A stretch of DNA of 64,000 nucleotides from an uncultured Bacteroidales bacterium (GTDB lineage: Bacteria > Bacteroidota > Bacteroidia > Bacteroidales > VadinHA17): NCBI GenBank assembly GCA_963750735.1, contig CAVVRY010000018.1, positions 10,751-74,750 of the forward strand. Direction: 5' to 3'. Shown one piece after another: positions 1-64,000 of the stretch. The number at the start of each line of letters is the position of its first letter. Within the stretch, counting starts at the first letter, position 1. The notes beneath the pieces are model-generated. The model saw only the letters and a program-made list of their open reading frames with translations. It was not told where the DNA came from and did no database searches. Both the position numbers and the translations under genes were made by a program.

Positions 1-493
1 TGGTCAGATTTTCCTTGAATCAGATCTGTTTAATAGCGGTATCCGTCCGGCAATAAATGTTGGTATATCGGTTTCTCGTGTTGGAGGAAATGCACAGATT
101 AAATCAATGAAAAAAGTGGCTGGAACACTGAAACTTGACCTGGCTCAATATCGTGAATTGGAGGCTTTTACAAAATTTGGCTCCGATCTGGATGCAAGTA
201 CTATGGCTACACTGGATAAAGGTGCAAAAAACGTAGAAATCCTGAAACAGGGTCAGTATTCACCTGTACCAGTTGAAAAACAAATTGCTATAATTTATGC
301 TGGCACAAAAGGATTGCTTAAAAATATTCCGATTGAAAGTGTTTCCGATTTCGAAAAGGAATATATTGAATTCCTTGAATTAAAACATAAAAATGTCTTG
401 GATGATCTAAAAGAAGGCAAGCTAACGGAAGAAATTGAAAAAGTTTTAACCGAAACAGCTCTTGACCTAGCATTAAAATTTAAAAAAGATTAA
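1..493 (+). CDS. atpA: F1F0 ATP synthase alpha subunit, C-terminal part (gene starts before the window)
   Basis: The frame from nt 2 reads [56 protein letters not shown], the conserved AtpA C-terminus; atpG follows. Confidence 0.97.
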
Positions 494-520
494 ACTTTTT
501 ATAAAAGACACTCTATCTGA

Positions 521-1399
521 ATGGCAGGACTGAAAGAAATCAGAACAAGAATTGCTTCCGTAACTTCAACACGGAAGATAACATCAGCCATGAAAATGGT
601 GGCTGCTGCCAAGTTGCGCAAGTCACAGGATAAAATAGTACAGTTGCGACCATTTGCCAATAAGCTTGATGAGATACTGTCAAATGTTAGGAGAAGCCTG
701 GAAGGAGAAATAGAAAATCCTTTGATCCAGGACAGGCAACCTGAGAAAGTACTGATAGTTCTGGTAACTTCCAATAGAGGACTTTGTGGCGCTTTGAATA
801 GCAATGCCATAAAAAAAGCACTAAGTCAGGCGAAAGAAACCTATAGCGAACAGTTTAAAAAGGGTAACCTATCATTTTATGCTATTGGTAAAAAAGGCGC
901 AGATTATTTGAATTTGTATAAATATCAGGTGGTTGATATAAACAATGAAATATATGATCACCTCGATTTTGAAAGTGCCGCTGATTTAGCTCAAAAGTTT
1001 ATGAATCAGTTTGTTGAAGGAGAACTCGACCGTATAGATTTTGTTTACAATCAATTTAAAAATGCGGCGGTTCAAAATGTTTTGGCTGAAACTTTTTTAC
1101 CACTAAGTATTGAAGAGGAAGCCGAAAAACCAACTAAGAATTTTGATTCTATCATTGAACCAGATGAGAATTATTTGGTACAGAACTTAATTCCCCGGTC
1201 ATTGAAAACTAAATTGTTTAAGATTTTACTGGATTCTTATACATCTGAGCATGGTGCCAGGATGACATCCATGCATCAGGCCACTGATAATGCAAATGAT
1301 TTGATACGTGAACTTTCATTACATTACAACAAGGCTAGACAGGCATCAATTACCAAAGAACTATTAGATATTGTTGGAGGTGCTGAGGCATTGAAATAA
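521..1399 (+). CDS. atpG: ATP synthase gamma subunit
   Basis: KITSAMKMVAAAK, SNRGLCG, SEHGARMTSM and YNKARQASITKEL motifs. Confidence 0.97.
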   Translation: MAGLKEIRTRIASVTSTRKITSAMKMVAAAKLRKSQDKIVQLRPFANKLDEILSNVRRSLEGEIENPLIQDRQPEKVLIVLVTSNRGLCGALNSNAIKKALSQAKETYSEQFKKGNLSFYAIGKKGADYLNLYKYQVVDINNEIYDHLDFESAADLAQKFMNQFVEGELDRIDFVYNQFKNAAVQNVLAETFLPLSIEEEAEKPTKNFDSIIEPDENYLVQNLIPRSLKTKLFKILLDSYTSEHGARMTSMHQATDNANDLIRELSLHYNKARQASITKELLDIVGGAEALK

Positions 1400-1477
1400 A
1401 AAAGCAATATCTTCGTTTATCATAAATCAGAAATTATTCTTTTTCAATAGAAATCAGTTCTTGTTATTTATCTTGAA

Positions 1478-2452
1478 ATGCATTCAATAGAGGAAACAAG
1501 GGAATATATCGAGAAATCGATAAACAATCTTGAGTTTAATGAGGAGCCAAAAGAGCTTTACGAACCTATTCGCTATGTTTTTGGAACTGGTGGAAAGCGC
1601 TTACGGCCACTTATGACCCTTCTGGCCTGTAACCTCTTTGATGAAAAACTTGAAGGTGCGCTTATTCCTGCTCTTGGATTGGAAATATTTCATAATTTCA
1701 CCTTGTTGCACGATGATATTATGGATGAGGCCGACCTACGCCGCAACCACCCTACCGTACATAAAAAATGGGATCAAAATGTGGCTATTTTATCTGGTGA
1801 TGTTATGGCCATTCTTGCCTATGAATACATAACCAGCTGCGATGTTAAGGTACTTCCTGATGTAATAAAGGTTTTTAACACTACAGCTCGTCAGGTTTGC
1901 GAAGGCCAACAATTCGATATGAACTTCGAAATCCTTACACAGGTATCGGTTGAGGAATATCTGAAAATGATCGAAATGAAAACCTCTGTTTTGCTTGCCG
2001 GATGTATGCAGATTGGTGCCTTAATTGGAGGAGCAAGCAAGAAGGATGCCGAATTCCTTTATAACTTTGGTAGAGATATTGGAATGGCTTTCCAGATTCA
2101 GGATGACCTGCTGGATACCTATGGGGACACAGAGGTTTTCGGAAAAAGAATAGGGGGAGACATACTAGCGAACAAAAAAACCTATTTGCTGATTAAAGCC
2201 CTGGAAAGAGCCGACGAAAAGCAAAATAATATATTAAATGAATTGATAAATGGTTCTGCCGTCGATCCCCAGGATAAAATTGATGCAGTGAAGAATATTT
2301 ATAATGAATTGGAAATCAAAGGCCTTACAAATGACCTGGCAGGTGATTATTTGAAAAATGCTTTGATAAACCTTGAAAAGGTTGAGGTGCCGGAAGAAAG
2401 AAAAGTACACTTGAAACAACTTGCCGACCTTCTTCTAAACAGAGAAAAATAG
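1478..2452 (+). CDS. Polyprenyl diphosphate synthase (IspA/GGPP synthase family)
   Basis: GGKRLRP, first aspartate-rich motif LLHDDIMD..RR, second motif FQIQDDLLD. Confidence 0.92.
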   Translation: MHSIEETREYIEKSINNLEFNEEPKELYEPIRYVFGTGGKRLRPLMTLLACNLFDEKLEGALIPALGLEIFHNFTLLHDDIMDEADLRRNHPTVHKKWDQNVAILSGDVMAILAYEYITSCDVKVLPDVIKVFNTTARQVCEGQQFDMNFEILTQVSVEEYLKMIEMKTSVLLAGCMQIGALIGGASKKDAEFLYNFGRDIGMAFQIQDDLLDTYGDTEVFGKRIGGDILANKKTYLLIKALERADEKQNNILNELINGSAVDPQDKIDAVKNIYNELEIKGLTNDLAGDYLKNALINLEKVEVPEERKVHLKQLADLLLNREK

Positions 2453-2497
2453 AATTTTTCATCAGTTTTATATTTTTGTTGCTTATCTTTTTATAGC

Positions 2498-2944
2498 CTA
2501 TTTAACTTTTTTCCAGCGATTTTGTTCGTTTAATTCTTCAACCATATTCACCAGATCCTTAAGAACTTTTGGACCATCATAATAATCAAGAATCTTCTTT
2601 TCTTTTTCATTTAGCTTGAAATATATATAGGTGGTTTGCAAATCCATAATATGTGCCGAGTATACATCTTTCATTTCAAAAAAGTCTGAATTCAAAAAGG
2701 CTTCCTGAAGTTCTGAGAACTTCTTCTTGCTTATTTTAGTAGTATATACACCAATTTTATCCACATTTTCTTTTCCTTCATAAATGGCTATATGGTTGTT
2801 ATAAATTCTTAATTTGTAAGCAGGGCAATTTCCCATGCAAGGAAGCTTTTCAACGGAAATAACAACGAATGCATTTTCGGTTTGTCTTGTAACAGAGCAT
2901 CCATAGAGAAAGATTAGTCCAAAAAGTAACCAGGGAAATTTCAT
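2498..2944 (-). CDS. Lipoprotein, DUF6438-like domain
   Basis: Lipobox LYGC; conserved PCMGNCPAYKLRI segment typical of DUF6438-like proteins (recognised by eye). Confidence 0.6.
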   Translation of the reverse strand: MKFPWLLFGLIFLYGCSVTRQTENAFVVISVEKLPCMGNCPAYKLRIYNNHIAIYEGKENVDKIGVYTTKISKKKFSELQEAFLNSDFFEMKDVYSAHIMDLQTTYIYFKLNEKEKKILDYYDGPKVLKDLVNMVEELNEQNRWKKVK

Positions 2945-3073
2945 AGTATATACTTTCTCAAATGTATGAATTCAAATGCTTGGGTCCATTGAGTTTCCAA
3001 AATAATTGTATTTTTACTTTTCCTCAAGCAGGGTCAGGCCTGCTTGAAGATAATTATTTTTTGATTGAAGAAC

Positions 3074-5578
3074 ATGAAAAGAATTATAAATAGCATACTA
3101 CTTATATTGATAATTTCAATAATTGGCTTTACAGGATACGGCCAGAAAAAGTATCCTAAATTTATAAAACCTGGGATCCCAATGGTTTGTTATGGCGACA
3201 ACAGGGTTGCAAAAACCTTCATCCCGCCACCTTCAAAGTTTTTAAAATCCCATTCTTTGGAAACCGCTAAGAGTGCAGAAATAATAGTTACCTACAATGG
3301 GTTTACCTCTGATGCGAGGAAAGCTTTTCAACAAGCAGTTGATATCTGGGAAACCCTGATTGAATCACCTGTTCCAATTTATATGGAAGCCAATTGGGAA
3401 GATTTAGGAGAAACAACCCTGGGAAGTTGTTTTTCCAACGGTTATTATCTGGGTCTCTTCGTTGGAGCAAAATTTCCCTTTGCCTATTATCCTATTGCTG
3501 TGTATGAAAAAATGGCCAAAACCGATGTAAACCCTCCTGGTGAACCTGATCTGATTGCTAATTTTAGTTCAACAGCTAGCTGGTATTATGGTTCCGATGG
3601 CCAGACTCCAGCGGGAAAACATGATCTTGTATCTGTAGTCATGCATGAAATTGCCCATGGAATTGGATTTATAGGAAGTATGGGACTTTTGAATAGTAAC
3701 ACAGGAGCTTATGGTTTTGAAAATGGTTTTGTAATAGCATACGATGAATATATTGAGGACCTTGAGGGAGATGCACTGGTCGATACATCAAAATATGATA
3801 ACCCTTCAAATATGTTGTACCAGGCAATGACCAGTGGATCACTTTATTATAACAGTCCGGTTGCCTTATACAATAATGCTGACACCAAACCCAAACTGTG
3901 GGCACCCAACGAGTTTGACCCTGGCTCCAGCATTTATCATCTCGATGAGTTTAAATATTCATCTGGGAATATTAATTCAATGATGACCCCTTCTATTTCT
4001 CAAGCGGAAGCAATTCATGACCCGGGTCCTATTACTTTGGGCATGATGGCTGACTGGGGTTGGATCCATACCTGGATTGAATTTGAACCTTTTGACGATC
4101 GGGAAAGTTTGGATAATCCATTTACATTGCCCATTGAAATCACCAGTGATACAGTGTATTATGCAGACACATCCTTTCTGGTATATTCTTATGACGAATT
4201 TGAAACTACGGATACTATTTGGCTGTCTTCAACTGGTTCAGAAAATAACTTTGAGGCTACTATTCCGGTTGATATAGCTGACCGCACAGTCAGTTATTTT
4301 GTTTCCACTACTGATTATTTTGGACGTGAATTTACTGACCCACCAATGGCTCCCGATTTATTTTATCAGTTTTACGTTGGGCCAGATACTGTCAAACCAG
4401 TCATCGAGCACTTCCCGGTTGAGTTTATTCTGTTCAATAGCGATTCACTAAAAATAAAAGCTGCTGTTACCGATAATCTATTTATCGACAGTGTTTATGT
4501 TGAGTATTTTGTAAATGAAACTTCTCAGACACCCCTGACTATGCAACATGATTCAGTGGATGATTATTCAACATTTATGACATTTGCTGAGGGTACATTG
4601 AATCCAGGGGACTCAATTAGATATAGAATTGTTGCTGTAGATAGTTCGGAAAATGCAAATGTGGCCTTTAAACCTCTTGAAGATTATTATGTGATTCGTG
4701 TTGAAGATATCCGGCAACCACAGGCCGAATACCAGAATGATTTCAATAGCCAATCAGATGACTTTCTGTTCACCGGTTTTTCAATAACAACTCCTGAAAA
4801 TTTCAATAGCGGTGGACTTCATACTGTTCATCCATATGAGAGCCCTGACCAGGATAATCAGAACATAGAATATGTTGCTCAATTGAAAATTCCAATTATT
4901 CTTAAGAATGATGATGCCTTTATGAGTTTTGATGATATAGCCTTGATAGAACCGGGTGAACCTGGCACCAAGTGGGGCGATGAAGAATTCTGGGATTATG
5001 TAGTATTAGAAGGGTCAAAAGATGAAGGGAAAACCTGGAAAAATATTGACACTGGCTATGATTGTAGAAAGTATCCTGATTGGGAAACCAGATATACTTC
5101 AGCAGTTGAGGAAAACAATTCTACTGCTGTTGGAACACCCGACCTATACAAGCCAAACCTCATAAACCTGTTAGGAAATACTTATTTTAGTGGAGGAGAC
5201 ACCATTCTACTTCGCTTCAGGTTGTTCTCTGATCCTTATGCACATGGCTGGGGTTGGGCCATTGACAATCTGAAAATTCAGGGTACTGTTTCAACAGTTG
5301 AGGATGAACGATTTGCTCAGACTGATATAAAAGTTTATCCAAATCCGGTAAGGGATCAGCTATCCATTGAAATTAATAATTTACCACCACAAACAGGTGA
5401 ATATATTATATCAATTCATGATGTTTTGGGAAGGGAAATAAGAACTATTCAGGGAAATACTGGCCAGTCAATTGTAAGGGAGGTGGTTGATATATCAGCA
5501 GTTCCTAATGGATTAATTCTTATAAATTTCCGGTCAGGAAATTATTCAAGTTGGATACGGGTACTAAAAGTGGAATAA
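3074..5578 (+). CDS. Secreted zinc metallopeptidase-like protein with T9SS type A C-terminal sorting domain
   Basis: Signal peptide ending GYG/Q; zincin motif HEIAHGIGF and SSIYHLDE; C-terminal IKVYPNPVRDQLSI..ISIHDVLGR..WIRVLKVE CTD. ATG at 3074 preferred over TTG at 3065. Confidence 0.8.
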   Translation: MKRIINSILLILIISIIGFTGYGQKKYPKFIKPGIPMVCYGDNRVAKTFIPPPSKFLKSHSLETAKSAEIIVTYNGFTSDARKAFQQAVDIWETLIESPVPIYMEANWEDLGETTLGSCFSNGYYLGLFVGAKFPFAYYPIAVYEKMAKTDVNPPGEPDLIANFSSTASWYYGSDGQTPAGKHDLVSVVMHEIAHGIGFIGSMGLLNSNTGAYGFENGFVIAYDEYIEDLEGDALVDTSKYDNPSNMLYQAMTSGSLYYNSPVALYNNADTKPKLWAPNEFDPGSSIYHLDEFKYSSGNINSMMTPSISQAEAIHDPGPITLGMMADWGWIHTWIEFEPFDDRESLDNPFTLPIEITSDTVYYADTSFLVYSYDEFETTDTIWLSSTGSENNFEATIPVDIADRTVSYFVSTTDYFGREFTDPPMAPDLFYQFYVGPDTVKPVIEHFPVEFILFNSDSLKIKAAVTDNLFIDSVYVEYFVNETSQTPLTMQHDSVDDYSTFMTFAEGTLNPGDSIRYRIVAVDSSENANVAFKPLEDYYVIRVEDIRQPQAEYQNDFNSQSDDFLFTGFSITTPENFNSGGLHTVHPYESPDQDNQNIEYVAQLKIPIILKNDDAFMSFDDIALIEPGEPGTKWGDEEFWDYVVLEGSKDEGKTWKNIDTGYDCRKYPDWETRYTSAVEENNSTAVGTPDLYKPNLINLLGNTYFSGGDTILLRFRLFSDPYAHGWGWAIDNLKIQGTVSTVEDERFAQTDIKVYPNPVRDQLSIEINNLPPQTGEYIISIHDVLGREIRTIQGNTGQSIVREVVDISAVPNGLILINFRSGNYSSWIRVLKVE

Positions 5579-5852
5579 TCAATTTTCATATACAAGATAA
5601 ATAAAATAAGGTCTAAATTAGTATCTACTGCTTTGGAGAACATTCTGTCAAATATCTTATCTTAAATCCTAGTCTACTGCCTTAGAGAAACCCCTGTTGG
5701 GATTCTTTAGGTGGCATTGCAACTCAGCAATTTTTTTTGGACTCATAAAATTTACCATAAACAAATTCTATATCCAGTTAATATAAGGATTTGATAATGA
5801 ATATTTTAATTTACAAATTTGATATATATTGTTAATCAAAAACAAATATGTT

Positions 5853-7247
5853 ATGTTACAATTAGTAAAAGACTTAGAACCCTTGAAAATTAAAATTTGG
5901 GCTCACAGATAAGGGGAGAAATAATCTACCCCTGAAGACTCCAGTTACGATGAGGTTCGAAAAGTGTACAATGGAATGATAGATAAACGTCCCGGATTGA
6001 TTGTTAAATGTGTGGATGTTGCAGATGTAATAAATGCCGTAAATTTTGGTAGAGAGAACAACTTACTGGTAGCTGTCAGAGGAGGTGGCCACAATGGTGG
6101 AGGTTTAGGCATTTGTGATGATGGCCTGGTAATTGATTTGTCAGGAATTAAATTTGTACATGTAGATACATGCAGCGAATACAGTGAGAGTCGGTGGCGG
6201 AAATGTTTGGGGAGAAGTGGATCATGCAACCCATCCCTTTGGTTTGGCAGTTCCAGCAGGAATAATTTCTACTACTGGAGTAGGAGGTTTAACACTTGGA
6301 GGTGGAGTGGGTCACCTGTCACGAAAATATGGGCTAACTATCGATAATTTATTAGAAGCGGATATGGTTTTAGCCGATGGCTCATTTGTAACAGTAAGTG
6401 CGAAACAAAATGCGGATTTGTTTTGGGCAATTCGGGGTGGCGGTGGAAATTTTGGCATAGTTACCTCATTTAAATTCCAGGCGCATCCTGTAAAAACTGT
6501 TTACGGTGGACCAACTTTATGGCCAATAGAAAAAACGGAGGAAATTATGAACTGGTACCATGAATTTCATCTTGAATGCTCCTGATGAATTAAATGGCTT
6601 CATCGCAACTCTGATTATTCCTGGACCTCCATTTCCCGAACACCTTCACAACAAACAATTTTGTGCTATTGTATGGTGTTATGCAGGGGATTTAGACAAA
6701 GCTGAGGAAGCTTTTAAACCAGTTTTGGCAATGAATCCGTTTTTTGAACATGGTGGGTGCGATGCCCTACCCATCCATACAGTCTTTATTTGACGGAATG
6801 CTGATTCCAGGGATGCAATGGTACTGGAGAGCTGACTTTTTTAATGAATTAGGACCGGAAGTTCAGGCTCAGCATTTAAAATTTGGGTCAAGCATTCCCA
6901 CACCCCTTTCACAAATGCATTTATATCCAATCAGCGGAGCAGCAAGTCGAGTTGGGAAAGAAGAAACTCCCTGGGCATACAGAGATGCAAATTACTGTGG
7001 AGTAATAGTGGGAGTTGATCCCGATCCTGCAAATGCTGAAAAGATTACACAATGGTGTAAGGATTACTGGGAAGGTACACACGCATATTCATCTGGAGGT
7101 GCTTATTCAAACTTTATGATGGATGAAGGTCAGGAGCGTGTTAAAGCTAGCTATAAACACAATTATGAGCGCCTGGTTAAAATCAAAAACAAATTTGATC
7201 CTAATAATCTTTTTAAGGTAAATCAAAATATTAGGCCAGCTAATTAA
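5853..7247 (+). pseudogene. FAD-binding oxidoreductase (FAD_binding_4 plus BBE domain), broken by about 5 single-base frameshifts (likely sequencing errors)
   Basis: Fragments join into one protein: AVRGGGHN (covalent FAD His), TGVGGLTLGGG, DLFWAIRGGGGNFGIVT, C-terminal NYERLVKIKNKFDPNNLF. Shifts at about 5897, 5930, 6171, 6566 and 6752. Confidence 0.85.
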
Positions 7248-7272
7248 TCAAAGTTATTCATTTCTTATTTGC

Positions 7273-7297
7273 AAGCCAGAGGTATCTCTGGTTTTTT
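7273..7297 (+). terminator. Rho-independent terminator after the FAD oxidoreductase
   Basis: AAGCCAGAG-GTAT-CTCTGGTT hairpin followed by a T-run. Confidence 0.65.
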
Positions 7298-7486
7298 ACT
7301 TTTATATAACACATACATTTCCCGGTTCCTCAGAATACATTGCATAAGGAATTAAAACCTGATTGAAGCTTATTAAGTCATAATAAAGATTGTTGCGCAT
7401 AAGAGCAATGTGATAGCATATGTTCGTTAAAACTTCAAGTAATACACTTTTTGTTACTTTAAAATTTAAAACAGATGAAAAATTAT

Positions 7487-7494
7487 TAAATTTG
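7487..7494 (+). promoter_or_regulatory. Bacteroidota sigma-A -7 promoter element for atpD
   Basis: TAAATTTG matches the TAnnTTTG consensus, about 35 nt upstream of the atpD ATG. Confidence 0.55.
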
Positions 7495-7525
7495 TCGCTC
7501 TGTACCAATTAACAACTTAAATTAA

Positions 7526-9037
<1,512 letters not shown>

Positions 9038-9072
9038 GAAGGCTTTATTTTTATCATTGAAAGAACGATTAT

Positions 9073-9315
9073 ATGTTTCTTGAAATTATAACACCAGAAC
9101 AAACTGTATTTTCAGGCGAAATAAGCCTTATAAAGGTGCCAGGTACCAAAGGTTCTTTTGAGGTACTTAACAACCATGCCCCCATAATTTCAACCCTTGA
9201 TAAGGGCGACATTAAGATTATTACAAGAGGGGATGAGGAAAAACATTTTTCTATTGTAGGTGGAGTTATTGAAGTACGTGATAATAAAATTATAGTTTTG
9301 GGGGACTTTGTATAG
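9073..9315 (+). CDS. atpC: ATP synthase epsilon subunit (short Bacteroidota form)
   Basis: LEIITPE..VPGTKGSFEVLNNHAPIISTL; directly after atpD. Confidence 0.93.
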   Translation: MFLEIITPEQTVFSGEISLIKVPGTKGSFEVLNNHAPIISTLDKGDIKIITRGDEEKHFSIVGGVIEVRDNKIIVLGDFV

Positions 9316-9316
9316 C

Positions 9317-10033
9317 ATGAAAAAATTATTAGCCATCTTTTTTATAATAATTCCATTAATTACAACTGGACAGGAAATGGTATTTATTACTTCCAGCGAT
9401 GGATTGAAGATTACCGCTGATTTTTACCAGTCCGATCCCTTTCAGCCCTATATGATTTTTATGCACCAGGCTCGTTCTTCACGGGGAGAATACAAGGAAA
9501 TTGCACCCAGATTTGTAAAAATGGGTTACAACTGCCTGGTTGTTGACCTCAGGTCAGGGGGTGAAATGAATTATGTTCAAAACGAAACTGCCAGTCGTGC
9601 AAATGAAGAAAATCTACCCAACAGCATGGTCGATGCACGTAGAGATGTTGCTGCAGCCATTGATTATGCATTTAAGGAAAGTGGAAGACAGGTTATATTG
9701 TTTGGATCTTCCTATTCTGCAACCTTAGCTTTGGAAGAATCCAAATCTGATCCCAAAGTTCAGGCTGTAATAGCATTTAGTCCAGGCGAGTATTTCCCTG
9801 GTCACTCGGTTAAAGAAACCTTGAATGGATTAAAGAAACCCTATTTCGTAACAGGCTCTCTGAATGAGCAACCCTATATTGAGGAACTTATGTCTGGAAC
9901 CAACTCAGAAGTAGGAATAATTTTTGCCCCCAAGGATGGTCAGGGCAGGCATGGTGCAAGCACTCTCTGGAAAGAAGAACCTGCTGCATCAGAGTATTGG
10001 TTGGCACTGATAATGTTTATCAGGTCACTATAA
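9317..10033 (+). CDS. Secreted alpha/beta hydrolase (dienelactone hydrolase-like)
   Basis: Signal peptide MKKLLAIFF..TTG/Q; nucleophile elbow GSSYSA; VVDLRSGG; His in GRHGA. Confidence 0.75.
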   Translation: MKKLLAIFFIIIPLITTGQEMVFITSSDGLKITADFYQSDPFQPYMIFMHQARSSRGEYKEIAPRFVKMGYNCLVVDLRSGGEMNYVQNETASRANEENLPNSMVDARRDVAAAIDYAFKESGRQVILFGSSYSATLALEESKSDPKVQAVIAFSPGEYFPGHSVKETLNGLKKPYFVTGSLNEQPYIEELMSGTNSEVGIIFAPKDGQGRHGASTLWKEEPAASEYWLALIMFIRSL

Positions 10034-10104
10034 GCTTTGACTTTCAAGCTTACTCAACTTTTTCAGGTAATTTCCCAATTTCCAATTATTTCATTTTACT
10101 TCTT

Positions 10105-10800
10105 TTAACTGGTATGGCTTATCTTTTCCAGGGCCTCCATGTCTTTTATTTCGAAAGAATTTCCCTCAACACTAACGAACCCCTTTAATTTAAACTCCCT
10201 TAAAATCCGTATAAAACTTTCTTTGGCCAGGGAAGCAATATCAGCAAGGTCCTGCCGGGTTAGATTTGTTGTAAATGAGGGAGAATTGTATATAGCTTTT
10301 GACAAATAAATAAGAGCTTCAGCTACCCGGCCATGCATATTTTTATGCGTAAGTGTAATAAGTTTATCGTGGAGATTGACATGGATTTTATTCAGATAAC
10401 CGATAAATTGCATGGCAAATTCAGTGTTTCCCCTCATAACTTTTTCAAAAGCTTTTATATCAATAAAGCAAACCAGAGAATTTTCGAGTGCCATTACTGA
10501 AAAATGATGTTTGAAATCTGACATAAAACCAGGTCCGCCTACAAGCTCATTTGGCTTTCGAACAGTAAGTAAAAGGTTGTTCTTGTTACTATCTTCAATA
10601 TAAATTTTGAGCAATCCGCTTGTTAGGGCAGCCAAATGGGTTAAGGCACCATTTTGCTTAAAAACCGTTTCGCCAGCATTGAACCGAATTTCATATCGGT
10701 TTTCATCTAAATAAGCTAATTCTTCCTTGTTTAGATAATTGAAAAGGCTCAGTTTAAAGGGGCAATTCAGACAATTTAATTTCTTTGGTTGCTCTGCCAT
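10105..10800 (-). CDS. Crp/Fnr family transcriptional regulator (N-terminal CxxC)
   Basis: N-terminal CLNCPFK, cNMP-binding-like domain, HTH LTRQDLADIASLAKESFIRIL. Confidence 0.9.
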   Translation of the reverse strand: MAEQPKKLNCLNCPFKLSLFNYLNKEELAYLDENRYEIRFNAGETVFKQNGALTHLAALTSGLLKIYIEDSNKNNLLLTVRKPNELVGGPGFMSDFKHHFSVMALENSLVCFIDIKAFEKVMRGNTEFAMQFIGYLNKIHVNLHDKLITLTHKNMHGRVAEALIYLSKAIYNSPSFTTNLTRQDLADIASLAKESFIRILREFKLKGFVSVEGNSFEIKDMEALEKISHTS

Positions 10801-10887
10801 TTTTATTTCAGAAAAAGGGTTAAAGTGCGAATCTAAATAATTTTCAATGATTTACAAATAGATAAATGAAAAATATATACAATCTGA

Positions 10888-10901
10888 TTGATATTTGTCA
10901 A
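10888..10901. promoter_or_regulatory. FNR-type box
   Basis: TTGAT-ATTT-GTCAA (consensus TTGAT-N4-ATCAA, 1 mismatch) in the divergent region between the Crp/Fnr gene and the hexaheme lipoprotein gene. Confidence 0.65.
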
Positions 10902-11056
10902 TATCAGGGTTATAATATATCAGTTTGACTAAGGAAAAAGAATTTTATTTAAAGGACTTATTACACGCCGATTTCTCTTGCTATGACCCGTATATTTAAT
11001 AAAATTGTCATGTTATAAAATTAACAAACGAAAACTATTTCTAACTAATAAAAATT

Positions 11057-12145
11057 ATGATTATGAGAAACCTGAAACTTTTAACTTTTTTACTCGCTGT
11101 ATTAGCTGTATTTGCTATGAGCTGCGAAGGCCCAATGGGACCTGCAGGACAAAATGGTGCTAATGGTACAAACGGTACAGATGGTACAGATGGCGTAGAT
11201 GGCAATATTACTTGCCTGGCATGTCACTCCAGCGATAACATTCAAAGCGTTAAAGAGCAATTTAATCAATCTGTTCACTCAGCCGGTCAAATAGCAGTTG
11301 ACTATGCAGGTGGCCGTTCTTCTTGTGCCCAGTGTCACTCAAGCGAAGGCTTTATTGAGTGGGCTCATAATGGCTCAGTTGCAGAAAACATTGCAGCACC
11401 TAGTGCTTGGGAATGTGCAACATGTCACGGCTTGCATTCAAGTTTTGAAGTGACTGATTATGCATTAAGAGCTGATGATCCGGTTGAATTTATTTTTGAC
11501 GAAACAGTTGTAGCTGATTTTGGCAACAGTAATTTATGTTCAAACTGTCACCAGTCACGTAGAGCTGAGCCAAACGTTTCTGATCCTGGTACTGAATTTG
11601 AAATTACAAGTACACATTATGGACCACATCATGGCGCACAATCAAATGTTCTTTATGGTGCGGGTTTTGCTGAAATAGCTGGTTCAGTTTCCTACCCAGA
11701 CGCAGGATCAGCAAACCATATGGGTGCATCTTGTACAGGTTGTCACATGGCCGATGGTGGCACTGTAACTGATCAAGGAGGTCATACATTTAATCCATCT
11801 CTAAAATCTTGTAATGACTGTCACGGTGCAAGTGATGAGAATTTCAACTATGGTGGCGTACAAACAGCAGTTCATAATCAACTTGAGGAGTTGAGAGATA
11901 TTTTATTGGGTCTTGGAGTTATCGAGGAAGGCATAGAAGAAGTGTATGAACTGAATCCGGAGACCGGTGATATAGAATTAGTAGTATATACAGATGGATA
12001 TCATCCTGTAGTAGGTACTTATCCAATGGAACAGGCTCAGGCTTTCTTTAACTGGGTAGGTCTGGAAGAAGATCGTAGCATGGGTGTACACAATCCAAAA
12101 TATGTTAATGCTTTATTGACAAATACAATTGAAGCTTTACAATAA
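11057..12145 (+). CDS. Hexaheme cytochrome c lipoprotein with collagen-like (Gly-X-Y) linker
   Basis: Lipobox AMSC; GPMGPAGQNGANGTNGTDGTDGVDG; six CxxCH (CLACH, CAQCH, CATCH, CSNCH, CTGCH, CNDCH); C-terminal EEDRSMGVHNPKY resembles c552/NrfA-fold C-termini. Confidence 0.88.
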   Translation: MIMRNLKLLTFLLAVLAVFAMSCEGPMGPAGQNGANGTNGTDGTDGVDGNITCLACHSSDNIQSVKEQFNQSVHSAGQIAVDYAGGRSSCAQCHSSEGFIEWAHNGSVAENIAAPSAWECATCHGLHSSFEVTDYALRADDPVEFIFDETVVADFGNSNLCSNCHQSRRAEPNVSDPGTEFEITSTHYGPHHGAQSNVLYGAGFAEIAGSVSYPDAGSANHMGASCTGCHMADGGTVTDQGGHTFNPSLKSCNDCHGASDENFNYGGVQTAVHNQLEELRDILLGLGVIEEGIEEVYELNPETGDIELVVYTDGYHPVVGTYPMEQAQAFFNWVGLEEDRSMGVHNPKYVNALLTNTIEALQ

Positions 12146-12160
12146 TTGAGAAATAGTGGT

Positions 12161-12191
12161 AAAAAAAAAGCTTCGCGAGAAGCTTTTTTTT
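12161..12191 (+). terminator. Rho-independent terminator (bidirectional-looking)
   Basis: A9-GCTTC-GCGA-GAAGC-T8 hairpin directly after the hexaheme gene. Confidence 0.85.
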
Positions 12192-12233
12192 ATCTTTATA
12201 GTAAAAATTATGTCTTATTTTAATAGAATCAGT

Positions 12234-12614
12234 ATGAAAAAACTATTGAAACTTCTTATCCAACTGCATTTTTCGCTTTAATCTATCTTTCTTCTTGCGA
12301 ATATGCATATATAGTTGAGGAAGAAATAGAGCCCCCTGATACAACAGTAGATATGAGCTTTAATAACTCAATAAAGCCCATATTTTCAAACCGAAACTGT
12401 ACCAATTGTCATAAGCCTAGTAGTACATCAGCCAGACCTGACTCCGGATAATGCTTATGGAGAGATAGTTCCAGACCTACGTAGATTTGACAATCCAGAT
12501 CTGAGTATTATATATACAAAGCCGCTTCCTGATGGCGACCATTTTCAGAAGTATACTGCAAAACAAGCACAGGATATTTTGCTTTGGATTCAACAGGGAG
12601 CAAAAGATAATTAA
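12234..12614 (+). CDS. Monoheme cytochrome c lipoprotein missing from the ORF track (two apparent frameshifts)
   Basis: Manual translation across shifts near 12261 and 12428: MKKLLKLLI..TAFFALIYLSSCEYAYIVEEEIEPPDTTVDMSFNNSIKPIFSNRNCTNCHK..QPDLTPDNAY..YTKPLPDGDHFQKYTAKQAQDILLWIQQGAKDN*. CTNCH is at 12398-12412. Confidence 0.75.
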
Positions 12615-12659
12615 AGTTTGGCAAATCAAGATTTTAAAAAAATATATAAAGAATATAGT

Positions 12660-13520
12660 ATGAAAAAGAAGATATTTCAACTGTCCCTGCTTTGGGTTTT
12701 CTTCGCTTTTGCAGGATATGCACAGGAAGCAACAGAGGAAAAAAAGGTGGACGACAGGCCTGTTTCATCTACTTTTGAAAGTAGTATGCTTATTGATAAC
12801 CAGACCAACATAATCCCGGATAAGAAAACCCTGGAAATGCAAATCCAGCATCGTTTTGGACCTATGACCAATGGCTTTTCAGATTTGTTTGGTATTTATG
12901 CACCGGGAGCCAATATTCGAATGGGATTTAACTATAGTATTATCGACAGATTGCTGGTGGGATATGGATTAACCAAGAAAAACATGTACAGTGATTTCCA
13001 GATCAAATATGCCCTTCTTCGTCAGACCCGCTCGGGCAGAATACCTTTATCAATTACCTTATACGGAAATGCTGCCATTGACAGTAGGGATAAAGAGGTT
13101 TTTGGAACAGAGTACAAATTTGTTGATCGACTATCCTATTTTGGTCAGGTGATTTTTAGTAGAAAATTTGCCGACTGGCTTTCGCTACAAATACATGGTA
13201 GTTATACACATTATAATATTGTCGCTGAGGATATGGATCACGATAAAATTGGTGTAGGTATTAACGGACGAATTAAATTTTCACCTCAGTCTTCAATCAT
13301 ATTCCAGTATGATCAACCGATCAGTGTTCAGGGTAAATCAGAATCTAAACCAAACCTGGGTTTTGGCTATGAGGTTTCAACTTTTACACATGCTTTCCAG
13401 ATTTATGTGGGAACAGCACAGGGTATAATTCAGCAGGATAACTACATGTATAATCAGAATGATTTCACCAAAGGTGAAATGATGTTTGGCTTTACCATAA
13501 CAAGATTGTGGCAGTTTTAA
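12660..13520 (+). CDS. DUF5777-family outer-membrane beta-barrel protein
   Basis: Signal peptide GYA/Q; IQHRFG, LFGIY..ANIRMG, THAFQI, FGFTITRLWQF with terminal aromatic residue; amphipathic strands. Confidence 0.8.
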   Translation: MKKKIFQLSLLWVFFAFAGYAQEATEEKKVDDRPVSSTFESSMLIDNQTNIIPDKKTLEMQIQHRFGPMTNGFSDLFGIYAPGANIRMGFNYSIIDRLLVGYGLTKKNMYSDFQIKYALLRQTRSGRIPLSITLYGNAAIDSRDKEVFGTEYKFVDRLSYFGQVIFSRKFADWLSLQIHGSYTHYNIVAEDMDHDKIGVGINGRIKFSPQSSIIFQYDQPISVQGKSESKPNLGFGYEVSTFTHAFQIYVGTAQGIIQQDNYMYNQNDFTKGEMMFGFTITRLWQF

Positions 13521-13580
13521 GTTATTGTGAAGAACAACTTCATATTTTAGTTAGTATCAGTTAGGTTGCTTTTACGATTA

Positions 13581-13613
13581 GAATAAACTTCTGTGATTTG
13601 CAGAAGTTTATTC
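13581..13613 (+). terminator. Hairpin, possible terminator after the DUF5777 gene
   Basis: GAATAAACTTCTG..CAGAAGTTTATTC inverted repeat. Confidence 0.55.
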
Positions 13614-13709
13614 CAATTGTCTTTTCGGGTTCAAATTAGCTTTTCTCACTAGCTCTGATTGACTTATAGTTTTAAATAGAATTTAGAACAAAACCAATAG
13701 AATCAAACC

Positions 13710-15209
13710 ATGAAACTTCCAAAATCATTTTATAGCTGGACAACTGCTATGGGAGCTGCTATTGCAACAATTAGCTTTATATTATTTGTTTTTTTGATAG
13801 TTCTTTCTTTTTTATTTGGTGAAGGCTCAGGCTATACGGGACTTGTTACCTACATTATTTTACCCGTTTTTATAGTTATTGGAGGATTAATGATTCCAAT
13901 AGGAATATTCACAAAACGCAGGAGAGAAAAAAAGCACAAGGTTGTTAGAGAAGTAAAATTTCCAATTTTTGATTTTAATGATCCAAAACAGCGAAGAATA
14001 TTTTTCATTTTTGGAACGGGAACTATAATTTTTTTGATGTTGATAGGGCTGGGGAGCTATGAAGCTTTTCATTATACTGAGTCAACAACTTTTTGTGGTA
14101 CTGTTTGCCATTCTGTAATGGAGCCTGAATATGTAGCGTACCAAAACTCATCACACGCAAAGGTTGGCTGTGTTGACTGCCACATTGGAGGAGGGGCTAG
14201 CTGGACAGTAAAATCTAAATTATCCGGATCATATCAGGTGTATTCTGTTGCATTTAATAAATATGAAAAACCCATTCCAACTCCTGTCCATAATCTTCGT
14301 CCGGCACAGGAGACCTGTGAAGAATGTCACTGGCCTGAGAAGTTTTACTCACGCAAGCTGGACCTTGAGAAACATTACCTGGCGGATGAAAAGAATACTG
14401 AGTGGGATATTAACCTGCAAATGAAAATTGGTCCTGAACACAGCGGTCATGGTCTGAAAGAAGGTATTCACTGGCACATTAATCCGGATATTAAGGTAGA
14501 ATATATATCTAATGATCCTAAGAGGGAGCAGATATCCTGGGTTCGATATACCAATAAAATTACAGGCGAGGAGATTATTTTTCAGGAAGAAGGTGTAAAT
14601 TATACCCAGGAACAATTTGATACACTTGAGATTCGAACCATGGATTGTCTGGATTGCCATAACCGACCATCACACAATTATAATTCTCCTATGACCTTTG
14701 TAAATACGGCCATAAGTGCCGGAGCTATCCCGCAGGAATTACCTGAAATTAAGATGCTGGCTCTTGAAATTATGGGTGGTGACTACCCATCGAAGGATAG
14801 TGCCATGAAGTATATTGAAACAACTGTGAATGAATATTATGAATCCTCCTATAGTGAAATATACCAGGATAGGAAAGAGCTGATAGAAATGGCCATTACC
14901 GGATTACAAACAGAGTTCAATAAGAACATATTCCCCGGGATGAAAGTTAACTGGAGAGCCTATCCAAATCATATTGGCCATTTGGAATTCAACGGTTGCT
15001 TCCGTTGCCACAACGACCAGCATAGTGATGAAAGCGGAAAAACTATTTCTATGGATTGCAACTTGTGCCATACTATTGTGGGCCAGGGAGTACCTGATAC
15101 ACTTCAGGTGGCTAAATACAATGAATCACTTGAGTTTGTGCACCCCAATGACCCTGATCAATACTGGAAAGAAATGCTATGTGTTGACTGCCATAGTGGT
15201 TTGTATTAA
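13710..15209 (+). CDS. NapC/NirT-family inner-membrane heptaheme cytochrome (ImcH-like)
   Basis: Three N-terminal hydrophobic helices; YTESTTFCGTVCH..MEPEY..SSHAKVGCVDCH NapC/NirT signature; 6 CxxCH plus 1 CxxxCH. Size and architecture match Geobacter ImcH. Confidence 0.85.
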   Translation: MKLPKSFYSWTTAMGAAIATISFILFVFLIVLSFLFGEGSGYTGLVTYIILPVFIVIGGLMIPIGIFTKRRREKKHKVVREVKFPIFDFNDPKQRRIFFIFGTGTIIFLMLIGLGSYEAFHYTESTTFCGTVCHSVMEPEYVAYQNSSHAKVGCVDCHIGGGASWTVKSKLSGSYQVYSVAFNKYEKPIPTPVHNLRPAQETCEECHWPEKFYSRKLDLEKHYLADEKNTEWDINLQMKIGPEHSGHGLKEGIHWHINPDIKVEYISNDPKREQISWVRYTNKITGEEIIFQEEGVNYTQEQFDTLEIRTMDCLDCHNRPSHNYNSPMTFVNTAISAGAIPQELPEIKMLALEIMGGDYPSKDSAMKYIETTVNEYYESSYSEIYQDRKELIEMAITGLQTEFNKNIFPGMKVNWRAYPNHIGHLEFNGCFRCHNDQHSDESGKTISMDCNLCHTIVGQGVPDTLQVAKYNESLEFVHPNDPDQYWKEMLCVDCHSGLY

Positions 15210-15461
15210 TCAAGAGCCAGGTTTGGAATGAATTTAATTGCCCAAATGCCCATTTCCCTTTTGTGAGAAGAGCATATCCAGGGGACATTTTATGACAAAA
15301 GATCCATGTTTTTGTGATATATAACATTTTAGTTATCCGATATTCGAATGTTTATATATTTTTACACACTCATTTAATATTTTCCCCGGAAATTAGTTTG
15401 GTGGAACTTTATTGTTAAAAGCCTTATCCTTGAGGCAAAATTTAGTTTTAAAAATTTACAC

Positions 15462-18400
15462 ATGAAAAAAATATTTGATTTTTTATTCTCAATGCAATGG
15501 ATGGCATTTCTCATTCTTATAATGATATTTTCCACTGCCACAGCAACTTTTATTGAAAATGATTTTGGACCAGCAGCTGCAAGAGCAGCAGTCTACAACG
15601 CAAGGTGGTTTGAAGTTTTACTTTTATTTATAATCATAAACCTGATTGGGAATATGATTGTTAATAAAGTATATAAAACAAAAAAATTGAGCATATTCAT
15701 ATTCCATTTTGCTTTTCTTTTCATTTTTTTAGGTTCTGCTATTACCCGGTACATAAGCTATGAAGGATCCATGCATATTCGGGAAAATGATTCATCTGAC
15801 CGTATTATTTCTTCACAATCATATCTTAGTATTGAAGCAGAAAATGAATCCGGGGATGTGCAATACCATGAAAAGACACAATTTATAGCCGGCAAAAAGA
15901 ATAAATTCAATAAAACCCTCAAAATTGGGAATGAATCATTGAAGCTTAAATTGACCAGGTATATCCCAAATGCTGAAAAATCATTGATTCCTGACCCTGT
16001 TGGTGAGCCCGTTGTTTCATTTGTAACATTAGGATCTGAGGGTAGACAGCCACATCTTCTTACACCTGGAGAGACAGAGCATATTGCTGACTTTCATGTG
16101 GGATTTAATAATGCTGCTGCCGATTTTAACATTGTTATTAAGGATGAAGGTTTATATTTTACATCAAAAAACGATGTTTCACTAATGGATATGGGCACAA
16201 ATTCACAGACTCCCCTGGCAGATGGAGAATTGCATCCTTTTGAGACAAAGAGATTATATACTACTAATAATACACAAATAGTACTATCTGACTTTGTAAA
16301 TAAAGGTAAAGTAGATTGGGTTGTTGGTCCAAACGACGGGGCATTTCGACCTGATGTTTTGCTTCTGGAAGCATCATTTAAATCAAAGACTGAAATTCTT
16401 CCCTGTTTTGGAAAGGCTGATAGAATTGGGACTCAACAGAGTTTTGACCTCGATGGAACAACCGTTACCCTGACCTATGGCCCCAGGTGGATTCAGCTTC
16501 CATTTGCTCTCTTCCTTAAAGATTTTCAGCTTGAAAGGTATCCCGGTTCAAACAGTCCGGCTTCCTATGCAAGTGAAGTTACTTTGATTGATAGGGAGAG
16601 TGGTATTGAAAAACCCTATCGGATATTTATGAATAATATATTGAATTATAAGGGCTACAGGTTTTTCCAGTCTTCATATGATACAGATGAGAAAGGAACC
16701 ATTTTATCAGTAAATCACGATGCGATGGGAACTTTTGTAACGTATATAGGTTACTTTTTAATGACCCTGGGTATGGTATTATCCATTTTTAACAAAAATA
16801 GCCGTTTCAGAAGCCTTGCAAGATCAGGGAATAATACCAGAGGAGTTGCGGCAACAGTTTCTACTCTGCTTGTACTTGCATTTACTACGCTTATGCCTTC
16901 CACTTTAAATGCTCAAACAGCATCAGGCACAAATGACGTCATAAGTTCCAGCCAGGCGAACGAATTGTCATCTATTCTGGTTCAGGACCAGGGAGGGCGT
17001 ATTAAGCCCCTTCAATCAATGGCATCTGATGTTATGAGGAAGGTAGTTAAAAGTGAATCGGTTAATGGTATGAACTCAATGCAGGTTGTTATGGGGATGT
17101 ATTTATTCCCGGAATCATGGCAACATGTCCCTATGATCAAGGTAACTAATGGAGAGATTCAGAAAATGCTGGGAGTTCGTGACAAATTTGTATCCTACGT
17201 TGACTTCTTTGATATGGCTGCAATGGGTCAGTACAAGCTATCGAAAATCGTGCAGGAAGCCTATCAGAAAAAGCCAGGTTTACGGACCAAACTTGACCAG
17301 GAAATCCTAAAGGTGGATGAAAGGGTTAATGTTTGTTATATGGTATACTCCGGAAGTATAATAAGGATATTTCCTGTTTTGAATGATCCAAATCATAAAT
17401 GGTATGGCCCGGCAGAAGCTGTAAGTGTAGTTCCAAAATCAGATTCCATTTTTGTAAGTGGAGTTCTCGCTTCTTACAAGAATTCCATCGCTCAGAAAGG
17501 CAATGAAGCAACAGCTTCGGAGATTATAAATGGCATAAAAAAATATCAACAAATTAATGCCGGTGAGTTGTATCCAGCCAAATCGAAAATCTCACTGGAA
17601 ATATTTTACAACCGGATTCATATTTTTGATAAGCTTACAAAATACTATGCGATCATTGGCTTTATCCTGTTGATTCTTCTTCTGATTTCTGTTCTGAATG
17701 AAAAAACAGGAATAAATAAAATTATTCGAATAGCCACCTTATTACTCTTATTGGGTTTTATTTTCCACACATTTGGTTTGGGTATTCGTTGGTATATTTC
17801 CGAACACGCTCCATGGAGTAATGGATATGAATCCATGATTTATATAGCATGGGCTGCTATGCTCTCGGGTTTGATATTCGTTCGAAAATCAACCTTTACT
17901 CTGGTTGCAGCCTCATTGCTTGCTGCTTTAACCCTTATGGTGGCACATATGAGCTGGATGAACCCGGAGATTACGAACCTGGTACCTGTTCTGAAGTCCT
18001 ATTGGTTGACTATACATGTATCAGTTATTACGGCCAGCTATGGATTCCTTGGAACAGGGATGGTCTTAGGACTGTTTAATCTGGTTCTGTATATAATGAA
18101 AACAGACAAGAATCATTTTAAGCTGGAGAAACAGATTAAAACACTTAGTGAAATCAATGAATTATCACTTATTCTTGGTGTCTACTTTTTATCTGTTGGT
18201 ACTTTCTTAGGAGGTGTTTGGGCCAATGAATCCTGGGGACGTTACTGGGGCTGGGACCCAAAGGAGACCTGGGCATTGATAACGGCACTGGTATATATTT
18301 TCATAACCCATATGAGGTTTGTACCGGGGCTAAAAGGAGATTTTGCTTTTAACCTTGCATCAGTTGTAGGATTCTTTTCCGTATTGATGACTTATTTTGG

Positions 18401-18560
18401 AGTGAACTATTACCTGGCTGGTCTTCATTCTTATGCTGCTGGCGATGCTGTACCCATTCCGAAGTTTGTTTATTTTACGGTCGCAAGCCTTGTTTTAATA
18501 ATTCTTTTTGCCTGGTTCAACGAAAAGAATTTTAGAAAAAAGATCCCTGCTGTTAAGTAA
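15462..18560 (+). CDS. ccsA: Fused System II cytochrome c synthetase CcsBA (ResB-CcsA, NrfI-like)
   Basis: N-terminal ATFIEND..YNARWFE and FHFAFLFIFLGSAITRY (ResB part); C-terminal HAPWSNGYE, LKSYWLTIHV and WWD motif WANESWGRYWGWDPKETW, GLHSYA. Confidence 0.93.
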   Translation: MKKIFDFLFSMQWMAFLILIMIFSTATATFIENDFGPAAARAAVYNARWFEVLLLFIIINLIGNMIVNKVYKTKKLSIFIFHFAFLFIFLGSAITRYISYEGSMHIRENDSSDRIISSQSYLSIEAENESGDVQYHEKTQFIAGKKNKFNKTLKIGNESLKLKLTRYIPNAEKSLIPDPVGEPVVSFVTLGSEGRQPHLLTPGETEHIADFHVGFNNAAADFNIVIKDEGLYFTSKNDVSLMDMGTNSQTPLADGELHPFETKRLYTTNNTQIVLSDFVNKGKVDWVVGPNDGAFRPDVLLLEASFKSKTEILPCFGKADRIGTQQSFDLDGTTVTLTYGPRWIQLPFALFLKDFQLERYPGSNSPASYASEVTLIDRESGIEKPYRIFMNNILNYKGYRFFQSSYDTDEKGTILSVNHDAMGTFVTYIGYFLMTLGMVLSIFNKNSRFRSLARSGNNTRGVAATVSTLLVLAFTTLMPSTLNAQTASGTNDVISSSQANELSSILVQDQGGRIKPLQSMASDVMRKVVKSESVNGMNSMQVVMGMYLFPESWQHVPMIKVTNGEIQKMLGVRDKFVSYVDFFDMAAMGQYKLSKIVQEAYQKKPGLRTKLDQEILKVDERVNVCYMVYSGSIIRIFPVLNDPNHKWYGPAEAVSVVPKSDSIFVSGVLASYKNSIAQKGNEATASEIINGIKKYQQINAGELYPAKSKISLEIFYNRIHIFDKLTKYYAIIGFILLILLLISVLNEKTGINKIIRIATLLLLLGFIFHTFGLGIRWYISEHAPWSNGYESMIYIAWAAMLSGLIFVRKSTFTLVAASLLAALTLMVAHMSWMNPEITNLVPVLKSYWLTIHVSVITASYGFLGTGMVLGLFNLVLYIMKTDKNHFKLEKQIKTLSEINELSLILGVYFLSVGTFLGGVWANESWGRYWGWDPKETWALITALVYIFITHMRFVPGLKGDFAFNLASVVGFFSVLMTYFGVNYYLAGLHSYAAGDAVPIPKFVYFTVASLVLIILFAWFNEKNFRKKIPAVK

Positions 18561-18580
18561 ACTGTAAATGAATCGAAAAT

Positions 18581-18616
18581 AAAAATCGGGAGGCTGAGAA
18601 CCAGTCCTCCCGGTTT
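18581..18616. terminator. Terminator between convergent ccsBA and multiheme operon
   Basis: CGGGAGGCTG-AGAAC-CAGTCCTCCCG hairpin flanked by A and T runs. Confidence 0.7.
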
Positions 18617-18635
18617 CATTTTTGTAATAAAATCT

Positions 18636-20411
18636 TTACCAACAACTTTGTCTACCTCCACAATGAGCATCCGTACCCAGATAAGAATAACTGAAGCTTC
18701 CACCTGTGGGATTGTTTACAATTGTGCCACCATCCACAAAGCTTCTGGGATCAAAATAAGTATTCCCATCCACATGCCATGATGTCCCATATGTTCCCTG
18801 GTAAACAGGAGAACCGCTATCTCCATAATCTCCATCATTCGCATTATGACACCAGAAACAGTTAACCTGAGTCCAACCGCTAGCTATTAAATCCTGATCA
18901 TTATCTTTATGAGGCGTTCTTCTATGACCACCATAGTTTGGAGGTTGAGGGTCTGCTGGGCCAGGAGTTGTAATTGTATAATCACCAGTCATATTGCCAA
19001 CACCGGAATGACAGGCATCGCAGGAAGAAATAGTTCCAACAGTTGAATTCCATGCCGGCGTTAAAGTATATATGGGTGAATCTGGAGGTCTTGCACCCCA
19101 TATTAAAACGCCGTCAGTTCCCCTGTAAGCGCTTTTACCATCACTATGACAATAGATATTGCCACAGGTTTTGTCGCCATTGTAAGACGGTGTATTGCTG
19201 TCTGCTCCATTCCTGTATACCAGGCCGGAGGGATCAAAAGCGACATTGGCTGCACCGCCACTTGGGTGTGAGCCTTCAAGATCACCACCTGATCCATACT
19301 GGTAATGGCAGGTGTTGCATTCGAATTGATATTTGGATGTATGAGCGTAATGACCCTCTGTAGTACCCCAGCCTGGAAAATTTGCAATATGGCAATCTTC
19401 ACATCCGGTTGGAGCAAAGCTGTCTTCATGAGGATGACAGCCAATACAATTGTCCCCTGCATGATGATTACCTCCGGTACCATCATTATTATGATAGTTT
19501 GTACTTGTATGACAAACCTCACATATTCCATCATAATTGGAATCTCCATCTGCACCTGAGTTGGAGCCTGTTTGTTCTGTAAATAGTACAGTTTTATCTC
19601 CACTGTTTGGAGTTGAAACAATATTTCTAATTAAATAAATGTTGGCCTTATTAGTATTGTGTGTTTGATGACAGGCTGAGCATCCCATGGACTCGTGCGC
19701 TGTATAGGTATGACAACTGGCACATAGAGCATCATTATTTGTTTGACGGAGAAGATAGCCGTCTGTGGTAGCTGAATAATGAACCTGGTGGCAACTTGAG
19801 CATTCAATATTGCCATCGGGTATTATCACAGATCCTGTAGGCGGTTCCTTATACGCAATATTTCCTGTAGGATAGGCCAGACCAATAGGGTGACTTCCTT
19901 TATTATTGATGTTGTCGTCTGCATATCGGCCAACATCCCGGGCTGAATGACAATCCTTACACATGGCATCACCTTCATTGGAAATCCGAAGATAGTTTGG
20001 AATTGTATTTCCAACATGCTGATCATGGCAGGTAGAACAGATTATATTTCCATCAGGCAGGCGTAGCAGCATTTCCGGATTAGTAGGTGTGTTTGTCTCG
20101 TAGCTTGCATTGATTGCCAATTCACCCCAGGCATGAGAAGTCCCTCTCGTTCCGGGTATTGCCTTGTCTGAGTTATCCAGGGGCAGACCGCTTGCTGTTC
20201 CGGTTGGATTGTGGCAACTGATACACAAATTGGCATTTCCGTCAACTGCAGTTAAGGCTCCTCCGGGAGCATTGTGGAATATATGACATGCACTACAGGT
20301 ATAAACAATATGTCCCTGTGCAAGACCTAAATTGTTAATAGCTGAGAATAAAGCAACTAGAAATATCCCTTTTATCAAGTATTGATTTAATTTATAGGAG
20401 ATATCTTTCAT
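18636..20411 (-). CDS. Secreted multiheme cytochrome c, about 14 hemes, with Geobacter-type CxxxxCH...CxxCH C-terminal domain
   Basis: Signal peptide GLA/Q; 13 CxxCH plus CGNIYCH followed by PAW..CDACH; OmcE-like pairs (CxxCHxxH..LR..LCxxCH) in the N-terminal half. Confidence 0.9.
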   Translation of the reverse strand: MKDISYKLNQYLIKGIFLVALFSAINNLGLAQGHIVYTCSACHIFHNAPGGALTAVDGNANLCISCHNPTGTASGLPLDNSDKAIPGTRGTSHAWGELAINASYETNTPTNPEMLLRLPDGNIICSTCHDQHVGNTIPNYLRISNEGDAMCKDCHSARDVGRYADDNINNKGSHPIGLAYPTGNIAYKEPPTGSVIIPDGNIECSSCHQVHYSATTDGYLLRQTNNDALCASCHTYTAHESMGCSACHQTHNTNKANIYLIRNIVSTPNSGDKTVLFTEQTGSNSGADGDSNYDGICEVCHTSTNYHNNDGTGGNHHAGDNCIGCHPHEDSFAPTGCEDCHIANFPGWGTTEGHYAHTSKYQFECNTCHYQYGSGGDLEGSHPSGGAANVAFDPSGLVYRNGADSNTPSYNGDKTCGNIYCHSDGKSAYRGTDGVLIWGARPPDSPIYTLTPAWNSTVGTISSCDACHSGVGNMTGDYTITTPGPADPQPPNYGGHRRTPHKDNDQDLIASGWTQVNCFWCHNANDGDYGDSGSPVYQGTYGTSWHVDGNTYFDPRSFVDGGTIVNNPTGGSFSYSYLGTDAHCGGRQSCW

Positions 20412-20432
20412 TTTAAAATCCAGTATAGTTGT

Positions 20433-22625
20433 TTATTTACTTATAATTAATTTTCCTGAACTGACCAGGTCTTCTGAAGCAACTCTTACCATATATATAC
20501 CTTTTGGAAGACCGCCCAAGTCAATTATTTCCTTGGCCTCGTTGGGATTAAGTTGCACCGAGTAAATTATCTGTCCCTGCAAATTATAAATCTCTATCTT
20601 CATATTGTTATGAACTGGGTTAATAAGCTCTATAGTCAATAGGCCACTTGTTGGGTTCGGATATAAGCTTATGATATCATCCAGCACAATAGATTCAACA
20701 GGCAACTGTAAAACAGTTATAGTATCCGAAAAGGCTACATCACCACAGTTTTCATTGTATGAGGTTAGAGTTACAATATAATCACCTGGACTTGAATATG
20801 TGTGAACCGGATTGGCTTCTGTGCTTGTTTTTGTATCGCCAAAATCCCATAGGTATGAATCAGAATTAAGAGAAGTATTTATGAAACTAATTTCCATTGC
20901 ATTATGATTGAAGTCGAATCCTGGTACGGGAGATTCCCTTTTAACAATATCAGGATAACCAACAGACTTTGTATTACTGCAGTTTTGATCACTTACTAAT
21001 TTAACCTCATATGTACCCTGATCGGAAACAGAAAGTGTATATGGGCTTTGATGAATATTTTCAACTGTCTTAGGGTTTGAGTCATCATTTGTATATGTAA
21101 TAGACCAGGGTGAAGAGCCTGTAAGATCAATGATCAGATCTGTGCTCTGATCCTCACAGATCAAAACTGTAGCATTTCCAATTGTGATAGTTGATGTAGG
21201 TAAAGAATTCATCGTAACCTCGGCTGTTCCGGTGTAAATGCTTCCGGAGCAACCACCACCTTCCAGAGCAACCACTTCGTAAAGTCCTGCTTCTGAAACC
21301 TTAAGCAGGTAGGGATTATTTGTTGTAGTTTCCGTTTTTGGATCAGATCCATTCTTAGTATAGGTAAAGGTCCAGGGAGGTAGTCCTGTAAAACTTATTG
21401 CTATATCAGTTGATTCTCCGTCGCATATTGCTACCTCCCCATTTGAAATATTGGAAGTAGGAGGATCATTATTTACTTCAATTTTTGTTTTTCCTGTGAA
21501 ACAGGTGCCTGCAGAGTTGGCATCATTGAGAGCTGATACTTCATAGGTCCCAGGTTCAGAAACCGTTAAAACATATCGATTCTCTATTATGTTATTAACC
21601 TCTACCGGGTTTAACCCGTCCACCGTATAGATGAATGTCCAGGGCGCTGTTCCGGTGAATTCAATTTCAATATTCGTGCTTTCTCCCTGGCAAATGATAG
21701 TATTCAGGCTATTCATTTTTGCTGTTGGTAAAGCACTGTTAATGCCATACACATCAAATGCTGAATTATTCAATGAACTAATTAGTAGCTGATTATGGGA
21801 ATTTGAAACAATATCGAGAGGTACATTCAATTGGCCTTCTGTACTTCCAAACTCACCAAACCGGGTAATATACGATCCATTCTGATCGAATATGCTTATT
21901 TGCGCCTGAAATGGATCAGTAACAAATATATTTCCACAATTGCCTGTGGTAATACCCTGGATTCTGTAAAACTCACCTTCTCCATTTCCATGTTTTCCAA
22001 AGCTGCCAATTAATGTTCCATCAAGATTGAATATCCATACCTTAACTTCAGGATTAAATCCGGTGCCCAATCCCCCATGTTCTGCAACCAGTAAAGTATT
22101 ATTATTCGGGTTGTATGCTATTCCGGTTGGGAAAACTAAAATTCCTTCACCAATTACACGTATTACATTTGCTGAAAGATCAAGAACAATTACTTTTTTT
22201 AACTCACTATCTGCCACGTACAAAAGGCCGTCAGCATCAAATGCCATTGAATTTGGGAATAGTGTTCCTGAATAAAATTCGGTTAAGTTCCCATCTGGCT
22301 CAAATCTATAAATGTGGCCCGTTTCATCAGATCCGATGAACAGTTGATTGTTTCTGTTAACAGCAAGAGAAAGAGGTGAGATTTCCGGATATTGGGTAGC
22401 TAGTAAATTCCCGGAAGGATCAAATTTCAATATACGTTTTTCATTTACATCTGTCAGATAAATATTATCGAAATGGTCAACAGCCATTCTTACAGGAGCA
22501 TTTATTCCATTTTCAATACGGGATATATGAACAATATCCTCAGGAGCGACCTGAGAATATATGATTTTAATGGATGCAAGCACTATGATCCAAAGAAATA
22601 GATTTTTCTTTAAAAAACTTTTCAA
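20433..22625 (-). CDS. NHL-repeat beta-propeller, 3 Ig-like repeats, PKD domain and T9SS type A C-terminal domain
   Basis: NHL blades (FPNSMAFDADGLLYVAD, LVFPTGIAY, GQLNVPLDI); three repeats of ICxGESTxIxIxFTGxxPWTFxYT; PKD SYLWDFGD..NPVHTYSSPGDYIVTL; CTD LYPNPTSG..IEIYNLQGQ..LPKGIYMVRV..KLIISK. Confidence 0.88.
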   Translation of the reverse strand: MKSFLKKNLFLWIIVLASIKIIYSQVAPEDIVHISRIENGINAPVRMAVDHFDNIYLTDVNEKRILKFDPSGNLLATQYPEISPLSLAVNRNNQLFIGSDETGHIYRFEPDGNLTEFYSGTLFPNSMAFDADGLLYVADSELKKVIVLDLSANVIRVIGEGILVFPTGIAYNPNNNTLLVAEHGGLGTGFNPEVKVWIFNLDGTLIGSFGKHGNGEGEFYRIQGITTGNCGNIFVTDPFQAQISIFDQNGSYITRFGEFGSTEGQLNVPLDIVSNSHNQLLISSLNNSAFDVYGINSALPTAKMNSLNTIICQGESTNIEIEFTGTAPWTFIYTVDGLNPVEVNNIIENRYVLTVSEPGTYEVSALNDANSAGTCFTGKTKIEVNNDPPTSNISNGEVAICDGESTDIAISFTGLPPWTFTYTKNGSDPKTETTTNNPYLLKVSEAGLYEVVALEGGGCSGSIYTGTAEVTMNSLPTSTITIGNATVLICEDQSTDLIIDLTGSSPWSITYTNDDSNPKTVENIHQSPYTLSVSDQGTYEVKLVSDQNCSNTKSVGYPDIVKRESPVPGFDFNHNAMEISFINTSLNSDSYLWDFGDTKTSTEANPVHTYSSPGDYIVTLTSYNENCGDVAFSDTITVLQLPVESIVLDDIISLYPNPTSGLLTIELINPVHNNMKIEIYNLQGQIIYSVQLNPNEAKEIIDLGGLPKGIYMVRVASEDLVSSGKLIISK

Positions 22626-22782
22626 TGAATGTCTGATTTAGTTTTGGTCTCTATACAAATTTACACATTTTCTTGATTTATACTTAGAGAGCAAGAAATC
22701 ATATACATAAGACTTAATTAGTATAAATTAAAATAATGGTTTATGTTGACTCTGAATTTATATTTTCTCCTACCAGTTTCCC

Positions 22783-24465
22783 CTAGTAATTTTCAGGATT
22801 GTGTTCTTTTCCATGGCAGGTTAAGAAGCAGCGGCCCCTAAAATTTCCCTGATCTTCAAAATAAAGCCGCCCCTGGCTGTCTGCACTTACAATACTTAGA
22901 TCAAAATTTATCAGGTGAGAATTGTTTGAACTGTTTCCCTGAGTGTTACTGATTCCATGTGGATCATGACAAACATTGCAGGGTGTATTTTCTTCTCTAA
23001 TATGCATGTTGTGATCCTTGAACGACTGATTGTTCAAAATTGAATTACGATTGTGGCAAGAGTAGCAAAGTTCATAACTCAATGAAGACTCGATAGTATT
23101 ATCTGCTTTATCATACCTATATTTTAATATTGCAGGATAGATTGATCCATGCGGTCCAGCCGGTGAGTCAGAACCATCGCTTGCGTGGCAATCGGAACAA
23201 TAGATTTGACTCGCTTCTGTTAAGGGTGAAATAAGGCTGGGAACATTTGGATTTATACCTGTGCTTACCACCGGATGAAAGGAAGGATTGCTTGTGTCAA
23301 ATTCTAGTCGAACATTGTTTTGTTCTAATTGCCGGGAAGTATTTCCTGCGGGTTTTAATGGGCTGTCTGCATGACAACGGAAACATATTTCATATTCATA
23401 TTGGGCTGGGAATATGGGTATTCCTGAACGGTTTATTCCTTTCACTCCATCAATGAATCCATTCACATTGGGTGCTACTGCTGAAAGATTCCGAACAGCA
23501 TGTGGATTGTGACAGTCTTCGCATTCGACATGTAAATTAAGAGAAGTAAAATCCTCCATTGGATCGTGCTGCAAATTGTATGCATAAACATTATGCGAGT
23601 ATGTTTTTACCAGCTGCGACTCAATATTTGTTTCTGCCACATTTCCATTGTGACAATACAGACAATTCTCTTCCTCAGCCAGATAATTCATCAGCCGTGG
23701 TTTGCCCCCGGCAGTATGAGGATTGTGACAATTTTCACAGGCATTTTCGGAGACATTATCAAAATTGGTATGCGGCCATGGATTTGTTCCTGAATCATTC
23801 CAGTTAGCGGTTGAGGTATTGTGACTGGAAGTGCTCCAATAGTTCCTGTTGTGGCAATAAAAACAAAGATCAGAGAACCTGTTGGTAACTACTAAAAAGT
23901 CATCAAGTAATTCAGAATGTGGATCATGGCAGGAGGTACACTGGACTTTCTCGTTTTCAAGGCTTACCGGATCAAGGATTGTTTCAGGGTCTTTTAGTTG
24001 TCCATCCATACTTGCAATTGAAGCATTATAAACAAATGAAATAGGATGATCATCTGATAAATCGGTTGAAAGGTTGCTTCTGCCTTGAGGCATGCGGGTG
24101 ATACCTCGTCCAAAACCAATGTGGGTCGATCTACTCCGAATATTTCCCAGAGCAGTGGTACCATCATGACAGGAAAGACAAAGAATTGAACTACCATCAG
24201 GTTGACCAGGAATTGCATCAATCGTCGAACTATTGTATAAAGTATAAGTTCTACCCTGGTCATTCCTATTCCATAAGGGTCCCTTGGGGCCCCGCCTGCT
24301 GTGAGAAGTGTGACAAAAAATACAGGTTTGAGATTCAGATGAAGCCTTTATATTTCCAATGCCCTGTGCAGATAAATTGTGTTTACTATTACGAAGAATT
24401 TGTGTGTGAGAGTCAATGGGTATGCAAAACAAATACATTACAAAAATGATTCGGAAATGCTTCAT
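22783..24465 (-). CDS. Dodecaheme cytochrome c with N-terminal OmcE-like domain
   Basis: 11 CxxCH plus terminal CFLTCH; N-terminus SKHNLS..CIFCHTSH..PLWNR..YTLYNS..LCLSCHDG..LSDDHPISF..CTSCHDPH parallels the 35331-35927 protein. Confidence 0.9.
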   Translation of the reverse strand: MKHFRIIFVMYLFCIPIDSHTQILRNSKHNLSAQGIGNIKASSESQTCIFCHTSHSRRGPKGPLWNRNDQGRTYTLYNSSTIDAIPGQPDGSSILCLSCHDGTTALGNIRSRSTHIGFGRGITRMPQGRSNLSTDLSDDHPISFVYNASIASMDGQLKDPETILDPVSLENEKVQCTSCHDPHSELLDDFLVVTNRFSDLCFYCHNRNYWSTSSHNTSTANWNDSGTNPWPHTNFDNVSENACENCHNPHTAGGKPRLMNYLAEEENCLYCHNGNVAETNIESQLVKTYSHNVYAYNLQHDPMEDFTSLNLHVECEDCHNPHAVRNLSAVAPNVNGFIDGVKGINRSGIPIFPAQYEYEICFRCHADSPLKPAGNTSRQLEQNNVRLEFDTSNPSFHPVVSTGINPNVPSLISPLTEASQIYCSDCHASDGSDSPAGPHGSIYPAILKYRYDKADNTIESSLSYELCYSCHNRNSILNNQSFKDHNMHIREENTPCNVCHDPHGISNTQGNSSNNSHLINFDLSIVSADSQGRLYFEDQGNFRGRCFLTCHGKEHNPENY

Positions 24466-24467
24466 TC

Positions 24468-25547
24468 TTACTGTTTGTTTACTAATTGAAATATTTGAAT
24501 TCTAGAGTTGTAGGTATCAGCAACATAAATATAATCATTTTCATCAATAAAAATCCCACCCGGCATCCAGAATTGTTCCTTTCCGTGTCCCTGGGAGCCA
24601 AAATAATGTAAAAAGTTACCTTCCCTGTCATAAATTTGGACCACATGATACAGGGCATCTGCTACATAAATATGTCCGTATGAATCGGTTGCAACACCCT
24701 TGGGTCGGGCGAAATACCCACTGGCATCACCAATTTCCCCAAACACAGATATAAATTCTCCATTTTTATCGAAAATCTGAACCCTGAAATTCATTGAGTC
24801 GACAATATATACATTACCAGAAATGTCTATCCAAATAAAGGTTGGATAATTAAATTCTCCTGGACCACTACCCCTTTTACCAATCTTCCTTATCACTTCA
24901 CCCTTTTGATTTAACAATGCTATACGATGGGAATGGGTTTCTACCACCCATATCTCTTTATTTGCAGCAGACCATGCTATTCCGGTTGGTTGGTCCAGTT
25001 TTAGGGAATCATTTAGTTTCTTTAGATTTTTTCCCTCTTTTGAAAGAACAAAAATTTGATTTAACCGGGAATCAGTAAATAGGAGCTGTTCTCCCGGGAT
25101 AGCACAGATACCAGCCAAAGAAGGATATATTTTGTTTTCTTTTCTCAATGCCAATGGAACTTCACTGGTCCCTTCAGAGTTTCTTATTATCAATCCGGTA
25201 CCCTGATCTAAAATCCAGAAGTTGTTGGGATCTGTTCCAAAAATGGAAAATGGCTTACTTATTTCTACTTTCTTTTTTCCTAGAATTATCCCGGCCATTT
25301 TTTCCTTAAATGCCCTATTTTGTTTGTTGTCTTTTGAAGGAAATTCCCCTATCCATTGAACAGAATACAATTTTGCTTCTTGGCTAGTTAGGGCATTCAT
25401 TTGTCCTTTGGTTACAAAGAATGGCAACAAAAAGAGAACAAGCAGAAAAATGGCAAATGCTGTACCATGCAATTCGCTGGAATACTGAAAGTTAATAGTG
25501 TGTTTTAAAATTTGCATTTGATTCATTACAAAAGAGAGATCATGCAA
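24468..25547 (-). CDS. NHL-repeat six-bladed beta-propeller protein
   Basis: Repeats GSGPGEFNYPTFI..GNVYIVDSMNFRVQIFD, GYFARPKGVATDSYGHIYVAD, QFWMPGGIFID..IYVADTYNSRIQIF. The true start is probably downstream of 25547. Confidence 0.9.
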   Translation of the reverse strand: MHDLSFVMNQMQILKHTINFQYSSELHGTAFAIFLLVLFLLPFFVTKGQMNALTSQEAKLYSVQWIGEFPSKDNKQNRAFKEKMAGIILGKKKVEISKPFSIFGTDPNNFWILDQGTGLIIRNSEGTSEVPLALRKENKIYPSLAGICAIPGEQLLFTDSRLNQIFVLSKEGKNLKKLNDSLKLDQPTGIAWSAANKEIWVVETHSHRIALLNQKGEVIRKIGKRGSGPGEFNYPTFIWIDISGNVYIVDSMNFRVQIFDKNGEFISVFGEIGDASGYFARPKGVATDSYGHIYVADALYHVVQIYDREGNFLHYFGSQGHGKEQFWMPGGIFIDENDYIYVADTYNSRIQIFQLVNKQ

Positions 25548-25792
25548 GTTAAAAAATCAACATTCTGGTTTTGGAATTGTCTTGAAAAGCCTATTATTAC
25601 TACAATTTAAAATTACAATTAATTTCATGAACAGAAAGCCATAAACATATCGATAAGGATGACATTTCTTATTTATAATGGTTTTAATTAAGGTTGTGTA
25701 CCCTATTTTTGGTATAATAATTGAACAGGAATTAATAATAATATTTATTTTTATCAACCTGAAAAACAATTTTAAACTTAAAATCTAAAATT

Positions 25793-26323
25793 ATGTTTAC
25801 TAAAAAATCTCTATTAATTCTAAGTCTGGCTTTATTCATGGGCAGTACATTATTTGCTCAGGACTATAAGTACATTGGTGCTGCAAAATGCAAAATGTGC
25901 CATAATAAAGAGGAAAAAGGCGAGCAATATAATAAATGGCTGGCTGCTCCTCATGCCAATGCAATGAAATCCTTAAGCAATGAAGAATCGATGGCATATG
26001 CAAAAGAAAATGGCATTGCTGATCCAACCAAAGATCCTGGATGCCTTTCCTGCCATGCTACTGCCGGAGCTATAGATAAGAGCCAAAATGGTGGTGTAAA
26101 AGTGACTGAGGGAGTATCATGTGAATCATGTCATGGCCCTGGAAGTGTTTATAAGAACATGTCCATAATGAAAAGTCGTGAGAAAAGCATGGACGCAGGT
26201 TTAATACTTCCTACTAAAGAAGTATGTGTTACCTGTCACAATGAGAAAAATCCTTTCCATAAGCCATTTAACTTCGATGAGGCGGTTAAGAAAATTGCTC
26301 ATCCAGACCCAACAGCAGAATAA
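25793..26323 (+). CDS. Periplasmic tetraheme cytochrome c, c554-like family
   Basis: Signal LFA/Q; YIGAAKCKMCH, CLSCH, GVSCESCHGPGS, CVTCH. Confidence 0.88.
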   Translation: MFTKKSLLILSLALFMGSTLFAQDYKYIGAAKCKMCHNKEEKGEQYNKWLAAPHANAMKSLSNEESMAYAKENGIADPTKDPGCLSCHATAGAIDKSQNGGVKVTEGVSCESCHGPGSVYKNMSIMKSREKSMDAGLILPTKEVCVTCHNEKNPFHKPFNFDEAVKKIAHPDPTAE

Positions 26324-26345
26324 TTAAACACATAAATAATAAATG

Positions 26346-26378
26346 AATCCTTTGTCAATCTGGCAAAGGATTTTTTTT
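26346..26378 (+). terminator. Rho-independent terminator after the c554-like gene
   Basis: AATCCTTTGTCA-ATC-TGGCAAAGGATT hairpin followed by a T-run. Confidence 0.75.
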
Positions 26379-26534
26379 AATTCAAACTTTAAGTAATCTT
26401 CCTTTGGATTGGGTAGTAAATTTTATTCATTTTAAATATGTATTAAACAATCCCAAAATAAAGAACTACAAGCTTCCGTTTCAAAATAAATCCGTATTTT
26501 CGGGCCGATTAAATAATATGAAAAAAATATAAAA

Positions 26535-27239
26535 ATGAAAAAAATACTTACAGTTTTAATAGTCGTTTCATTACTGGTCTCATGTGGAGGCAATTCCAAA
26601 CCTAATTTTGTTCAGGATCTTCAGCCCGGTGTACATAAGGTAAAACTTATGGAGGTTTTGCAAACAAATAATTACACTTACCTGCTGGTTCGTGAGAGTG
26701 GAGAAGATCAATGGTTGGCTGTTCCCAAAACGGAAGCCGTGGTTGGAAAATTCTATTACTACAAAGGTGGAATGGAAATGCCTAATTTTAAAAGTAAAGA
26801 GCTCGACAGGGAATTCGAATCTGTTCTTTTCCTTGAAAAGGTAAGTGAAAATCCTGATCTGGAAGTAAAACAAGATATCCCTGCTACAACCCATTCTGCT
26901 ATGGTAAAGAAAGATGCTAAGATGGAAATTGAAATCAGTCCTGCAGAAGGAGGAATAACTATAGCTGAATTATTTGCCAATAAAGAAAAGTACGAGGGTA
27001 AAACTGTAAAGGTCAAAGGAGAGGTTACAAAGTATAATGCCCAAATTATGGGTAAAAACTGGATTCATATACAGGATGGAACCGATTATAATGGCTTATT
27101 CGATCTTACTGCTACTTCTGCTGCCGAAGTTGAGGTTGGAAGCGTTATCACCCTTGAAGGCAAAATAGCCCTTAATAGAGACTTTGGTTATGGCTATACC
27201 TATGATATAATTCTTGAAGAGGCAGTTCTTATAAAGTAG
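26535..27239 (+). CDS. Lipoprotein with NrfJ-related domain and OB-fold domain
   Basis: Lipobox LVSC; YTYLLV..WLAVP..MPNFKSKELDREFESVLF (NrfJ-like); TIAELFANKEKYEGKTVKVKGEV..IMGKNWIHIQDG (OB-fold). Confidence 0.7.
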   Translation: MKKILTVLIVVSLLVSCGGNSKPNFVQDLQPGVHKVKLMEVLQTNNYTYLLVRESGEDQWLAVPKTEAVVGKFYYYKGGMEMPNFKSKELDREFESVLFLEKVSENPDLEVKQDIPATTHSAMVKKDAKMEIEISPAEGGITIAELFANKEKYEGKTVKVKGEVTKYNAQIMGKNWIHIQDGTDYNGLFDLTATSAAEVEVGSVITLEGKIALNRDFGYGYTYDIILEEAVLIK

Positions 27240-27329
27240 ATATATCCCTGATAATAATATTTTCTTTATACTTCTTTCTATAAAGAGGTGCATCCAAATT
27301 TTGTACCTTAAAAGTTGGGATGATTAATT

Positions 27330-27465
27330 AACCTCCTCTCCCTGACTCTGCGGTCAGGGTGCTCCTCTTTAAAAGGAGGAGAAATGAGAACTTTTTGAGA
27401 AGCTCTAATATTCCCCTACCCTCCCAGGAGGGGTGGGTCCTACAAAGGAGGGGACGGGGAGGTTT
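27330..27465. repeat. Palindromic REP/MITE-like element, copy 1
   Basis: Terminal inverted repeat AACCTCC...GGAGGTT; internal hairpins CCCTGAC-tctgcg-GTCAGGG and CTCCT..AGGAG; similar to 29240-29379. Confidence 0.75.
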
Positions 27466-27557
27466 GAAACCATTATAAATTCAAAATCGTAATATTTATA
27501 AATACCTTATTAAGTTTACAATCAATCGAAGTATCTAAACGGGTTTATTAATATTCG

Positions 27558-27933
27558 ATGACTTTTTAATTTACATAACCGAAAGAATTTAAAAGGATTT
27601 CGAAGGTATTTACGAAATAATTCTACTTCGGCTGAATCTGTTTTATGGACAATATTGAAAAACAAACAGGTTGCAGGGTTGAAGTTTCGGAGACAACATA
27701 GTATTGGAAATTATATAGTTGATTTTTTTTGCCCAAAACTAAATCTTGTCATTGAATTAGATGGTGGATATCATGCTTCATATCAGGCGATTATACGAGA
27801 TGAAAAGAGGGATAAATATCTGGAAAGTTATGGAATGACCATACTTAGATTTGAGAATAAAGTTGTATTTGAAAAACCTGAAGAGATTCTAAGACAGATA
27901 ATGGATGTGAAAAACAATTTAATTCCAAATTGA
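27558..27933 (+). CDS. DUF559 (Vsr-like, PD-(D/E)XK) endonuclease domain protein
   Basis: RRYLRNNSTSAESVLWTILKNKQVAGLKFRRQHSIGNYIVDFFC..IELDGGYH..DEKRDKYL..LRFEN. The ATG at 27558 is out of frame by one extra T in a T-run (ACTTTTTAAT). Confidence 0.85.
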
Positions 27934-27963
27934 CCTGACTCGTCCTGAAAAAGGTTTACAGGT

Positions 27964-28829
27964 TTATTGATTTAAAGTTACTGTTTTTTTGTAATAATTT
28001 TTCCACCGTTTTTTAAGTTTTCCTGACGCTTGATGAGCAAGCTCAGGAGTCAACATATCACAACTTAAGTGTGGTCTTTTTCTATTATACTTTTCTATTG
28101 ATTTTTCTAATTGTAAAGTTGTTAGGTTTTGATACTGATTTAGATACTCATCCTTTAATATTCCATTTACTCTTTCAGCAATAGCGTTTTCCAGGGGATC
28201 GCCTTTTTCTGTCATGCTTATATGAATGTTGTTTTCTTGAAGCACCTTTATATACTCTTTGCTGCAGTATTGTATTCCCCTGCCAGGAGGGATGATTAGT
28301 CATGTAATAGGTTGACGGTTGTTTTTAAGAGCGTCCTGCAATGAGTTTACAGCATGCATGCTATCGAGGGTATTAGCCAGCTTACAACCTATGATCTTCT
28401 TAGAATAAGCATCTGTAATCAGGAATAGGTATATGAACTCATTACCGGATCTTTTATAGCTTATATCGCTAACCCAGATCTGGTTAGGAATCCGGGTCAT
28501 ATCCTTGAAAAGGAAAGGTATTTTCTATATACATGGTTGTGAAAAATTGTTGTAGTATATCTTCTTTTTCTTTTGGTAACTTTTAGATTATTAGGTGCCA
28601 TCAGGTCAAACAAAGTATCCCTGCCCATTTTTATGTTGGACCTCTGCAGTTCAGGTTTGATTAAATGATATATCTTTCTTGTACCCATTCTGGGATGATC
28701 CTTTTTGATACTTAACACCATTTGATAAACGATATGGTCTTCAAAAAGCATCTTTTGAGTTGCTTTTAAATACTTATAAAATGCTTGTCTGGATAAACCA
28801 AACAGTCTGCATATCCTTTCCAGACCCAC
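27964..28829 (-). pseudogene. IS3-family OrfB DDE transposase, split into three frames
   Basis: CRLFGLSRQAFYK, PNQIWVSDISY..LITDAYSKKIIG and ISMTEKGDPLENAIAERVNGILKDEY lie in different frames. Confidence 0.82.
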
Positions 28830-28846
28830 TGTAGGATATACTTCTT

Positions 28847-29200
28847 TTATTTCTTGGACTGTTTGGTGTCTGGCTTTTTTCTTATTGGAACTTTTAATTG
28901 CTCCTCAGCAATATCAATCATCTTAGAGTAACCAAAAGAACGAATCTGTTCGTCCTCAAGCTTTCTCTCAAGCTCTTTGATTCGCTTAATCAGCTCTTTT
29001 TTATCAGATTTACTGTAATCCATAAGGCTTTGTAAATATGGGTCCGACCCTTCAGATTTACGAATCCATTTTAAAATAGTAGTAGAACCTCCAATTCCAT
29101 ATTTTCTCCTGGCTGCTTCCTTTGAGATCTGGCCAGACTGAACTTGGAATACGATCTCTCTTTTTAAAGACTCACTGTAATAATAATTTAATCCTGACAT
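28847..29200 (-). CDS. IS3-family OrfA (HTH transposase subunit)
   Basis: YSESLKREIV..SKEAARRKYGIGGSTTILKWIRK helix-turn-helix plus coiled coil. Confidence 0.85.
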   Translation of the reverse strand: MSGLNYYYSESLKREIVFQVQSGQISKEAARRKYGIGGSTTILKWIRKSEGSDPYLQSLMDYSKSDKKELIKRIKELERKLEDEQIRSFGYSKMIDIAEEQLKVPIRKKPDTKQSKK

Positions 29201-29239
29201 AAGTTTACATTTTGTGTAAACCTATTTTGGGACAAGATA

Positions 29240-29379
29240 ACCCCCACCCCCTGACGCTTGCGGTCAGGGTACTCCCCCTGTCAGGGAGGAGAAATGATGA
29301 GTAATATTTTTGTAGCTTAGTATTCCCCTCCTTTTAGGAGGGGTGAATCCTTGACAAAGGAAAGGAGACGGGGAGGTTT
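29240..29379. repeat. Palindromic REP/MITE-like element, copy 2
   Basis: CCCTGAC-gcttgcg-GTCAGGGT, GGAGGAGAAATGA, TATTCCCCT and ACGGGGAGGTTT blocks are shared with 27330-27465. Confidence 0.75.
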
Positions 29380-29424
29380 ATGCACTATTTTTTTTTCTCG
29401 TAAGATCGGACTGATTTCTCATTG

Positions 29425-29452
29425 AAAGGGGAGAAACTTCCCTCTTTTTTTT
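29425..29452. terminator. Terminator-like hairpin downstream of the 21-heme gene
   Basis: AAAGGGGAG-AAA-CTTCCCTCTTT followed by a T-run. Confidence 0.55.
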
Positions 29453-29462
29453 ATTAGTTTTT

Positions 29463-31136
29463 TTATTCAACCAAAACTCGATCGTATTTTAGCTCCCCGT
29501 GGCAACCTGGTAAACAGGAACCCCCGTTTTCCATTGGTTTGTAGTTCATTTGCATTTCCCATTTTCCAAAGGGAACGACATCCCTGATCAAATGTTCATT
29601 TATCGAGGCGTGTACATCATGACACATGCTGCAACTCCGGCCACGGGTGCCATTTATATGGAAATAATGGAGGTTCTGACTGCCATTCCTGAAGTTGGTG
29701 CCCGAGGCTGATGCATCTTCCTGTAATATTGCCCCATCGTGGCAGTCAAAGCAAAGAGCAAAATTCTCAGGCTTTGCTCTAACATAATAGCTAGCAGGAA
29801 AGTTATTCTTTAGCATAGCTGATCTGCCGGTACTGTGGGCACTATGGCAGGTAGAACAGCCATCCATTTCAATGGCGGCATGTATATACTGGCTCTTGGT
29901 AATTTTCTGGCCAATATTCTCCACAAGGGTGGAATCTGTACGATAGGTTTTACTATGGCAACCCAGGCAGAGTTCCTGTTTGTTAGCAGTGAGCAAAGAA
30001 CTCTGGTCTGAAGCATGTGGGTTATGACAACTTGCACATTCTCCGTTTTTTACCGGTGCATGTGAAAATTCACCACTACTTTCTTCATGACAATTTAAAC
30101 AAAGTCCTGGCATTTCCTGTGTCAACAACTTTGCCTGCTCTGAGCTATGGGGACTATGACAGGTGGAGCATTCATCCAGAATAGCATGGACGGAGGACGC
30201 TCCCTCTGATGTATTTTCATGGCATTCATAACACATGCCTGGTTGTGCGGTTTTAACCAGGGCAGGATTATCCGACTCATGTACTTCATGACAATCGGAA
30301 CAAGAACCTTCAGTAAAAGGATAATGAACTGTGTGACCCTCAGGAACGGATGCATCATGACAGCTAACACACAATTCTTCTGTTGCAACATTTAGAAGAG
30401 AAGAGTTCTGTGCCGCATGAGGATTGTGACAACCTGCGCACTCTCCCACGGCTACCGGGGAATGAATATTATTCTTTGAGAATTCTTCGTGGCAGTTAAA
30501 GCATAAACCGGGCATTTCCTGAATCAACAACTTGGCTTGTTCTGCACTATGGGAACTATGGCAGGTAGAACATTCTTCGAAAACTGCATGTATGGAGGAG
30601 GCTCCTTCTGAGGGGTTCTCATGGCACTCAAAACAGAGAGCTGGCATAGCACTTTTAAGCAGGCTACCATTGTCTGACTGGTGTGAGTCATGACAGGAAG
30701 AACATTCTCCTTCGGAGTAAGGGTAATGGCCAACATTATTTTCGGGTACCCCTGCCTCATGGCATTCTGCGCATATTTTTCCTGCTTCAACATTTAATAT
30801 GGATGAAAATTCAGAGCCATGTGGAGCGTGGCAGGCCAAACACTCACCCTCACCGGCGGGATAATGAATGTTTTTCTTTGAATATTCATCATGACACATG
30901 TAACATAGAGCGGGAATTGCTTCAGTAAGTTTGAACCCCCCTGTATTAGGGTGCCCTTCACCGGTAGACTCATGACAGGTCTCGCAACCCATTTCCATTA
31001 CAGCATGCATATTCTTATATTCCATTAAATCACTATGGCATTCTGTACAGTTCTGTTGTAGCTGTATTTTAGTTGTGCTAAAATTTAAGCTTAGAAATCC
31101 AATAAAAACCAATCCGGAAAACACTAAATACTTCAT
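29463..31136 (-). CDS. Periplasmic 21-heme cytochrome c (doubled-CXXCH repeat type; ExtA/DmsE-like conduit subunit)
   Basis: 20 CxxCH plus terminal CLPGCH; repeated HxPxxxGxCxxCHxxHxS..LL..LCxxCH units; C-terminal TNFRNGSQNLHYFH..CSMCHDVHAS. Confidence 0.92.
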   Translation of the reverse strand: MKYLVFSGLVFIGFLSLNFSTTKIQLQQNCTECHSDLMEYKNMHAVMEMGCETCHESTGEGHPNTGGFKLTEAIPALCYMCHDEYSKKNIHYPAGEGECLACHAPHGSEFSSILNVEAGKICAECHEAGVPENNVGHYPYSEGECSSCHDSHQSDNGSLLKSAMPALCFECHENPSEGASSIHAVFEECSTCHSSHSAEQAKLLIQEMPGLCFNCHEEFSKNNIHSPVAVGECAGCHNPHAAQNSSLLNVATEELCVSCHDASVPEGHTVHYPFTEGSCSDCHEVHESDNPALVKTAQPGMCYECHENTSEGASSVHAILDECSTCHSPHSSEQAKLLTQEMPGLCLNCHEESSGEFSHAPVKNGECASCHNPHASDQSSLLTANKQELCLGCHSKTYRTDSTLVENIGQKITKSQYIHAAIEMDGCSTCHSAHSTGRSAMLKNNFPASYYVRAKPENFALCFDCHDGAILQEDASASGTNFRNGSQNLHYFHINGTRGRSCSMCHDVHASINEHLIRDVVPFGKWEMQMNYKPMENGGSCLPGCHGELKYDRVLVE

Positions 31137-31147
31137 AAATAGTTAGT

Positions 31148-33118
31148 TTAAAATTTCCTTGTAACTCGTAAGAAAAATCCGTTTAATATAAATTTGCTCG
31201 TTACGTAATTACGGCTATAAAAGTCAATTCCTGCATTCAAATACAATTGACGGAAGACAGTTGAAAATTCAAGCCTGCCTGTCCACATACTGAGGTCTGT
31301 TTGGAATGCCTTATGTCTTAAGTAACCTACTTCCAATTCGATTCGCGTTTGGGCCTTAAAGACATAAGCCGCCCTACCAGAAATATTCCCAAATCTTTGT
31401 TGATGGTTATCCTCAATATATTTGTAATCTCTCAGAGAGGCATTTAGTGAGAGAATTAACTTATTATTGAAATCACCCTGCAGGTTTAGATAATAGCGAA
31501 TCATACGGTAGGGTATTATATTGCTATTGTAGTTGTCTAATTCTACACCTCCCCGAGCAAAGTTTTTTTCCAGGCGTATCCCAACTATATTTTGAGAAAA
31601 GTAGTTAAGCGTAAGAAAATCGGTTTGTTGGATATTAACATAGTTTTGAAATCGGCCCATGTAATATATCTCAAGTAAGCGATCAAAGAGAAGAAAGCCC
31701 AAATAAACATTATGATTATTAAGATCATACTTGTAACTTCCTGGTTGAATGACAGTATAGTCAACGAGTACTGAACCCCCATTGGGAATCAGGCCTCCTA
31801 ATAATCTCTGGACTTCAATATAATTATTTCTTTCAATAAGTATATAATCCAGATTTAGCTGATAAATTATAGTTCCGGAGATGTCTTTTAATACTACAGA
31901 ATTGATATCTGCATTTGGTTTCCCAAGCAATTCAATCACTCCATCTGTTAATGTATGCCCCTCATTTAGGACTTGCAATGTAGCAGTTTCGCCATCCATC
32001 TCAAGGTGATGCCGAAAATAATGGTAAGATATGTTTAAACGCCCAAAAGGAATTTTTTTAGTATAGTCAAAACCAAATCCTCCTTTGAAATTTGATTCAT
32101 AGTAAACGGTTTGATTTGTGTTGTAATATTCCAGGAAGATGTTGCTTCTAAGGCTTAGAAATAATTCTTGATGCAGGTCGACACCCACCCTGTTTTGGGC
32201 AATATCCTGGAAACTTTCTTTTAACTTGTAAAAATTGTAATGAGCTGCAAGCTGGAAATTTGAAGGAAGATTAAACAATATACGTTCGTTTATATCAAGC
32301 CGTTCAAAATCAAATGTACCAACCTGAGAATAATAAGAAATTCGGGAATTGAAATTATAGTTTTTCGCAGAATCGAGAAATACCTGGTTGTTCAGGTTAA
32401 CACGGTTTATAACATTTCGGTTGGTGTCAAGTGCTGAATGAGTATAAGTAAAATCATCATGACCATAAATTAGTTCATTTTTATCACGCATCCCAAATGA
32501 TCTGTCAATCCGACCTTCGAATGTACTTCTATCGTTGGTGAAAACTCTTCCTGTTTCGGTTTCCCTCTGATTCCACTTTAAATCATTATACCTAAGAGTG
32601 AGAGGTACATGTTTATTCTTTAATAGAAGGATGCCTCCCCATTGTTGGCTTTTTGAACGAACATTTGTAAGGTTTTCCCGATTGAAATAACTTTGGTGAT
32701 AATTATAAAATGGAGTTATTGTTACAGTTTTACCGTTGAATAATGTAGATCTAATTCCTATTTTACCCAATGTACGTACTTCGGATCGATTCGGTATTGT
32801 CAGATATTTTTCATTCCTAGTTTCAGGATTGAATTCAAAATCTAAATCCAGAAGCACCAAGTCAGGAAGCCAGAGAAAAGAACTGGAATGTAATTTAATT
32901 CCTGCAATTCCATATATACTTTGCTGTTTTTCTTCAGTAATTCCAATCGTGCTATTTTGCTGGCGATAGAAACCTTCTAGGCTAACTTCACCGGTAAATG
33001 CCAGTTGATGCCAGAAGCCCAGTGAAGAAAGGGAACCCTGAGGGAGGACTTCCAGGCATAATGGGAGAATTAAAAGAATCAATATGTAGCGAAAGTGTTT
33101 CACGCAATTGTTAATCAA
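31148..33118 (-). CDS. Large outer-membrane beta-barrel protein (putative porin of a porin-cytochrome conduit, ExtB-like)
   Basis: Signal peptide; many alternating aromatic/hydrophobic strands rich in Y, N, R; C-terminal FLRVTRKF; lies between two multiheme genes. Confidence 0.72.
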   Translation of the reverse strand: MINNCVKHFRYILILLILPLCLEVLPQGSLSSLGFWHQLAFTGEVSLEGFYRQQNSTIGITEEKQQSIYGIAGIKLHSSSFLWLPDLVLLDLDFEFNPETRNEKYLTIPNRSEVRTLGKIGIRSTLFNGKTVTITPFYNYHQSYFNRENLTNVRSKSQQWGGILLLKNKHVPLTLRYNDLKWNQRETETGRVFTNDRSTFEGRIDRSFGMRDKNELIYGHDDFTYTHSALDTNRNVINRVNLNNQVFLDSAKNYNFNSRISYYSQVGTFDFERLDINERILFNLPSNFQLAAHYNFYKLKESFQDIAQNRVGVDLHQELFLSLRSNIFLEYYNTNQTVYYESNFKGGFGFDYTKKIPFGRLNISYHYFRHHLEMDGETATLQVLNEGHTLTDGVIELLGKPNADINSVVLKDISGTIIYQLNLDYILIERNNYIEVQRLLGGLIPNGGSVLVDYTVIQPGSYKYDLNNHNVYLGFLLFDRLLEIYYMGRFQNYVNIQQTDFLTLNYFSQNIVGIRLEKNFARGGVELDNYNSNIIPYRMIRYYLNLQGDFNNKLILSLNASLRDYKYIEDNHQQRFGNISGRAAYVFKAQTRIELEVGYLRHKAFQTDLSMWTGRLEFSTVFRQLYLNAGIDFYSRNYVTSKFILNGFFLRVTRKF

Positions 33119-33164
33119 TTATTACTCAATAGTAATTCGTGGTCATTCAAATGTCAATTTTGCC

Positions 33165-33405
33165 GTTTAATCGTTTAACTGTTTTTTGATAATTGATTAT
33201 CTGTTTATTGGCTCATTGTTTACTGATAACTGATTATTTGTTTCTTTTACCCTGATTACTGTTTATTGATAATTGTTTATTGGTAACTGTTTACTGATAA
33301 CTGATAATTGATTATTTGTTTTCTTTATTAGTTTGGTTTTTGGTTCCTGTTTTTATCTGATTACTGATTACTGATTATTGATTATTGTTTAGTGATATCT
33401 GTTTA
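33165..33405. repeat. Degenerate 7-nt tandem repeat tract (TGATTAC/TGATAAC/TGTTTAC/TGATTAT)
   Basis: For example CTGATTACTGATTACTGATTATTGATTATTGTTTAGTGATATCTGTTTA and ACTGATAACTGATAATTGATTAT; intergenic. Confidence 0.75.
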
Positions 33406-33439
33406 GGACTTTCGATTTACGTTTCACACCTTATGTCAT

Positions 33440-33997
33440 TTAATTAAACATTAACCTATCCTTTCCTCCATGGGGATTGTGGCATTCGATGCAATTCGTA
33501 TCTTCTATTCCTTCATGAATTTTTGTATTAAAACCTTCCCCCGGAACATGACAATGTAAACAGAGTTCCTGCCCACTGCGTTTCAGTAAATTTTCTTTTG
33601 CATAATGGGGCTGATGACAGGCCGTGCAATAGCCTCCGGCAACCGGGCCATGAACAGTTTTATAGCGCTCTTCGAAATTTTCATGGCACTGGTAACAGAG
33701 TTTGGGCTGAGGGAGAATGTATCGGCCCATCGTATTTTGGTCATGGCAGCTTGAACAATCTTTTTCCAGGTATGGAATGTGATAAATAGTCTTTGGTGCG
33801 TTTGGAATTTCAGTTTCCTGGACTATTATATCAGGACTGTTTAAAGAATCAATACCGATGGTCTGCTCCAGTAGCTCATCACCAGGGACTCCGTCAAAAA
33901 AGAAATTCATGGCCTTTTTCCCTGCTTCAGGGGAACAACCACCTAATAGGATAAGAATGAAAATGATAATTGAGCTTACTGACCAAGCATTATTCAT
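33440..33997 (-). CDS. Pentaheme cytochrome c lipoprotein (ExtC-like)
   Basis: Lipobox LGGC; FFFDGVP; CSSCH, CYQCH, CTACH, CLHCH, CIECH; directly upstream of the barrel gene. Confidence 0.88.
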   Translation of the reverse strand: MNNAWSVSSIIIFILILLGGCSPEAGKKAMNFFFDGVPGDELLEQTIGIDSLNSPDIIVQETEIPNAPKTIYHIPYLEKDCSSCHDQNTMGRYILPQPKLCYQCHENFEERYKTVHGPVAGGYCTACHQPHYAKENLLKRSGQELCLHCHVPGEGFNTKIHEGIEDTNCIECHNPHGGKDRLMFN

Positions 33998-35060
33998 TTA
34001 TAGATGTTTTTTCTTCAACAAATCCGTATACCCCTATTTTATTGGGTCCAAATTGATTTGTCACATAGATTAAGAATTTCAGGTTAAAATCCTTATAAAC
34101 ATAGGGTTTGAAATAATCAAGGTTATCATAGCTGATGGCAACTCCGGCTGGAAGACTCATATTTCCATGTCCTCCAAAAAACATCAATAATGCACCACTT
34201 TTATTAAAGATTTGAACATTTTCAAAAGCTGCATCTACTGCATACAGGTTTTCATTTTTGTCAAGAGCAATGCCTTTTGGGCGTGTAAATTGGCCAAATC
34301 CCTTTCCATAATTCCCAGTTATACCCCTAAAACTTCCATCTGGTGAAAAAGATTTAATATTAAATCCACCAAAATCTGTAACATAAATATTTTCATTTGA
34401 AGAAGAAATATTCACAGGCTGATTTAGGTATCCCTTCGACTCTGGATTTAAGTTTGGGAAAGAATCAATCAGGTTATAATCCAGTAAATCGTATACAAAT
34501 ATTTTATGTCCACTAACATTGGCCACATATATTTTTTCATCCTTCACCCATACACCTGTTGGTTTAAAATTCCCAGTTGCCCCCAGGGCAGTGACATACT
34601 TTAACATATGGTCGAATACTACAACCTGTTTTCGTTCCCCATCAGCAACAAAGAGATAATGAAATTCATCAACAAAACAATTTAGTGGAAGTTTTAGTTG
34701 GCCTTTGCCAGTAGGTATAAAGTATTCGAAGGTTCCTTTTTTCAAATTAATAATTTCCAATCCGCCAATTCCCGGGTCGCAGATATATATACTATTTTTT
34801 GTTACCTGAATTCCATATGGCCTGTTTATGGGTCTCGGTTCTTCTTCACCAAGGAAAAACTTTTTAAATCCGGATTGGGGTCTGGCAATGTTTTCTGAGC
34901 TGTTAATATAAGTTAAAAATTGTATTCTTGCAGAATCCGGAGGGGAGGGAAATAGTATAAGTTCTTCAGCAGTTGGAGATTTGATTATTTTCTTTGTGCA
35001 GGCATCAAAAGTAAATGCCATGATCAAAAGAATGAATAATGTAGAAAGGCTTCGATTCAT
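33990..35060 (-). CDS. NHL-repeat beta-propeller lipoprotein
   Basis: Lipobox FDAC; FPSPPDSARIQFL; NHL blades GQFTRPKGIALDKNENLYAVDAAFENVQIF; overlaps the pentaheme gene by 8 nt. Confidence 0.87.
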   Translation of the reverse strand: MNRSLSTLFILLIMAFTFDACTKKIIKSPTAEELILFPSPPDSARIQFLTYINSSENIARPQSGFKKFFLGEEEPRPINRPYGIQVTKNSIYICDPGIGGLEIINLKKGTFEYFIPTGKGQLKLPLNCFVDEFHYLFVADGERKQVVVFDHMLKYVTALGATGNFKPTGVWVKDEKIYVANVSGHKIFVYDLLDYNLIDSFPNLNPESKGYLNQPVNISSSNENIYVTDFGGFNIKSFSPDGSFRGITGNYGKGFGQFTRPKGIALDKNENLYAVDAAFENVQIFNKSGALLMFFGGHGNMSLPAGVAISYDNLDYFKPYVYKDFNLKFLIYVTNQFGPNKIGVYGFVEEKTSINE

Positions 35061-35280
35061 TTAGTAAAAAGTTGTTGTAGGCCCTATAAAATGGCAGGGT
35101 GAAAGCCTACATTTAGATACACTGTTTTTCTACATACTTTATTGTGCGAAATCGTATGCCGGGAAATAACAGAAATATAGTCTTAATGTAAGCAGAACCA
35201 TTTCCGAAAATATACATTTTTTCTTTTAGAAATTTTTTAAATAAGAGATCGACAAAATCTTTATCTTTTTTTTGAAATGG

Positions 35281-35304
35281 AAAAGGGCAGCCGAAACCAC
35301 CCTT
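35281..35304 (-). terminator. Terminator hairpin after the omcE-like gene
   Basis: Minus strand AAGGGTGGT-TTCG-GCTGCCCTT-TT, a UUCG-loop hairpin with G-U pairs. Confidence 0.65.
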
Positions 35305-35330
35305 AAATATTTATTATGCAAAACTGACCT

Positions 35331-35927
35331 TTATTTAAGGTGACAGGTCAGACAAAGTGCACTACCTCCATTATCCAATCGAAGAAAATTGCCAAATTGA
35401 TTATCGTGCACATCATGACATGAAGCACACTCCATCCTTTCTGAAAACAACATATCTGCATCTATGGTTCCACCAAGACCTGAATTCACAGCAGAAGGAT
35501 CTGCCAGTCCATCATCAATTGTAGAGAGAGCAGTATTGTAGTCAAAACTTATAGGATGGTCATTATCTAAACTTGTACCAACTAAAGCGCTCCCAGTCAT
35601 AAAATTTGTTCCAGTATTACCTCCAAAACTTTCAAGAGCAACAGTACCATCATGACAACTGAGGCACAATAATGAATTTGAGCCTGGTTGTGCAACGGTG
35701 GCATCTAATGTTGGCGAAGTATACAAAGTAAATGTTGCGGTAGTAACGTCATGATTCCATAGCGGAGCATTGGCCACAGCAGTACCATTGTGGGGAGTAT
35801 GGCAGACTATACAAATTTCACCTCCTGACCAGGTGTCACCACTAAAGTCATGACCAGAACCTGTAATTTGACCAAATGCTATTACTGTCAAGCACATCAA
35901 AAAAGAAGCAATTAGTATTTTTTTCAT
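35331..35927 (-). CDS. omcE: OmcE-like tetraheme cytochrome c (candidate cytochrome nanowire subunit)
   Basis: Signal AFG/Q; ordered motifs SGHDFS, EICIVCHTPHN, PLWNH, TFTLYTS, SLLCLSCHDG, VGTSLDNDHPISF, MECASCHDVHDN, FLRLDNGGSALCLTCH match Geobacter OmcE as I recall it (not aligned computationally). Confidence 0.85.
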   Translation of the reverse strand: MKKILIASFLMCLTVIAFGQITGSGHDFSGDTWSGGEICIVCHTPHNGTAVANAPLWNHDVTTATFTLYTSPTLDATVAQPGSNSLLCLSCHDGTVALESFGGNTGTNFMTGSALVGTSLDNDHPISFDYNTALSTIDDGLADPSAVNSGLGGTIDADMLFSERMECASCHDVHDNQFGNFLRLDNGGSALCLTCHLK

Positions 35928-36089
35928 AAACGAAAGGTTAAGTTGATGATTTATTAAAATTATTTGAAAATCATTACAGCACTAAGACTGAAGGGCATAT
36001 TTATTAAATATAGATATATTATTTTCTCAAGATTCTACCCAAAATATGTTTTAGAACATATGTATATAGGTAATATTACCTTGTCCGAA

Positions 36090-36103
36090 TTGATATATAT
36101 CAA
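36090..36103. promoter_or_regulatory. Perfect FNR box upstream of the omcE-like operon
   Basis: TTGAT-ATAT-ATCAA, about 160 nt upstream of the ATG at 35927. Confidence 0.75.
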
Positions 36104-36364
36104 TAGAAAAAACGTAGATATACACAAGGAAGGCTGATAAAATATATTCATATTATTGATAATCAGCTATAAAATGAATGAGATTAATTGAAAAAGGATA
36201 TTGTCATCTGAAAATCAGTTTAATATGTTCAGTGGAAACTAGGCGTCATATTTTTGAGCAATGATGGGCAAAAAATAAGAATTTCTATCTTTTCAAATAT
36301 TGGGATGGGTATTGCTATTTTTCCGGCAAACGACTTAGTTTTGAAAATGAAACTCATTTATTAA

Positions 36365-36515
36365 GCTCCAAAAATCAATATTCAAAAAACAAACAATAAT
36401 TAATGTTCAAATAATCAAAATTCAAAAGGAATCACTTATTATATTAAAGTCTTTCTTTTAATAATTGAGTTTTGAGATTTATTTGGGTTTTGGCTATTGT
36501 AGTTTGGTATTTAAA
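36365..36515. repeat. Low-complexity inverted repeat (CAAA-rich arm and TTTG-rich arm)
   Basis: CCAAAAATCAATATTCAAAAAACAAACAA... is mirrored by ...TTGAGTTTTGAGATTTATTTGGGTTTTGGCTATTGTAGTTTGG. Confidence 0.5.
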
Positions 36516-36607
36516 TGATGATCCTTAAAATACTGGAGCAGCTGCAATACCTTGCAGCCTGGTATACCAAGGAATAGTCCGTCCGATCACTCAGTGTGAC
36601 TTTAATT

Positions 36608-39391
36608 CTAGCCAAATATGAAGGCATAAATAAGAAGGATAACCATTAAAAACCCAATACCCAGGAAGATAAAACCAAAGGTTTTGATTAAGCGCATCCA
36701 GTCTTTAGAATAGGTTTTCTCAACTACCAGTTCTTTTAACTTACCTGATTCTTTTAATTCTTCGTATTCTCTGGGTCTTTCGTGCTTAAAAGTTTCCAAT
36801 GGCATATGTCCTGTGAAAATTACAGTATCCATTGGGAAGGCTTCAGGGCGGAAATGGGTATTGAAGAAGTGAACCGTAAAGATAAATCCTACGGCAAGAA
36901 GGGCCTCATCACTGTGAATGATCTGAGAAATGTTAATGACCCAACCAGGTAAGAACTTGGTAAAGAATACCGGGAACCAAAGTACCAGACCGCTAAAACC
37001 AATCACCGCAACCCCCCAGAATACAGCCATATAGTCAAATTTCTCCCAGTACGTCCATCTGCCATAATTAGGGCGTGGTCCCCGTCCTAAAAACCATTTT
37101 ATTGTGGCTCCAAAGTCTCTAATATCCTGCTTGTTGAACATCAGTGAATTTCTACCGAATACGAATTCAACAAAGGACTTGCGTCGTTTGATTTTTTGCC
37201 GGATCAAATTAAATAGATGAAACGCAAAGTAACCAAAGGTAATAATGGCACCGATGCGGTGCAATACTCCTGCTCCCTGAACTCCACCTACAATTGACGC
37301 AATTGTTTTGGCCCATTCCATATGGGCGAATTTCAGCATCATACCGGTCAGGGCCAGCAGAATGAAACTTACTATAACAAATAAATGAGTAATTCTTTGA
37401 TTTCTGCTAAACCTTCTGAAATAGGTGGCAGGGCCATCAGTTTTTACATGATGGTGCTTTTTCCTCTCTTTAAATGATCTTGGTAACCACAACAGGATAT
37501 GCAAACCAAAAAAGCCAAACACTCCTAATAAAAGGGATGTCATAAACCAATAGGTATATTTTAGTGCAGGTGCATCATCGTGGGTGGAATGATTCAGGTA
37601 TCCGGTAAACCTGTAGTTGGCACCTGTATGACACCGGGAACAGGTTGAAACAATATTGTTTTCACCGACCATTGAATTGGGGTTGTTCACCTTTAATACA
37701 TTGTGTGCGCCATGGCAATCGGAACAACGGGCCGCCTCAAGATAGCCTAATTGGTAAGCCTTACCATGATAAGTATCCATATAGGTTTCAGAGAGTTCTT
37801 CATGACAGGCCCCACACTGAACGGTAACTTCCGTCATAAACTCATCTTGTTTACTTGGTGAAATCACGTGTGCTGAATGGCAATTCACACAGGTTGGCAG
37901 CTTTACTAAAGTATCAGTCCTGGTAATTGAATGATCACTGGTAATATATTCGTCATAGATTCCTTTATGGCAGGTAGCACAGGTAGCAGGAATATTAGAA
38001 GGGTGAACAGATGAACGTTCATCCTCTTCCTTTAGCATAAAATGAGTTGTATGGCAATCAGTACATACGGCACTTACGCTTAAGCCTTTTTCTATTAAGC
38101 CTTTTCCATGTACACTCTGAGAATAATCCAAATAAGCGTCTTTCTCTTTGAGGTCGGCATGTTCAGTTGCCTTTCCATCTTCCTTATGACATGAACCACA
38201 CAATTCAGGGATTAAAGTATGATAAGTTGGTGAGGTATCGTCATATCTCGATTGTGTTTTGTGGGTTCCGTGGCAATCGGTACAATACGGTGCATTTTCA
38301 TCATTTGCATAATATGCCTTTCCGTGTCCGCTATCAAAATACAGGTCAAAGACTTCTGAATGGCAGTTTGAGCAATCGACCTTGCCCGCTGTTTCACAGG
38401 CTGAATTACTGGTATGAGGTTTAATATCGGTATGGCATTTAGCACATGGGATATTTTTATGCACAGAAGTAGATAAGTCGGCCCGATTTACAAACATTGA
38501 AACTTGTTCCCCATCAATAACTTTATGTACGTCATCCTTTTCATGACAACTAAGGCATGTTTTATCGGCAATATTGGCTTCCACAAAGGTCACATTCTCA
38601 CGATGAGGTGGATGGCAACTATTACAAACAGGAATGGAATTTGGATCTTTCTCCCACAATTCTCCTCTTATTACCTTTTTGTGAACTTCTTCAATTTTTG
38701 TATGGCACTTAAGGCAGGTTTTTGCAATATTGTTTGGAGATACAGTTGAATTGCGACTGGTATGAGCCAATACCATATGATTTCCATGGCAATCATTACA
38801 GGTGGCCGTTACAATCAATCCTTTGTTAAATAATCCTTCACCATGAATTCCCTGGGTATAGTTCTCTATAATATTGTGCTCTGAAACGTCATATCCACGT
38901 GAAACAGGAGCACCTTCCTTATGACATTTACCGCAAAGAATGGGAATATTGGTTTTATAGGTGCGTGAATTTAATTCAGTATAGTGCAAAATATCATGCC
39001 TTCCATGACATTCTTTGCAATCCGGTGCGTGGCTGTCGCCCATTTTCAATGCCTGGCCATGTATTCCCGCAAAAAACCGGCGATCTGGTTCTTCATGACA
39101 GGTACCACAACTTACCTTAGCCAGATTTTCCGCATGCGGATAATCAGCCACGGCGGCATCAGCATGGCACAAGGCACAGTCAACATCTTTATGAACTGAT
39201 TTGTCCAGGATGGCGGTGTTTACAAATAATGAAACAGTACGACCATTTCTTACTGTACTCAGGTCAGGATCCTCATGACACATGAGGCAGTCATCCCTTG
39301 ATTGTGAATTTGCGTTAATTATAAATAAAAACGATAGAATAAATGCCGATAAAAGACTTTTAGTCAGGCTAAAGCATTGGTTTATTCTCAT
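36608..39391 (-). CDS. CbcL-like fusion: 19-heme periplasmic cytochrome c domain plus membrane cytochrome b domain
   Basis: 19 CxxCH, then six hydrophobic helices with [59 protein letters not shown] (diheme b ligands). Confidence 0.9.
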
Positions 39392-39486
39392 GGTTATTCT
39401 AAATTATTTTAAAATAATGCGTCTAAAATAATCAGAATAAATTAATAAACAATTTACAGCCCTCGTGTAATTTGTAAAGGAACAAA

Positions 39487-39500
39487 TTGATATTTATCAT
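39487..39500. promoter_or_regulatory. FNR-type box upstream of the cbcL-like gene
   Basis: TTGAT-ATTT-ATCAT (1 mismatch), about 95 nt upstream of the ATG at 39391. Confidence 0.6.
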
Positions 39501-39763
39501 AAAGGATTCAAATCCCGAATAATATAGACCTTATAAGTATAATAAAATCAATATGTTATTCTGTTAACAGGCAGTAGCTTAGTAAGAAATTATAAACTAT
39601 TATTTAAAAGATATTATTTAAATTGGATTCTTACTTCTGAATTTTATTACTCAATAGAAGCAATATCCTTGCCAATACTACCAGGCCCTTTTGAATTTGG
39701 AATATTATTTACCTTCTATATAAATATTCAATCCGATAAGTGAAATCAATTATTCCTTTAGCA

Positions 39764-40432
39764 TTAATGTCCCTCATGATAGCCGGTTATCATACTTTTA
39801 AAAAGAGTTGAAGATTTATCTCCCAGTGTACATGTATAAATGTGGATAAGCATAAACAGGGAAAGTATAAATCCTGTGGTAATATGAATCAGGTCATTAA
39901 TAAGCAACCCACTTATATTAAAAATCCTGTTCACTATCAATTCCGGGAAAAACATAGCTATTCCTGATAAGATTAACAAGGGCATGCCTACATACATAGC
40001 CAGGATATAACTTACTTTTTGCAGGGGATTGAATTTGCTGTTTTCAGTAACCGGAAAAGGATGTGGTTCTCCCTTAAACATACCATATGCATAATATCTT
40101 CCCTGTATGTAGAGATTTTTAAGAAGGCCTTTTTCTCCAAACCTATAATGTTTACTGTTACCGGTTGTAATGTTACCAATTATAAATACCAAGAAATTAG
40201 CGCTTAAAATCAGTGCTGTTATGTTGTGCCATTTAACTGCTGCACCAAAGTTCATAAGGAAAAATTCATTTTTCGCATTTGCTGCAGCTTCTGAACCAGC
40301 AGGCAATAACCACCCGGCGGCCCCGGCATATTGCATACTTAAGCCTGTAGCGATAAGCACAATAAATAGGAGAGCATTGAGAATATGCCAGGACCGAATC
40401 CATTTTGGATATAAATATAGTTTATGACTCAT
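39764..40432 (-). CDS. Membrane cytochrome b (Ni-hydrogenase/FdnI-type; CbcB-like)
   Basis: IRSWHILNA..ATGLSM, WHNI, KFNPLQKVSY, LIHI..FMLIHIY; four TM helices; overlaps the upstream heptaheme gene. Confidence 0.88.
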   Translation of the reverse strand: MSHKLYLYPKWIRSWHILNALLFIVLIATGLSMQYAGAAGWLLPAGSEAAANAKNEFFLMNFGAAVKWHNITALILSANFLVFIIGNITTGNSKHYRFGEKGLLKNLYIQGRYYAYGMFKGEPHPFPVTENSKFNPLQKVSYILAMYVGMPLLILSGIAMFFPELIVNRIFNISGLLINDLIHITTGFILSLFMLIHIYTCTLGDKSSTLFKSMITGYHEGH

Positions 40433-41435
40433 GTTTTACTTTTTTTGAATTTAATATCCTGAAAAACACGTGAATGCCAATCCCAAATAATGTTCCCGCA
40501 AGGAATATAAAACTTAAAATATTAAGATATTTATTTCGGTTGGCACCAATCACATAAGATTCATTTATTATTATACCATTAAAAAATCCTGATTGTCTCT
40601 GTTCCCGGGATTTGAATTTATAAAGAGTATTCATTAACCTGGTATCTTGAGAATGGCATTCAATACATCGTTGTACAGCCTCTGACTTTGGAAGCAGGAG
40701 ATGGGCTACTAATATGGTATCGTTTATTTGGGTATGACACTCAATACACCTGACCTTGGTAAAATGCAGTGCCTGGTTTGGAAGCCATTCATGTGTTTGA
40801 ACAATATCAAGCTCCCCATGATCAGTCAGCAACTGGTATCGGTCGAAGTTCGTATGACAGGCAAGACACATATCGTTTGCAAAAGTTACTATTTCAGAGA
40901 AGTCATCACTTCTTCGAACAGTTGGAACATAACCATGTGGATCGTGGCATTTCCAGCAGGAAAATCCATCCCCTTCATGACCATAATGCACACTTGCCTG
41001 ATACTCAACTTCGATTTCCTCAAAATGGTATTGGGCAAAAGCTTCATCACCACCATGACAATCTATACAAGTGGGATGTTCCTCAAAAATAAGTTCAGCC
41101 GGATGCGGAAAGGTGTTAAAATCATATGAGTGGCAATCAGTACAGCTAAAGTTTTTGTGAACCGACATGTAATAAACCTCCCTGGATAATATCTTATCCA
41201 TAGGCATCAAACGCCGCATTATTTTGCCGGTTTCAGGATTCTCATATTCATATCTTGCACCACTATGGCATGTAAAACACACTTCATTATCAGCATAAGA
41301 GGCAAACTGTTCTGAGAGGCTGTCCTGAAAATAGCCTGGTACAGTTGGAATGTCAGGTAAAATATTCCCAAAGGAGGGCAGCATGGTAATAAGAAATATT
41401 ATTACCAGACATTTTTTTTGAAATATATCTTTCAT
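40422..41435 (-). CDS. Heptaheme cytochrome c with C-terminal membrane anchor (CbcA-like)
   Basis: Seven CxxCH (CFTCH, CTDCH, CIDCH, CWKCH, CLACH, CIECH, CIECH); HEWLPNQALH; YVIGANRN followed by a TM helix ending GIHVFFR. Confidence 0.88.
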   Translation of the reverse strand: MKDIFQKKCLVIIFLITMLPSFGNILPDIPTVPGYFQDSLSEQFASYADNEVCFTCHSGARYEYENPETGKIMRRLMPMDKILSREVYYMSVHKNFSCTDCHSYDFNTFPHPAELIFEEHPTCIDCHGGDEAFAQYHFEEIEVEYQASVHYGHEGDGFSCWKCHDPHGYVPTVRRSDDFSEIVTFANDMCLACHTNFDRYQLLTDHGELDIVQTHEWLPNQALHFTKVRCIECHTQINDTILVAHLLLPKSEAVQRCIECHSQDTRLMNTLYKFKSREQRQSGFFNGIIINESYVIGANRNKYLNILSFIFLAGTLFGIGIHVFFRILNSKKVKHES

Positions 41436-41442
41436 AAAAAAA

Positions 41443-41682
41443 TCAATTAGAGGTTGAGGGTATTCTTTTCCTTAGTACCTGCTTCTTCCTTAGAGTGTAG
41501 AATGAAACTCCAATTGAAAGAATAAAGCCAACAGTAACCAAAGAATAGAAAACACCCATTGGCAATCCAAAACCATAAAAGAAGATTCCTATATACAGAA
41601 GCGCCAGGAGTGTTCCAAAAATTGAAACAAGGAAATTAAAACACTCATTAGATATGAATTCTGAGAATGATGATTTTTTCAT
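41443..41682 (-). CDS. Small two-TM membrane protein, first gene of the cbcAB-like operon
   Basis: 79 aa, two hydrophobic stretches and a basic C-terminus; 7 nt from the next gene. Confidence 0.55.
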   Translation of the reverse strand: MKKSSFSEFISNECFNFLVSIFGTLLALLYIGIFFYGFGLPMGVFYSLVTVGFILSIGVSFYTLRKKQVLRKRIPSTSN

Positions 41683-41761
41683 TTATCAATTAATTTTGGG
41701 TTGAACGAATTAGTTGGGTGATTATTCGGCGCTAAATTAGGAGTTGTATTATTATTTGTTA

Positions 41762-41852
41762 ATGATTTAAATCAGGGTACTTAAGTGATATATAAACGTG
41801 ACGCAGGTCACACCTGATAAGCGATATATTTTGGTGTCATGACAAATATCAA
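41762..41852. promoter_or_regulatory. Cluster of Crp/Fnr-type palindromes in a divergent promoter
   Basis: ATGAT-TTAA-ATCAG (41762-41775), GTGAC-GCAG-GTCAC (41798-41811), ATGAC-AAAT-ATCAA (41839-41852); TACATTTG -7 element at 41875-41882. Confidence 0.6.
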
Positions 41853-41899
41853 CCTCCTTCGCATTTTTTATCACTACATTTGGAAACAAATTAGAATAC

Positions 41900-42598
41900 G
41901 TGTTTGAGATTATAGCGAATAAAACAACCTGTAGCAACTGTGGATTTATTTCACAGGCAGCTAAATTCTTAAAGGAAGCAGAGCTTAAAGAACTAGCACA
42001 GGGAACTGTGGATGTAAGCCTTAAAAGAGGGGATAAACTTTTTGTGGAAGGGCTTCCTCACTCGCATGTAATATATTTACGGGAAGGATTTGTAAAAGTT
42101 CATATGACTGGCCCAAATGGCCGGGATCAGATATTGAAATTTGCCAGACCTGGAGCCTATCTTGGGATACAATCTCTGATGGGTTCGGATGTAAACAGGT
42201 TTTCTGCGACCGCCCTTGAAAATGTACGTTTATGTTATATTAATGGCAACACTTTCAAGAATCTTATTCAAACTAATGCTTCTTTTTCAGCCGAAATTTT
42301 GACATTTTTGTGTAAAGATGAGTTGAATTATTTTGAAAGATTTGTTAGCCTTCAGCAAAAAAATAATAGCGGTAAACTAGCAGATGCTCTTTTATATTTT
42401 TCAGGTAGAGTTTTCGAAAGTGATACATTCACTCTACCCTTAACCTATGTTGATTTAGCTGCCTTAACTGGAACAACCAGAGAAAGTACTACCCGTTTGA
42501 TAAAAGATTTCGTTAAAGGCGGAATTATTGAAGTAAACAGCCGGGAAATAAGAATCATTGACAAAGGCATCCTTACAAAAATCAGTGAGAACGGTTAA
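41900..42598 (+). CDS. Crp/Fnr family transcriptional regulator (N-terminal CxxC)
   Basis: TTCSNCGF; cNMP-like domain; HTH LPLTYVDLAALTGTTRESTTRLI. Confidence 0.9.
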   Translation: MFEIIANKTTCSNCGFISQAAKFLKEAELKELAQGTVDVSLKRGDKLFVEGLPHSHVIYLREGFVKVHMTGPNGRDQILKFARPGAYLGIQSLMGSDVNRFSATALENVRLCYINGNTFKNLIQTNASFSAEILTFLCKDELNYFERFVSLQQKNNSGKLADALLYFSGRVFESDTFTLPLTYVDLAALTGTTRESTTRLIKDFVKGGIIEVNSREIRIIDKGILTKISENG

Positions 42599-42620
42599 TC
42601 CCTGTTAAATCCAAGAATAA

Positions 42621-43307
42621 TTAACCTTTATTACTTATCTGACTCAGGAGGTCCTGCTTTAGAATTTCAATAGAATTTCCGGAAACGGTTATAACATCCT
42701 CATTATCAAAAGATTTAAGAATTTTGAAAGTACTTTCTTTCGACATGCCTGCCATCTCAGAAAGCTCCACCTTTGAGATATTCAAAGTAAATGGATTGGC
42801 TTCATAAATTTCTTCTGAGAGGTACAATAAAGCCTCCGCTATTTTGCCCTGATTGTTTTTCTGGTTTAGATTCAATAATTTGTTTAAAGTTTGAATCAAA
42901 TTCTTCTGTGAAAGCCGCATGAAAGCCTTTGTAAAAATCATATTTGATTCCAACACCTTGATAAAAGCCATTCTTTCAATAAAAGATACAGAAGATTCTT
43001 CTATGGCCGTTACCGAGTAATGGTGGATATTGTCTCCAAGTAAGCCGGCTCCTGTAATATATTCAATAGGTTTGATGAGTCGGATGATCAGATTTCTCTC
43101 GTTTGAACCTGTCATATGGATTTTTGCCATCCCTGTAGTAAAGGACAAAAGATGAGTACAGGCGGTACCTTGTTTAAATATGGTTTCCCCGGGTTTGTAT
43201 ATTACCTCATGTTTGTTTTCATTAATCAGGTTTAACTCTTCTGTAGTTAGAAGATCAAAAACATTGGCATTGATTGAGTGATGAGATCCGTGTCCGTGAT
43301 TGGCCAT
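42621..43307 (-). CDS. Crp/Fnr family transcriptional regulator (His-rich N-terminus)
   Basis: MANHGHGSHHS start (ATG at 43307); YKPGETIFKQG; HTH ISKVELSEMAGMSKESTFKIL. Confidence 0.88.
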   Translation of the reverse strand: MANHGHGSHHSINANVFDLLTTEELNLINENKHEVIYKPGETIFKQGTACTHLLSFTTGMAKIHMTGSNERNLIIRLIKPIEYITGAGLLGDNIHHYSVTAIEESSVSFIERMAFIKVLESNMIFTKAFMRLSQKNLIQTLNKLLNLNQKNNQGKIAEALLYLSEEIYEANPFTLNISKVELSEMAGMSKESTFKILKSFDNEDVITVSGNSIEILKQDLLSQISNKG

Positions 43308-43346
43308 AAAATTCAGATTGAAGGGTGCTAATATACACAATAACGA

Positions 43347-43360
43347 TTGATTTACATCAA
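43347..43360. promoter_or_regulatory. Perfect FNR box upstream of the third Crp/Fnr gene
   Basis: TTGAT-TTAC-ATCAA, 40 nt upstream of the ATG; a weaker TTGAC-ATTA-ATTAA lies at 43375-43388. Confidence 0.72.
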
Positions 43361-43593
43361 TATTATAATGTATTTTGACATTAATTAATTGGTTAATTAG
43401 CTTTAGAATATGGGAAAATGGATTTCTATTGCAGGTGCGAATTGCTTTAAGATATTTCTGTACTATAGGTCATTCGCAGCAATTAGTTATTTCAATTTTT
43501 GCATTATTACAGTATTGCCAGGTGAAATATTTTGACTTTGTTTAATATTTATGGGATGCTAAAGCCATGCAAGACAGTCAATTGCAATTAAAA

Positions 43594-44514
43594 TTAGTTA
43601 TTTTTTAGAAAATCTTCGATCTGTTTTCTGCCTGGAGCAGAAGGTTGAGCACCAACCTTAGTAACACACAAGGCAGCTGCTGCATTTGCAAATTTGAGAG
43701 ATTCTTTCAGCGATTTGCCTTCGATTCTGGCAACAGCAAAACTCCCGCAAAAAACATCTCCCGCAGCTGTTGTATCAACTGCATCAACTGCAAATGCAGG
43801 AACAAAATGTTTCTCACCCATTGAAAACGCCAGTGCTCCTTTACTTCCCAGAGTTAGAATTACAATTTCGGTTCCATTCTCAATTAATCTTACTGCAGCT
43901 TTTTCTGCCGTTTCCTGATCAATTATTTTAACTCCGGTAAGGAATTCAGTTTCAATTTCGTTTACGACCAGAATATTTGTATTGGCAATATAATTCATAT
44001 CAAATTCCCGGGCAGGAGCGAAGTTCCACATAACCGGGATCTGTTTTTGCCGGGCAATATCTATAATGTATTTAATTGTATCGGCAAGGATTTCAAATTG
44101 AAGTATGATCATAGATGCCTGGTCAATTATTGGCATAGCTTCTTTGATTTTTGCCCTATTCAAAGCATAATTGGCACCAGGAGCGACCGATATATAATTA
44201 TTTCCGGCATCTCCAATCATAATCAGGGCGTGACCACTACTCAATCCTTCTTCCTGGAAAACATAAGATGTATCTATCCCATCGTCTTTATAATTCTTCA
44301 ACATTTGTGGAGTATGGGCATCTTCCCCAACGCAGCTTATAAATGCAACGTTTCCTCCGGCACGAGCGGCACCAACTGCCTGGTTGGCCCCCTTACCACC
44401 ATATACCTGAAGGAATTCAGCATCTCCTACTGTCTCTCCTTTGGATGGCAGGCGATCCATTTTCATGATCAAATCTATATTTGAACTGCCAATTACAACA
44501 ATTTTATTCCGCAT
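43594..44514 (-). CDS. rbsK: Ribokinase (PfkB family)
   Basis: VIGSSNIDL, GGKGANQAVGAARAG, VVNEIE, VDTTAAGDVFCG. Confidence 0.9.
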   Translation of the reverse strand: MRNKIVVIGSSNIDLIMKMDRLPSKGETVGDAEFLQVYGGKGANQAVGAARAGGNVAFISCVGEDAHTPQMLKNYKDDGIDTSYVFQEEGLSSGHALIMIGDAGNNYISVAPGANYALNRAKIKEAMPIIDQASMIILQFEILADTIKYIIDIARQKQIPVMWNFAPAREFDMNYIANTNILVVNEIETEFLTGVKIIDQETAEKAAVRLIENGTEIVILTLGSKGALAFSMGEKHFVPAFAVDAVDTTAAGDVFCGSFAVARIEGKSLKESLKFANAAAALCVTKVGAQPSAPGRKQIEDFLKNN

Positions 44515-44520
44515 AGGACA

Positions 44521-45525
44521 TTAGTTTAGGCGTGCAACTACAATTAAGCTTAATCCTATTATAAACAGGATGAACATTGCAGCCAATAGTTTATTTGTGC
44601 TTTTTGGGGCTCCGGCAAATTCCTTCCAGACAAATACCCCCCAGGCAGCTGATATCATGGTGGCACCTTGGCCCAATCCATAAGAGATTGCAAAACCGGC
44701 TTGTTCAGAAGCGATGAGGTTGAACTCCATTGCCGCAGCCCAAATAATACCTCCAAGTATTCCGATTAGGTGCAGTTTAGGTGTTCCTAGTTTAAAATAA
44801 TCCCCATACTGAACAGGTTTGCCAGCAATAGGCTTGTACATAAACCAGGTGTTAAATATGAAATTGGAAATAAGAATACCCACTGCAAAAATGAACATCG
44901 CTGAATAAGGAGTGAGTAATCCTGCATCAGGGGTTGAGAAATTGGTAGTCATAGAGGCAGCAACAAACCGATAAAAAAATCCCATTAAAATTCCCGAAAG
45001 AATAGAAATAACAATTCCCTTTTTCTGATCCCCTTTCTTGTCCTGAGGAAGTTTGCGATAAGCGGCTGCATCAACAAGTATAGCTGCAACAACAAGAAAA
45101 AGCCCAATAAACAGCAAATAAGGATTACCCAGCGGAGTGGCAATATAATTTACAACTACTCCAATTACCAGAGCCAATCCAACTGCAATGGGAAAGGCTA
45201 CTGCCATTCCCGCAATGGCTGTTGCAGCAACAATTAGTAAATTAGATAGGTTAAAAATCACACCTCCTATAAATGCGGAGGTCAGCGCACTGGTATCTGC
45301 CTGGAGTAAATCATCAGTAAAGCTTCTTCCTTCCTCCCCTAAACTTCCAAAAGTGAATCCAAACAGAAGTGTGGTTAATACAATACCAATAGAATAGTCC
45401 CAGTAATATAAGGGAAACTCCCACGACTTTGACGACATTTTCAGGGTATTGGCCCAGGATCCCCAGCCGAGCATGGTTATAATACAGAATACAACAGCCA
45501 GTCCATACGAATCAACTATATACAT
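44521..45525 (-). CDS. GRP/DMT-superfamily sugar permease (putative ribose/deoxyribose uptake)
   Basis: Ten TM helices; MLGWGSWANT, FPLYYWDYSIG, GMAVAFPI, ISYGLGQGATM..WGVFVWKEF; lies between deoC and rbsK. Confidence 0.8.
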   Translation of the reverse strand: MYIVDSYGLAVVFCIITMLGWGSWANTLKMSSKSWEFPLYYWDYSIGIVLTTLLFGFTFGSLGEEGRSFTDDLLQADTSALTSAFIGGVIFNLSNLLIVAATAIAGMAVAFPIAVGLALVIGVVVNYIATPLGNPYLLFIGLFLVVAAILVDAAAYRKLPQDKKGDQKKGIVISILSGILMGFFYRFVAASMTTNFSTPDAGLLTPYSAMFIFAVGILISNFIFNTWFMYKPIAGKPVQYGDYFKLGTPKLHLIGILGGIIWAAAMEFNLIASEQAGFAISYGLGQGATMISAAWGVFVWKEFAGAPKSTNKLLAAMFILFIIGLSLIVVARLN

Positions 45526-45554
45526 TTTTGCAGATTTAAAAATTAATAAATAGG

Positions 45555-46268
45555 CTACTTTCCAAAACGGTTTTCAGCTTCATCTAATATAGCAACAGTG
45601 GCAGTGGCACCACAGCGATCGCAGCCTGCTTCCTGAGCGGTTATAAGCTGATCCAGGGTTCTGACTCCACCTGCGGCTTTTAACTTCACATTTGGACCAA
45701 TACTGCCCTTCATTAGTTTTAAATTTGGAATGGTAGCTCCCTCATAGCTGTATTTTCCATCAGCTCCTTTAACAAATCCAAATCCGGTTGAGGTTTTTAC
45801 ATAATCAGCACCTACATTGGTGCTTATCTTGCATAGTTTTACAATATCTTCCTTTTTTGAAATATAGTCTGTTTCAAAAATCACCTTTACTATTGCATCA
45901 TTTTTATGACAGGCTTTAGTAACCTGGTCAATTTCATTTTCAATATAATCCCAATCTCCTTCTAATGCTTTAGCAATGTTTATCACCATATCTATTTCCA
46001 AGGCTCCATCAGCACAGGCTTTTTCGGTTTCGAAAACTTTAACTTCGATTGAAGAATTTCCCGAAGGGAAACCAATAACGCTACCCACGAGTACATCAGA
46101 TCCTTCAAGCAGTTGAACTGCTTCCGAAACGGCATAGGGTTTTACACATACTGAGGCAACATTATACTTTTTAGCAACTTCACATTCCCTTACCAGGTCC
46201 TCTGTGTTCATGGTAGGGTGAAGGATTGAATGGTCAATCATTTTTGCTAATTCTCTTGTTTTTGACAT
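45555..46268 (-). CDS. deoC: Deoxyribose-phosphate aldolase
   Basis: IDHSILHP, VIGFPSG, EIDMVINI, VKVIFET, DYVKTSTGFG, KAAGGVR. Confidence 0.95.
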   Translation of the reverse strand: MSKTRELAKMIDHSILHPTMNTEDLVRECEVAKKYNVASVCVKPYAVSEAVQLLEGSDVLVGSVIGFPSGNSSIEVKVFETEKACADGALEIDMVINIAKALEGDWDYIENEIDQVTKACHKNDAIVKVIFETDYISKKEDIVKLCKISTNVGADYVKTSTGFGFVKGADGKYSYEGATIPNLKLMKGSIGPNVKLKAAGGVRTLDQLITAQEAGCDRCGATATVAILDEAENRFGK

Positions 46269-46478
46269 TATAATTAAAGGATTAATTTTATGAAAGATAA
46301 AGATAGAAACATAGAATTTATGTTCAACTTGAATACAAATTAATTTTGATGAAATATTAATTAAGAATAATTTTTACACTTGACCTTATTTGGAAAAAAC
46401 AATAATTATTTTGAAAATTTTGTCCATACTATTTTGTAATAATTAATTTTGATATCAACAATTAAGATTATCAAAATT

Positions 46479-47901
46479 ATGACCTCGGAAGAATTTAGAA
46501 TTAAAGCCCATGAATTTGTTGACTGGATGGCAGATTACCTTAGTTCAATAGAGGAATATCCGGTTAAAGCAAATGTACAACCAGGGGAAATCTATAATAA
46601 ACTGCCTGAAAATCCGCCTGAAACAGGGGAAAGTATGGATGAAATCTTTAAGGATTTTCAGAATATCATAATGCCTGGAATAACGCACTGGCAAAGTCCA
46701 AATTTCTTTGCATATTTCCCGGCCAATTCAAGTTATGCTTCTATATTGGCTGAAATGCTTACTGCCACACTGGGTGCGCAATGTATGATATGGGAAACCT
46801 CCCCGGCTGCTGCTGAGCTTGAGGAAAAAGTAATGAACTGGCTAATTCAGATGTTGGGTTTACCCTCAGGTTTTGAGGGTGTTATTCAGGATACCGCTTC
46901 CACCGCTACTCTGGCAGCTTTAATAACAGCCAGGGAAAAGGCTACACAATTGCGAATTAATGAAAAAGGATTCAAGTCTGAAGATAAGTTCAGGATATAT
47001 TGCTCAGGCGAAACCCATTCTTCCATCGAAAAGGCAGTGAAAATTGCCGGTTTTGGAAAAGAAAACCTGGTAAAAATTGAAGTGGATGAAAACTTTAGAC
47101 TCAAACCCGATCTACTTAAAGAATCAATTGAGAGAGATATTGAGCAGGGTTACCAACCGCTAAGTATCGTAGCCACCATTGGCACTACAGGTACAACTTC
47201 CTCTGATCCACTTGAAGAAATTGCCCTGATAAGCAAGAAGTATAATCTCTGGTTACATGTGGATGCAGCCCTGGCTGGTTCTGCTCTTCTCCTGCCTGAA
47301 TACCGATGGATGATAAAGGGAATTGAACAGGTGGATAGTTTTGTATTTAATCCTCATAAATGGTTGTTCACCAATTTTGACTGTTCAGCATATTTTGTTC
47401 GCGATCCGGAAATGCTAATTAGAAACATTTGAAATATTGCCCGAATACCTCAAAACAAAAACCAGGGGCCAGGTGAACGATTACAGGGACTGGGGAATTC
47501 CTCTGGGGAGAAGATTCAGAGCCCTGAAACTTTGGTTTGTAATACGAAGTTATGGAATAACAGGTCTGCAGGAAAAACTTCGATTGCATTTACAGTTGAC
47601 ACAAAATCTTGCTCACATAATTGATGAAAGTGAGAATTTTGAACTACTTGCTCCTGTACCTCTAAATACCATTTGTTTCAGATATCATCCCGTGGATATT
47701 AATGATCAGAACCAGCTTAATGACATGAATGAAAAGTTATTGCATACCATTAATCAAAGCGGGAAAGCATATTTTACACACACAAAAATAGATTCTAAAT
47801 ATGCTATCCGTTTTGTTATTGGCCAGACAAATGTAACCGAAAAACATGTTAAAGAAGCCTGGTTAAGAATAGTTGAAACGAGCGAAAGCTTAGGCAATTA
47901 A
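46479..47901 (+). CDS. Group II PLP-dependent aromatic L-amino-acid decarboxylase, one apparent +1 frameshift near 47423
   Basis: PGITHWQSPNFFAYFP, SPAAAELE, WLHVDAA, FNPHKW (PLP Lys), DWGIPLGRRFRALKLWF. Deleting one A in AGAAAC restores IRTFEILPEY. Confidence 0.88.
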
Positions 47902-47948
47902 TAATTTATATTACTTAATTTAATTTTTCAGTTTTTCAACAAATAAAT

Positions 47949-48170
47949 ATGACAATGAAAACAAAACTAGATGAACAGATTCTTGATGCTATGAGCAGAG
48001 ATCCTGGAAATTGGCGGGGCCCTTTTTATTATAACCGAAAGGATCCCAGATTAAGAGTTCCTAAATTATATAAGTCAATGGGGTGGACATTTAATTTTGC
48101 AAGCCCATATGCCTATGTATTAGTAATTTGTTTAGTCCTTATTATAATTGCCTCACAAATTTTACTTTAA
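47949..48170 (+). CDS. DUF5808-like small membrane protein
   Basis: NWRGPFYYNRKDPRLRVPK..MGWTFNFA plus a C-terminal TM helix. Confidence 0.7.
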   Translation: MTMKTKLDEQILDAMSRDPGNWRGPFYYNRKDPRLRVPKLYKSMGWTFNFASPYAYVLVICLVLIIIASQILL

Positions 48171-48180
48171 TATAATTCAT

Positions 48181-48855
48181 ATGGAAAAATATCCCTTAAA
48201 TAGCCTGGAAGCAAAATTCAAAGATGCAGCTGATCCGGCCAGAGCCTTTCAAATGAAAAAATACATGAAAGACCATTTTCAATTTTTTGGAATTCAGGCC
48301 AACCCAAGAAGGGCTATTTGCAGCGAATTTCTATTGGAAAACGGATTACCTGAAAAAGAAATTTTGAATGAGGTAATCAGGGAACTCTGGGAAAAGGAGG
48401 AGCGGGAATTTCACCATTTCGGTGCTGAATTGGCATACCGTTATAAGAAAAATGTTGACGAAAAAGATATCGAATTATTTAGGTGGATGTTGGTGAATAA
48501 ATCCTGGTGGGATACAGTTGATTTTATAGCCGCCAATCTGGTTGGGAATTATTTTCAGGCATTTTCTGAACAAATGGGATCAACTATGAAAGACTGGTTG
48601 GAATCGGGCAATATGTGGCTTCAAAGAACAACAATAATATTTCAATTAAAATATAAGAAGGTCACGGATTTGAAGCTGTTATCAAGGCAAATCAACGCTT
48701 TGAAGCATTCGAAAGAGTTTTTCATCAGAAAAGCCATTGGATGGGCTTTGCGCGAGTATTCAAAAACCGATCCGAACTGGGTGCAGGAATTTGTTGATAA
48801 AACTGAATTGTCGCCCCTGAGTGAGAGAGAAGCGTTGAAAAGAATAAATGCTTAG
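48181..48855 (+). CDS. DNA alkylation repair protein (AlkD-like HEAT-repeat glycosylase family)
   Basis: MKKYMKDHFQFFGI, LWEKEERE, SWWDTVD, EFFIRKAIGWALREYSK. Confidence 0.88.
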   Translation: MEKYPLNSLEAKFKDAADPARAFQMKKYMKDHFQFFGIQANPRRAICSEFLLENGLPEKEILNEVIRELWEKEEREFHHFGAELAYRYKKNVDEKDIELFRWMLVNKSWWDTVDFIAANLVGNYFQAFSEQMGSTMKDWLESGNMWLQRTTIIFQLKYKKVTDLKLLSRQINALKHSKEFFIRKAIGWALREYSKTDPNWVQEFVDKTELSPLSEREALKRINA

Positions 48856-48887
48856 GCTCACATCTAAAAATGAGGTAATAAATTTTT

Positions 48888-51821
48888 CTAATGCAATAAT
48901 GCATTTGAATTGCAATGTGAGCAGGTCCTTCTTTTATTTATTGTGAAACCAAAAAAATCAATCCCAAAGGAATAAGCTATATCATAGTTTTGAAGCGAGG
49001 GCATATAGGAATACTGCACCCCAAAGGAGAAGGGAAAAGGAAAACGAAATGCATAAAAGTTCATGTTGATTTGCCCCCCAAAACTTGTCATTTTCATCGC
49101 ATTCGGATCATACTGCCAGCTACCTTCATTATGAAAATAATTTCCCTCTCCTTTTGCATAGTTATAAAACGCTTTTGCATAAAATCTGGGGACATACAAA
49201 ATACCGCCAATGTTTAATTCTGGATAGAAAAGCGGAAGATAATATTCAGCATAGAGCGTATTTAGTTTTTCAGCTACACGTTGGTCATATCCACTTGGGA
49301 AAGACAAACGATTGCTGTACAAAAATTGGCTTACATTCTGTCTTTCCAGGCCCCCTCTTATAAAAATAGTATGATGCCTGAAGAAACCAGGTAAATATAC
49401 TCCTCCATAGACAGATCCAATGGACCCATATTGATTGGAATTAAACGGTGCATTTGTGTAATTTATGTCAAAAAGAAAACCCAGTCTTGGTTTGATATCT
49501 TTTGTCGCTAATTTTAAGTAGTTATAATAATAGAGACGATAATTTAGGAGAAGACGACCCCTGTCATAATTCAAGGTTTCCTGATTATAAATATAGCTGT
49601 TGGTATACTGACCTGAAATTTCGGGGTACAATCCACGAACCCACTTATTGCGAGTCAGGTTTAATGGAATATAAATATTTACATTAAAATTAGATCTGTA
49701 TCCAGAATATGAAATGTCAACCGAATCAGGTTTAGAAATTTGAGGAGCTCCTCCATAATCCCAGAAAAGATCAATTATCGGATACCAGCCTTTGTAGGTA
49801 AATCGGGTAACAAAATGATGCTCCTGGTTTTTGTAATAATAACCCAGTGAGGTAACAGCAGTGCTAAGTTTGTTCTGAGACAACAAGGTTACACCCAGAT
49901 TAAGAGGTTCATCTTCCAGGGTAAAGCTATTGTAATCGAAATAGAAGGGCATCCAGCTATGAAATCCAAACAGGTTTTTCCACTTTCTAAATGGCACTTC
50001 CTTATAATCTACCTGTGGAGTATCCTTTGTTTCCAAAATTCCCTTTTCCTGCTCCTTAAGTTTTTCATAGGCTTTTACAGAATAGTCCTGTATCTCTTTA
50101 AGGGGAATCCATTTATCAGGGTTCAATGGAAGCTCCATAAGTCGGTACCCATCAGAGGAATAATCGGCTACAGCAATTTTATTCTTTGAAGAGGAGAGAG
50201 TAACATCCATGGCTCCGAAGCGGGAAGAGGTAACCTGAAATTTTTGACCAGTTTCCGTATCTAGTGCATAGATATTATCGATGCCTGAATATGTAGCATG
50301 GTAGATTATAAATTTATTATACGGAACGGCTTTTTGTATATCATCATAGCTGGCCGGCAAAAGGACTTCCCAATCCCCGGAATCGAGATTTAATCTCTGG
50401 ATACTTTTTCCTTCATCATCCAACACAATTACAATTATTGTTTTATCGTCTACCCATTCAGGCATATGAAGAGAGTTATTACCCGGTATACTATATCTCT
50501 GCTGAATATTTCCATTTTCCAAATCAAGGATTGCTATAGAGCATTCATTGGCGACACTTATGTCAACAGCAGCAATTCTCTTTTCATCAGGCGAAATATC
50601 GGGGGCAAAATATCGGGTTCTCCTTGCAAGAGTTTTTTCATTTTGATCTCTAAGGTCCAGTTTCTTAATAATGGAATAGGATCTGTTTTCCCAGCGACTA
50701 TCATTATAAGTTTCAGCCCAGACAACAAAATTCTTTGAGGCCGAGAACCTAACAGGATAGTAAAATCCCGGAGTAAAAATAACCTCTTCCTCCCCTGCCA
50801 GATCTATTTTAACCAGCTTCCTGATTTGATCCATGCCTGATTTTTGAACCAGTAAGACACTATCGCTCAGGTACTGCGGAAAACGAAAGCTGGTGTAATG
50901 TTTTAAGCCGGTTTGGCTGATGGTATCAAAAGATGACTTAGAGGTTATTAGGTCCTGCTCCATCCATTTTAGCTGTAAATCTCTAAAAGTCATATCATAC
51001 AGCCTTTTCTTAGTAAGCTTTTGCTGTTTTCTAAAACTGAAATTTATAGGATTAATGATAATGGATTTTTTACCGGTATTATCGACTGCTTTCTCCCAAA
51101 ATTCCGATCCATAAAGACTTCTGCTATAGGAAACAAGTTGGTAGCCAAACTCATAATAATCGGGAGAAAAATCTTTATACGATCCAAAACTGGCCTTGTC
51201 GTATTTAAAAACCTTTCCCTTCTCAAGTGATAATGCCCGCAATCCCATTTCAAAAGAGGGTTGACGGCCCCTACCTGTTCTGGAAAGGCTGGTTTCCGTA
51301 GCTACTGCATCACCCTCAAGATACCACAATGGAAGTTCAACTGACACAGCCCCAATGGCCTGCTGACCCAGAATGTAAGAAAGTACTTTTGTAAATCCCT
51401 GGTTGAGTTTATCTAATTGTACTACATGTCTGAGTTCATGCAAAACAAGCTGCTCCAATTCATCCTGAGGATAAGTTGTAGCCATTGGAGTAGGAAACAG
51501 TTCCATACGTTTTGGGGCCCATGAAACAAATCCATTGCTTTTTGCAGAATAGTTGTGAACAATTACAGGGATTTTTTTTGGATTATGGTTCAGGCTATAA
51601 GGTACCAGCGTATAGGCATATTCAAGAATATTAGCCAGTCGTTGTCCTTCGGAGGAAAAACTTTCAGGAAAAATGATTTGAAAATTTGGACTTTTTATTT
51701 GTTTCCATTTTAGTGAAGTTGGATCCTGTCCACTTTCATAATACTGGCCATAAGAATATGCAACAGATAAAAACAATACAATAAAAAGTGTATGTATCTT
51801 TCGCAATTGATTCATAATCAT
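48888..51821 (-). CDS. Large outer-membrane protein: HExxH metallopeptidase-like domain, TolB-like propeller and C-terminal barrel-like region
   Basis: Signal SYG/Q; VLHELRHVVQ..PLWYLEGDAV; FAPDISPD repeats; aromatic beta-strand C-terminal third. Confidence 0.65.
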   Translation of the reverse strand: MIMNQLRKIHTLFIVLFLSVAYSYGQYYESGQDPTSLKWKQIKSPNFQIIFPESFSSEGQRLANILEYAYTLVPYSLNHNPKKIPVIVHNYSAKSNGFVSWAPKRMELFPTPMATTYPQDELEQLVLHELRHVVQLDKLNQGFTKVLSYILGQQAIGAVSVELPLWYLEGDAVATETSLSRTGRGRQPSFEMGLRALSLEKGKVFKYDKASFGSYKDFSPDYYEFGYQLVSYSRSLYGSEFWEKAVDNTGKKSIIINPINFSFRKQQKLTKKRLYDMTFRDLQLKWMEQDLITSKSSFDTISQTGLKHYTSFRFPQYLSDSVLLVQKSGMDQIRKLVKIDLAGEEEVIFTPGFYYPVRFSASKNFVVWAETYNDSRWENRSYSIIKKLDLRDQNEKTLARRTRYFAPDISPDEKRIAAVDISVANECSIAILDLENGNIQQRYSIPGNNSLHMPEWVDDKTIIVIVLDDEGKSIQRLNLDSGDWEVLLPASYDDIQKAVPYNKFIIYHATYSGIDNIYALDTETGQKFQVTSSRFGAMDVTLSSSKNKIAVADYSSDGYRLMELPLNPDKWIPLKEIQDYSVKAYEKLKEQEKGILETKDTPQVDYKEVPFRKWKNLFGFHSWMPFYFDYNSFTLEDEPLNLGVTLLSQNKLSTAVTSLGYYYKNQEHHFVTRFTYKGWYPIIDLFWDYGGAPQISKPDSVDISYSGYRSNFNVNIYIPLNLTRNKWVRGLYPEISGQYTNSYIYNQETLNYDRGRLLLNYRLYYYNYLKLATKDIKPRLGFLFDINYTNAPFNSNQYGSIGSVYGGVYLPGFFRHHTIFIRGGLERQNVSQFLYSNRLSFPSGYDQRVAEKLNTLYAEYYLPLFYPELNIGGILYVPRFYAKAFYNYAKGEGNYFHNEGSWQYDPNAMKMTSFGGQINMNFYAFRFPFPFSFGVQYSYMPSLQNYDIAYSFGIDFFGFTINKRRTCSHCNSNALLH

Positions 51822-51846
51822 ATAAACTCATTCAACCAGAGGAAAA

Positions 51847-52197
51847 TTATCCTCCATGTCTTTTTACCTGATACCCTTCTTTTTGAAGCACAGGTATAAT
51901 TTTATCCCTGAAATCACCCTGAAGCAAAATGCTATTGTCTTTAACAGAGCCACCGGATCCACACAACATCTTTAGTTTCTTGCCAAGGTCTTTCAAATCA
52001 TTTTCTTTACCAACAAAGCCTGACACCAATGTTACAGATTTGCCTTTGCGGTTTTTTCGGTCTAAAGATATGTAAAGTTTTTGCTGTGAGGGAGGAAGTG
52101 TTTCCATCTCTTCTGCCTCATTATACGAATAATTAAAATCGGCATTTGTGGAATAAACAATGTCTACTCTGTCCTTTCTCCGTTTCTGTTTTGACAT
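51847..52197 (-). CDS. yciH: SUI1/eIF1-like translation initiation factor
   Basis: IVYSTN, RKGKSVTLVSGF, LKMLCGSGGSVKD, LQGDFRDK. Confidence 0.9.
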   Translation of the reverse strand: MSKQKRRKDRVDIVYSTNADFNYSYNEAEEMETLPPSQQKLYISLDRKNRKGKSVTLVSGFVGKENDLKDLGKKLKMLCGSGGSVKDNSILLQGDFRDKIIPVLQKEGYQVKRHGG

Positions 52198-52372
52198 GAT
52201 TTTAACTTTCAGATAAATTAATATTTCAGTAATGGAATCTAAAAATCTTAAAATTATTTAAAAAAAAGGCAATCAAGCAGAAAAATACTAAATTCGCTGC
52301 ATATTTTCATCAAGTAAGATATATAGCTAATTATTCTACTTCGATTCATCAAAGTACTGAAAATAAGATAAT

Positions 52373-55300
52373 ATGAAGAATTTTAAGTTCTGGAATTTAC
52401 TTTTCGGCTGGTTTAGTTTTCTAACTGCTGCAATAGTATATCTTTCAACAATGGAGCCAACAGCCAGTTTATGGGATTGTGGTGAGTATATTGCAACAGC
52501 CTATAAGCTGCAGGTTGGACACCCTCCGGGAGCTCCATTATTTCAAATGATAGCCAGGGTATTTACTCTTTTTGCTGGCAATGATGTTTCACAGGTTGCA
52601 AAAATGGTGAATGCTTTTTCAGCCCTCTCAAGTGCGTTTACAATAATGTTTTTATACTGGACCATCACTCACCTGGGAAGGAAATTGTTTGCTAAAGATG
52701 AAAATTATACAAATAGCAATATTATCGGAATAATAGCTGCAGGTCTTGTTGGGGCTTTTGCATACATGTTTTCTGATTCTTTCTGGTTCTCAGCAGTTGA
52801 GGGAGAAGTATATGCGAACTCTTCCTTATTTACAGCCATGGTTTTCTGGGCCATCTTAAAATGGGAAAATGTGGCAAATGAAAAGGGAAGCGACAAATGG
52901 ATTATTTTAATTGCCTATCTCATGGGCCTTTCCATTGGGGTACACTTATTGAACCTCCTTGCGATTCCGGCCATTGTATTTGTCTATTACTTTAAGAAAT
53001 CTGATAATATCAATATCCGCGGTATATTAACTGCAGGATTGGTTTCTGTTGCCCTTCTGGGGGTTGTTATGTATGGTATAATACTTGGATTATTTAAGGT
53101 TTCAGCCCAAATGGAATTATTCTTTGTGAATAGTCTGGGCCTTGGTTATAATACTGGTTTTATTACCCATCTGTTGCTGCTGACCATTGCTCTTGTTGGA
53201 GCTATTTATTATTCCCAATACAAGAAGGAGCTAATTATTACAACAGTGCTTGGCAGTCTGGCACTTGTTTTATCCGGTGCGCCCTTTATGTCTGACTCCA
53301 CATTCCTGGGCATAATTTTTATTGGTGGAATTGTTTGGCTGGTATATTACCTTGCTCAAAATAACCGGGTTATTTTGAATACACTTTTGATTAGTGCTAC
53401 CATGATAATTCTTGGATATTCATCTATCAGTCTTGATGTTATCCGTTCAAAGGCAAACCCTCCAATTGATGAAAACAGCCCTGATAATGTCTTTGCATTG
53501 TTATCATATATAAACAGAGAACAATACGGTGACAGGCCCCTTGTTAAAGGACAATATTATAATGCTCCCCCGATTGAAAACAATGAGGGCAAAGCCTATT
53601 ATATTCCAAAAGATGGCCGATATGTTGTTTCAAAAAGAAAAATAGAAACAGTATATGATCCACGGTTTGTTACTGTATTCCCAAGAATGTGGAGCCCACA
53701 GGCCGATCATAAAGAAGTTTATCAACAATGGGGGGGAGTGCGTGGTAAACCAGTAACAGTTGGCTCAGGGGAGGAAAGAAAAACGCTCAGAGTCCCAACA
53801 TTTGGTGAAAACCTCCGTTTTTTCTTTACTTACCAGGTAGGATACATGTACGGGCGATATTTTTTGTGGAATTTTGTTGGCAGGCAGAACGATATACAGG
53901 GTTCAGGTGGGCCGCTTAAAGGAAACTGGTTATCAGGCATAAAGTTTCTGGATGAATTTCGCCTGGGAACACAGGATAATTTGCCTGATTATCTGAAAAA
54001 CAATTGGGGTAGGAATAAATATTATATGCTGCCCTTATTGCTTGGGTTGATTGGGTTATTATTTCAACTTCAAAGGAATCCGAAAGATTTTTCAATAGTG
54101 CTCCTTTTGTTTGTGCTTACCGGATTGGCTATTGTGGTTTATTTGAACCAGTATCCGAACCAACCAAGGGAAAGGGATTATGCCTATGCCGGTTCATTTT
54201 ATGCATTTGCTATTTGGATAGGACTGGGGGTTCTGGCTATAATTGATGCCATGAAAAGGTTTATACCTGAAAAATATGGGGCTATTCTGGCAGGAGTGCT
54301 GTCTATGGCCCTGGTTCCGGGGATAATGGGAATGGAAAACTGGGATGACCATGACCGGTCGGGACGATATACTGCACGAGATATTGCATTTAATTATCTG
54401 AATTCATGTGAACCAAACTCAATTCTGGCTACAAATGGTGATAATGATACCTTCCCGCTTATGGTATGCCCAGGAAGTAGAGGGAATAAGAACCGATATA
54501 CGGGTGGTGAATATGATGCTTTTCAATACCGATTGGTATATCGACCAGATGAAAAGAAAGGCATATGATTCTAAAGGATTGCCACTTTCCTTGCCACGGG
54601 AAAAATATGTAGATGGCACCAACAATATGATTTATGTGATTGACAAGTTTAAAGAGCCACAGGATATTAAGCTGGTAATGGATTTTGTTAGGGATGATAA
54701 CCCCAGAACTCAGGTGCAGGTGCAAAGGGGAGACTATATCGATTATATTCCTACAAGAAAGATAAAGCTGAAATTTGATACCACCATTTTCCAGGAAATG
54801 ACACCTATTAACTTTAAGCCTACTGAACAGCCAGTGTCTTTTGTTGATATTAACCTGACTGGGAATTTCATCATGAAAAGTCAGTTGATGATGCTTGATC
54901 TTTTTGCCCAGAACAATTGGGAAAGGCCGGTATATTATGTGGCAGGAGGCCATGAGGATGCCCTTGGTCTTGAACCCTATTTCCAGCAGGAAGGTTTTGC
55001 TCATCGCATTGTTCCCATAAAGACGGAGTCAAATAGCCAGTATCTTGATTATGGTCGGATGAATACAGAGGCAATGTACAAGAACTACATGGAAGAATTT
55101 AAGTGGGGCAGGATGAATGAACCCGATGTATACCTTGATTATTACACAAGACGGACCTTGAGTGTAATTCGTGTTAGAAATAATTTTGCGCGCTTGGCCA
55201 TTGAGCTGGCTGATCAAGGGAAGAAAGATTCAGCAGTTGCTGTTCTCGATCGTTGTTTGTATTTGTTGCCGCCGGATAAGATGCGCCATGATATTTATTC

Positions 55301-55583
55301 CGGACGACTTTTGGAAGGGTATTACCATGCCGGTGATATAGAAAAAGCAAACCTGCTGTTTGAAGAGATTTTCACACAGGTGGATAAAGAGCTGAATTAT
55401 TATTATTCCTTAAGACCCGGGCTTGGTCAGGCCATTTCACTTGAAAAAAGAATAAGCCTGCAGTTGCTTTCTATTCTTACAAATTTGACTGAGCAATACA
55501 AGCAGGATGAATTGCATATAAGGGCAAATGATGCCTTTGAAAGATATTATACTCAGTTCATGGGAGAAATGCCTGGTCAGTAA
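52373..55583 (+). CDS. DUF2723 membrane protein (GT-C fold, TMEM260/GT117-like glycosyltransferase), one apparent frameshift near 54459
   Basis: SLWDCGEYI..LQVGHPPGAPLF, FWFSAVEGEVY, QPRERDYAYAGS, NGDNDTFP|LWYAQEVEGIRTD across the shift. Confidence 0.87.
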
Positions 55584-55651
55584 ATAGAATTATTTATCCC
55601 TAGTACAATATTTTAAATAAATATATATCTTTACAGCTGATAATTTAAGTA

Positions 55652-55705
55652 ATGCAAAGAAGTATTCATACATGGTGGTGGCTCCAGGTTTTTTCCAACC
55701 GGTGA
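55652..55705 (+). CDS. trpL: trp operon leader peptide MQRSIHTWWWLQVFSNR
   Basis: 17-aa ORF with three consecutive TGG codons upstream of trpE. Confidence 0.85.
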   Translation: MQRSIHTWWWLQVFSNR

Positions 55706-55738
55706 GGTAACTACGGCCATTATTGAATCTAAAAATAT

Positions 55739-55767
55739 AAGCCTGCTGTCCTCACAGCAGGCTTTTT
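55739..55767 (+). terminator. trp attenuator terminator
   Basis: AAGCCTGCTG-TCCTCA-CAGCAGGCTT-TTT between the leader and trpE. Confidence 0.88.
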
Positions 55768-55780
55768 AATTTTAGGAATT

Positions 55781-57175
55781 ATGAAGATCAAAACCATTTT
55801 GAAAAGAGGCCTTGCCGACACACTAACTCCTGTAAGTGTGTATATGAAAATGCGCGACAATTATGGTGAATCCGTATTGCTGGAAAGCTCAGATTACCGG
55901 GGAAATGAAAACAGCCTCTCATTTATATGTGCCGATCCTTTGGCTGGCTTTAAACTTTTTGAGGATGAAATAATTACTCAATATCCAGATGGAACCAGGA
56001 AATCTGTTCCGGTTGAGGGTCAGGATCCACTGGAAGCATTGGATGAATTTATCAAAGGATTTAGTTTTGATATACCGGAAGAAGCAGAGCCTTATTCAGG
56101 ATTTTTCGGATATCTTTCTTTTGATAGTATTCAATATTTAGACAATGTACCCTGGCCCAATAGAGACAAGAAGCCGGGTGAAGTGCCGGATATTCTGTAT
56201 TCACTATATCGCTTTGTTGTATTGATAAATCATTTTAATGATGAACTGCTCCTGATTGAAAATTGCCCTGCCGGGGAAACTTCTCAGATAGAGCGTTTTG
56301 ATACCCTGGTGCGTTCCAGAAATTCCCCGGAACATAGCTTCATGGCAGATGAAAAAGAAAGCTCAAATCTTTCAGATTATGCGTATATGGACCTGGTAAA
56401 ATCAGGTAAATATCATTGCCAGCGGGGCGATGTATTCCAGATTGTTTTTTCCCGCCAGTTTTCTCAATCTTTTACCGGTGATGAGTTCAACGTTTACCGG
56501 GCCCTAAGGCACATAAATCCATCACCCTATCTATTTTATTTTGACTTCGGTAATTTCCGGGTTTTTGGATCTTCACCGGAATCACAAATGGTGATAAAAA
56601 AAGGAATTGCGGAGGTTCATCCCATTGCAGGAACAGTTAAACGTACCGGGAATGATAAAGAGGATTTTGAATTGGCTTCTCAACTCGCCGCCGATGCAAA
56701 AGAGAATGCAGAACATACCATGTTGGTGGACCTTGCACGAAACGACCTGGGACGTAATACACGAAACGTGAAAGTTGTTCAACTAAAAGATATTCAGTGG
56801 TTTAGCCACGTGATTCACCTTGTATCAAAAGTTCAGGGAAAACTGGGCAAAGATGCCAATTCCCTTAAAGTTCTTGGAGATACCTTTCCAGCAGGGACAC
56901 TTTCAGGCGCCCCAAAACACAAAGCTGTAAGTCTGATTCGGGAATATGAAAATCAGGCTCGCGGATTGTATGGCGGAGCGATTGGGTTTTTAGGTACAAA
57001 TGGATCTGTAAACCATGCCATAATGATTCGATCATTTTTAAGTAAGGACCAGGTATTGTATTACCAGGCTGGAGCTGGTATTGTGATTGATTCAGTTCCT
57101 GCAAAAGAACTGCAGGAAGTAAATAATAAACTCGGAGCTTTGAAAAAAGCCATACAACTTGCCAGCAAAAGATGA
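55781..57175 (+). CDS. trpE: Anthranilate synthase component I
   Basis: LLESSD, GDVFQIV, YRALRHINPSPY, PIAGT, KENAEHTMLVDLARND, TFPAGTLSGAPK. Confidence 0.95.
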   Translation: MKIKTILKRGLADTLTPVSVYMKMRDNYGESVLLESSDYRGNENSLSFICADPLAGFKLFEDEIITQYPDGTRKSVPVEGQDPLEALDEFIKGFSFDIPEEAEPYSGFFGYLSFDSIQYLDNVPWPNRDKKPGEVPDILYSLYRFVVLINHFNDELLLIENCPAGETSQIERFDTLVRSRNSPEHSFMADEKESSNLSDYAYMDLVKSGKYHCQRGDVFQIVFSRQFSQSFTGDEFNVYRALRHINPSPYLFYFDFGNFRVFGSSPESQMVIKKGIAEVHPIAGTVKRTGNDKEDFELASQLAADAKENAEHTMLVDLARNDLGRNTRNVKVVQLKDIQWFSHVIHLVSKVQGKLGKDANSLKVLGDTFPAGTLSGAPKHKAVSLIREYENQARGLYGGAIGFLGTNGSVNHAIMIRSFLSKDQVLYYQAGAGIVIDSVPAKELQEVNNKLGALKKAIQLASKR

Positions 57176-57768
57176 AGCAAAAACTAATAGTGATAGACAA
57201 TTACGATTCATTTACATTTAACCTGGTTGAATACCTTCGGGATTTGACCGGTGATGATCCTGTTGTGGTTCGGAATGATGCCATACCACTCGAATCGCTC
57301 GAAGAATATGATATAATAATATTATCCCCCGGACCTGGACTTCCGGAGGAAGCTGGGATTTTGAAGCAAATCATTAAGATGTATGGTCCCACAAAAAAAA
57401 TGCTGGGTGTGTGCCTTGGCCATCAGGCAATTGCTGAGGTATATGGTGGCTCTCTGATAAATTTAAGCCGGGTATACCACGGTGTAGCGACTCAGATGAA
57501 AAAGACTAAAAACAAGCATTTTCTTTTTGATTCCTTACCTGATTCCTTTGAAGCAGGTAGATATCACTCATGGATAGTGCAATCAGGTTCCCTGCCCGAG
57601 GAACTGGAAGTATTGGCCAGGGATGAAGAAGGACAAATTATGGCCTTACAGCACAAGGATTATGAACTTTATGGAGTCCAGTTTCATCCGGAGTCAATTC
57701 TTACGCCTGGAGGCAAACAGATATTAAAGAATTTCCTGGATCATTGTGAACCTGCTACAAATCCTTAG
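57172..57768 (+). CDS. trpG: Anthranilate synthase component II (glutamine amidotransferase)
   Basis: IDNYDSFTFNL, LSPGPG, GVCLGHQ, GVQFHPES. Confidence 0.95.
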   Translation: MKQKLIVIDNYDSFTFNLVEYLRDLTGDDPVVVRNDAIPLESLEEYDIIILSPGPGLPEEAGILKQIIKMYGPTKKMLGVCLGHQAIAEVYGGSLINLSRVYHGVATQMKKTKNKHFLFDSLPDSFEAGRYHSWIVQSGSLPEELEVLARDEEGQIMALQHKDYELYGVQFHPESILTPGGKQILKNFLDHCEPATNP

Positions 57769-57801
57769 ACGATTTTTAATAGAGAATAACAGAACATCAA
57801 T

Positions 57802-58790
57802 ATGAAAACCATACTTAACAGATTATTTGATCACGGGAGCCTGGACAGGGATACGGCCCGAACCGTCCTTATAAACATAGCACAGGAAAAATACAATTAT
57901 GCACAGATAGCCTCCTTCCTGACAGTATACCTGATGCGATCTATTACAGTAGATGAGCTGGCCGGATTTCGTGAAGCATTGTTGGAATTATGTCTCCCGC
58001 AAAACTTCAGGCAGACAAAACAATTGACGTATGTGGCACAGGAGGAGATGGTAAAGACACTTTTAATATCTCTACCCTAACAGCATTTGTAGTAGCCGGG
58101 GCAGGGTATAAGGTAGTAAAGCATGGAAACTACAGTGTATCCTCTTCATGTGGATCTTCAAATGTGCTTGAGTATTTTGGAGCCGAATTTACCAATGAAA
58201 CTGATAAACTTAACAAACAGTTAGAGAAAGCCGGGATTTGTTTCCTGCATGCACCTCTTTTTCACCCTGCAATGAAAACCGTCGCCCCGGTTCGAAGAGA
58301 ACTTGGGATTAAAACCTTTTTCAATATGCTTGGGCCACTTGTAAATCCGGCTCAGCCAACCCACCAGATGATTGGCGTTTTTAGTCTGGAGCTGGCAAGG
58401 ATGTATCATTATTTACTTCAGGAAGAGGATGTCGAATATGCTGTTCTGTATGATTTGGCCGGGTATGATGAAATATCGCTAACAGGGAAAATAAAGCTTT
58501 TTACAAGAAGGTATGAAAAGCTTATTGATCCCGGTGATACCTTTGGTCAGCGATTTAAGGAAAAAGATCTGTTTGGAGGCCAGACAGTAAAGGAAGCAGC
58601 TGAGATTTTTGAGCAGGTGCTTACAAATAAAGGCACAGAAGCACAGGTTCAGGTTGTACTCGCCAATGCAGCTCTGGCCATACAGCGATTTCAATTGGAT
58701 AAAAGCATTGAAGACTGTGTTGAGGAGGCCCGTAGTTCTTTGGTATCTGGTAAAGCCAATGAAGCATTTAAATCATTTCTCAACAACTAA
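57802..58790 (+). CDS. trpD: Anthranilate phosphoribosyltransferase, one apparent frameshift near 57996
   Basis: N-terminal domain in ORF 57802-58080; DVCGTGGDG..FNIST, KHGNYSVSSSCGS and FNMLGPLVNP in ORF 57990-58790. One missing base in the CTCCCG C-run would join them. Confidence 0.92.
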
Positions 58791-58793
58791 AGC

Positions 58794-59576
58794 ATGAGGT
58801 TTTTAGAAGAAATAGTATCTAAGAAATGGAAGGAAGTGGCTGAACGTCAAAAGCGATTTTCAATTAAAGATTTGAAAACAAAAGAGAATTATACCAGGAC
58901 TACCCATTCCCTGGTGCAAAGGCTCAAGGATTCTAAAATACCCGGAATTATAATGGAATTTAAGCGCAGATCACCCTCCAAAGGATTTATAAATGAAATG
59001 GCTAAGGTGAGTGAAATAATCCCGGGCTATATAAGTGCTGGGGCAGCCGGAATATCCATCCTTACCGATGAGCAATTCTTTGGTGGTTCCTTGAGTGATC
59101 TGGAGGAAGCTCGTTTGATTTCAGACATTCCATTGCTTAGAAAAGATTTTGTGATTCATCCCTACCAGGTATTTGAAGCCAAAGCCTTTGGTGCCGATGT
59201 GGTATTGCTAATTGCAGAATGTCTTGAAAAACATGAACTACAGGATCTACATGATCTGGCCCGTAAAATAGGTCTTGAAGTACTCGTTGAGTTGCATCAT
59301 GAAAGAGAGCTGGAAAAAATGCCACAGGGACAGCAATTATTGGGTGTAAACAATCGCAACCTGCTTAGCTTTGAGGTGGATTTAGAAACTTCTGTCAACA
59401 TTTTAAAACAACTTCCAGAAGGAATTGAATTGGTTTCAGAAAGTGGAATCTCCAGGCCTGAAACAATAAAAAAGCTATGGAAGATAGGATATTCCGGGTT
59501 TCTTATGGGGGAACATTTTATGAGTGCTGAAAATCCTTCTGAGGCAGCTCTTGACTTAATAAAAAATATAGAATAA
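58794..59576 (+). CDS. trpC: Indole-3-glycerol phosphate synthase
   Basis: EFKRRSPSKG, ISILTDEQFFGG, PLLRKDF, GVNNRNL, SESGI. Confidence 0.95.
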   Translation: MRFLEEIVSKKWKEVAERQKRFSIKDLKTKENYTRTTHSLVQRLKDSKIPGIIMEFKRRSPSKGFINEMAKVSEIIPGYISAGAAGISILTDEQFFGGSLSDLEEARLISDIPLLRKDFVIHPYQVFEAKAFGADVVLLIAECLEKHELQDLHDLARKIGLEVLVELHHERELEKMPQGQQLLGVNNRNLLSFEVDLETSVNILKQLPEGIELVSESGISRPETIKKLWKIGYSGFLMGEHFMSAENPSEAALDLIKNIE

Positions 59577-60193
59577 TGATTGTAAAAGTATGTGGTATTA
59601 ACGATTTAAATAATTTTCAGGCTTTATCAAAACTTCCTGTTGATATCCTGGGGATGGTTTTTTACTCAAATTCTCCCCGGTCTGTCAGGCCTGATAATGA
59701 AAATATGGCTAATACAATATCTGGAATGCCTGTGAAAAAAGCAGGTGTATTTGTTGATGAAGATTTGAACCAGATTACAAAAATTGCCAGAAAATTTAAC
59801 TTGACCCATATCCAATTGCATGGAAATGAGTCACCTGATACCTGCAGAAAGCTGAAAAATGAATTTAAGGTGATTAAAGCATTCAGAGTTGGATCAAGAA
59901 AAGATTTGGAAGGGATTGAACAATATAAAGAGGTTTCAGATTTATTTTTATTTGATACAAAAGGAATACAAGCAGGTGGTACTGGAGTGAAATTCGATTG
60001 GAACCTAATAATGAATCTTTCCCTTCAAGTACCCTATCTTTTAAGTGGTGGTATTGCCGCTGAAGATGCTGAAAGATTAGCTAAACTTAGCTTACCCGGA
60101 TGTGTAGGGATTGATATTAACAGTTGCTTTGAGGTAAAACCGGGTATAAAGGATATTTCAAAAGTTGAATATTTATTATCGAAAGTTAAATGA
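59576..60193 (+). CDS. trpF: Phosphoribosylanthranilate isomerase
   Basis: VKVCGI, IQLHGNES, LFDT..GGTGVKFDW, LSGGI. Confidence 0.93.
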   Translation: MIVKVCGINDLNNFQALSKLPVDILGMVFYSNSPRSVRPDNENMANTISGMPVKKAGVFVDEDLNQITKIARKFNLTHIQLHGNESPDTCRKLKNEFKVIKAFRVGSRKDLEGIEQYKEVSDLFLFDTKGIQAGGTGVKFDWNLIMNLSLQVPYLLSGGIAAEDAERLAKLSLPGCVGIDINSCFEVKPGIKDISKVEYLLSKVK

Positions 60194-61375
60194 AACGATT
60201 AGTTGATGAACGTGGATATTTTGGGCCCTATGGCGGTGCCTTTATCCCGGAAATGCTTTATCCGAATGTGTTGGAACTGCAAGAAAAGTATGAGGAGATT
60301 CTGTTTTCAGATTCTTTTACCGAAGAATACAAAGCTTTGCTTAAGGATTATGCCGGCCGTCCAACTCCCTTGTTTCATGCTAAAAACCTATCCTCTATCT
60401 ATGGATGTCATGTTTTATTGAAGCGAGAGGATCTTGCTCATACCGGCTCACATAAAATCAACAATACCCTTGGACAAATTCTAATAGCCAGGCATCTCGG
60501 GAAAGAAAAGAATTATTGCCGAAACAGGGGCAGGTCAGCATGGGGTGGCCACTGCCACCGTTTGTGCTCTGCTTGGATTGGATTGTACTGTTTTTATGGG
60601 TGCCCGTGACACCGAAAGGCAGGCCCCAAATCTGGCCCGTATGAAAATGTTGGGTGCCAGAGTTGTTCCTGTGGAAAGCGGAAGCAAGACACTAAAGGAT
60701 GCAACCAATGAAGCCATTCGGGAGTGGACACGGCATCCCTCTGATACCCATTATATTATTGGTTCTGTGGTGGGTCCCCACCCATACCCTGATATGGTAG
60801 CCAGGTTGCAATCCATCATAAGCGAAGAACTCAGGTCACAACTACTTGAAGCAACCGGAAACTCAGAACCCTATGCAATATTAGCCTGTCTCGGCGGGGG
60901 TAGCAATGCAGCAGGCTCATTCTTCCATTATCTCGACCTGCCTGAAGTAAAACTTGTTGTAGCTGAGGCGGCTGGATTGGGATTGGAATCAGGCAAAACA
61001 GCAGCCACTACCTGGAAAGGTTCAGATGGAGTTTTGCATGGAAGTAAAACCATACTTATGCAAACCGAAGATGGCCAGGTAGTTGAACCTCATTCTGTTT
61101 CAGCAGGTCTGGACTACCCGGGAATTGGCCCCATGCACGCAAACTTAATTAGAACTGGTCGGGTAGAGAGCATTCCTGTGACTGATGAGGAGGCTTTGGT
61201 TGCAGGCTGTTTATTGGCTGAAAAAGAAGGAATAATTCCTGCCCTGGAATCTGCACATGCAATTGCATTGCTTGAAAAAATGAAATTTGAACCGCATCAT
61301 ACCATTGTAGTAACTGTTTCTGGTAGAGGCGATAAGGATATGGATACCTATATTAAATACTTGGAAAATGAATAG
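60190..61375 (+). CDS. trpB: Tryptophan synthase beta chain, one apparent +1 frameshift near 60505
   Basis: GYFGPYGG, GRPTPL, KREDLAHTGSHKINN, then IIAETGAGQHG in the next frame; HSVSAGLDYPGIGP, SGRGDKD. Confidence 0.93.
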
Positions 61376-62144
61376 GATAGACGAATTATTCAACAGGAAG
61401 AAAAATAGGATTTTAAGTATCTTTTTTACGGCCGGTTACCCCGAGTTGAATAGCACCGGAGAAATTCTTCTCTCATTACAGGATCAGGGTGTAGATATGG
61501 TTGAAATTGGGATGCCCTATTCAGATCCGGTGGCAGATGGACCGGTAATTCAGGAAAGCAGTCAGCAAGCTCTTGAAAATGGAATGACCCTGGACCTGCT
61601 TTTTAAGCAACTAAAAGAGTTTATGCCCGGAATTCATATACCGGTAATTTTGATGGGATATCTGAACCCGGTGATGAAAATGGGTTTCGAAACATTTTGC
61701 CAGAAAGCATCTGAGGCAGGGGTCTCTGGTTTGATCCTTCCTGATCTTCCACCTGAATTATCAGCAACGGAATATCAATCCCTGTTGGATAAGTATAAGC
61801 TCAGGAACATCTTTCTTATCTCACCACAAACGCAGGAATCGCGGGTTCGATTTATCGATAAGCATACAGGTGGCTTTATTTATATGGTATCATCCCCTTC
61901 GGTTACGGGTAGTCAATTGGAGAAGAATTCAGCAATTCAAAGCTATTTTGATAATATATCTAAAATGAATCTTCAACATGCAGGGATGGTGGGCTTTGGG
62001 ATATCAACGCCCGAACAGTTTGATTTTGTTTGTCAGAATACCCGGGGTGGAATAATTGGAAGCGCATACGTTAAGCAGTTAAAATCAGCAGGAAACATTA
62101 GTCAGATTACTGAAAAGTTTATAAAACCATTTCTAAAGAGTTAG
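61368..62144 (+). CDS. trpA: Tryptophan synthase alpha chain
   Basis: FTAGYP, EIGMPYSDPVADGPVIQ, LMGYLNP, PDLP, VGFGIS. Confidence 0.95.
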   Translation: MNRIDELFNRKKNRILSIFFTAGYPELNSTGEILLSLQDQGVDMVEIGMPYSDPVADGPVIQESSQQALENGMTLDLLFKQLKEFMPGIHIPVILMGYLNPVMKMGFETFCQKASEAGVSGLILPDLPPELSATEYQSLLDKYKLRNIFLISPQTQESRVRFIDKHTGGFIYMVSSPSVTGSQLEKNSAIQSYFDNISKMNLQHAGMVGFGISTPEQFDFVCQNTRGGIIGSAYVKQLKSAGNISQITEKFIKPFLKS

Positions 62145-62233
62145 ATGACTTTTCAATCACAAAAATTCTAATCACATTGAGAATCTGATCCAATAGTGTA
62201 TATTGCAAGCAAAATTCTTCAAATATTATCTCC

Positions 62234-62560
62234 ATGGAAAAAAATGAATTTAACAAATCAGAAATATTTAACTTTCAGGATAAGGTAGATTATTCATCAG
62301 GTGGAATCGTAAGTAAGCAGGTTATAAAAACTGAAAAAGGAAATGTTAGCTTATTTGCATTTGACAAAGGTGAGGGCCTGAGTGAGCATACAGCCCCTTT
62401 TGATGCAATGGTTCAGATTATTGAAGGAAAGGCAAAAATAACTATCGGTGGGGTGGATTATGAGCTTAGCGAAGGCAATACTATTATTATGCCTGCCAAT
62501 ATTTCTCATGCTGTATTTGCATTGGAAAAATTTAAAATGGTGCTGACCATGATTAGATAA
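62234..62560 (+). CDS. Cupin domain protein
   Basis: LFAFDKGEGLSEHTAPFDA..EG..IMPANISHA. Confidence 0.88.
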   Translation: MEKNEFNKSEIFNFQDKVDYSSGGIVSKQVIKTEKGNVSLFAFDKGEGLSEHTAPFDAMVQIIEGKAKITIGGVDYELSEGNTIIMPANISHAVFALEKFKMVLTMIR

Positions 62561-62698
62561 GCTGAGGGCTTAAGGCGAGTGGGGTAAATCATATTCTCGC
62601 TGATCTTCATTTACACTTACTATCCTCGTTCATAAATTTTTTCATAACGTTGCTTCTTATGTAGCGCTATTTCAAGGACGAGATGTTTTGTTAAAATA

Positions 62699-62728
62699 AA
62701 AAGGATGCCATGTTAAAGGCACCCTTTC
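62699..62728. terminator. Terminator-like hairpin between convergent cupin and trpB2 genes
   Basis: AAAAGGATGCC-ATGTTAAA-GGCACCCTTT. Confidence 0.5.
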
Positions 62729-62742
62729 TACTCATTAACCAC

Positions 62743-64000
62743 CTATTTTGAAATATCAGCCAGACTGGCTTCAATTTCACCGTTAGTAAGTTCATGATCA
62801 ACCAAATTTCCGGTAAAGTACTTGTCATAGGCTGCAAGATCAAAATGCCCATGACCGCTAAGGTTGAATAATATTGTTTTAGATACCCCTTCTTCATCAG
62901 CTTTACGGGCTTCCTCAACCGCTCCGGCTATAGCATAGGTTGCTTCGGGAGCCGGAATGATTGCTTCTGAGCGGGCAAAAGTAACTCCTGCATCGAAACA
63001 CTCACTTTGTTTCTTCGAGCGGGCTTCAATCAATTGGTCTTTTATCAACTGGCTTACCAGCACCCCTGCACCATGATACCTTAATCCACCTGCATGAATT
63101 TCTGCAGGGATAAAGTTGTGTCCAAGTGTAAACATGGGCAATAATGGTGTCATACCTGCTGTATCACCAAAGTCATACATAAATTTACCTCGGGTTAATT
63201 TCGGACATGAGGATGGCTCAATTGTAAGTAATTTAATGTTTTTACCTTCCGTTAAATTTAACCTAAGGAAAGGAAAAGCTATTCCGGAAAAGTTAGATCC
63301 ACCCCCAAAGCAGCCAATCACAACATCAGGCAATGCTCCTGCCTTTTCCATCTGAAGAATAGATTCCTGTCCAATTATGGTCTGATGCAAAATTACATGA
63401 TTCAGAACACTGCCCAGGGAGTATTTTGTATCGGGATCTTTGGCTGCCACTTCCATTGCTTCAGAAATTGCTATACCCAGGCTTCCCGGTGAATTTGGAT
63501 CCTTTGCTAAAATCGCCCTGCCAGCTTCGGTTCTGTCACTGGGTGAGGGATACACATTGGCGTTGTATGTATTCATCATAAGCTTCCTGAAGGGCTTCTG
63601 ATCATAGCTGACTCTAACCATATATACATCCAGGTCAATCCCAAAATGCTGACAGGCAAAACTCAATGCACTTCCCCATTGACCGGCTCCGGTTTCGGTT
63701 GTCATTTTTTTAACTCCTTCAATTTTATTGTAGTATGCCTGAGGGATGGCTGTATTTGCTTTGTGTGATCCGGAATAATTACCTCCTTCGTATTTGTAAT
63801 AAATTTTGCTGTTGGTACCAAGTGCTTTTTCCAAAGCTTTGGCCCTGAACATCGGACTCGGACGATAAGATCTATATAATTCCAGAACCTCCTCAGGGAT
63901 GTCAATGTATCTTTCCTGTGATACTTCCTGCTCAATGAGTCCCATAGGAAAGATGGGGGCAAGGTCTTCAGGCCCAATAGGTTGACGGGTGCCGGGATGC
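62743..64000 (-). CDS. trpB2: TrpB2 (TrpB-like PLP-dependent enzyme), 5' end outside the window
   Basis: YYKYEG..SGSHKANTA, TTETGAGQWGSAL, YSLGSVLNHV, IHAGGLRYHG, FNLSGHGHFD. The frame stays open to the window end (HPGTRQPIGPEDLAPIFPMG). Confidence 0.92.
   Translation of the reverse strand, partial: HPGTRQPIGPEDLAPIFPMGLIEQEVSQERYIDIPEEVLELYRSYRPSPMFRAKALEKALGTNSKIYYKYEGGNYSGSHKANTAIPQAYYNKIEGVKKMTTETGAGQWGSALSFACQHFGIDLDVYMVRVSYDQKPFRKLMMNTYNANVYPSPSDRTEAGRAILAKDPNSPGSLGIAISEAMEVAAKDPDTKYSLGSVLNHVILHQTIIGQESILQMEKAGALPDVVIGCFGGGSNFSGIAFPFLRLNLTEGKNIKLLTIEPSSCPKLTRGKFMYDFGDTAGMTPLLPMFTLGHNFIPAEIHAGGLRYHGAGVLVSQLIKDQLIEARSKKQSECFDAGVTFARSEAIIPAPEATYAIAGAVEEARKADEEGVSKTILFNLSGHGHFDLAAYDKYFTGNLVDHELTNGEIEASLADISK

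Follow-up and report, generated by a model that had tools for sequence, protein, structure and literature searches.

A gene cluster of the OmcE type with a candidate cytochrome nanowire subunit in a Bacteroidota genome

Gene content and conservation of the locus

The window analyzed here, a stretch of 64,000 nucleotides from an uncultured Bacteroidales bacterium, carries on its reverse strand an open reading frame (35331–35927) that starts with ATG and encodes a protein of 198 amino acids with four CxxCH heme-binding motifs. T9SS (type IX secretion) and SusD markers likewise place the genome in Bacteroidota. The N-terminus, read by eye, resembles a Sec/SPI signal with residues A-F-G preceding Q20, and the mature form would have about 179 amino acids. 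A preliminary description of this DNA had recognized a secreted tetraheme cytochrome with neither a T9SS C-terminal domain nor a lipobox. The reading frame and its motifs bear this out: no T9SS domain was found with Pfam and NCBIfam, and no lipobox was seen on inspection. Pfam returned generic multiheme models only (Paired_CXXCH_1 and Cytochrome_C7). Among 6104 candidates scored, 5822 were homologous at E ≤ 1e-5, indicating that the reading frame is no chance feature, and relatives were present at 577 of the 597 genome stretches matched. The gene is hereafter referred to as the subunit gene, its product being a candidate nanowire subunit on the combined basis of motifs, matches in the PDB and structure modelling.

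Several genes follow on the same strand. An NHL-repeat β-propeller of 356 amino acids (33990–35060; Pfam NHL and DUF5128) shows a lipobox-like N-terminus on inspection, as does a cytochrome of 185 amino acids (33440–33997), identified as pentaheme by its five CxxCH motifs, Pfam and its conserved position. Next come a large outer-membrane β-barrel of 656 amino acids (31148–33118), for which an AlphaFold2 (AF2) model predicts ca. 30 strands and an inserted domain at about residues 391–447, and a multiheme cytochrome of 557 amino acids with 20 CxxCH motifs (29463–31136; motif count, Pfam and NCBIfam). Fragmented transposase reading frames of the IS3 type (27964–29200, also on the reverse strand; rve_3 and HTH_21) interrupt the cluster, which resumes beyond this remnant with another NHL gene and a cytochrome of 560 residues containing an OmcE-like module. 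The second NHL β-propeller (359 amino acids, 24468–25547) was identified from profile matches and comparison of loci and is paired with the 560-residue cytochrome (22783–24465), in which 11 CxxCH motifs are distributed over an N-terminal OmcE-like module and an extension of seven hemes. Further along the reverse strand lie an NHL-repeat protein of 730 amino acids with a T9SS type A C-terminal sorting domain (20433–22625; TIGR04183, 55.6 bits) and a multiheme cytochrome of 591 amino acids with 13 CxxCH motifs by count (18636–20411). A fused ResB-CcsA protein is encoded at 15462–18560. On the other side of the subunit gene, likewise on the reverse strand, a protein of 927 amino acids (36608–39391) joins a cytochrome with 19 CxxCH motifs to a membrane domain of the cytochrome b561 type, according to Pfam, NCBIfam and motif counts, and is a candidate for the inner-membrane quinol oxidase that would feed the pathway. 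The gap between the subunit gene and the first NHL gene measures 270 nt (median among relatives, 124 nt) and could hold a separate promoter.

Conservation of this arrangement was assessed in 54 related loci whose sequence extends 6 kb or more downstream. In 41 of them the gene immediately following the subunit gene encodes an NHL protein, and NHL, pentaheme cytochrome and barrel follow in the same order in 28. The conserved order consists of the subunit, an NHL protein, the pentaheme cytochrome, the barrel of about 30 strands, a large multiheme cytochrome, a second NHL protein and the 560-residue cytochrome. According to Petersen et al. (2026), the minimal OmcE cluster is composed of two multiheme cytochromes, two β-propeller lipoproteins, OmcE and a large β-barrel, and OmcE genes of the nanowire type are filtered by the presence nearby of a large β-barrel and a β-propeller lipoprotein. 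The cluster in the window passes this filter, with the NHL protein at 33990–35060, the barrel at 31148–33118 and the second NHL protein at 24468–25547.

The subunit resembles OmcE in sequence and predicted fold

Comparison with the PDB by phmmer matched the subunit over its full length to both solved OmcE subunits, with E values of 1.3e-25 for Geobacter sulfurreducens OmcE (7tfs_A; residues 6–198 against 11–232) and 1.9e-23 for Desulfuromonas soudanensis OmcE (9yuq_N; residues 1–198 against 1–218). The likeness to OmcE proposed in the preliminary description was thereby borne out by alignment, and the motifs that it had listed in OmcE order, namely HDFS, CxxCHTPHN, PLWN, TFTLY, CLSCHDG, NDHPISF, ECxSCHxVHDN and FLR..GSxLCLxCH, each aligned with the G. 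sulfurreducens protein. An AF2 model of the subunit (pLDDT 93.6, pTM 0.86) was then compared with known structures. The sole Foldseek match at E ≤ 10 was 7tfs (E 7.9e-10, TM 0.63). VIA-align against 48161 chains ranked 7tfs_A first with Z 15.1 (rmsd 2.4 Å over 166 aligned residues), the next being OmcS with Z 3.9; MtrA (3.7) and OcwA (2.1) scored lower. Only four chains, led by OmcE, reached Z 2, and this wide structural search returned no cytochrome c3, STC or NrfB chain at that level. A fold unlike that of OmcE would have spoken against the original proposal; the predicted one resembles it closely. As judged from sequence and predicted fold, the product of 35331–35927 is a genuine OmcE-family tetraheme cytochrome.

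These comparisons bear on a different reading, in which the subunit would be a soluble periplasmic tetraheme shuttle similar to cytochrome c3 or STC and its likeness to OmcE would reflect shared heme packing only. Its small size, a Sec signal unaccompanied by lipobox or T9SS domain, and the generic character of the Pfam matches would suit such a protein. Against this stand the full-length homology to filament subunits at E 1e-25, the position of c3, STC and NrfB below Z 2, and a strict linkage in many phyla with an outer-membrane barrel and with NHL propellers, which together make a shuttle very improbable.

The subunit shares with G. sulfurreducens OmcE (7TFS) the order of the four CxxCH motifs and of four further histidines, the predicted fold with 42% identity across the aligned core, and a cluster containing a β-propeller lipoprotein and a large barrel. 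It differs in length (198 amino acids versus a precursor of 232), the deletions falling in surface loops, in having a ninth histidine, H59, where the Geobacter protein has Arg, and in its Bacteroidota host; moreover, filaments are known for the Geobacter protein, whereas the protein in the window is known from its sequence and predicted fold. By contrast to the common Geobacter pattern reported by Petersen et al. (2026), which includes a long block of glycosylation genes, none was seen adjoining the cluster within the window. In this respect it is similar to D. soudanensis WTL OmcE (9YUQ), described in the same text as belonging to the minimal cluster type devoid of that block and, at 218 amino acids, similarly short, but again with Arg in place of the ninth histidine. 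The D. soudanensis protein forms bundled anti-parallel nanowires through loops that are reported there to be unconserved among homologues, so that no statement on bundling can be made for the protein in the window. Both experimentally studied OmcE members form filaments. OmcS of G. sulfurreducens (6EF8) is a hexaheme protein of another family with no meaningful fold match to the subunit (Z 3.9), and would have in common with it a filament logic known from the literature, in which an interfacial heme is ligated by a histidine of the adjacent subunit.

Conserved histidines and natural tandem fusions

Heme ligation was analyzed in an alignment of 124 relatives selected as having 185–235 amino acids and exactly four CxxCH motifs, a selection by which the invariance of these motifs is partly built in. 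Residues H43, H92, H124, H171, H174 and H196 were invariant, and histidine was found at position 26 in 123 sequences and at position 46 in 120. The four CxxCH motifs together with H26, H46, H124 and H174 align with histidines in both solved OmcEs, in agreement with the four motifs and four further histidines named as conserved OmcE features by Petersen et al. (2026). The ninth histidine, H59 in the PLWNH motif, is conserved in 105 of the 124 sequences and replaced by Arg in both solved OmcEs. The same authors argue that an OmcE-like protein having nine histidines for four hemes would be self-satisfied and hence an anchor, not a polymerizing subunit. The possibility that H59 acts as a cap in cis, making the 198-residue protein such an anchor, was considered. 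The anchor reading is weakened, though only slightly, by the presence of a counterpart of H59 inside modules of proteins that are natural tandem fusions.

Five such fusions of OmcE-like modules occur among the 150 library representatives that matched best. Four (P0121, P0122, P0123 and P0127) have the histidine of the HDxS motif of the next module 9–10 residues past the last heme-binding histidine of the preceding one, and P0121 has one additional junction with a spacing of 18 residues. The single spacing measured in P0124 was 7 residues, at a module junction that is uncertain. In the compact subunit, 2 residues follow H196 and 6 lie between the predicted cleavage site and H26, so that abutting subunits would give a spacing of 9. 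Exactly 2 residues beyond the last heme histidine are present in 117 of the 124 aligned proteins. The spacing in the tandem fusions thus equals that expected for abutting subunits, which fits head-to-tail polymerization and lends it indirect support.

The large barrel and the 560-residue cytochrome

The AF2 model of the barrel (pLDDT 85.8) shows ca. 30 strands by count, plus the inserted domain. The top Foldseek match was MtrB (6r2q_B, E 2.1e-9, TM 0.46), and in VIA MtrB (Z 15.6) tied for the top score with Cir (Z 16.0), 92 chains reaching Z ≥ 8. No family for this protein was found in Pfam or NCBIfam, and its protein atlas clusters are unnamed. The barrel was not assigned to MtrB, to an usher or to LptD, the structural matches being generic to large barrels. 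It is the obvious candidate for the export route of the subunit.

The likeness to MtrB raises an alternative in which the subunit would be a non-polymeric or short-oligomeric cytochrome placed on the barrel at the outer surface, forming the distal part of an electron conduit of the MtrCAB/Pcc type with no micrometre-long filament. A large outer-membrane barrel encoded beside multiheme cytochromes is indeed shared with the MtrCAB/Pcc conduits (6R2Q), the small cytochrome of the cluster, whose N-terminus is lipobox-like, and its 20-heme cytochrome recall porin-cytochrome conduits, and the conserved ninth histidine could act in cis as the missing ligand of the open heme. NHL propellers are, by contrast, absent from Mtr, and the MtrB barrel has 26 strands, versus about 30 and an inserted domain here. 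Moreover, the barrel matches are generic, whereas the fold of the subunit is specifically that of OmcE, far above MtrA and OcwA. The conserved N-terminal histidine and 2-residue C-terminal tail, the tandem fusions at head-to-tail spacing and the filaments formed by both members studied experimentally also argue against a conduit, which is considered unlikely.

The 560-residue cytochrome is a candidate tip or anchor of the filament. Its OmcE-like module keeps the N-terminal donor histidine, and its seven-heme extension opens with the histidine of an HxxS/T motif located 9–11 residues past the last heme-binding histidine of the module, which is the spacing found between modules of the natural tandem fusions. 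Full-length homologues were found at 45 of 80 loci, in many phyla and including a Geobacter sp. metagenome-assembled genome (MAG). In 42 of these 45 the gene is separate from the compact one, and in 39 of the 42 an NHL gene lies directly upstream. Matches of this protein to WD40 structures in the PDB had zero matched stretches and were taken as noise. The spacing and the retained donor histidine indicate that the protein could plug the open heme at the end of a filament. It is tentatively proposed, at a likelihood well short of even, that a filament terminator or adaptor is encoded within the cluster itself and that assembly proceeds by donor-histidine completion. The 560-residue protein would then plug the open heme at one end of the filament, cap the last heme of its module in cis and continue the heme chain into an MtrC-like domain, providing a built-in tip or base.

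Candidate expression signals around the subunit gene

A hairpin with a UUCG loop had been proposed to follow the stop codon. It is present on the reverse strand between the subunit and NHL genes (35304 to 35283), starting 26 nt past the stop. The stem has 9 pairs, of which 4 are G-C, the loop has 4 nt, and the T tract is weak, being interrupted by C and A. Taken alone it is unremarkable, with a fold z-score of −0.80 and 47 of 200 shuffled sequences folding at least as well, and terminator-like sites in the region numbered 7 versus 5.7 expected. A gathering scan of the whole window against Rfam gave 0 matches. Since the hairpin was not significant by itself, related loci were compared. A terminator-like hairpin within 120 nt of the subunit stop was present in 41 of 57 loci, with sequences that differ between loci, compared to 110 of 781 (14%) after other reading frames of at least 150 amino acids and 86 of 1140 random windows. 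The arrangement originally proposed, in which the subunit gene stands first in its unit and is followed by a terminator-like hairpin, is thus conserved in position. A search of sequencing runs for this DNA listed no RNA data set; the 20 rows with matches were all contigs from DNA metagenomes that shared less than half of the sampled words.

An exact copy of the palindrome TTGAT-N4-ATCAA, an FNR/CRP-type box that the preliminary description had placed at 36090, occupies 36090–36103, that is, 163–176 nt upstream of the ATG. FNR sites are typically centered ca. 41.5 bp upstream of the transcription start. No exact Bacteroidota −7 motif (TAnnTTTG) was found on the reverse strand of 35928–36607. 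The window contains 2 exact boxes versus 0.32 expected, a number reached in 4 of 100 shuffles. The second, at 43347–43360, lies just upstream of a reverse-strand gene for a CRP/FNR-family regulator of 239 amino acids (42621–43340), next to a forward-strand gene for another of 232 amino acids (41900–42598) whose best NCBIfam match is Fnr. The two regulator genes are located 6–7 kb from the box of the subunit gene, and their Fnr scores are 35.2 and 62.5 bits, respectively, versus a cut-off of 228. Boxes with one mismatch occur at 39487 and 25744, upstream of two more cytochrome units. Across 75 loci, an exact box was found within 300 nt upstream of the subunit gene in 3, versus about 0.1 expected, or in 7 versus about 2.2 when one mismatch was allowed. 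An identical box is found at −150 in a Bacteroidetes MAG. An FNR-type box does exist in the window, and such boxes show a modest enrichment upstream of subunit genes.

These signals can also be read differently, a view that concerns regulation only. The hairpin would be a full terminator or a stabilizer of the mRNA 3′ end, the genes from NHL to barrel would have their promoter in the 270-nt gap, and the box would be bound by a CRP-type regulator insensitive to oxygen, or be non-functional; in that case attenuation would not determine the transcript ratio. The length of the gap relative to other loci, the lack of significance of the hairpin alone, the scores of the nearby regulators far below the Fnr cut-off and the absence of the box from 68 of the 75 relatives, even at one mismatch, are in line with it. 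Against it, the hairpin keeps its position in 41 of 57 loci but varies in sequence, both exact boxes lie in promoter-side intergenic DNA of the island, the one-mismatch sites at 39487 and 25744 precede two more cytochrome units, and the Bacteroidetes locus carries the identical box. This reading is given a substantial, albeit minority, chance of being correct.

Discussion

Combined, the homology, predicted fold and gene neighborhood make it probable that 35331–35927 is the major subunit gene of an extracellular electron-transfer cluster of the OmcE type in a Bacteroidota genome. As proposed, the precursor would be exported by Sec and cut before Q20, and hemes would be attached by the fused ResB-CcsA protein (15462–18560). 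The subunit of about 179 residues would pass through the large barrel or dock there, and the NHL propellers would serve as assembly factors. Subunits would then stack head to tail into a continuous heme chain, His26 of one subunit completing the bis-His ligation of the C-terminal heme (C192–H196) of its neighbor, a role that we infer for H26. Quinol would supply the electrons, which would pass through the fusions of cytochrome b with multiheme domains and through the periplasmic multiheme proteins encoded on the island. A regulator of the CRP/FNR type probably turns on expression, and partial read-through of the hairpin would make the subunit transcript more abundant than those of the downstream genes.

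The proposed assembly recalls chaperone-usher pili. In pilus operons the gene for the major subunit comes first, a hairpin next and the assembly genes downstream, as in the cluster described here. Both systems have a barrel in the outer membrane, and in both a subunit completes its neighbor, by a donor strand in pili and by a donor histidine in the present proposal. The two are unrelated in sequence and fold, FimD scoring low among the barrel matches (Z 11.0), and the analogy is mechanistic only. It was also raised by Petersen et al. (2026), and a distinct terminating subunit is possibly a further shared trait.

Cytochrome nanowires have been solved from few organisms. Counted by sequence homology, the OmcE family is much larger than reported, with 5822 homologues. 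Records of the related loci are labeled as Bacteroidota, Chlorobiota/Ignavibacteria, Calditrichota, Gemmatimonadota, Verrucomicrobia, Planctomycetota, Acidobacteriota and others, whereas the clusters reported by Petersen et al. (2026) to pass the barrel-plus-propeller filter come from five phyla that do not include Bacteroidota. Within Bacteroidota the gene is rare and patchy, being found in 7 of 401 sampled genomes, yet proteins of the subunit family from different phyla share 55–66% identity, which is suggestive of a whole electron-transfer module having spread laterally. The cluster is also carried by a cultured strain, Carboxylicivirga marina N1Y132.

With a complete cluster of the OmcE type present in Bacteroidota, conductive protein wires are likely to be made by a broader range of bacteria, and C. 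marina N1Y132 provides a tractable organism in which to ask whether fermentative marine Bacteroidota build them. The conserved hairpin, the natural tandem fusions and the apparently self-capped 560-residue cytochrome offer leads on how the expression, assembly and termination of such filaments may be controlled.

The OmcE-family subunit gene

The open reading frame at 35331-35927 (minus strand) starts with ATG and encodes a protein of 198 amino acids with four CxxCH motifs. A preliminary description of this protein as a secreted tetraheme cytochrome with its motifs in OmcE order was borne out by phmmer, in which each motif listed aligned to its OmcE counterpart. In a phmmer search of all PDB chains, the protein matched over its full length the solved OmcE nanowire subunits of G. 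sulfurreducens (7TFS, E 1.3e-25) and D. soudanensis (9YUQ, E 1.9e-23), beyond which the sole match at E ≤ 10 was NrfB (E 0.78). An AlphaFold2 model, built from a 124-row alignment (pLDDT 93.6, pTM 0.86), gave a single Foldseek match in the PDB, 7TFS (E 7.9e-10, TM 0.63). A Foldseek-independent search of 48161 chains also placed 7tfs_A first (Z 15.1, rmsd 2.4 Å over 166 residues), followed by OmcS (Z 3.9), MtrA (3.7) and OcwA (2.1), and no further chain reached Z 2. The predicted fold is thus OmcE-like, whereas a fold unlike OmcE would have refuted the preliminary description.

By inspection, the N-terminus carries a hydrophobic signal with a putative cleavage site between A-F-G and Q20; Gln at position +1 of the signal cleavage site is preferred in Bacteroidota. 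In agreement with the preliminary description, no T9SS sorting domain was found with Pfam and NCBIfam, where only generic multiheme models matched, and no lipobox was found by inspection. The genome itself (4.68 Mb, 96.85% complete) contains 55 matches to the T9SS type A sorting domain and six to the SusD family, which among 14 control genomes was found only in Bacteroides thetaiotaomicron; by these markers it is a Bacteroidota genome. Combined with the gene neighborhood, these results identify 35331-35927 as a true OmcE-family subunit gene within a complete OmcE-type cluster of a Bacteroidota genome, confirming the initial observation and supporting its interpretation at every point that could be tested.

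Organization of the gene cluster

Downstream of the subunit gene, and also on the minus strand, lie genes for an NHL-repeat propeller (33990-35060) and a pentaheme cytochrome (33440-33997), both with lipobox-like N-termini, for a 656-aa protein without Pfam or NCBIfam family (31148-33118), predicted to be a large beta-barrel, and for a cytochrome with 20 CxxCH motifs (29463-31136). Farther along the same strand are the genes for a second NHL protein (24468-25547), an 11-CxxCH cytochrome of 560 aa (22783-24465), a 730-aa protein that combines NHL repeats and repeated middle domains with a T9SS type A sorting domain (20433-22625), and a 591-aa cytochrome with 13 CxxCH motifs (18636-20411). Apart from the 730-aa protein, which has partial homologues in two related loci, L024 (48% identity) and L053 (40%), no T9SS cargo was seen in the island. 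An IS3-type transposase in several short ORFs with HTH, HTH_21 and rve_3 pieces (27964-29200, minus strand), together with two plus-strand genes between these ORFs and the second NHL gene (25793-27239), splits the cluster, which is contiguous in relatives such as locus L004.

Upstream of the subunit gene are a 927-aa protein that fuses a 19-CxxCH cytochrome with a cytochrome b561-type membrane domain (36608-39391, minus strand) and is plausibly the quinol-oxidizing entry point of the pathway, a cytochrome b and 7-heme pair (39764-41435), and two CRP/FNR-family regulators (41900-42598 and 42621-43340). A plus-strand region at 13710-18560, beside the island, encodes a 499-aa NapC/NirT-family membrane cytochrome and a 1032-aa fused ResB-CcsA heme-attachment protein (15462-18560).

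The model of the 656-aa protein (pLDDT 85.8) is a large beta-barrel of about 30 long strands, by our count on the DSSP string, with a small domain inserted near residues 391-447. Its best Foldseek match was MtrB of the Shewanella Mtr complex (E 2.1e-9, TM 0.46). In a wide search, in which 92 chains reached Z ≥ 8, MtrB (Z 15.6) was level with Cir (Z 16.0), which makes the resemblance a generic one between barrels; its look-alikes were unnamed atlas clusters, most commonly from Bacteroidota and Planctomycetota. In Desulfuromonadia, according to Petersen et al. 2026 (PMC13712944), OmcE is invariably accompanied in the smallest clusters by a large beta-barrel, two beta-propeller lipoproteins and two multiheme cytochromes, and the presence of barrel and propeller served there as a filter for nanowire-type homologues. 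The cluster in the window fits this minimal description.

Heme ligands and the predicted subunit contact

Conservation of the heme-ligating His residues was assessed in the 124-row alignment, which consisted of the query, ten sequences picked from the homologue search, and 113 of the best 150 50%-identity representatives, namely those of 185-235 aa with exactly four CxxCH motifs, the other 37 being excluded. The four CxxCH motifs, whose invariance is partly built in by this selection, H124 and H174 were invariant, and H26 and H46 were His in 123 and 120 of the 124 rows, respectively. A ninth His, H59 in the motif PLWNH (codon at about 35751-35753), was present in 105 of the 124 rows and is Arg in both solved OmcEs. 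With H59, the 198-aa family fits the profile of nine His for four hemes that, according to Petersen et al. 2026 (PMC13712944), would denote a self-satisfied anchor. The occurrence of H59 inside tandem modules speaks weakly against an anchor role.

In both OmcE and OmcS, the neighboring subunit supplies the His that ligates one of the hemes (PMC9473688, PMC12954529 and the discussion of Petersen et al., PMC13712944). In 117 of the 124 members the chain ends exactly two residues past the last heme-binding His, 111 of these having a terminal Lys. Five of the best 150 representatives (P0121, P0122, P0123, P0124 and P0127) carry at least two OmcE-like modules per chain; such natural tandem fusions contain two to four modules, the longest reaching 1400 aa and 16 CxxCH motifs. 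In four of them, 9-10 residues separate the last heme-binding His of one module from the HDxS His of the next, with one additional junction of 18 residues in P0121; the single spacing measured in P0124 is seven residues, at an uncertain module junction. If subunits of the compact protein abut, its two-residue tail and the six residues from the predicted cleavage site to H26 give a spacing of nine. The short tail, the spacing in tandem fusions and the matching spacing between abutting subunits suggest that the donor is H26, which would ligate the C-terminal heme of the adjoining subunit. By this indirect reasoning of the Rosetta-stone type, subunits are predicted to meet head to tail.

A candidate filament tip or anchor

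The N-terminal 200 residues of the 560-aa cytochrome form an OmcE-like module, 41% identical to the compact protein (E 4.6e-34); residues 21-207 of the cytochrome match 9YUQ (E 1.2e-26) and 7TFS (E 1.6e-25). The module retains the N-terminal His, in HNLS. In 44 of 45 homologues, the His of an HxxS/T motif lies 9-11 residues past the last heme-binding His, that of the module's fourth CxxCH, which is the inter-module spacing of the tandem fusions. Seven further CxxCH motifs lie in the remainder of the protein, which matches the MtrC/MtrF domain II/IV model. Among the matches listed, 45 of 80 loci had a full-length homologue. In 42 of these, its gene stands apart from the compact gene, and in 39 of the 42, one of them a Geobacter sp. 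MAG, an NHL gene lies directly upstream. These traits make the 560-aa cytochrome a candidate filament tip or anchor that could both satisfy its own last heme in cis and close off the open heme at one end of a filament.

Putative regulatory elements

A perfect TTGAT-N4-ATCAA palindrome, an FNR-type box, is present at 36090-36103 as previously noted. The window contains two exact boxes against 0.32 expected, a number reached by 4 of 100 shuffles. Within 300 nt upstream, an exact box occurred in 3 of 75 loci (about 0.1 expected), including a Bacteroidetes MAG with an identical box at -150, and a box with one mismatch allowed in 7 of 75 (about 2.2 expected). The second exact box (43347-43360) directly adjoins the second CRP/FNR gene at its start, suggesting autoregulation, and one-mismatch boxes precede the 927-aa gene (39487-39500) and the second NHL unit (25744-25757). 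Both regulators belong to the CRP/FNR family, with NCBIfam scores so far below the Fnr cut-off that they would be only putative oxygen sensors.

The UUCG hairpin reported after the subunit gene was found at 35304..35283 (minus strand), 26 nt past the stop, with a stem of 9 bp. Taken alone it is unremarkable (fold z-score -0.80), and its region holds 7 terminator-like sites against 5.7 expected. Related loci, which gave a stronger signal, were scanned with looser rules of our own (stem of 6 or more pairs, 3 or more of them G-C; loop of 3-8; 4 or more T among the 8 bases that follow). Of 57 loci with a downstream NHL gene, 41 had such a hairpin within the 120 nt after the subunit stop; the corresponding figures were 110 of 781 for other ORFs (150 aa or longer) of these loci and 86 of 1140 for random windows. 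The hairpin sequences differ between loci, and the retained position supports the proposed internal terminator: a conserved element, putatively a terminator or attenuator, that separates the subunit gene from the remaining genes of the unit. The gap in the window is 270 nt, against a median of 124 nt in relatives, and might hold a promoter.

Distribution of the family

Homologues of the 198-aa protein were abundant: 5822 of 6104 candidates scored in a word-indexed search reached E ≤ 1e-5, and an exhaustive search of 50%-identity representatives found 4995 at E ≤ 1e-3, 482 of them at E ≤ 1e-30. With one genome per species, a relative was encoded in 577 of 597 pattern-matched stretches among the matches listed. 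The 80 loci compared, also among the matches listed, were labelled Chlorobiota/Ignavibacteria, Calditrichota, Bacteroidota, Gemmatimonadota, Omnitrophota, Verrucomicrobia, Planctomycetota, Deferribacteres, Gammaproteobacteria, Desulfobulbaceae, Geobacter, Acidobacteriota and others; one came from a cultured strain, Carboxylicivirga marina N1Y132 (L065, 50% identity). As judged by tblastn with the window proteins, an NHL gene was present in 55 of the 74 loci for which 1.2 kb or more of downstream sequence was available; where 6 kb or more was available (54 loci), it directly followed the subunit gene in 41, and NHL, pentaheme cytochrome and barrel kept the window's order in 28.

Within its own phylum the gene is rare, being found at E ≤ 1e-20 in 7 of 401 sampled genomes, the window's genome included. 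The compact form occurred in only two other sampled genomes (G139 and G241), each with a paralogue of about 570 aa just upstream. Across loci L004-L083, subunit identity between phyla was 55-66%, examples being a Chlorobiota MAG (66%) and a Gemmatimonadota MAG (63%); together with its rarity in the phylum, this suggests lateral spread of the cluster.

Filtered OmcE homologues are assigned by Petersen et al. 2026 (PMC13712944) to five phyla, Thermodesulfobacteriota, Pseudomonadota, Aquificota, Campylobacterota and Nitrospirota, and a figure legend of a 2026 peat preprint (10.64898/2026.05.27.727921) mentions cytochromes resembling OmcE in clusters of Acidobacteriota and Verrucomicrobiota. No OmcE cluster tied to Bacteroidota was found in the literature searched, where the papers' supplements may name further taxa. 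The OmcE family is much wider than reported in the literature examined.
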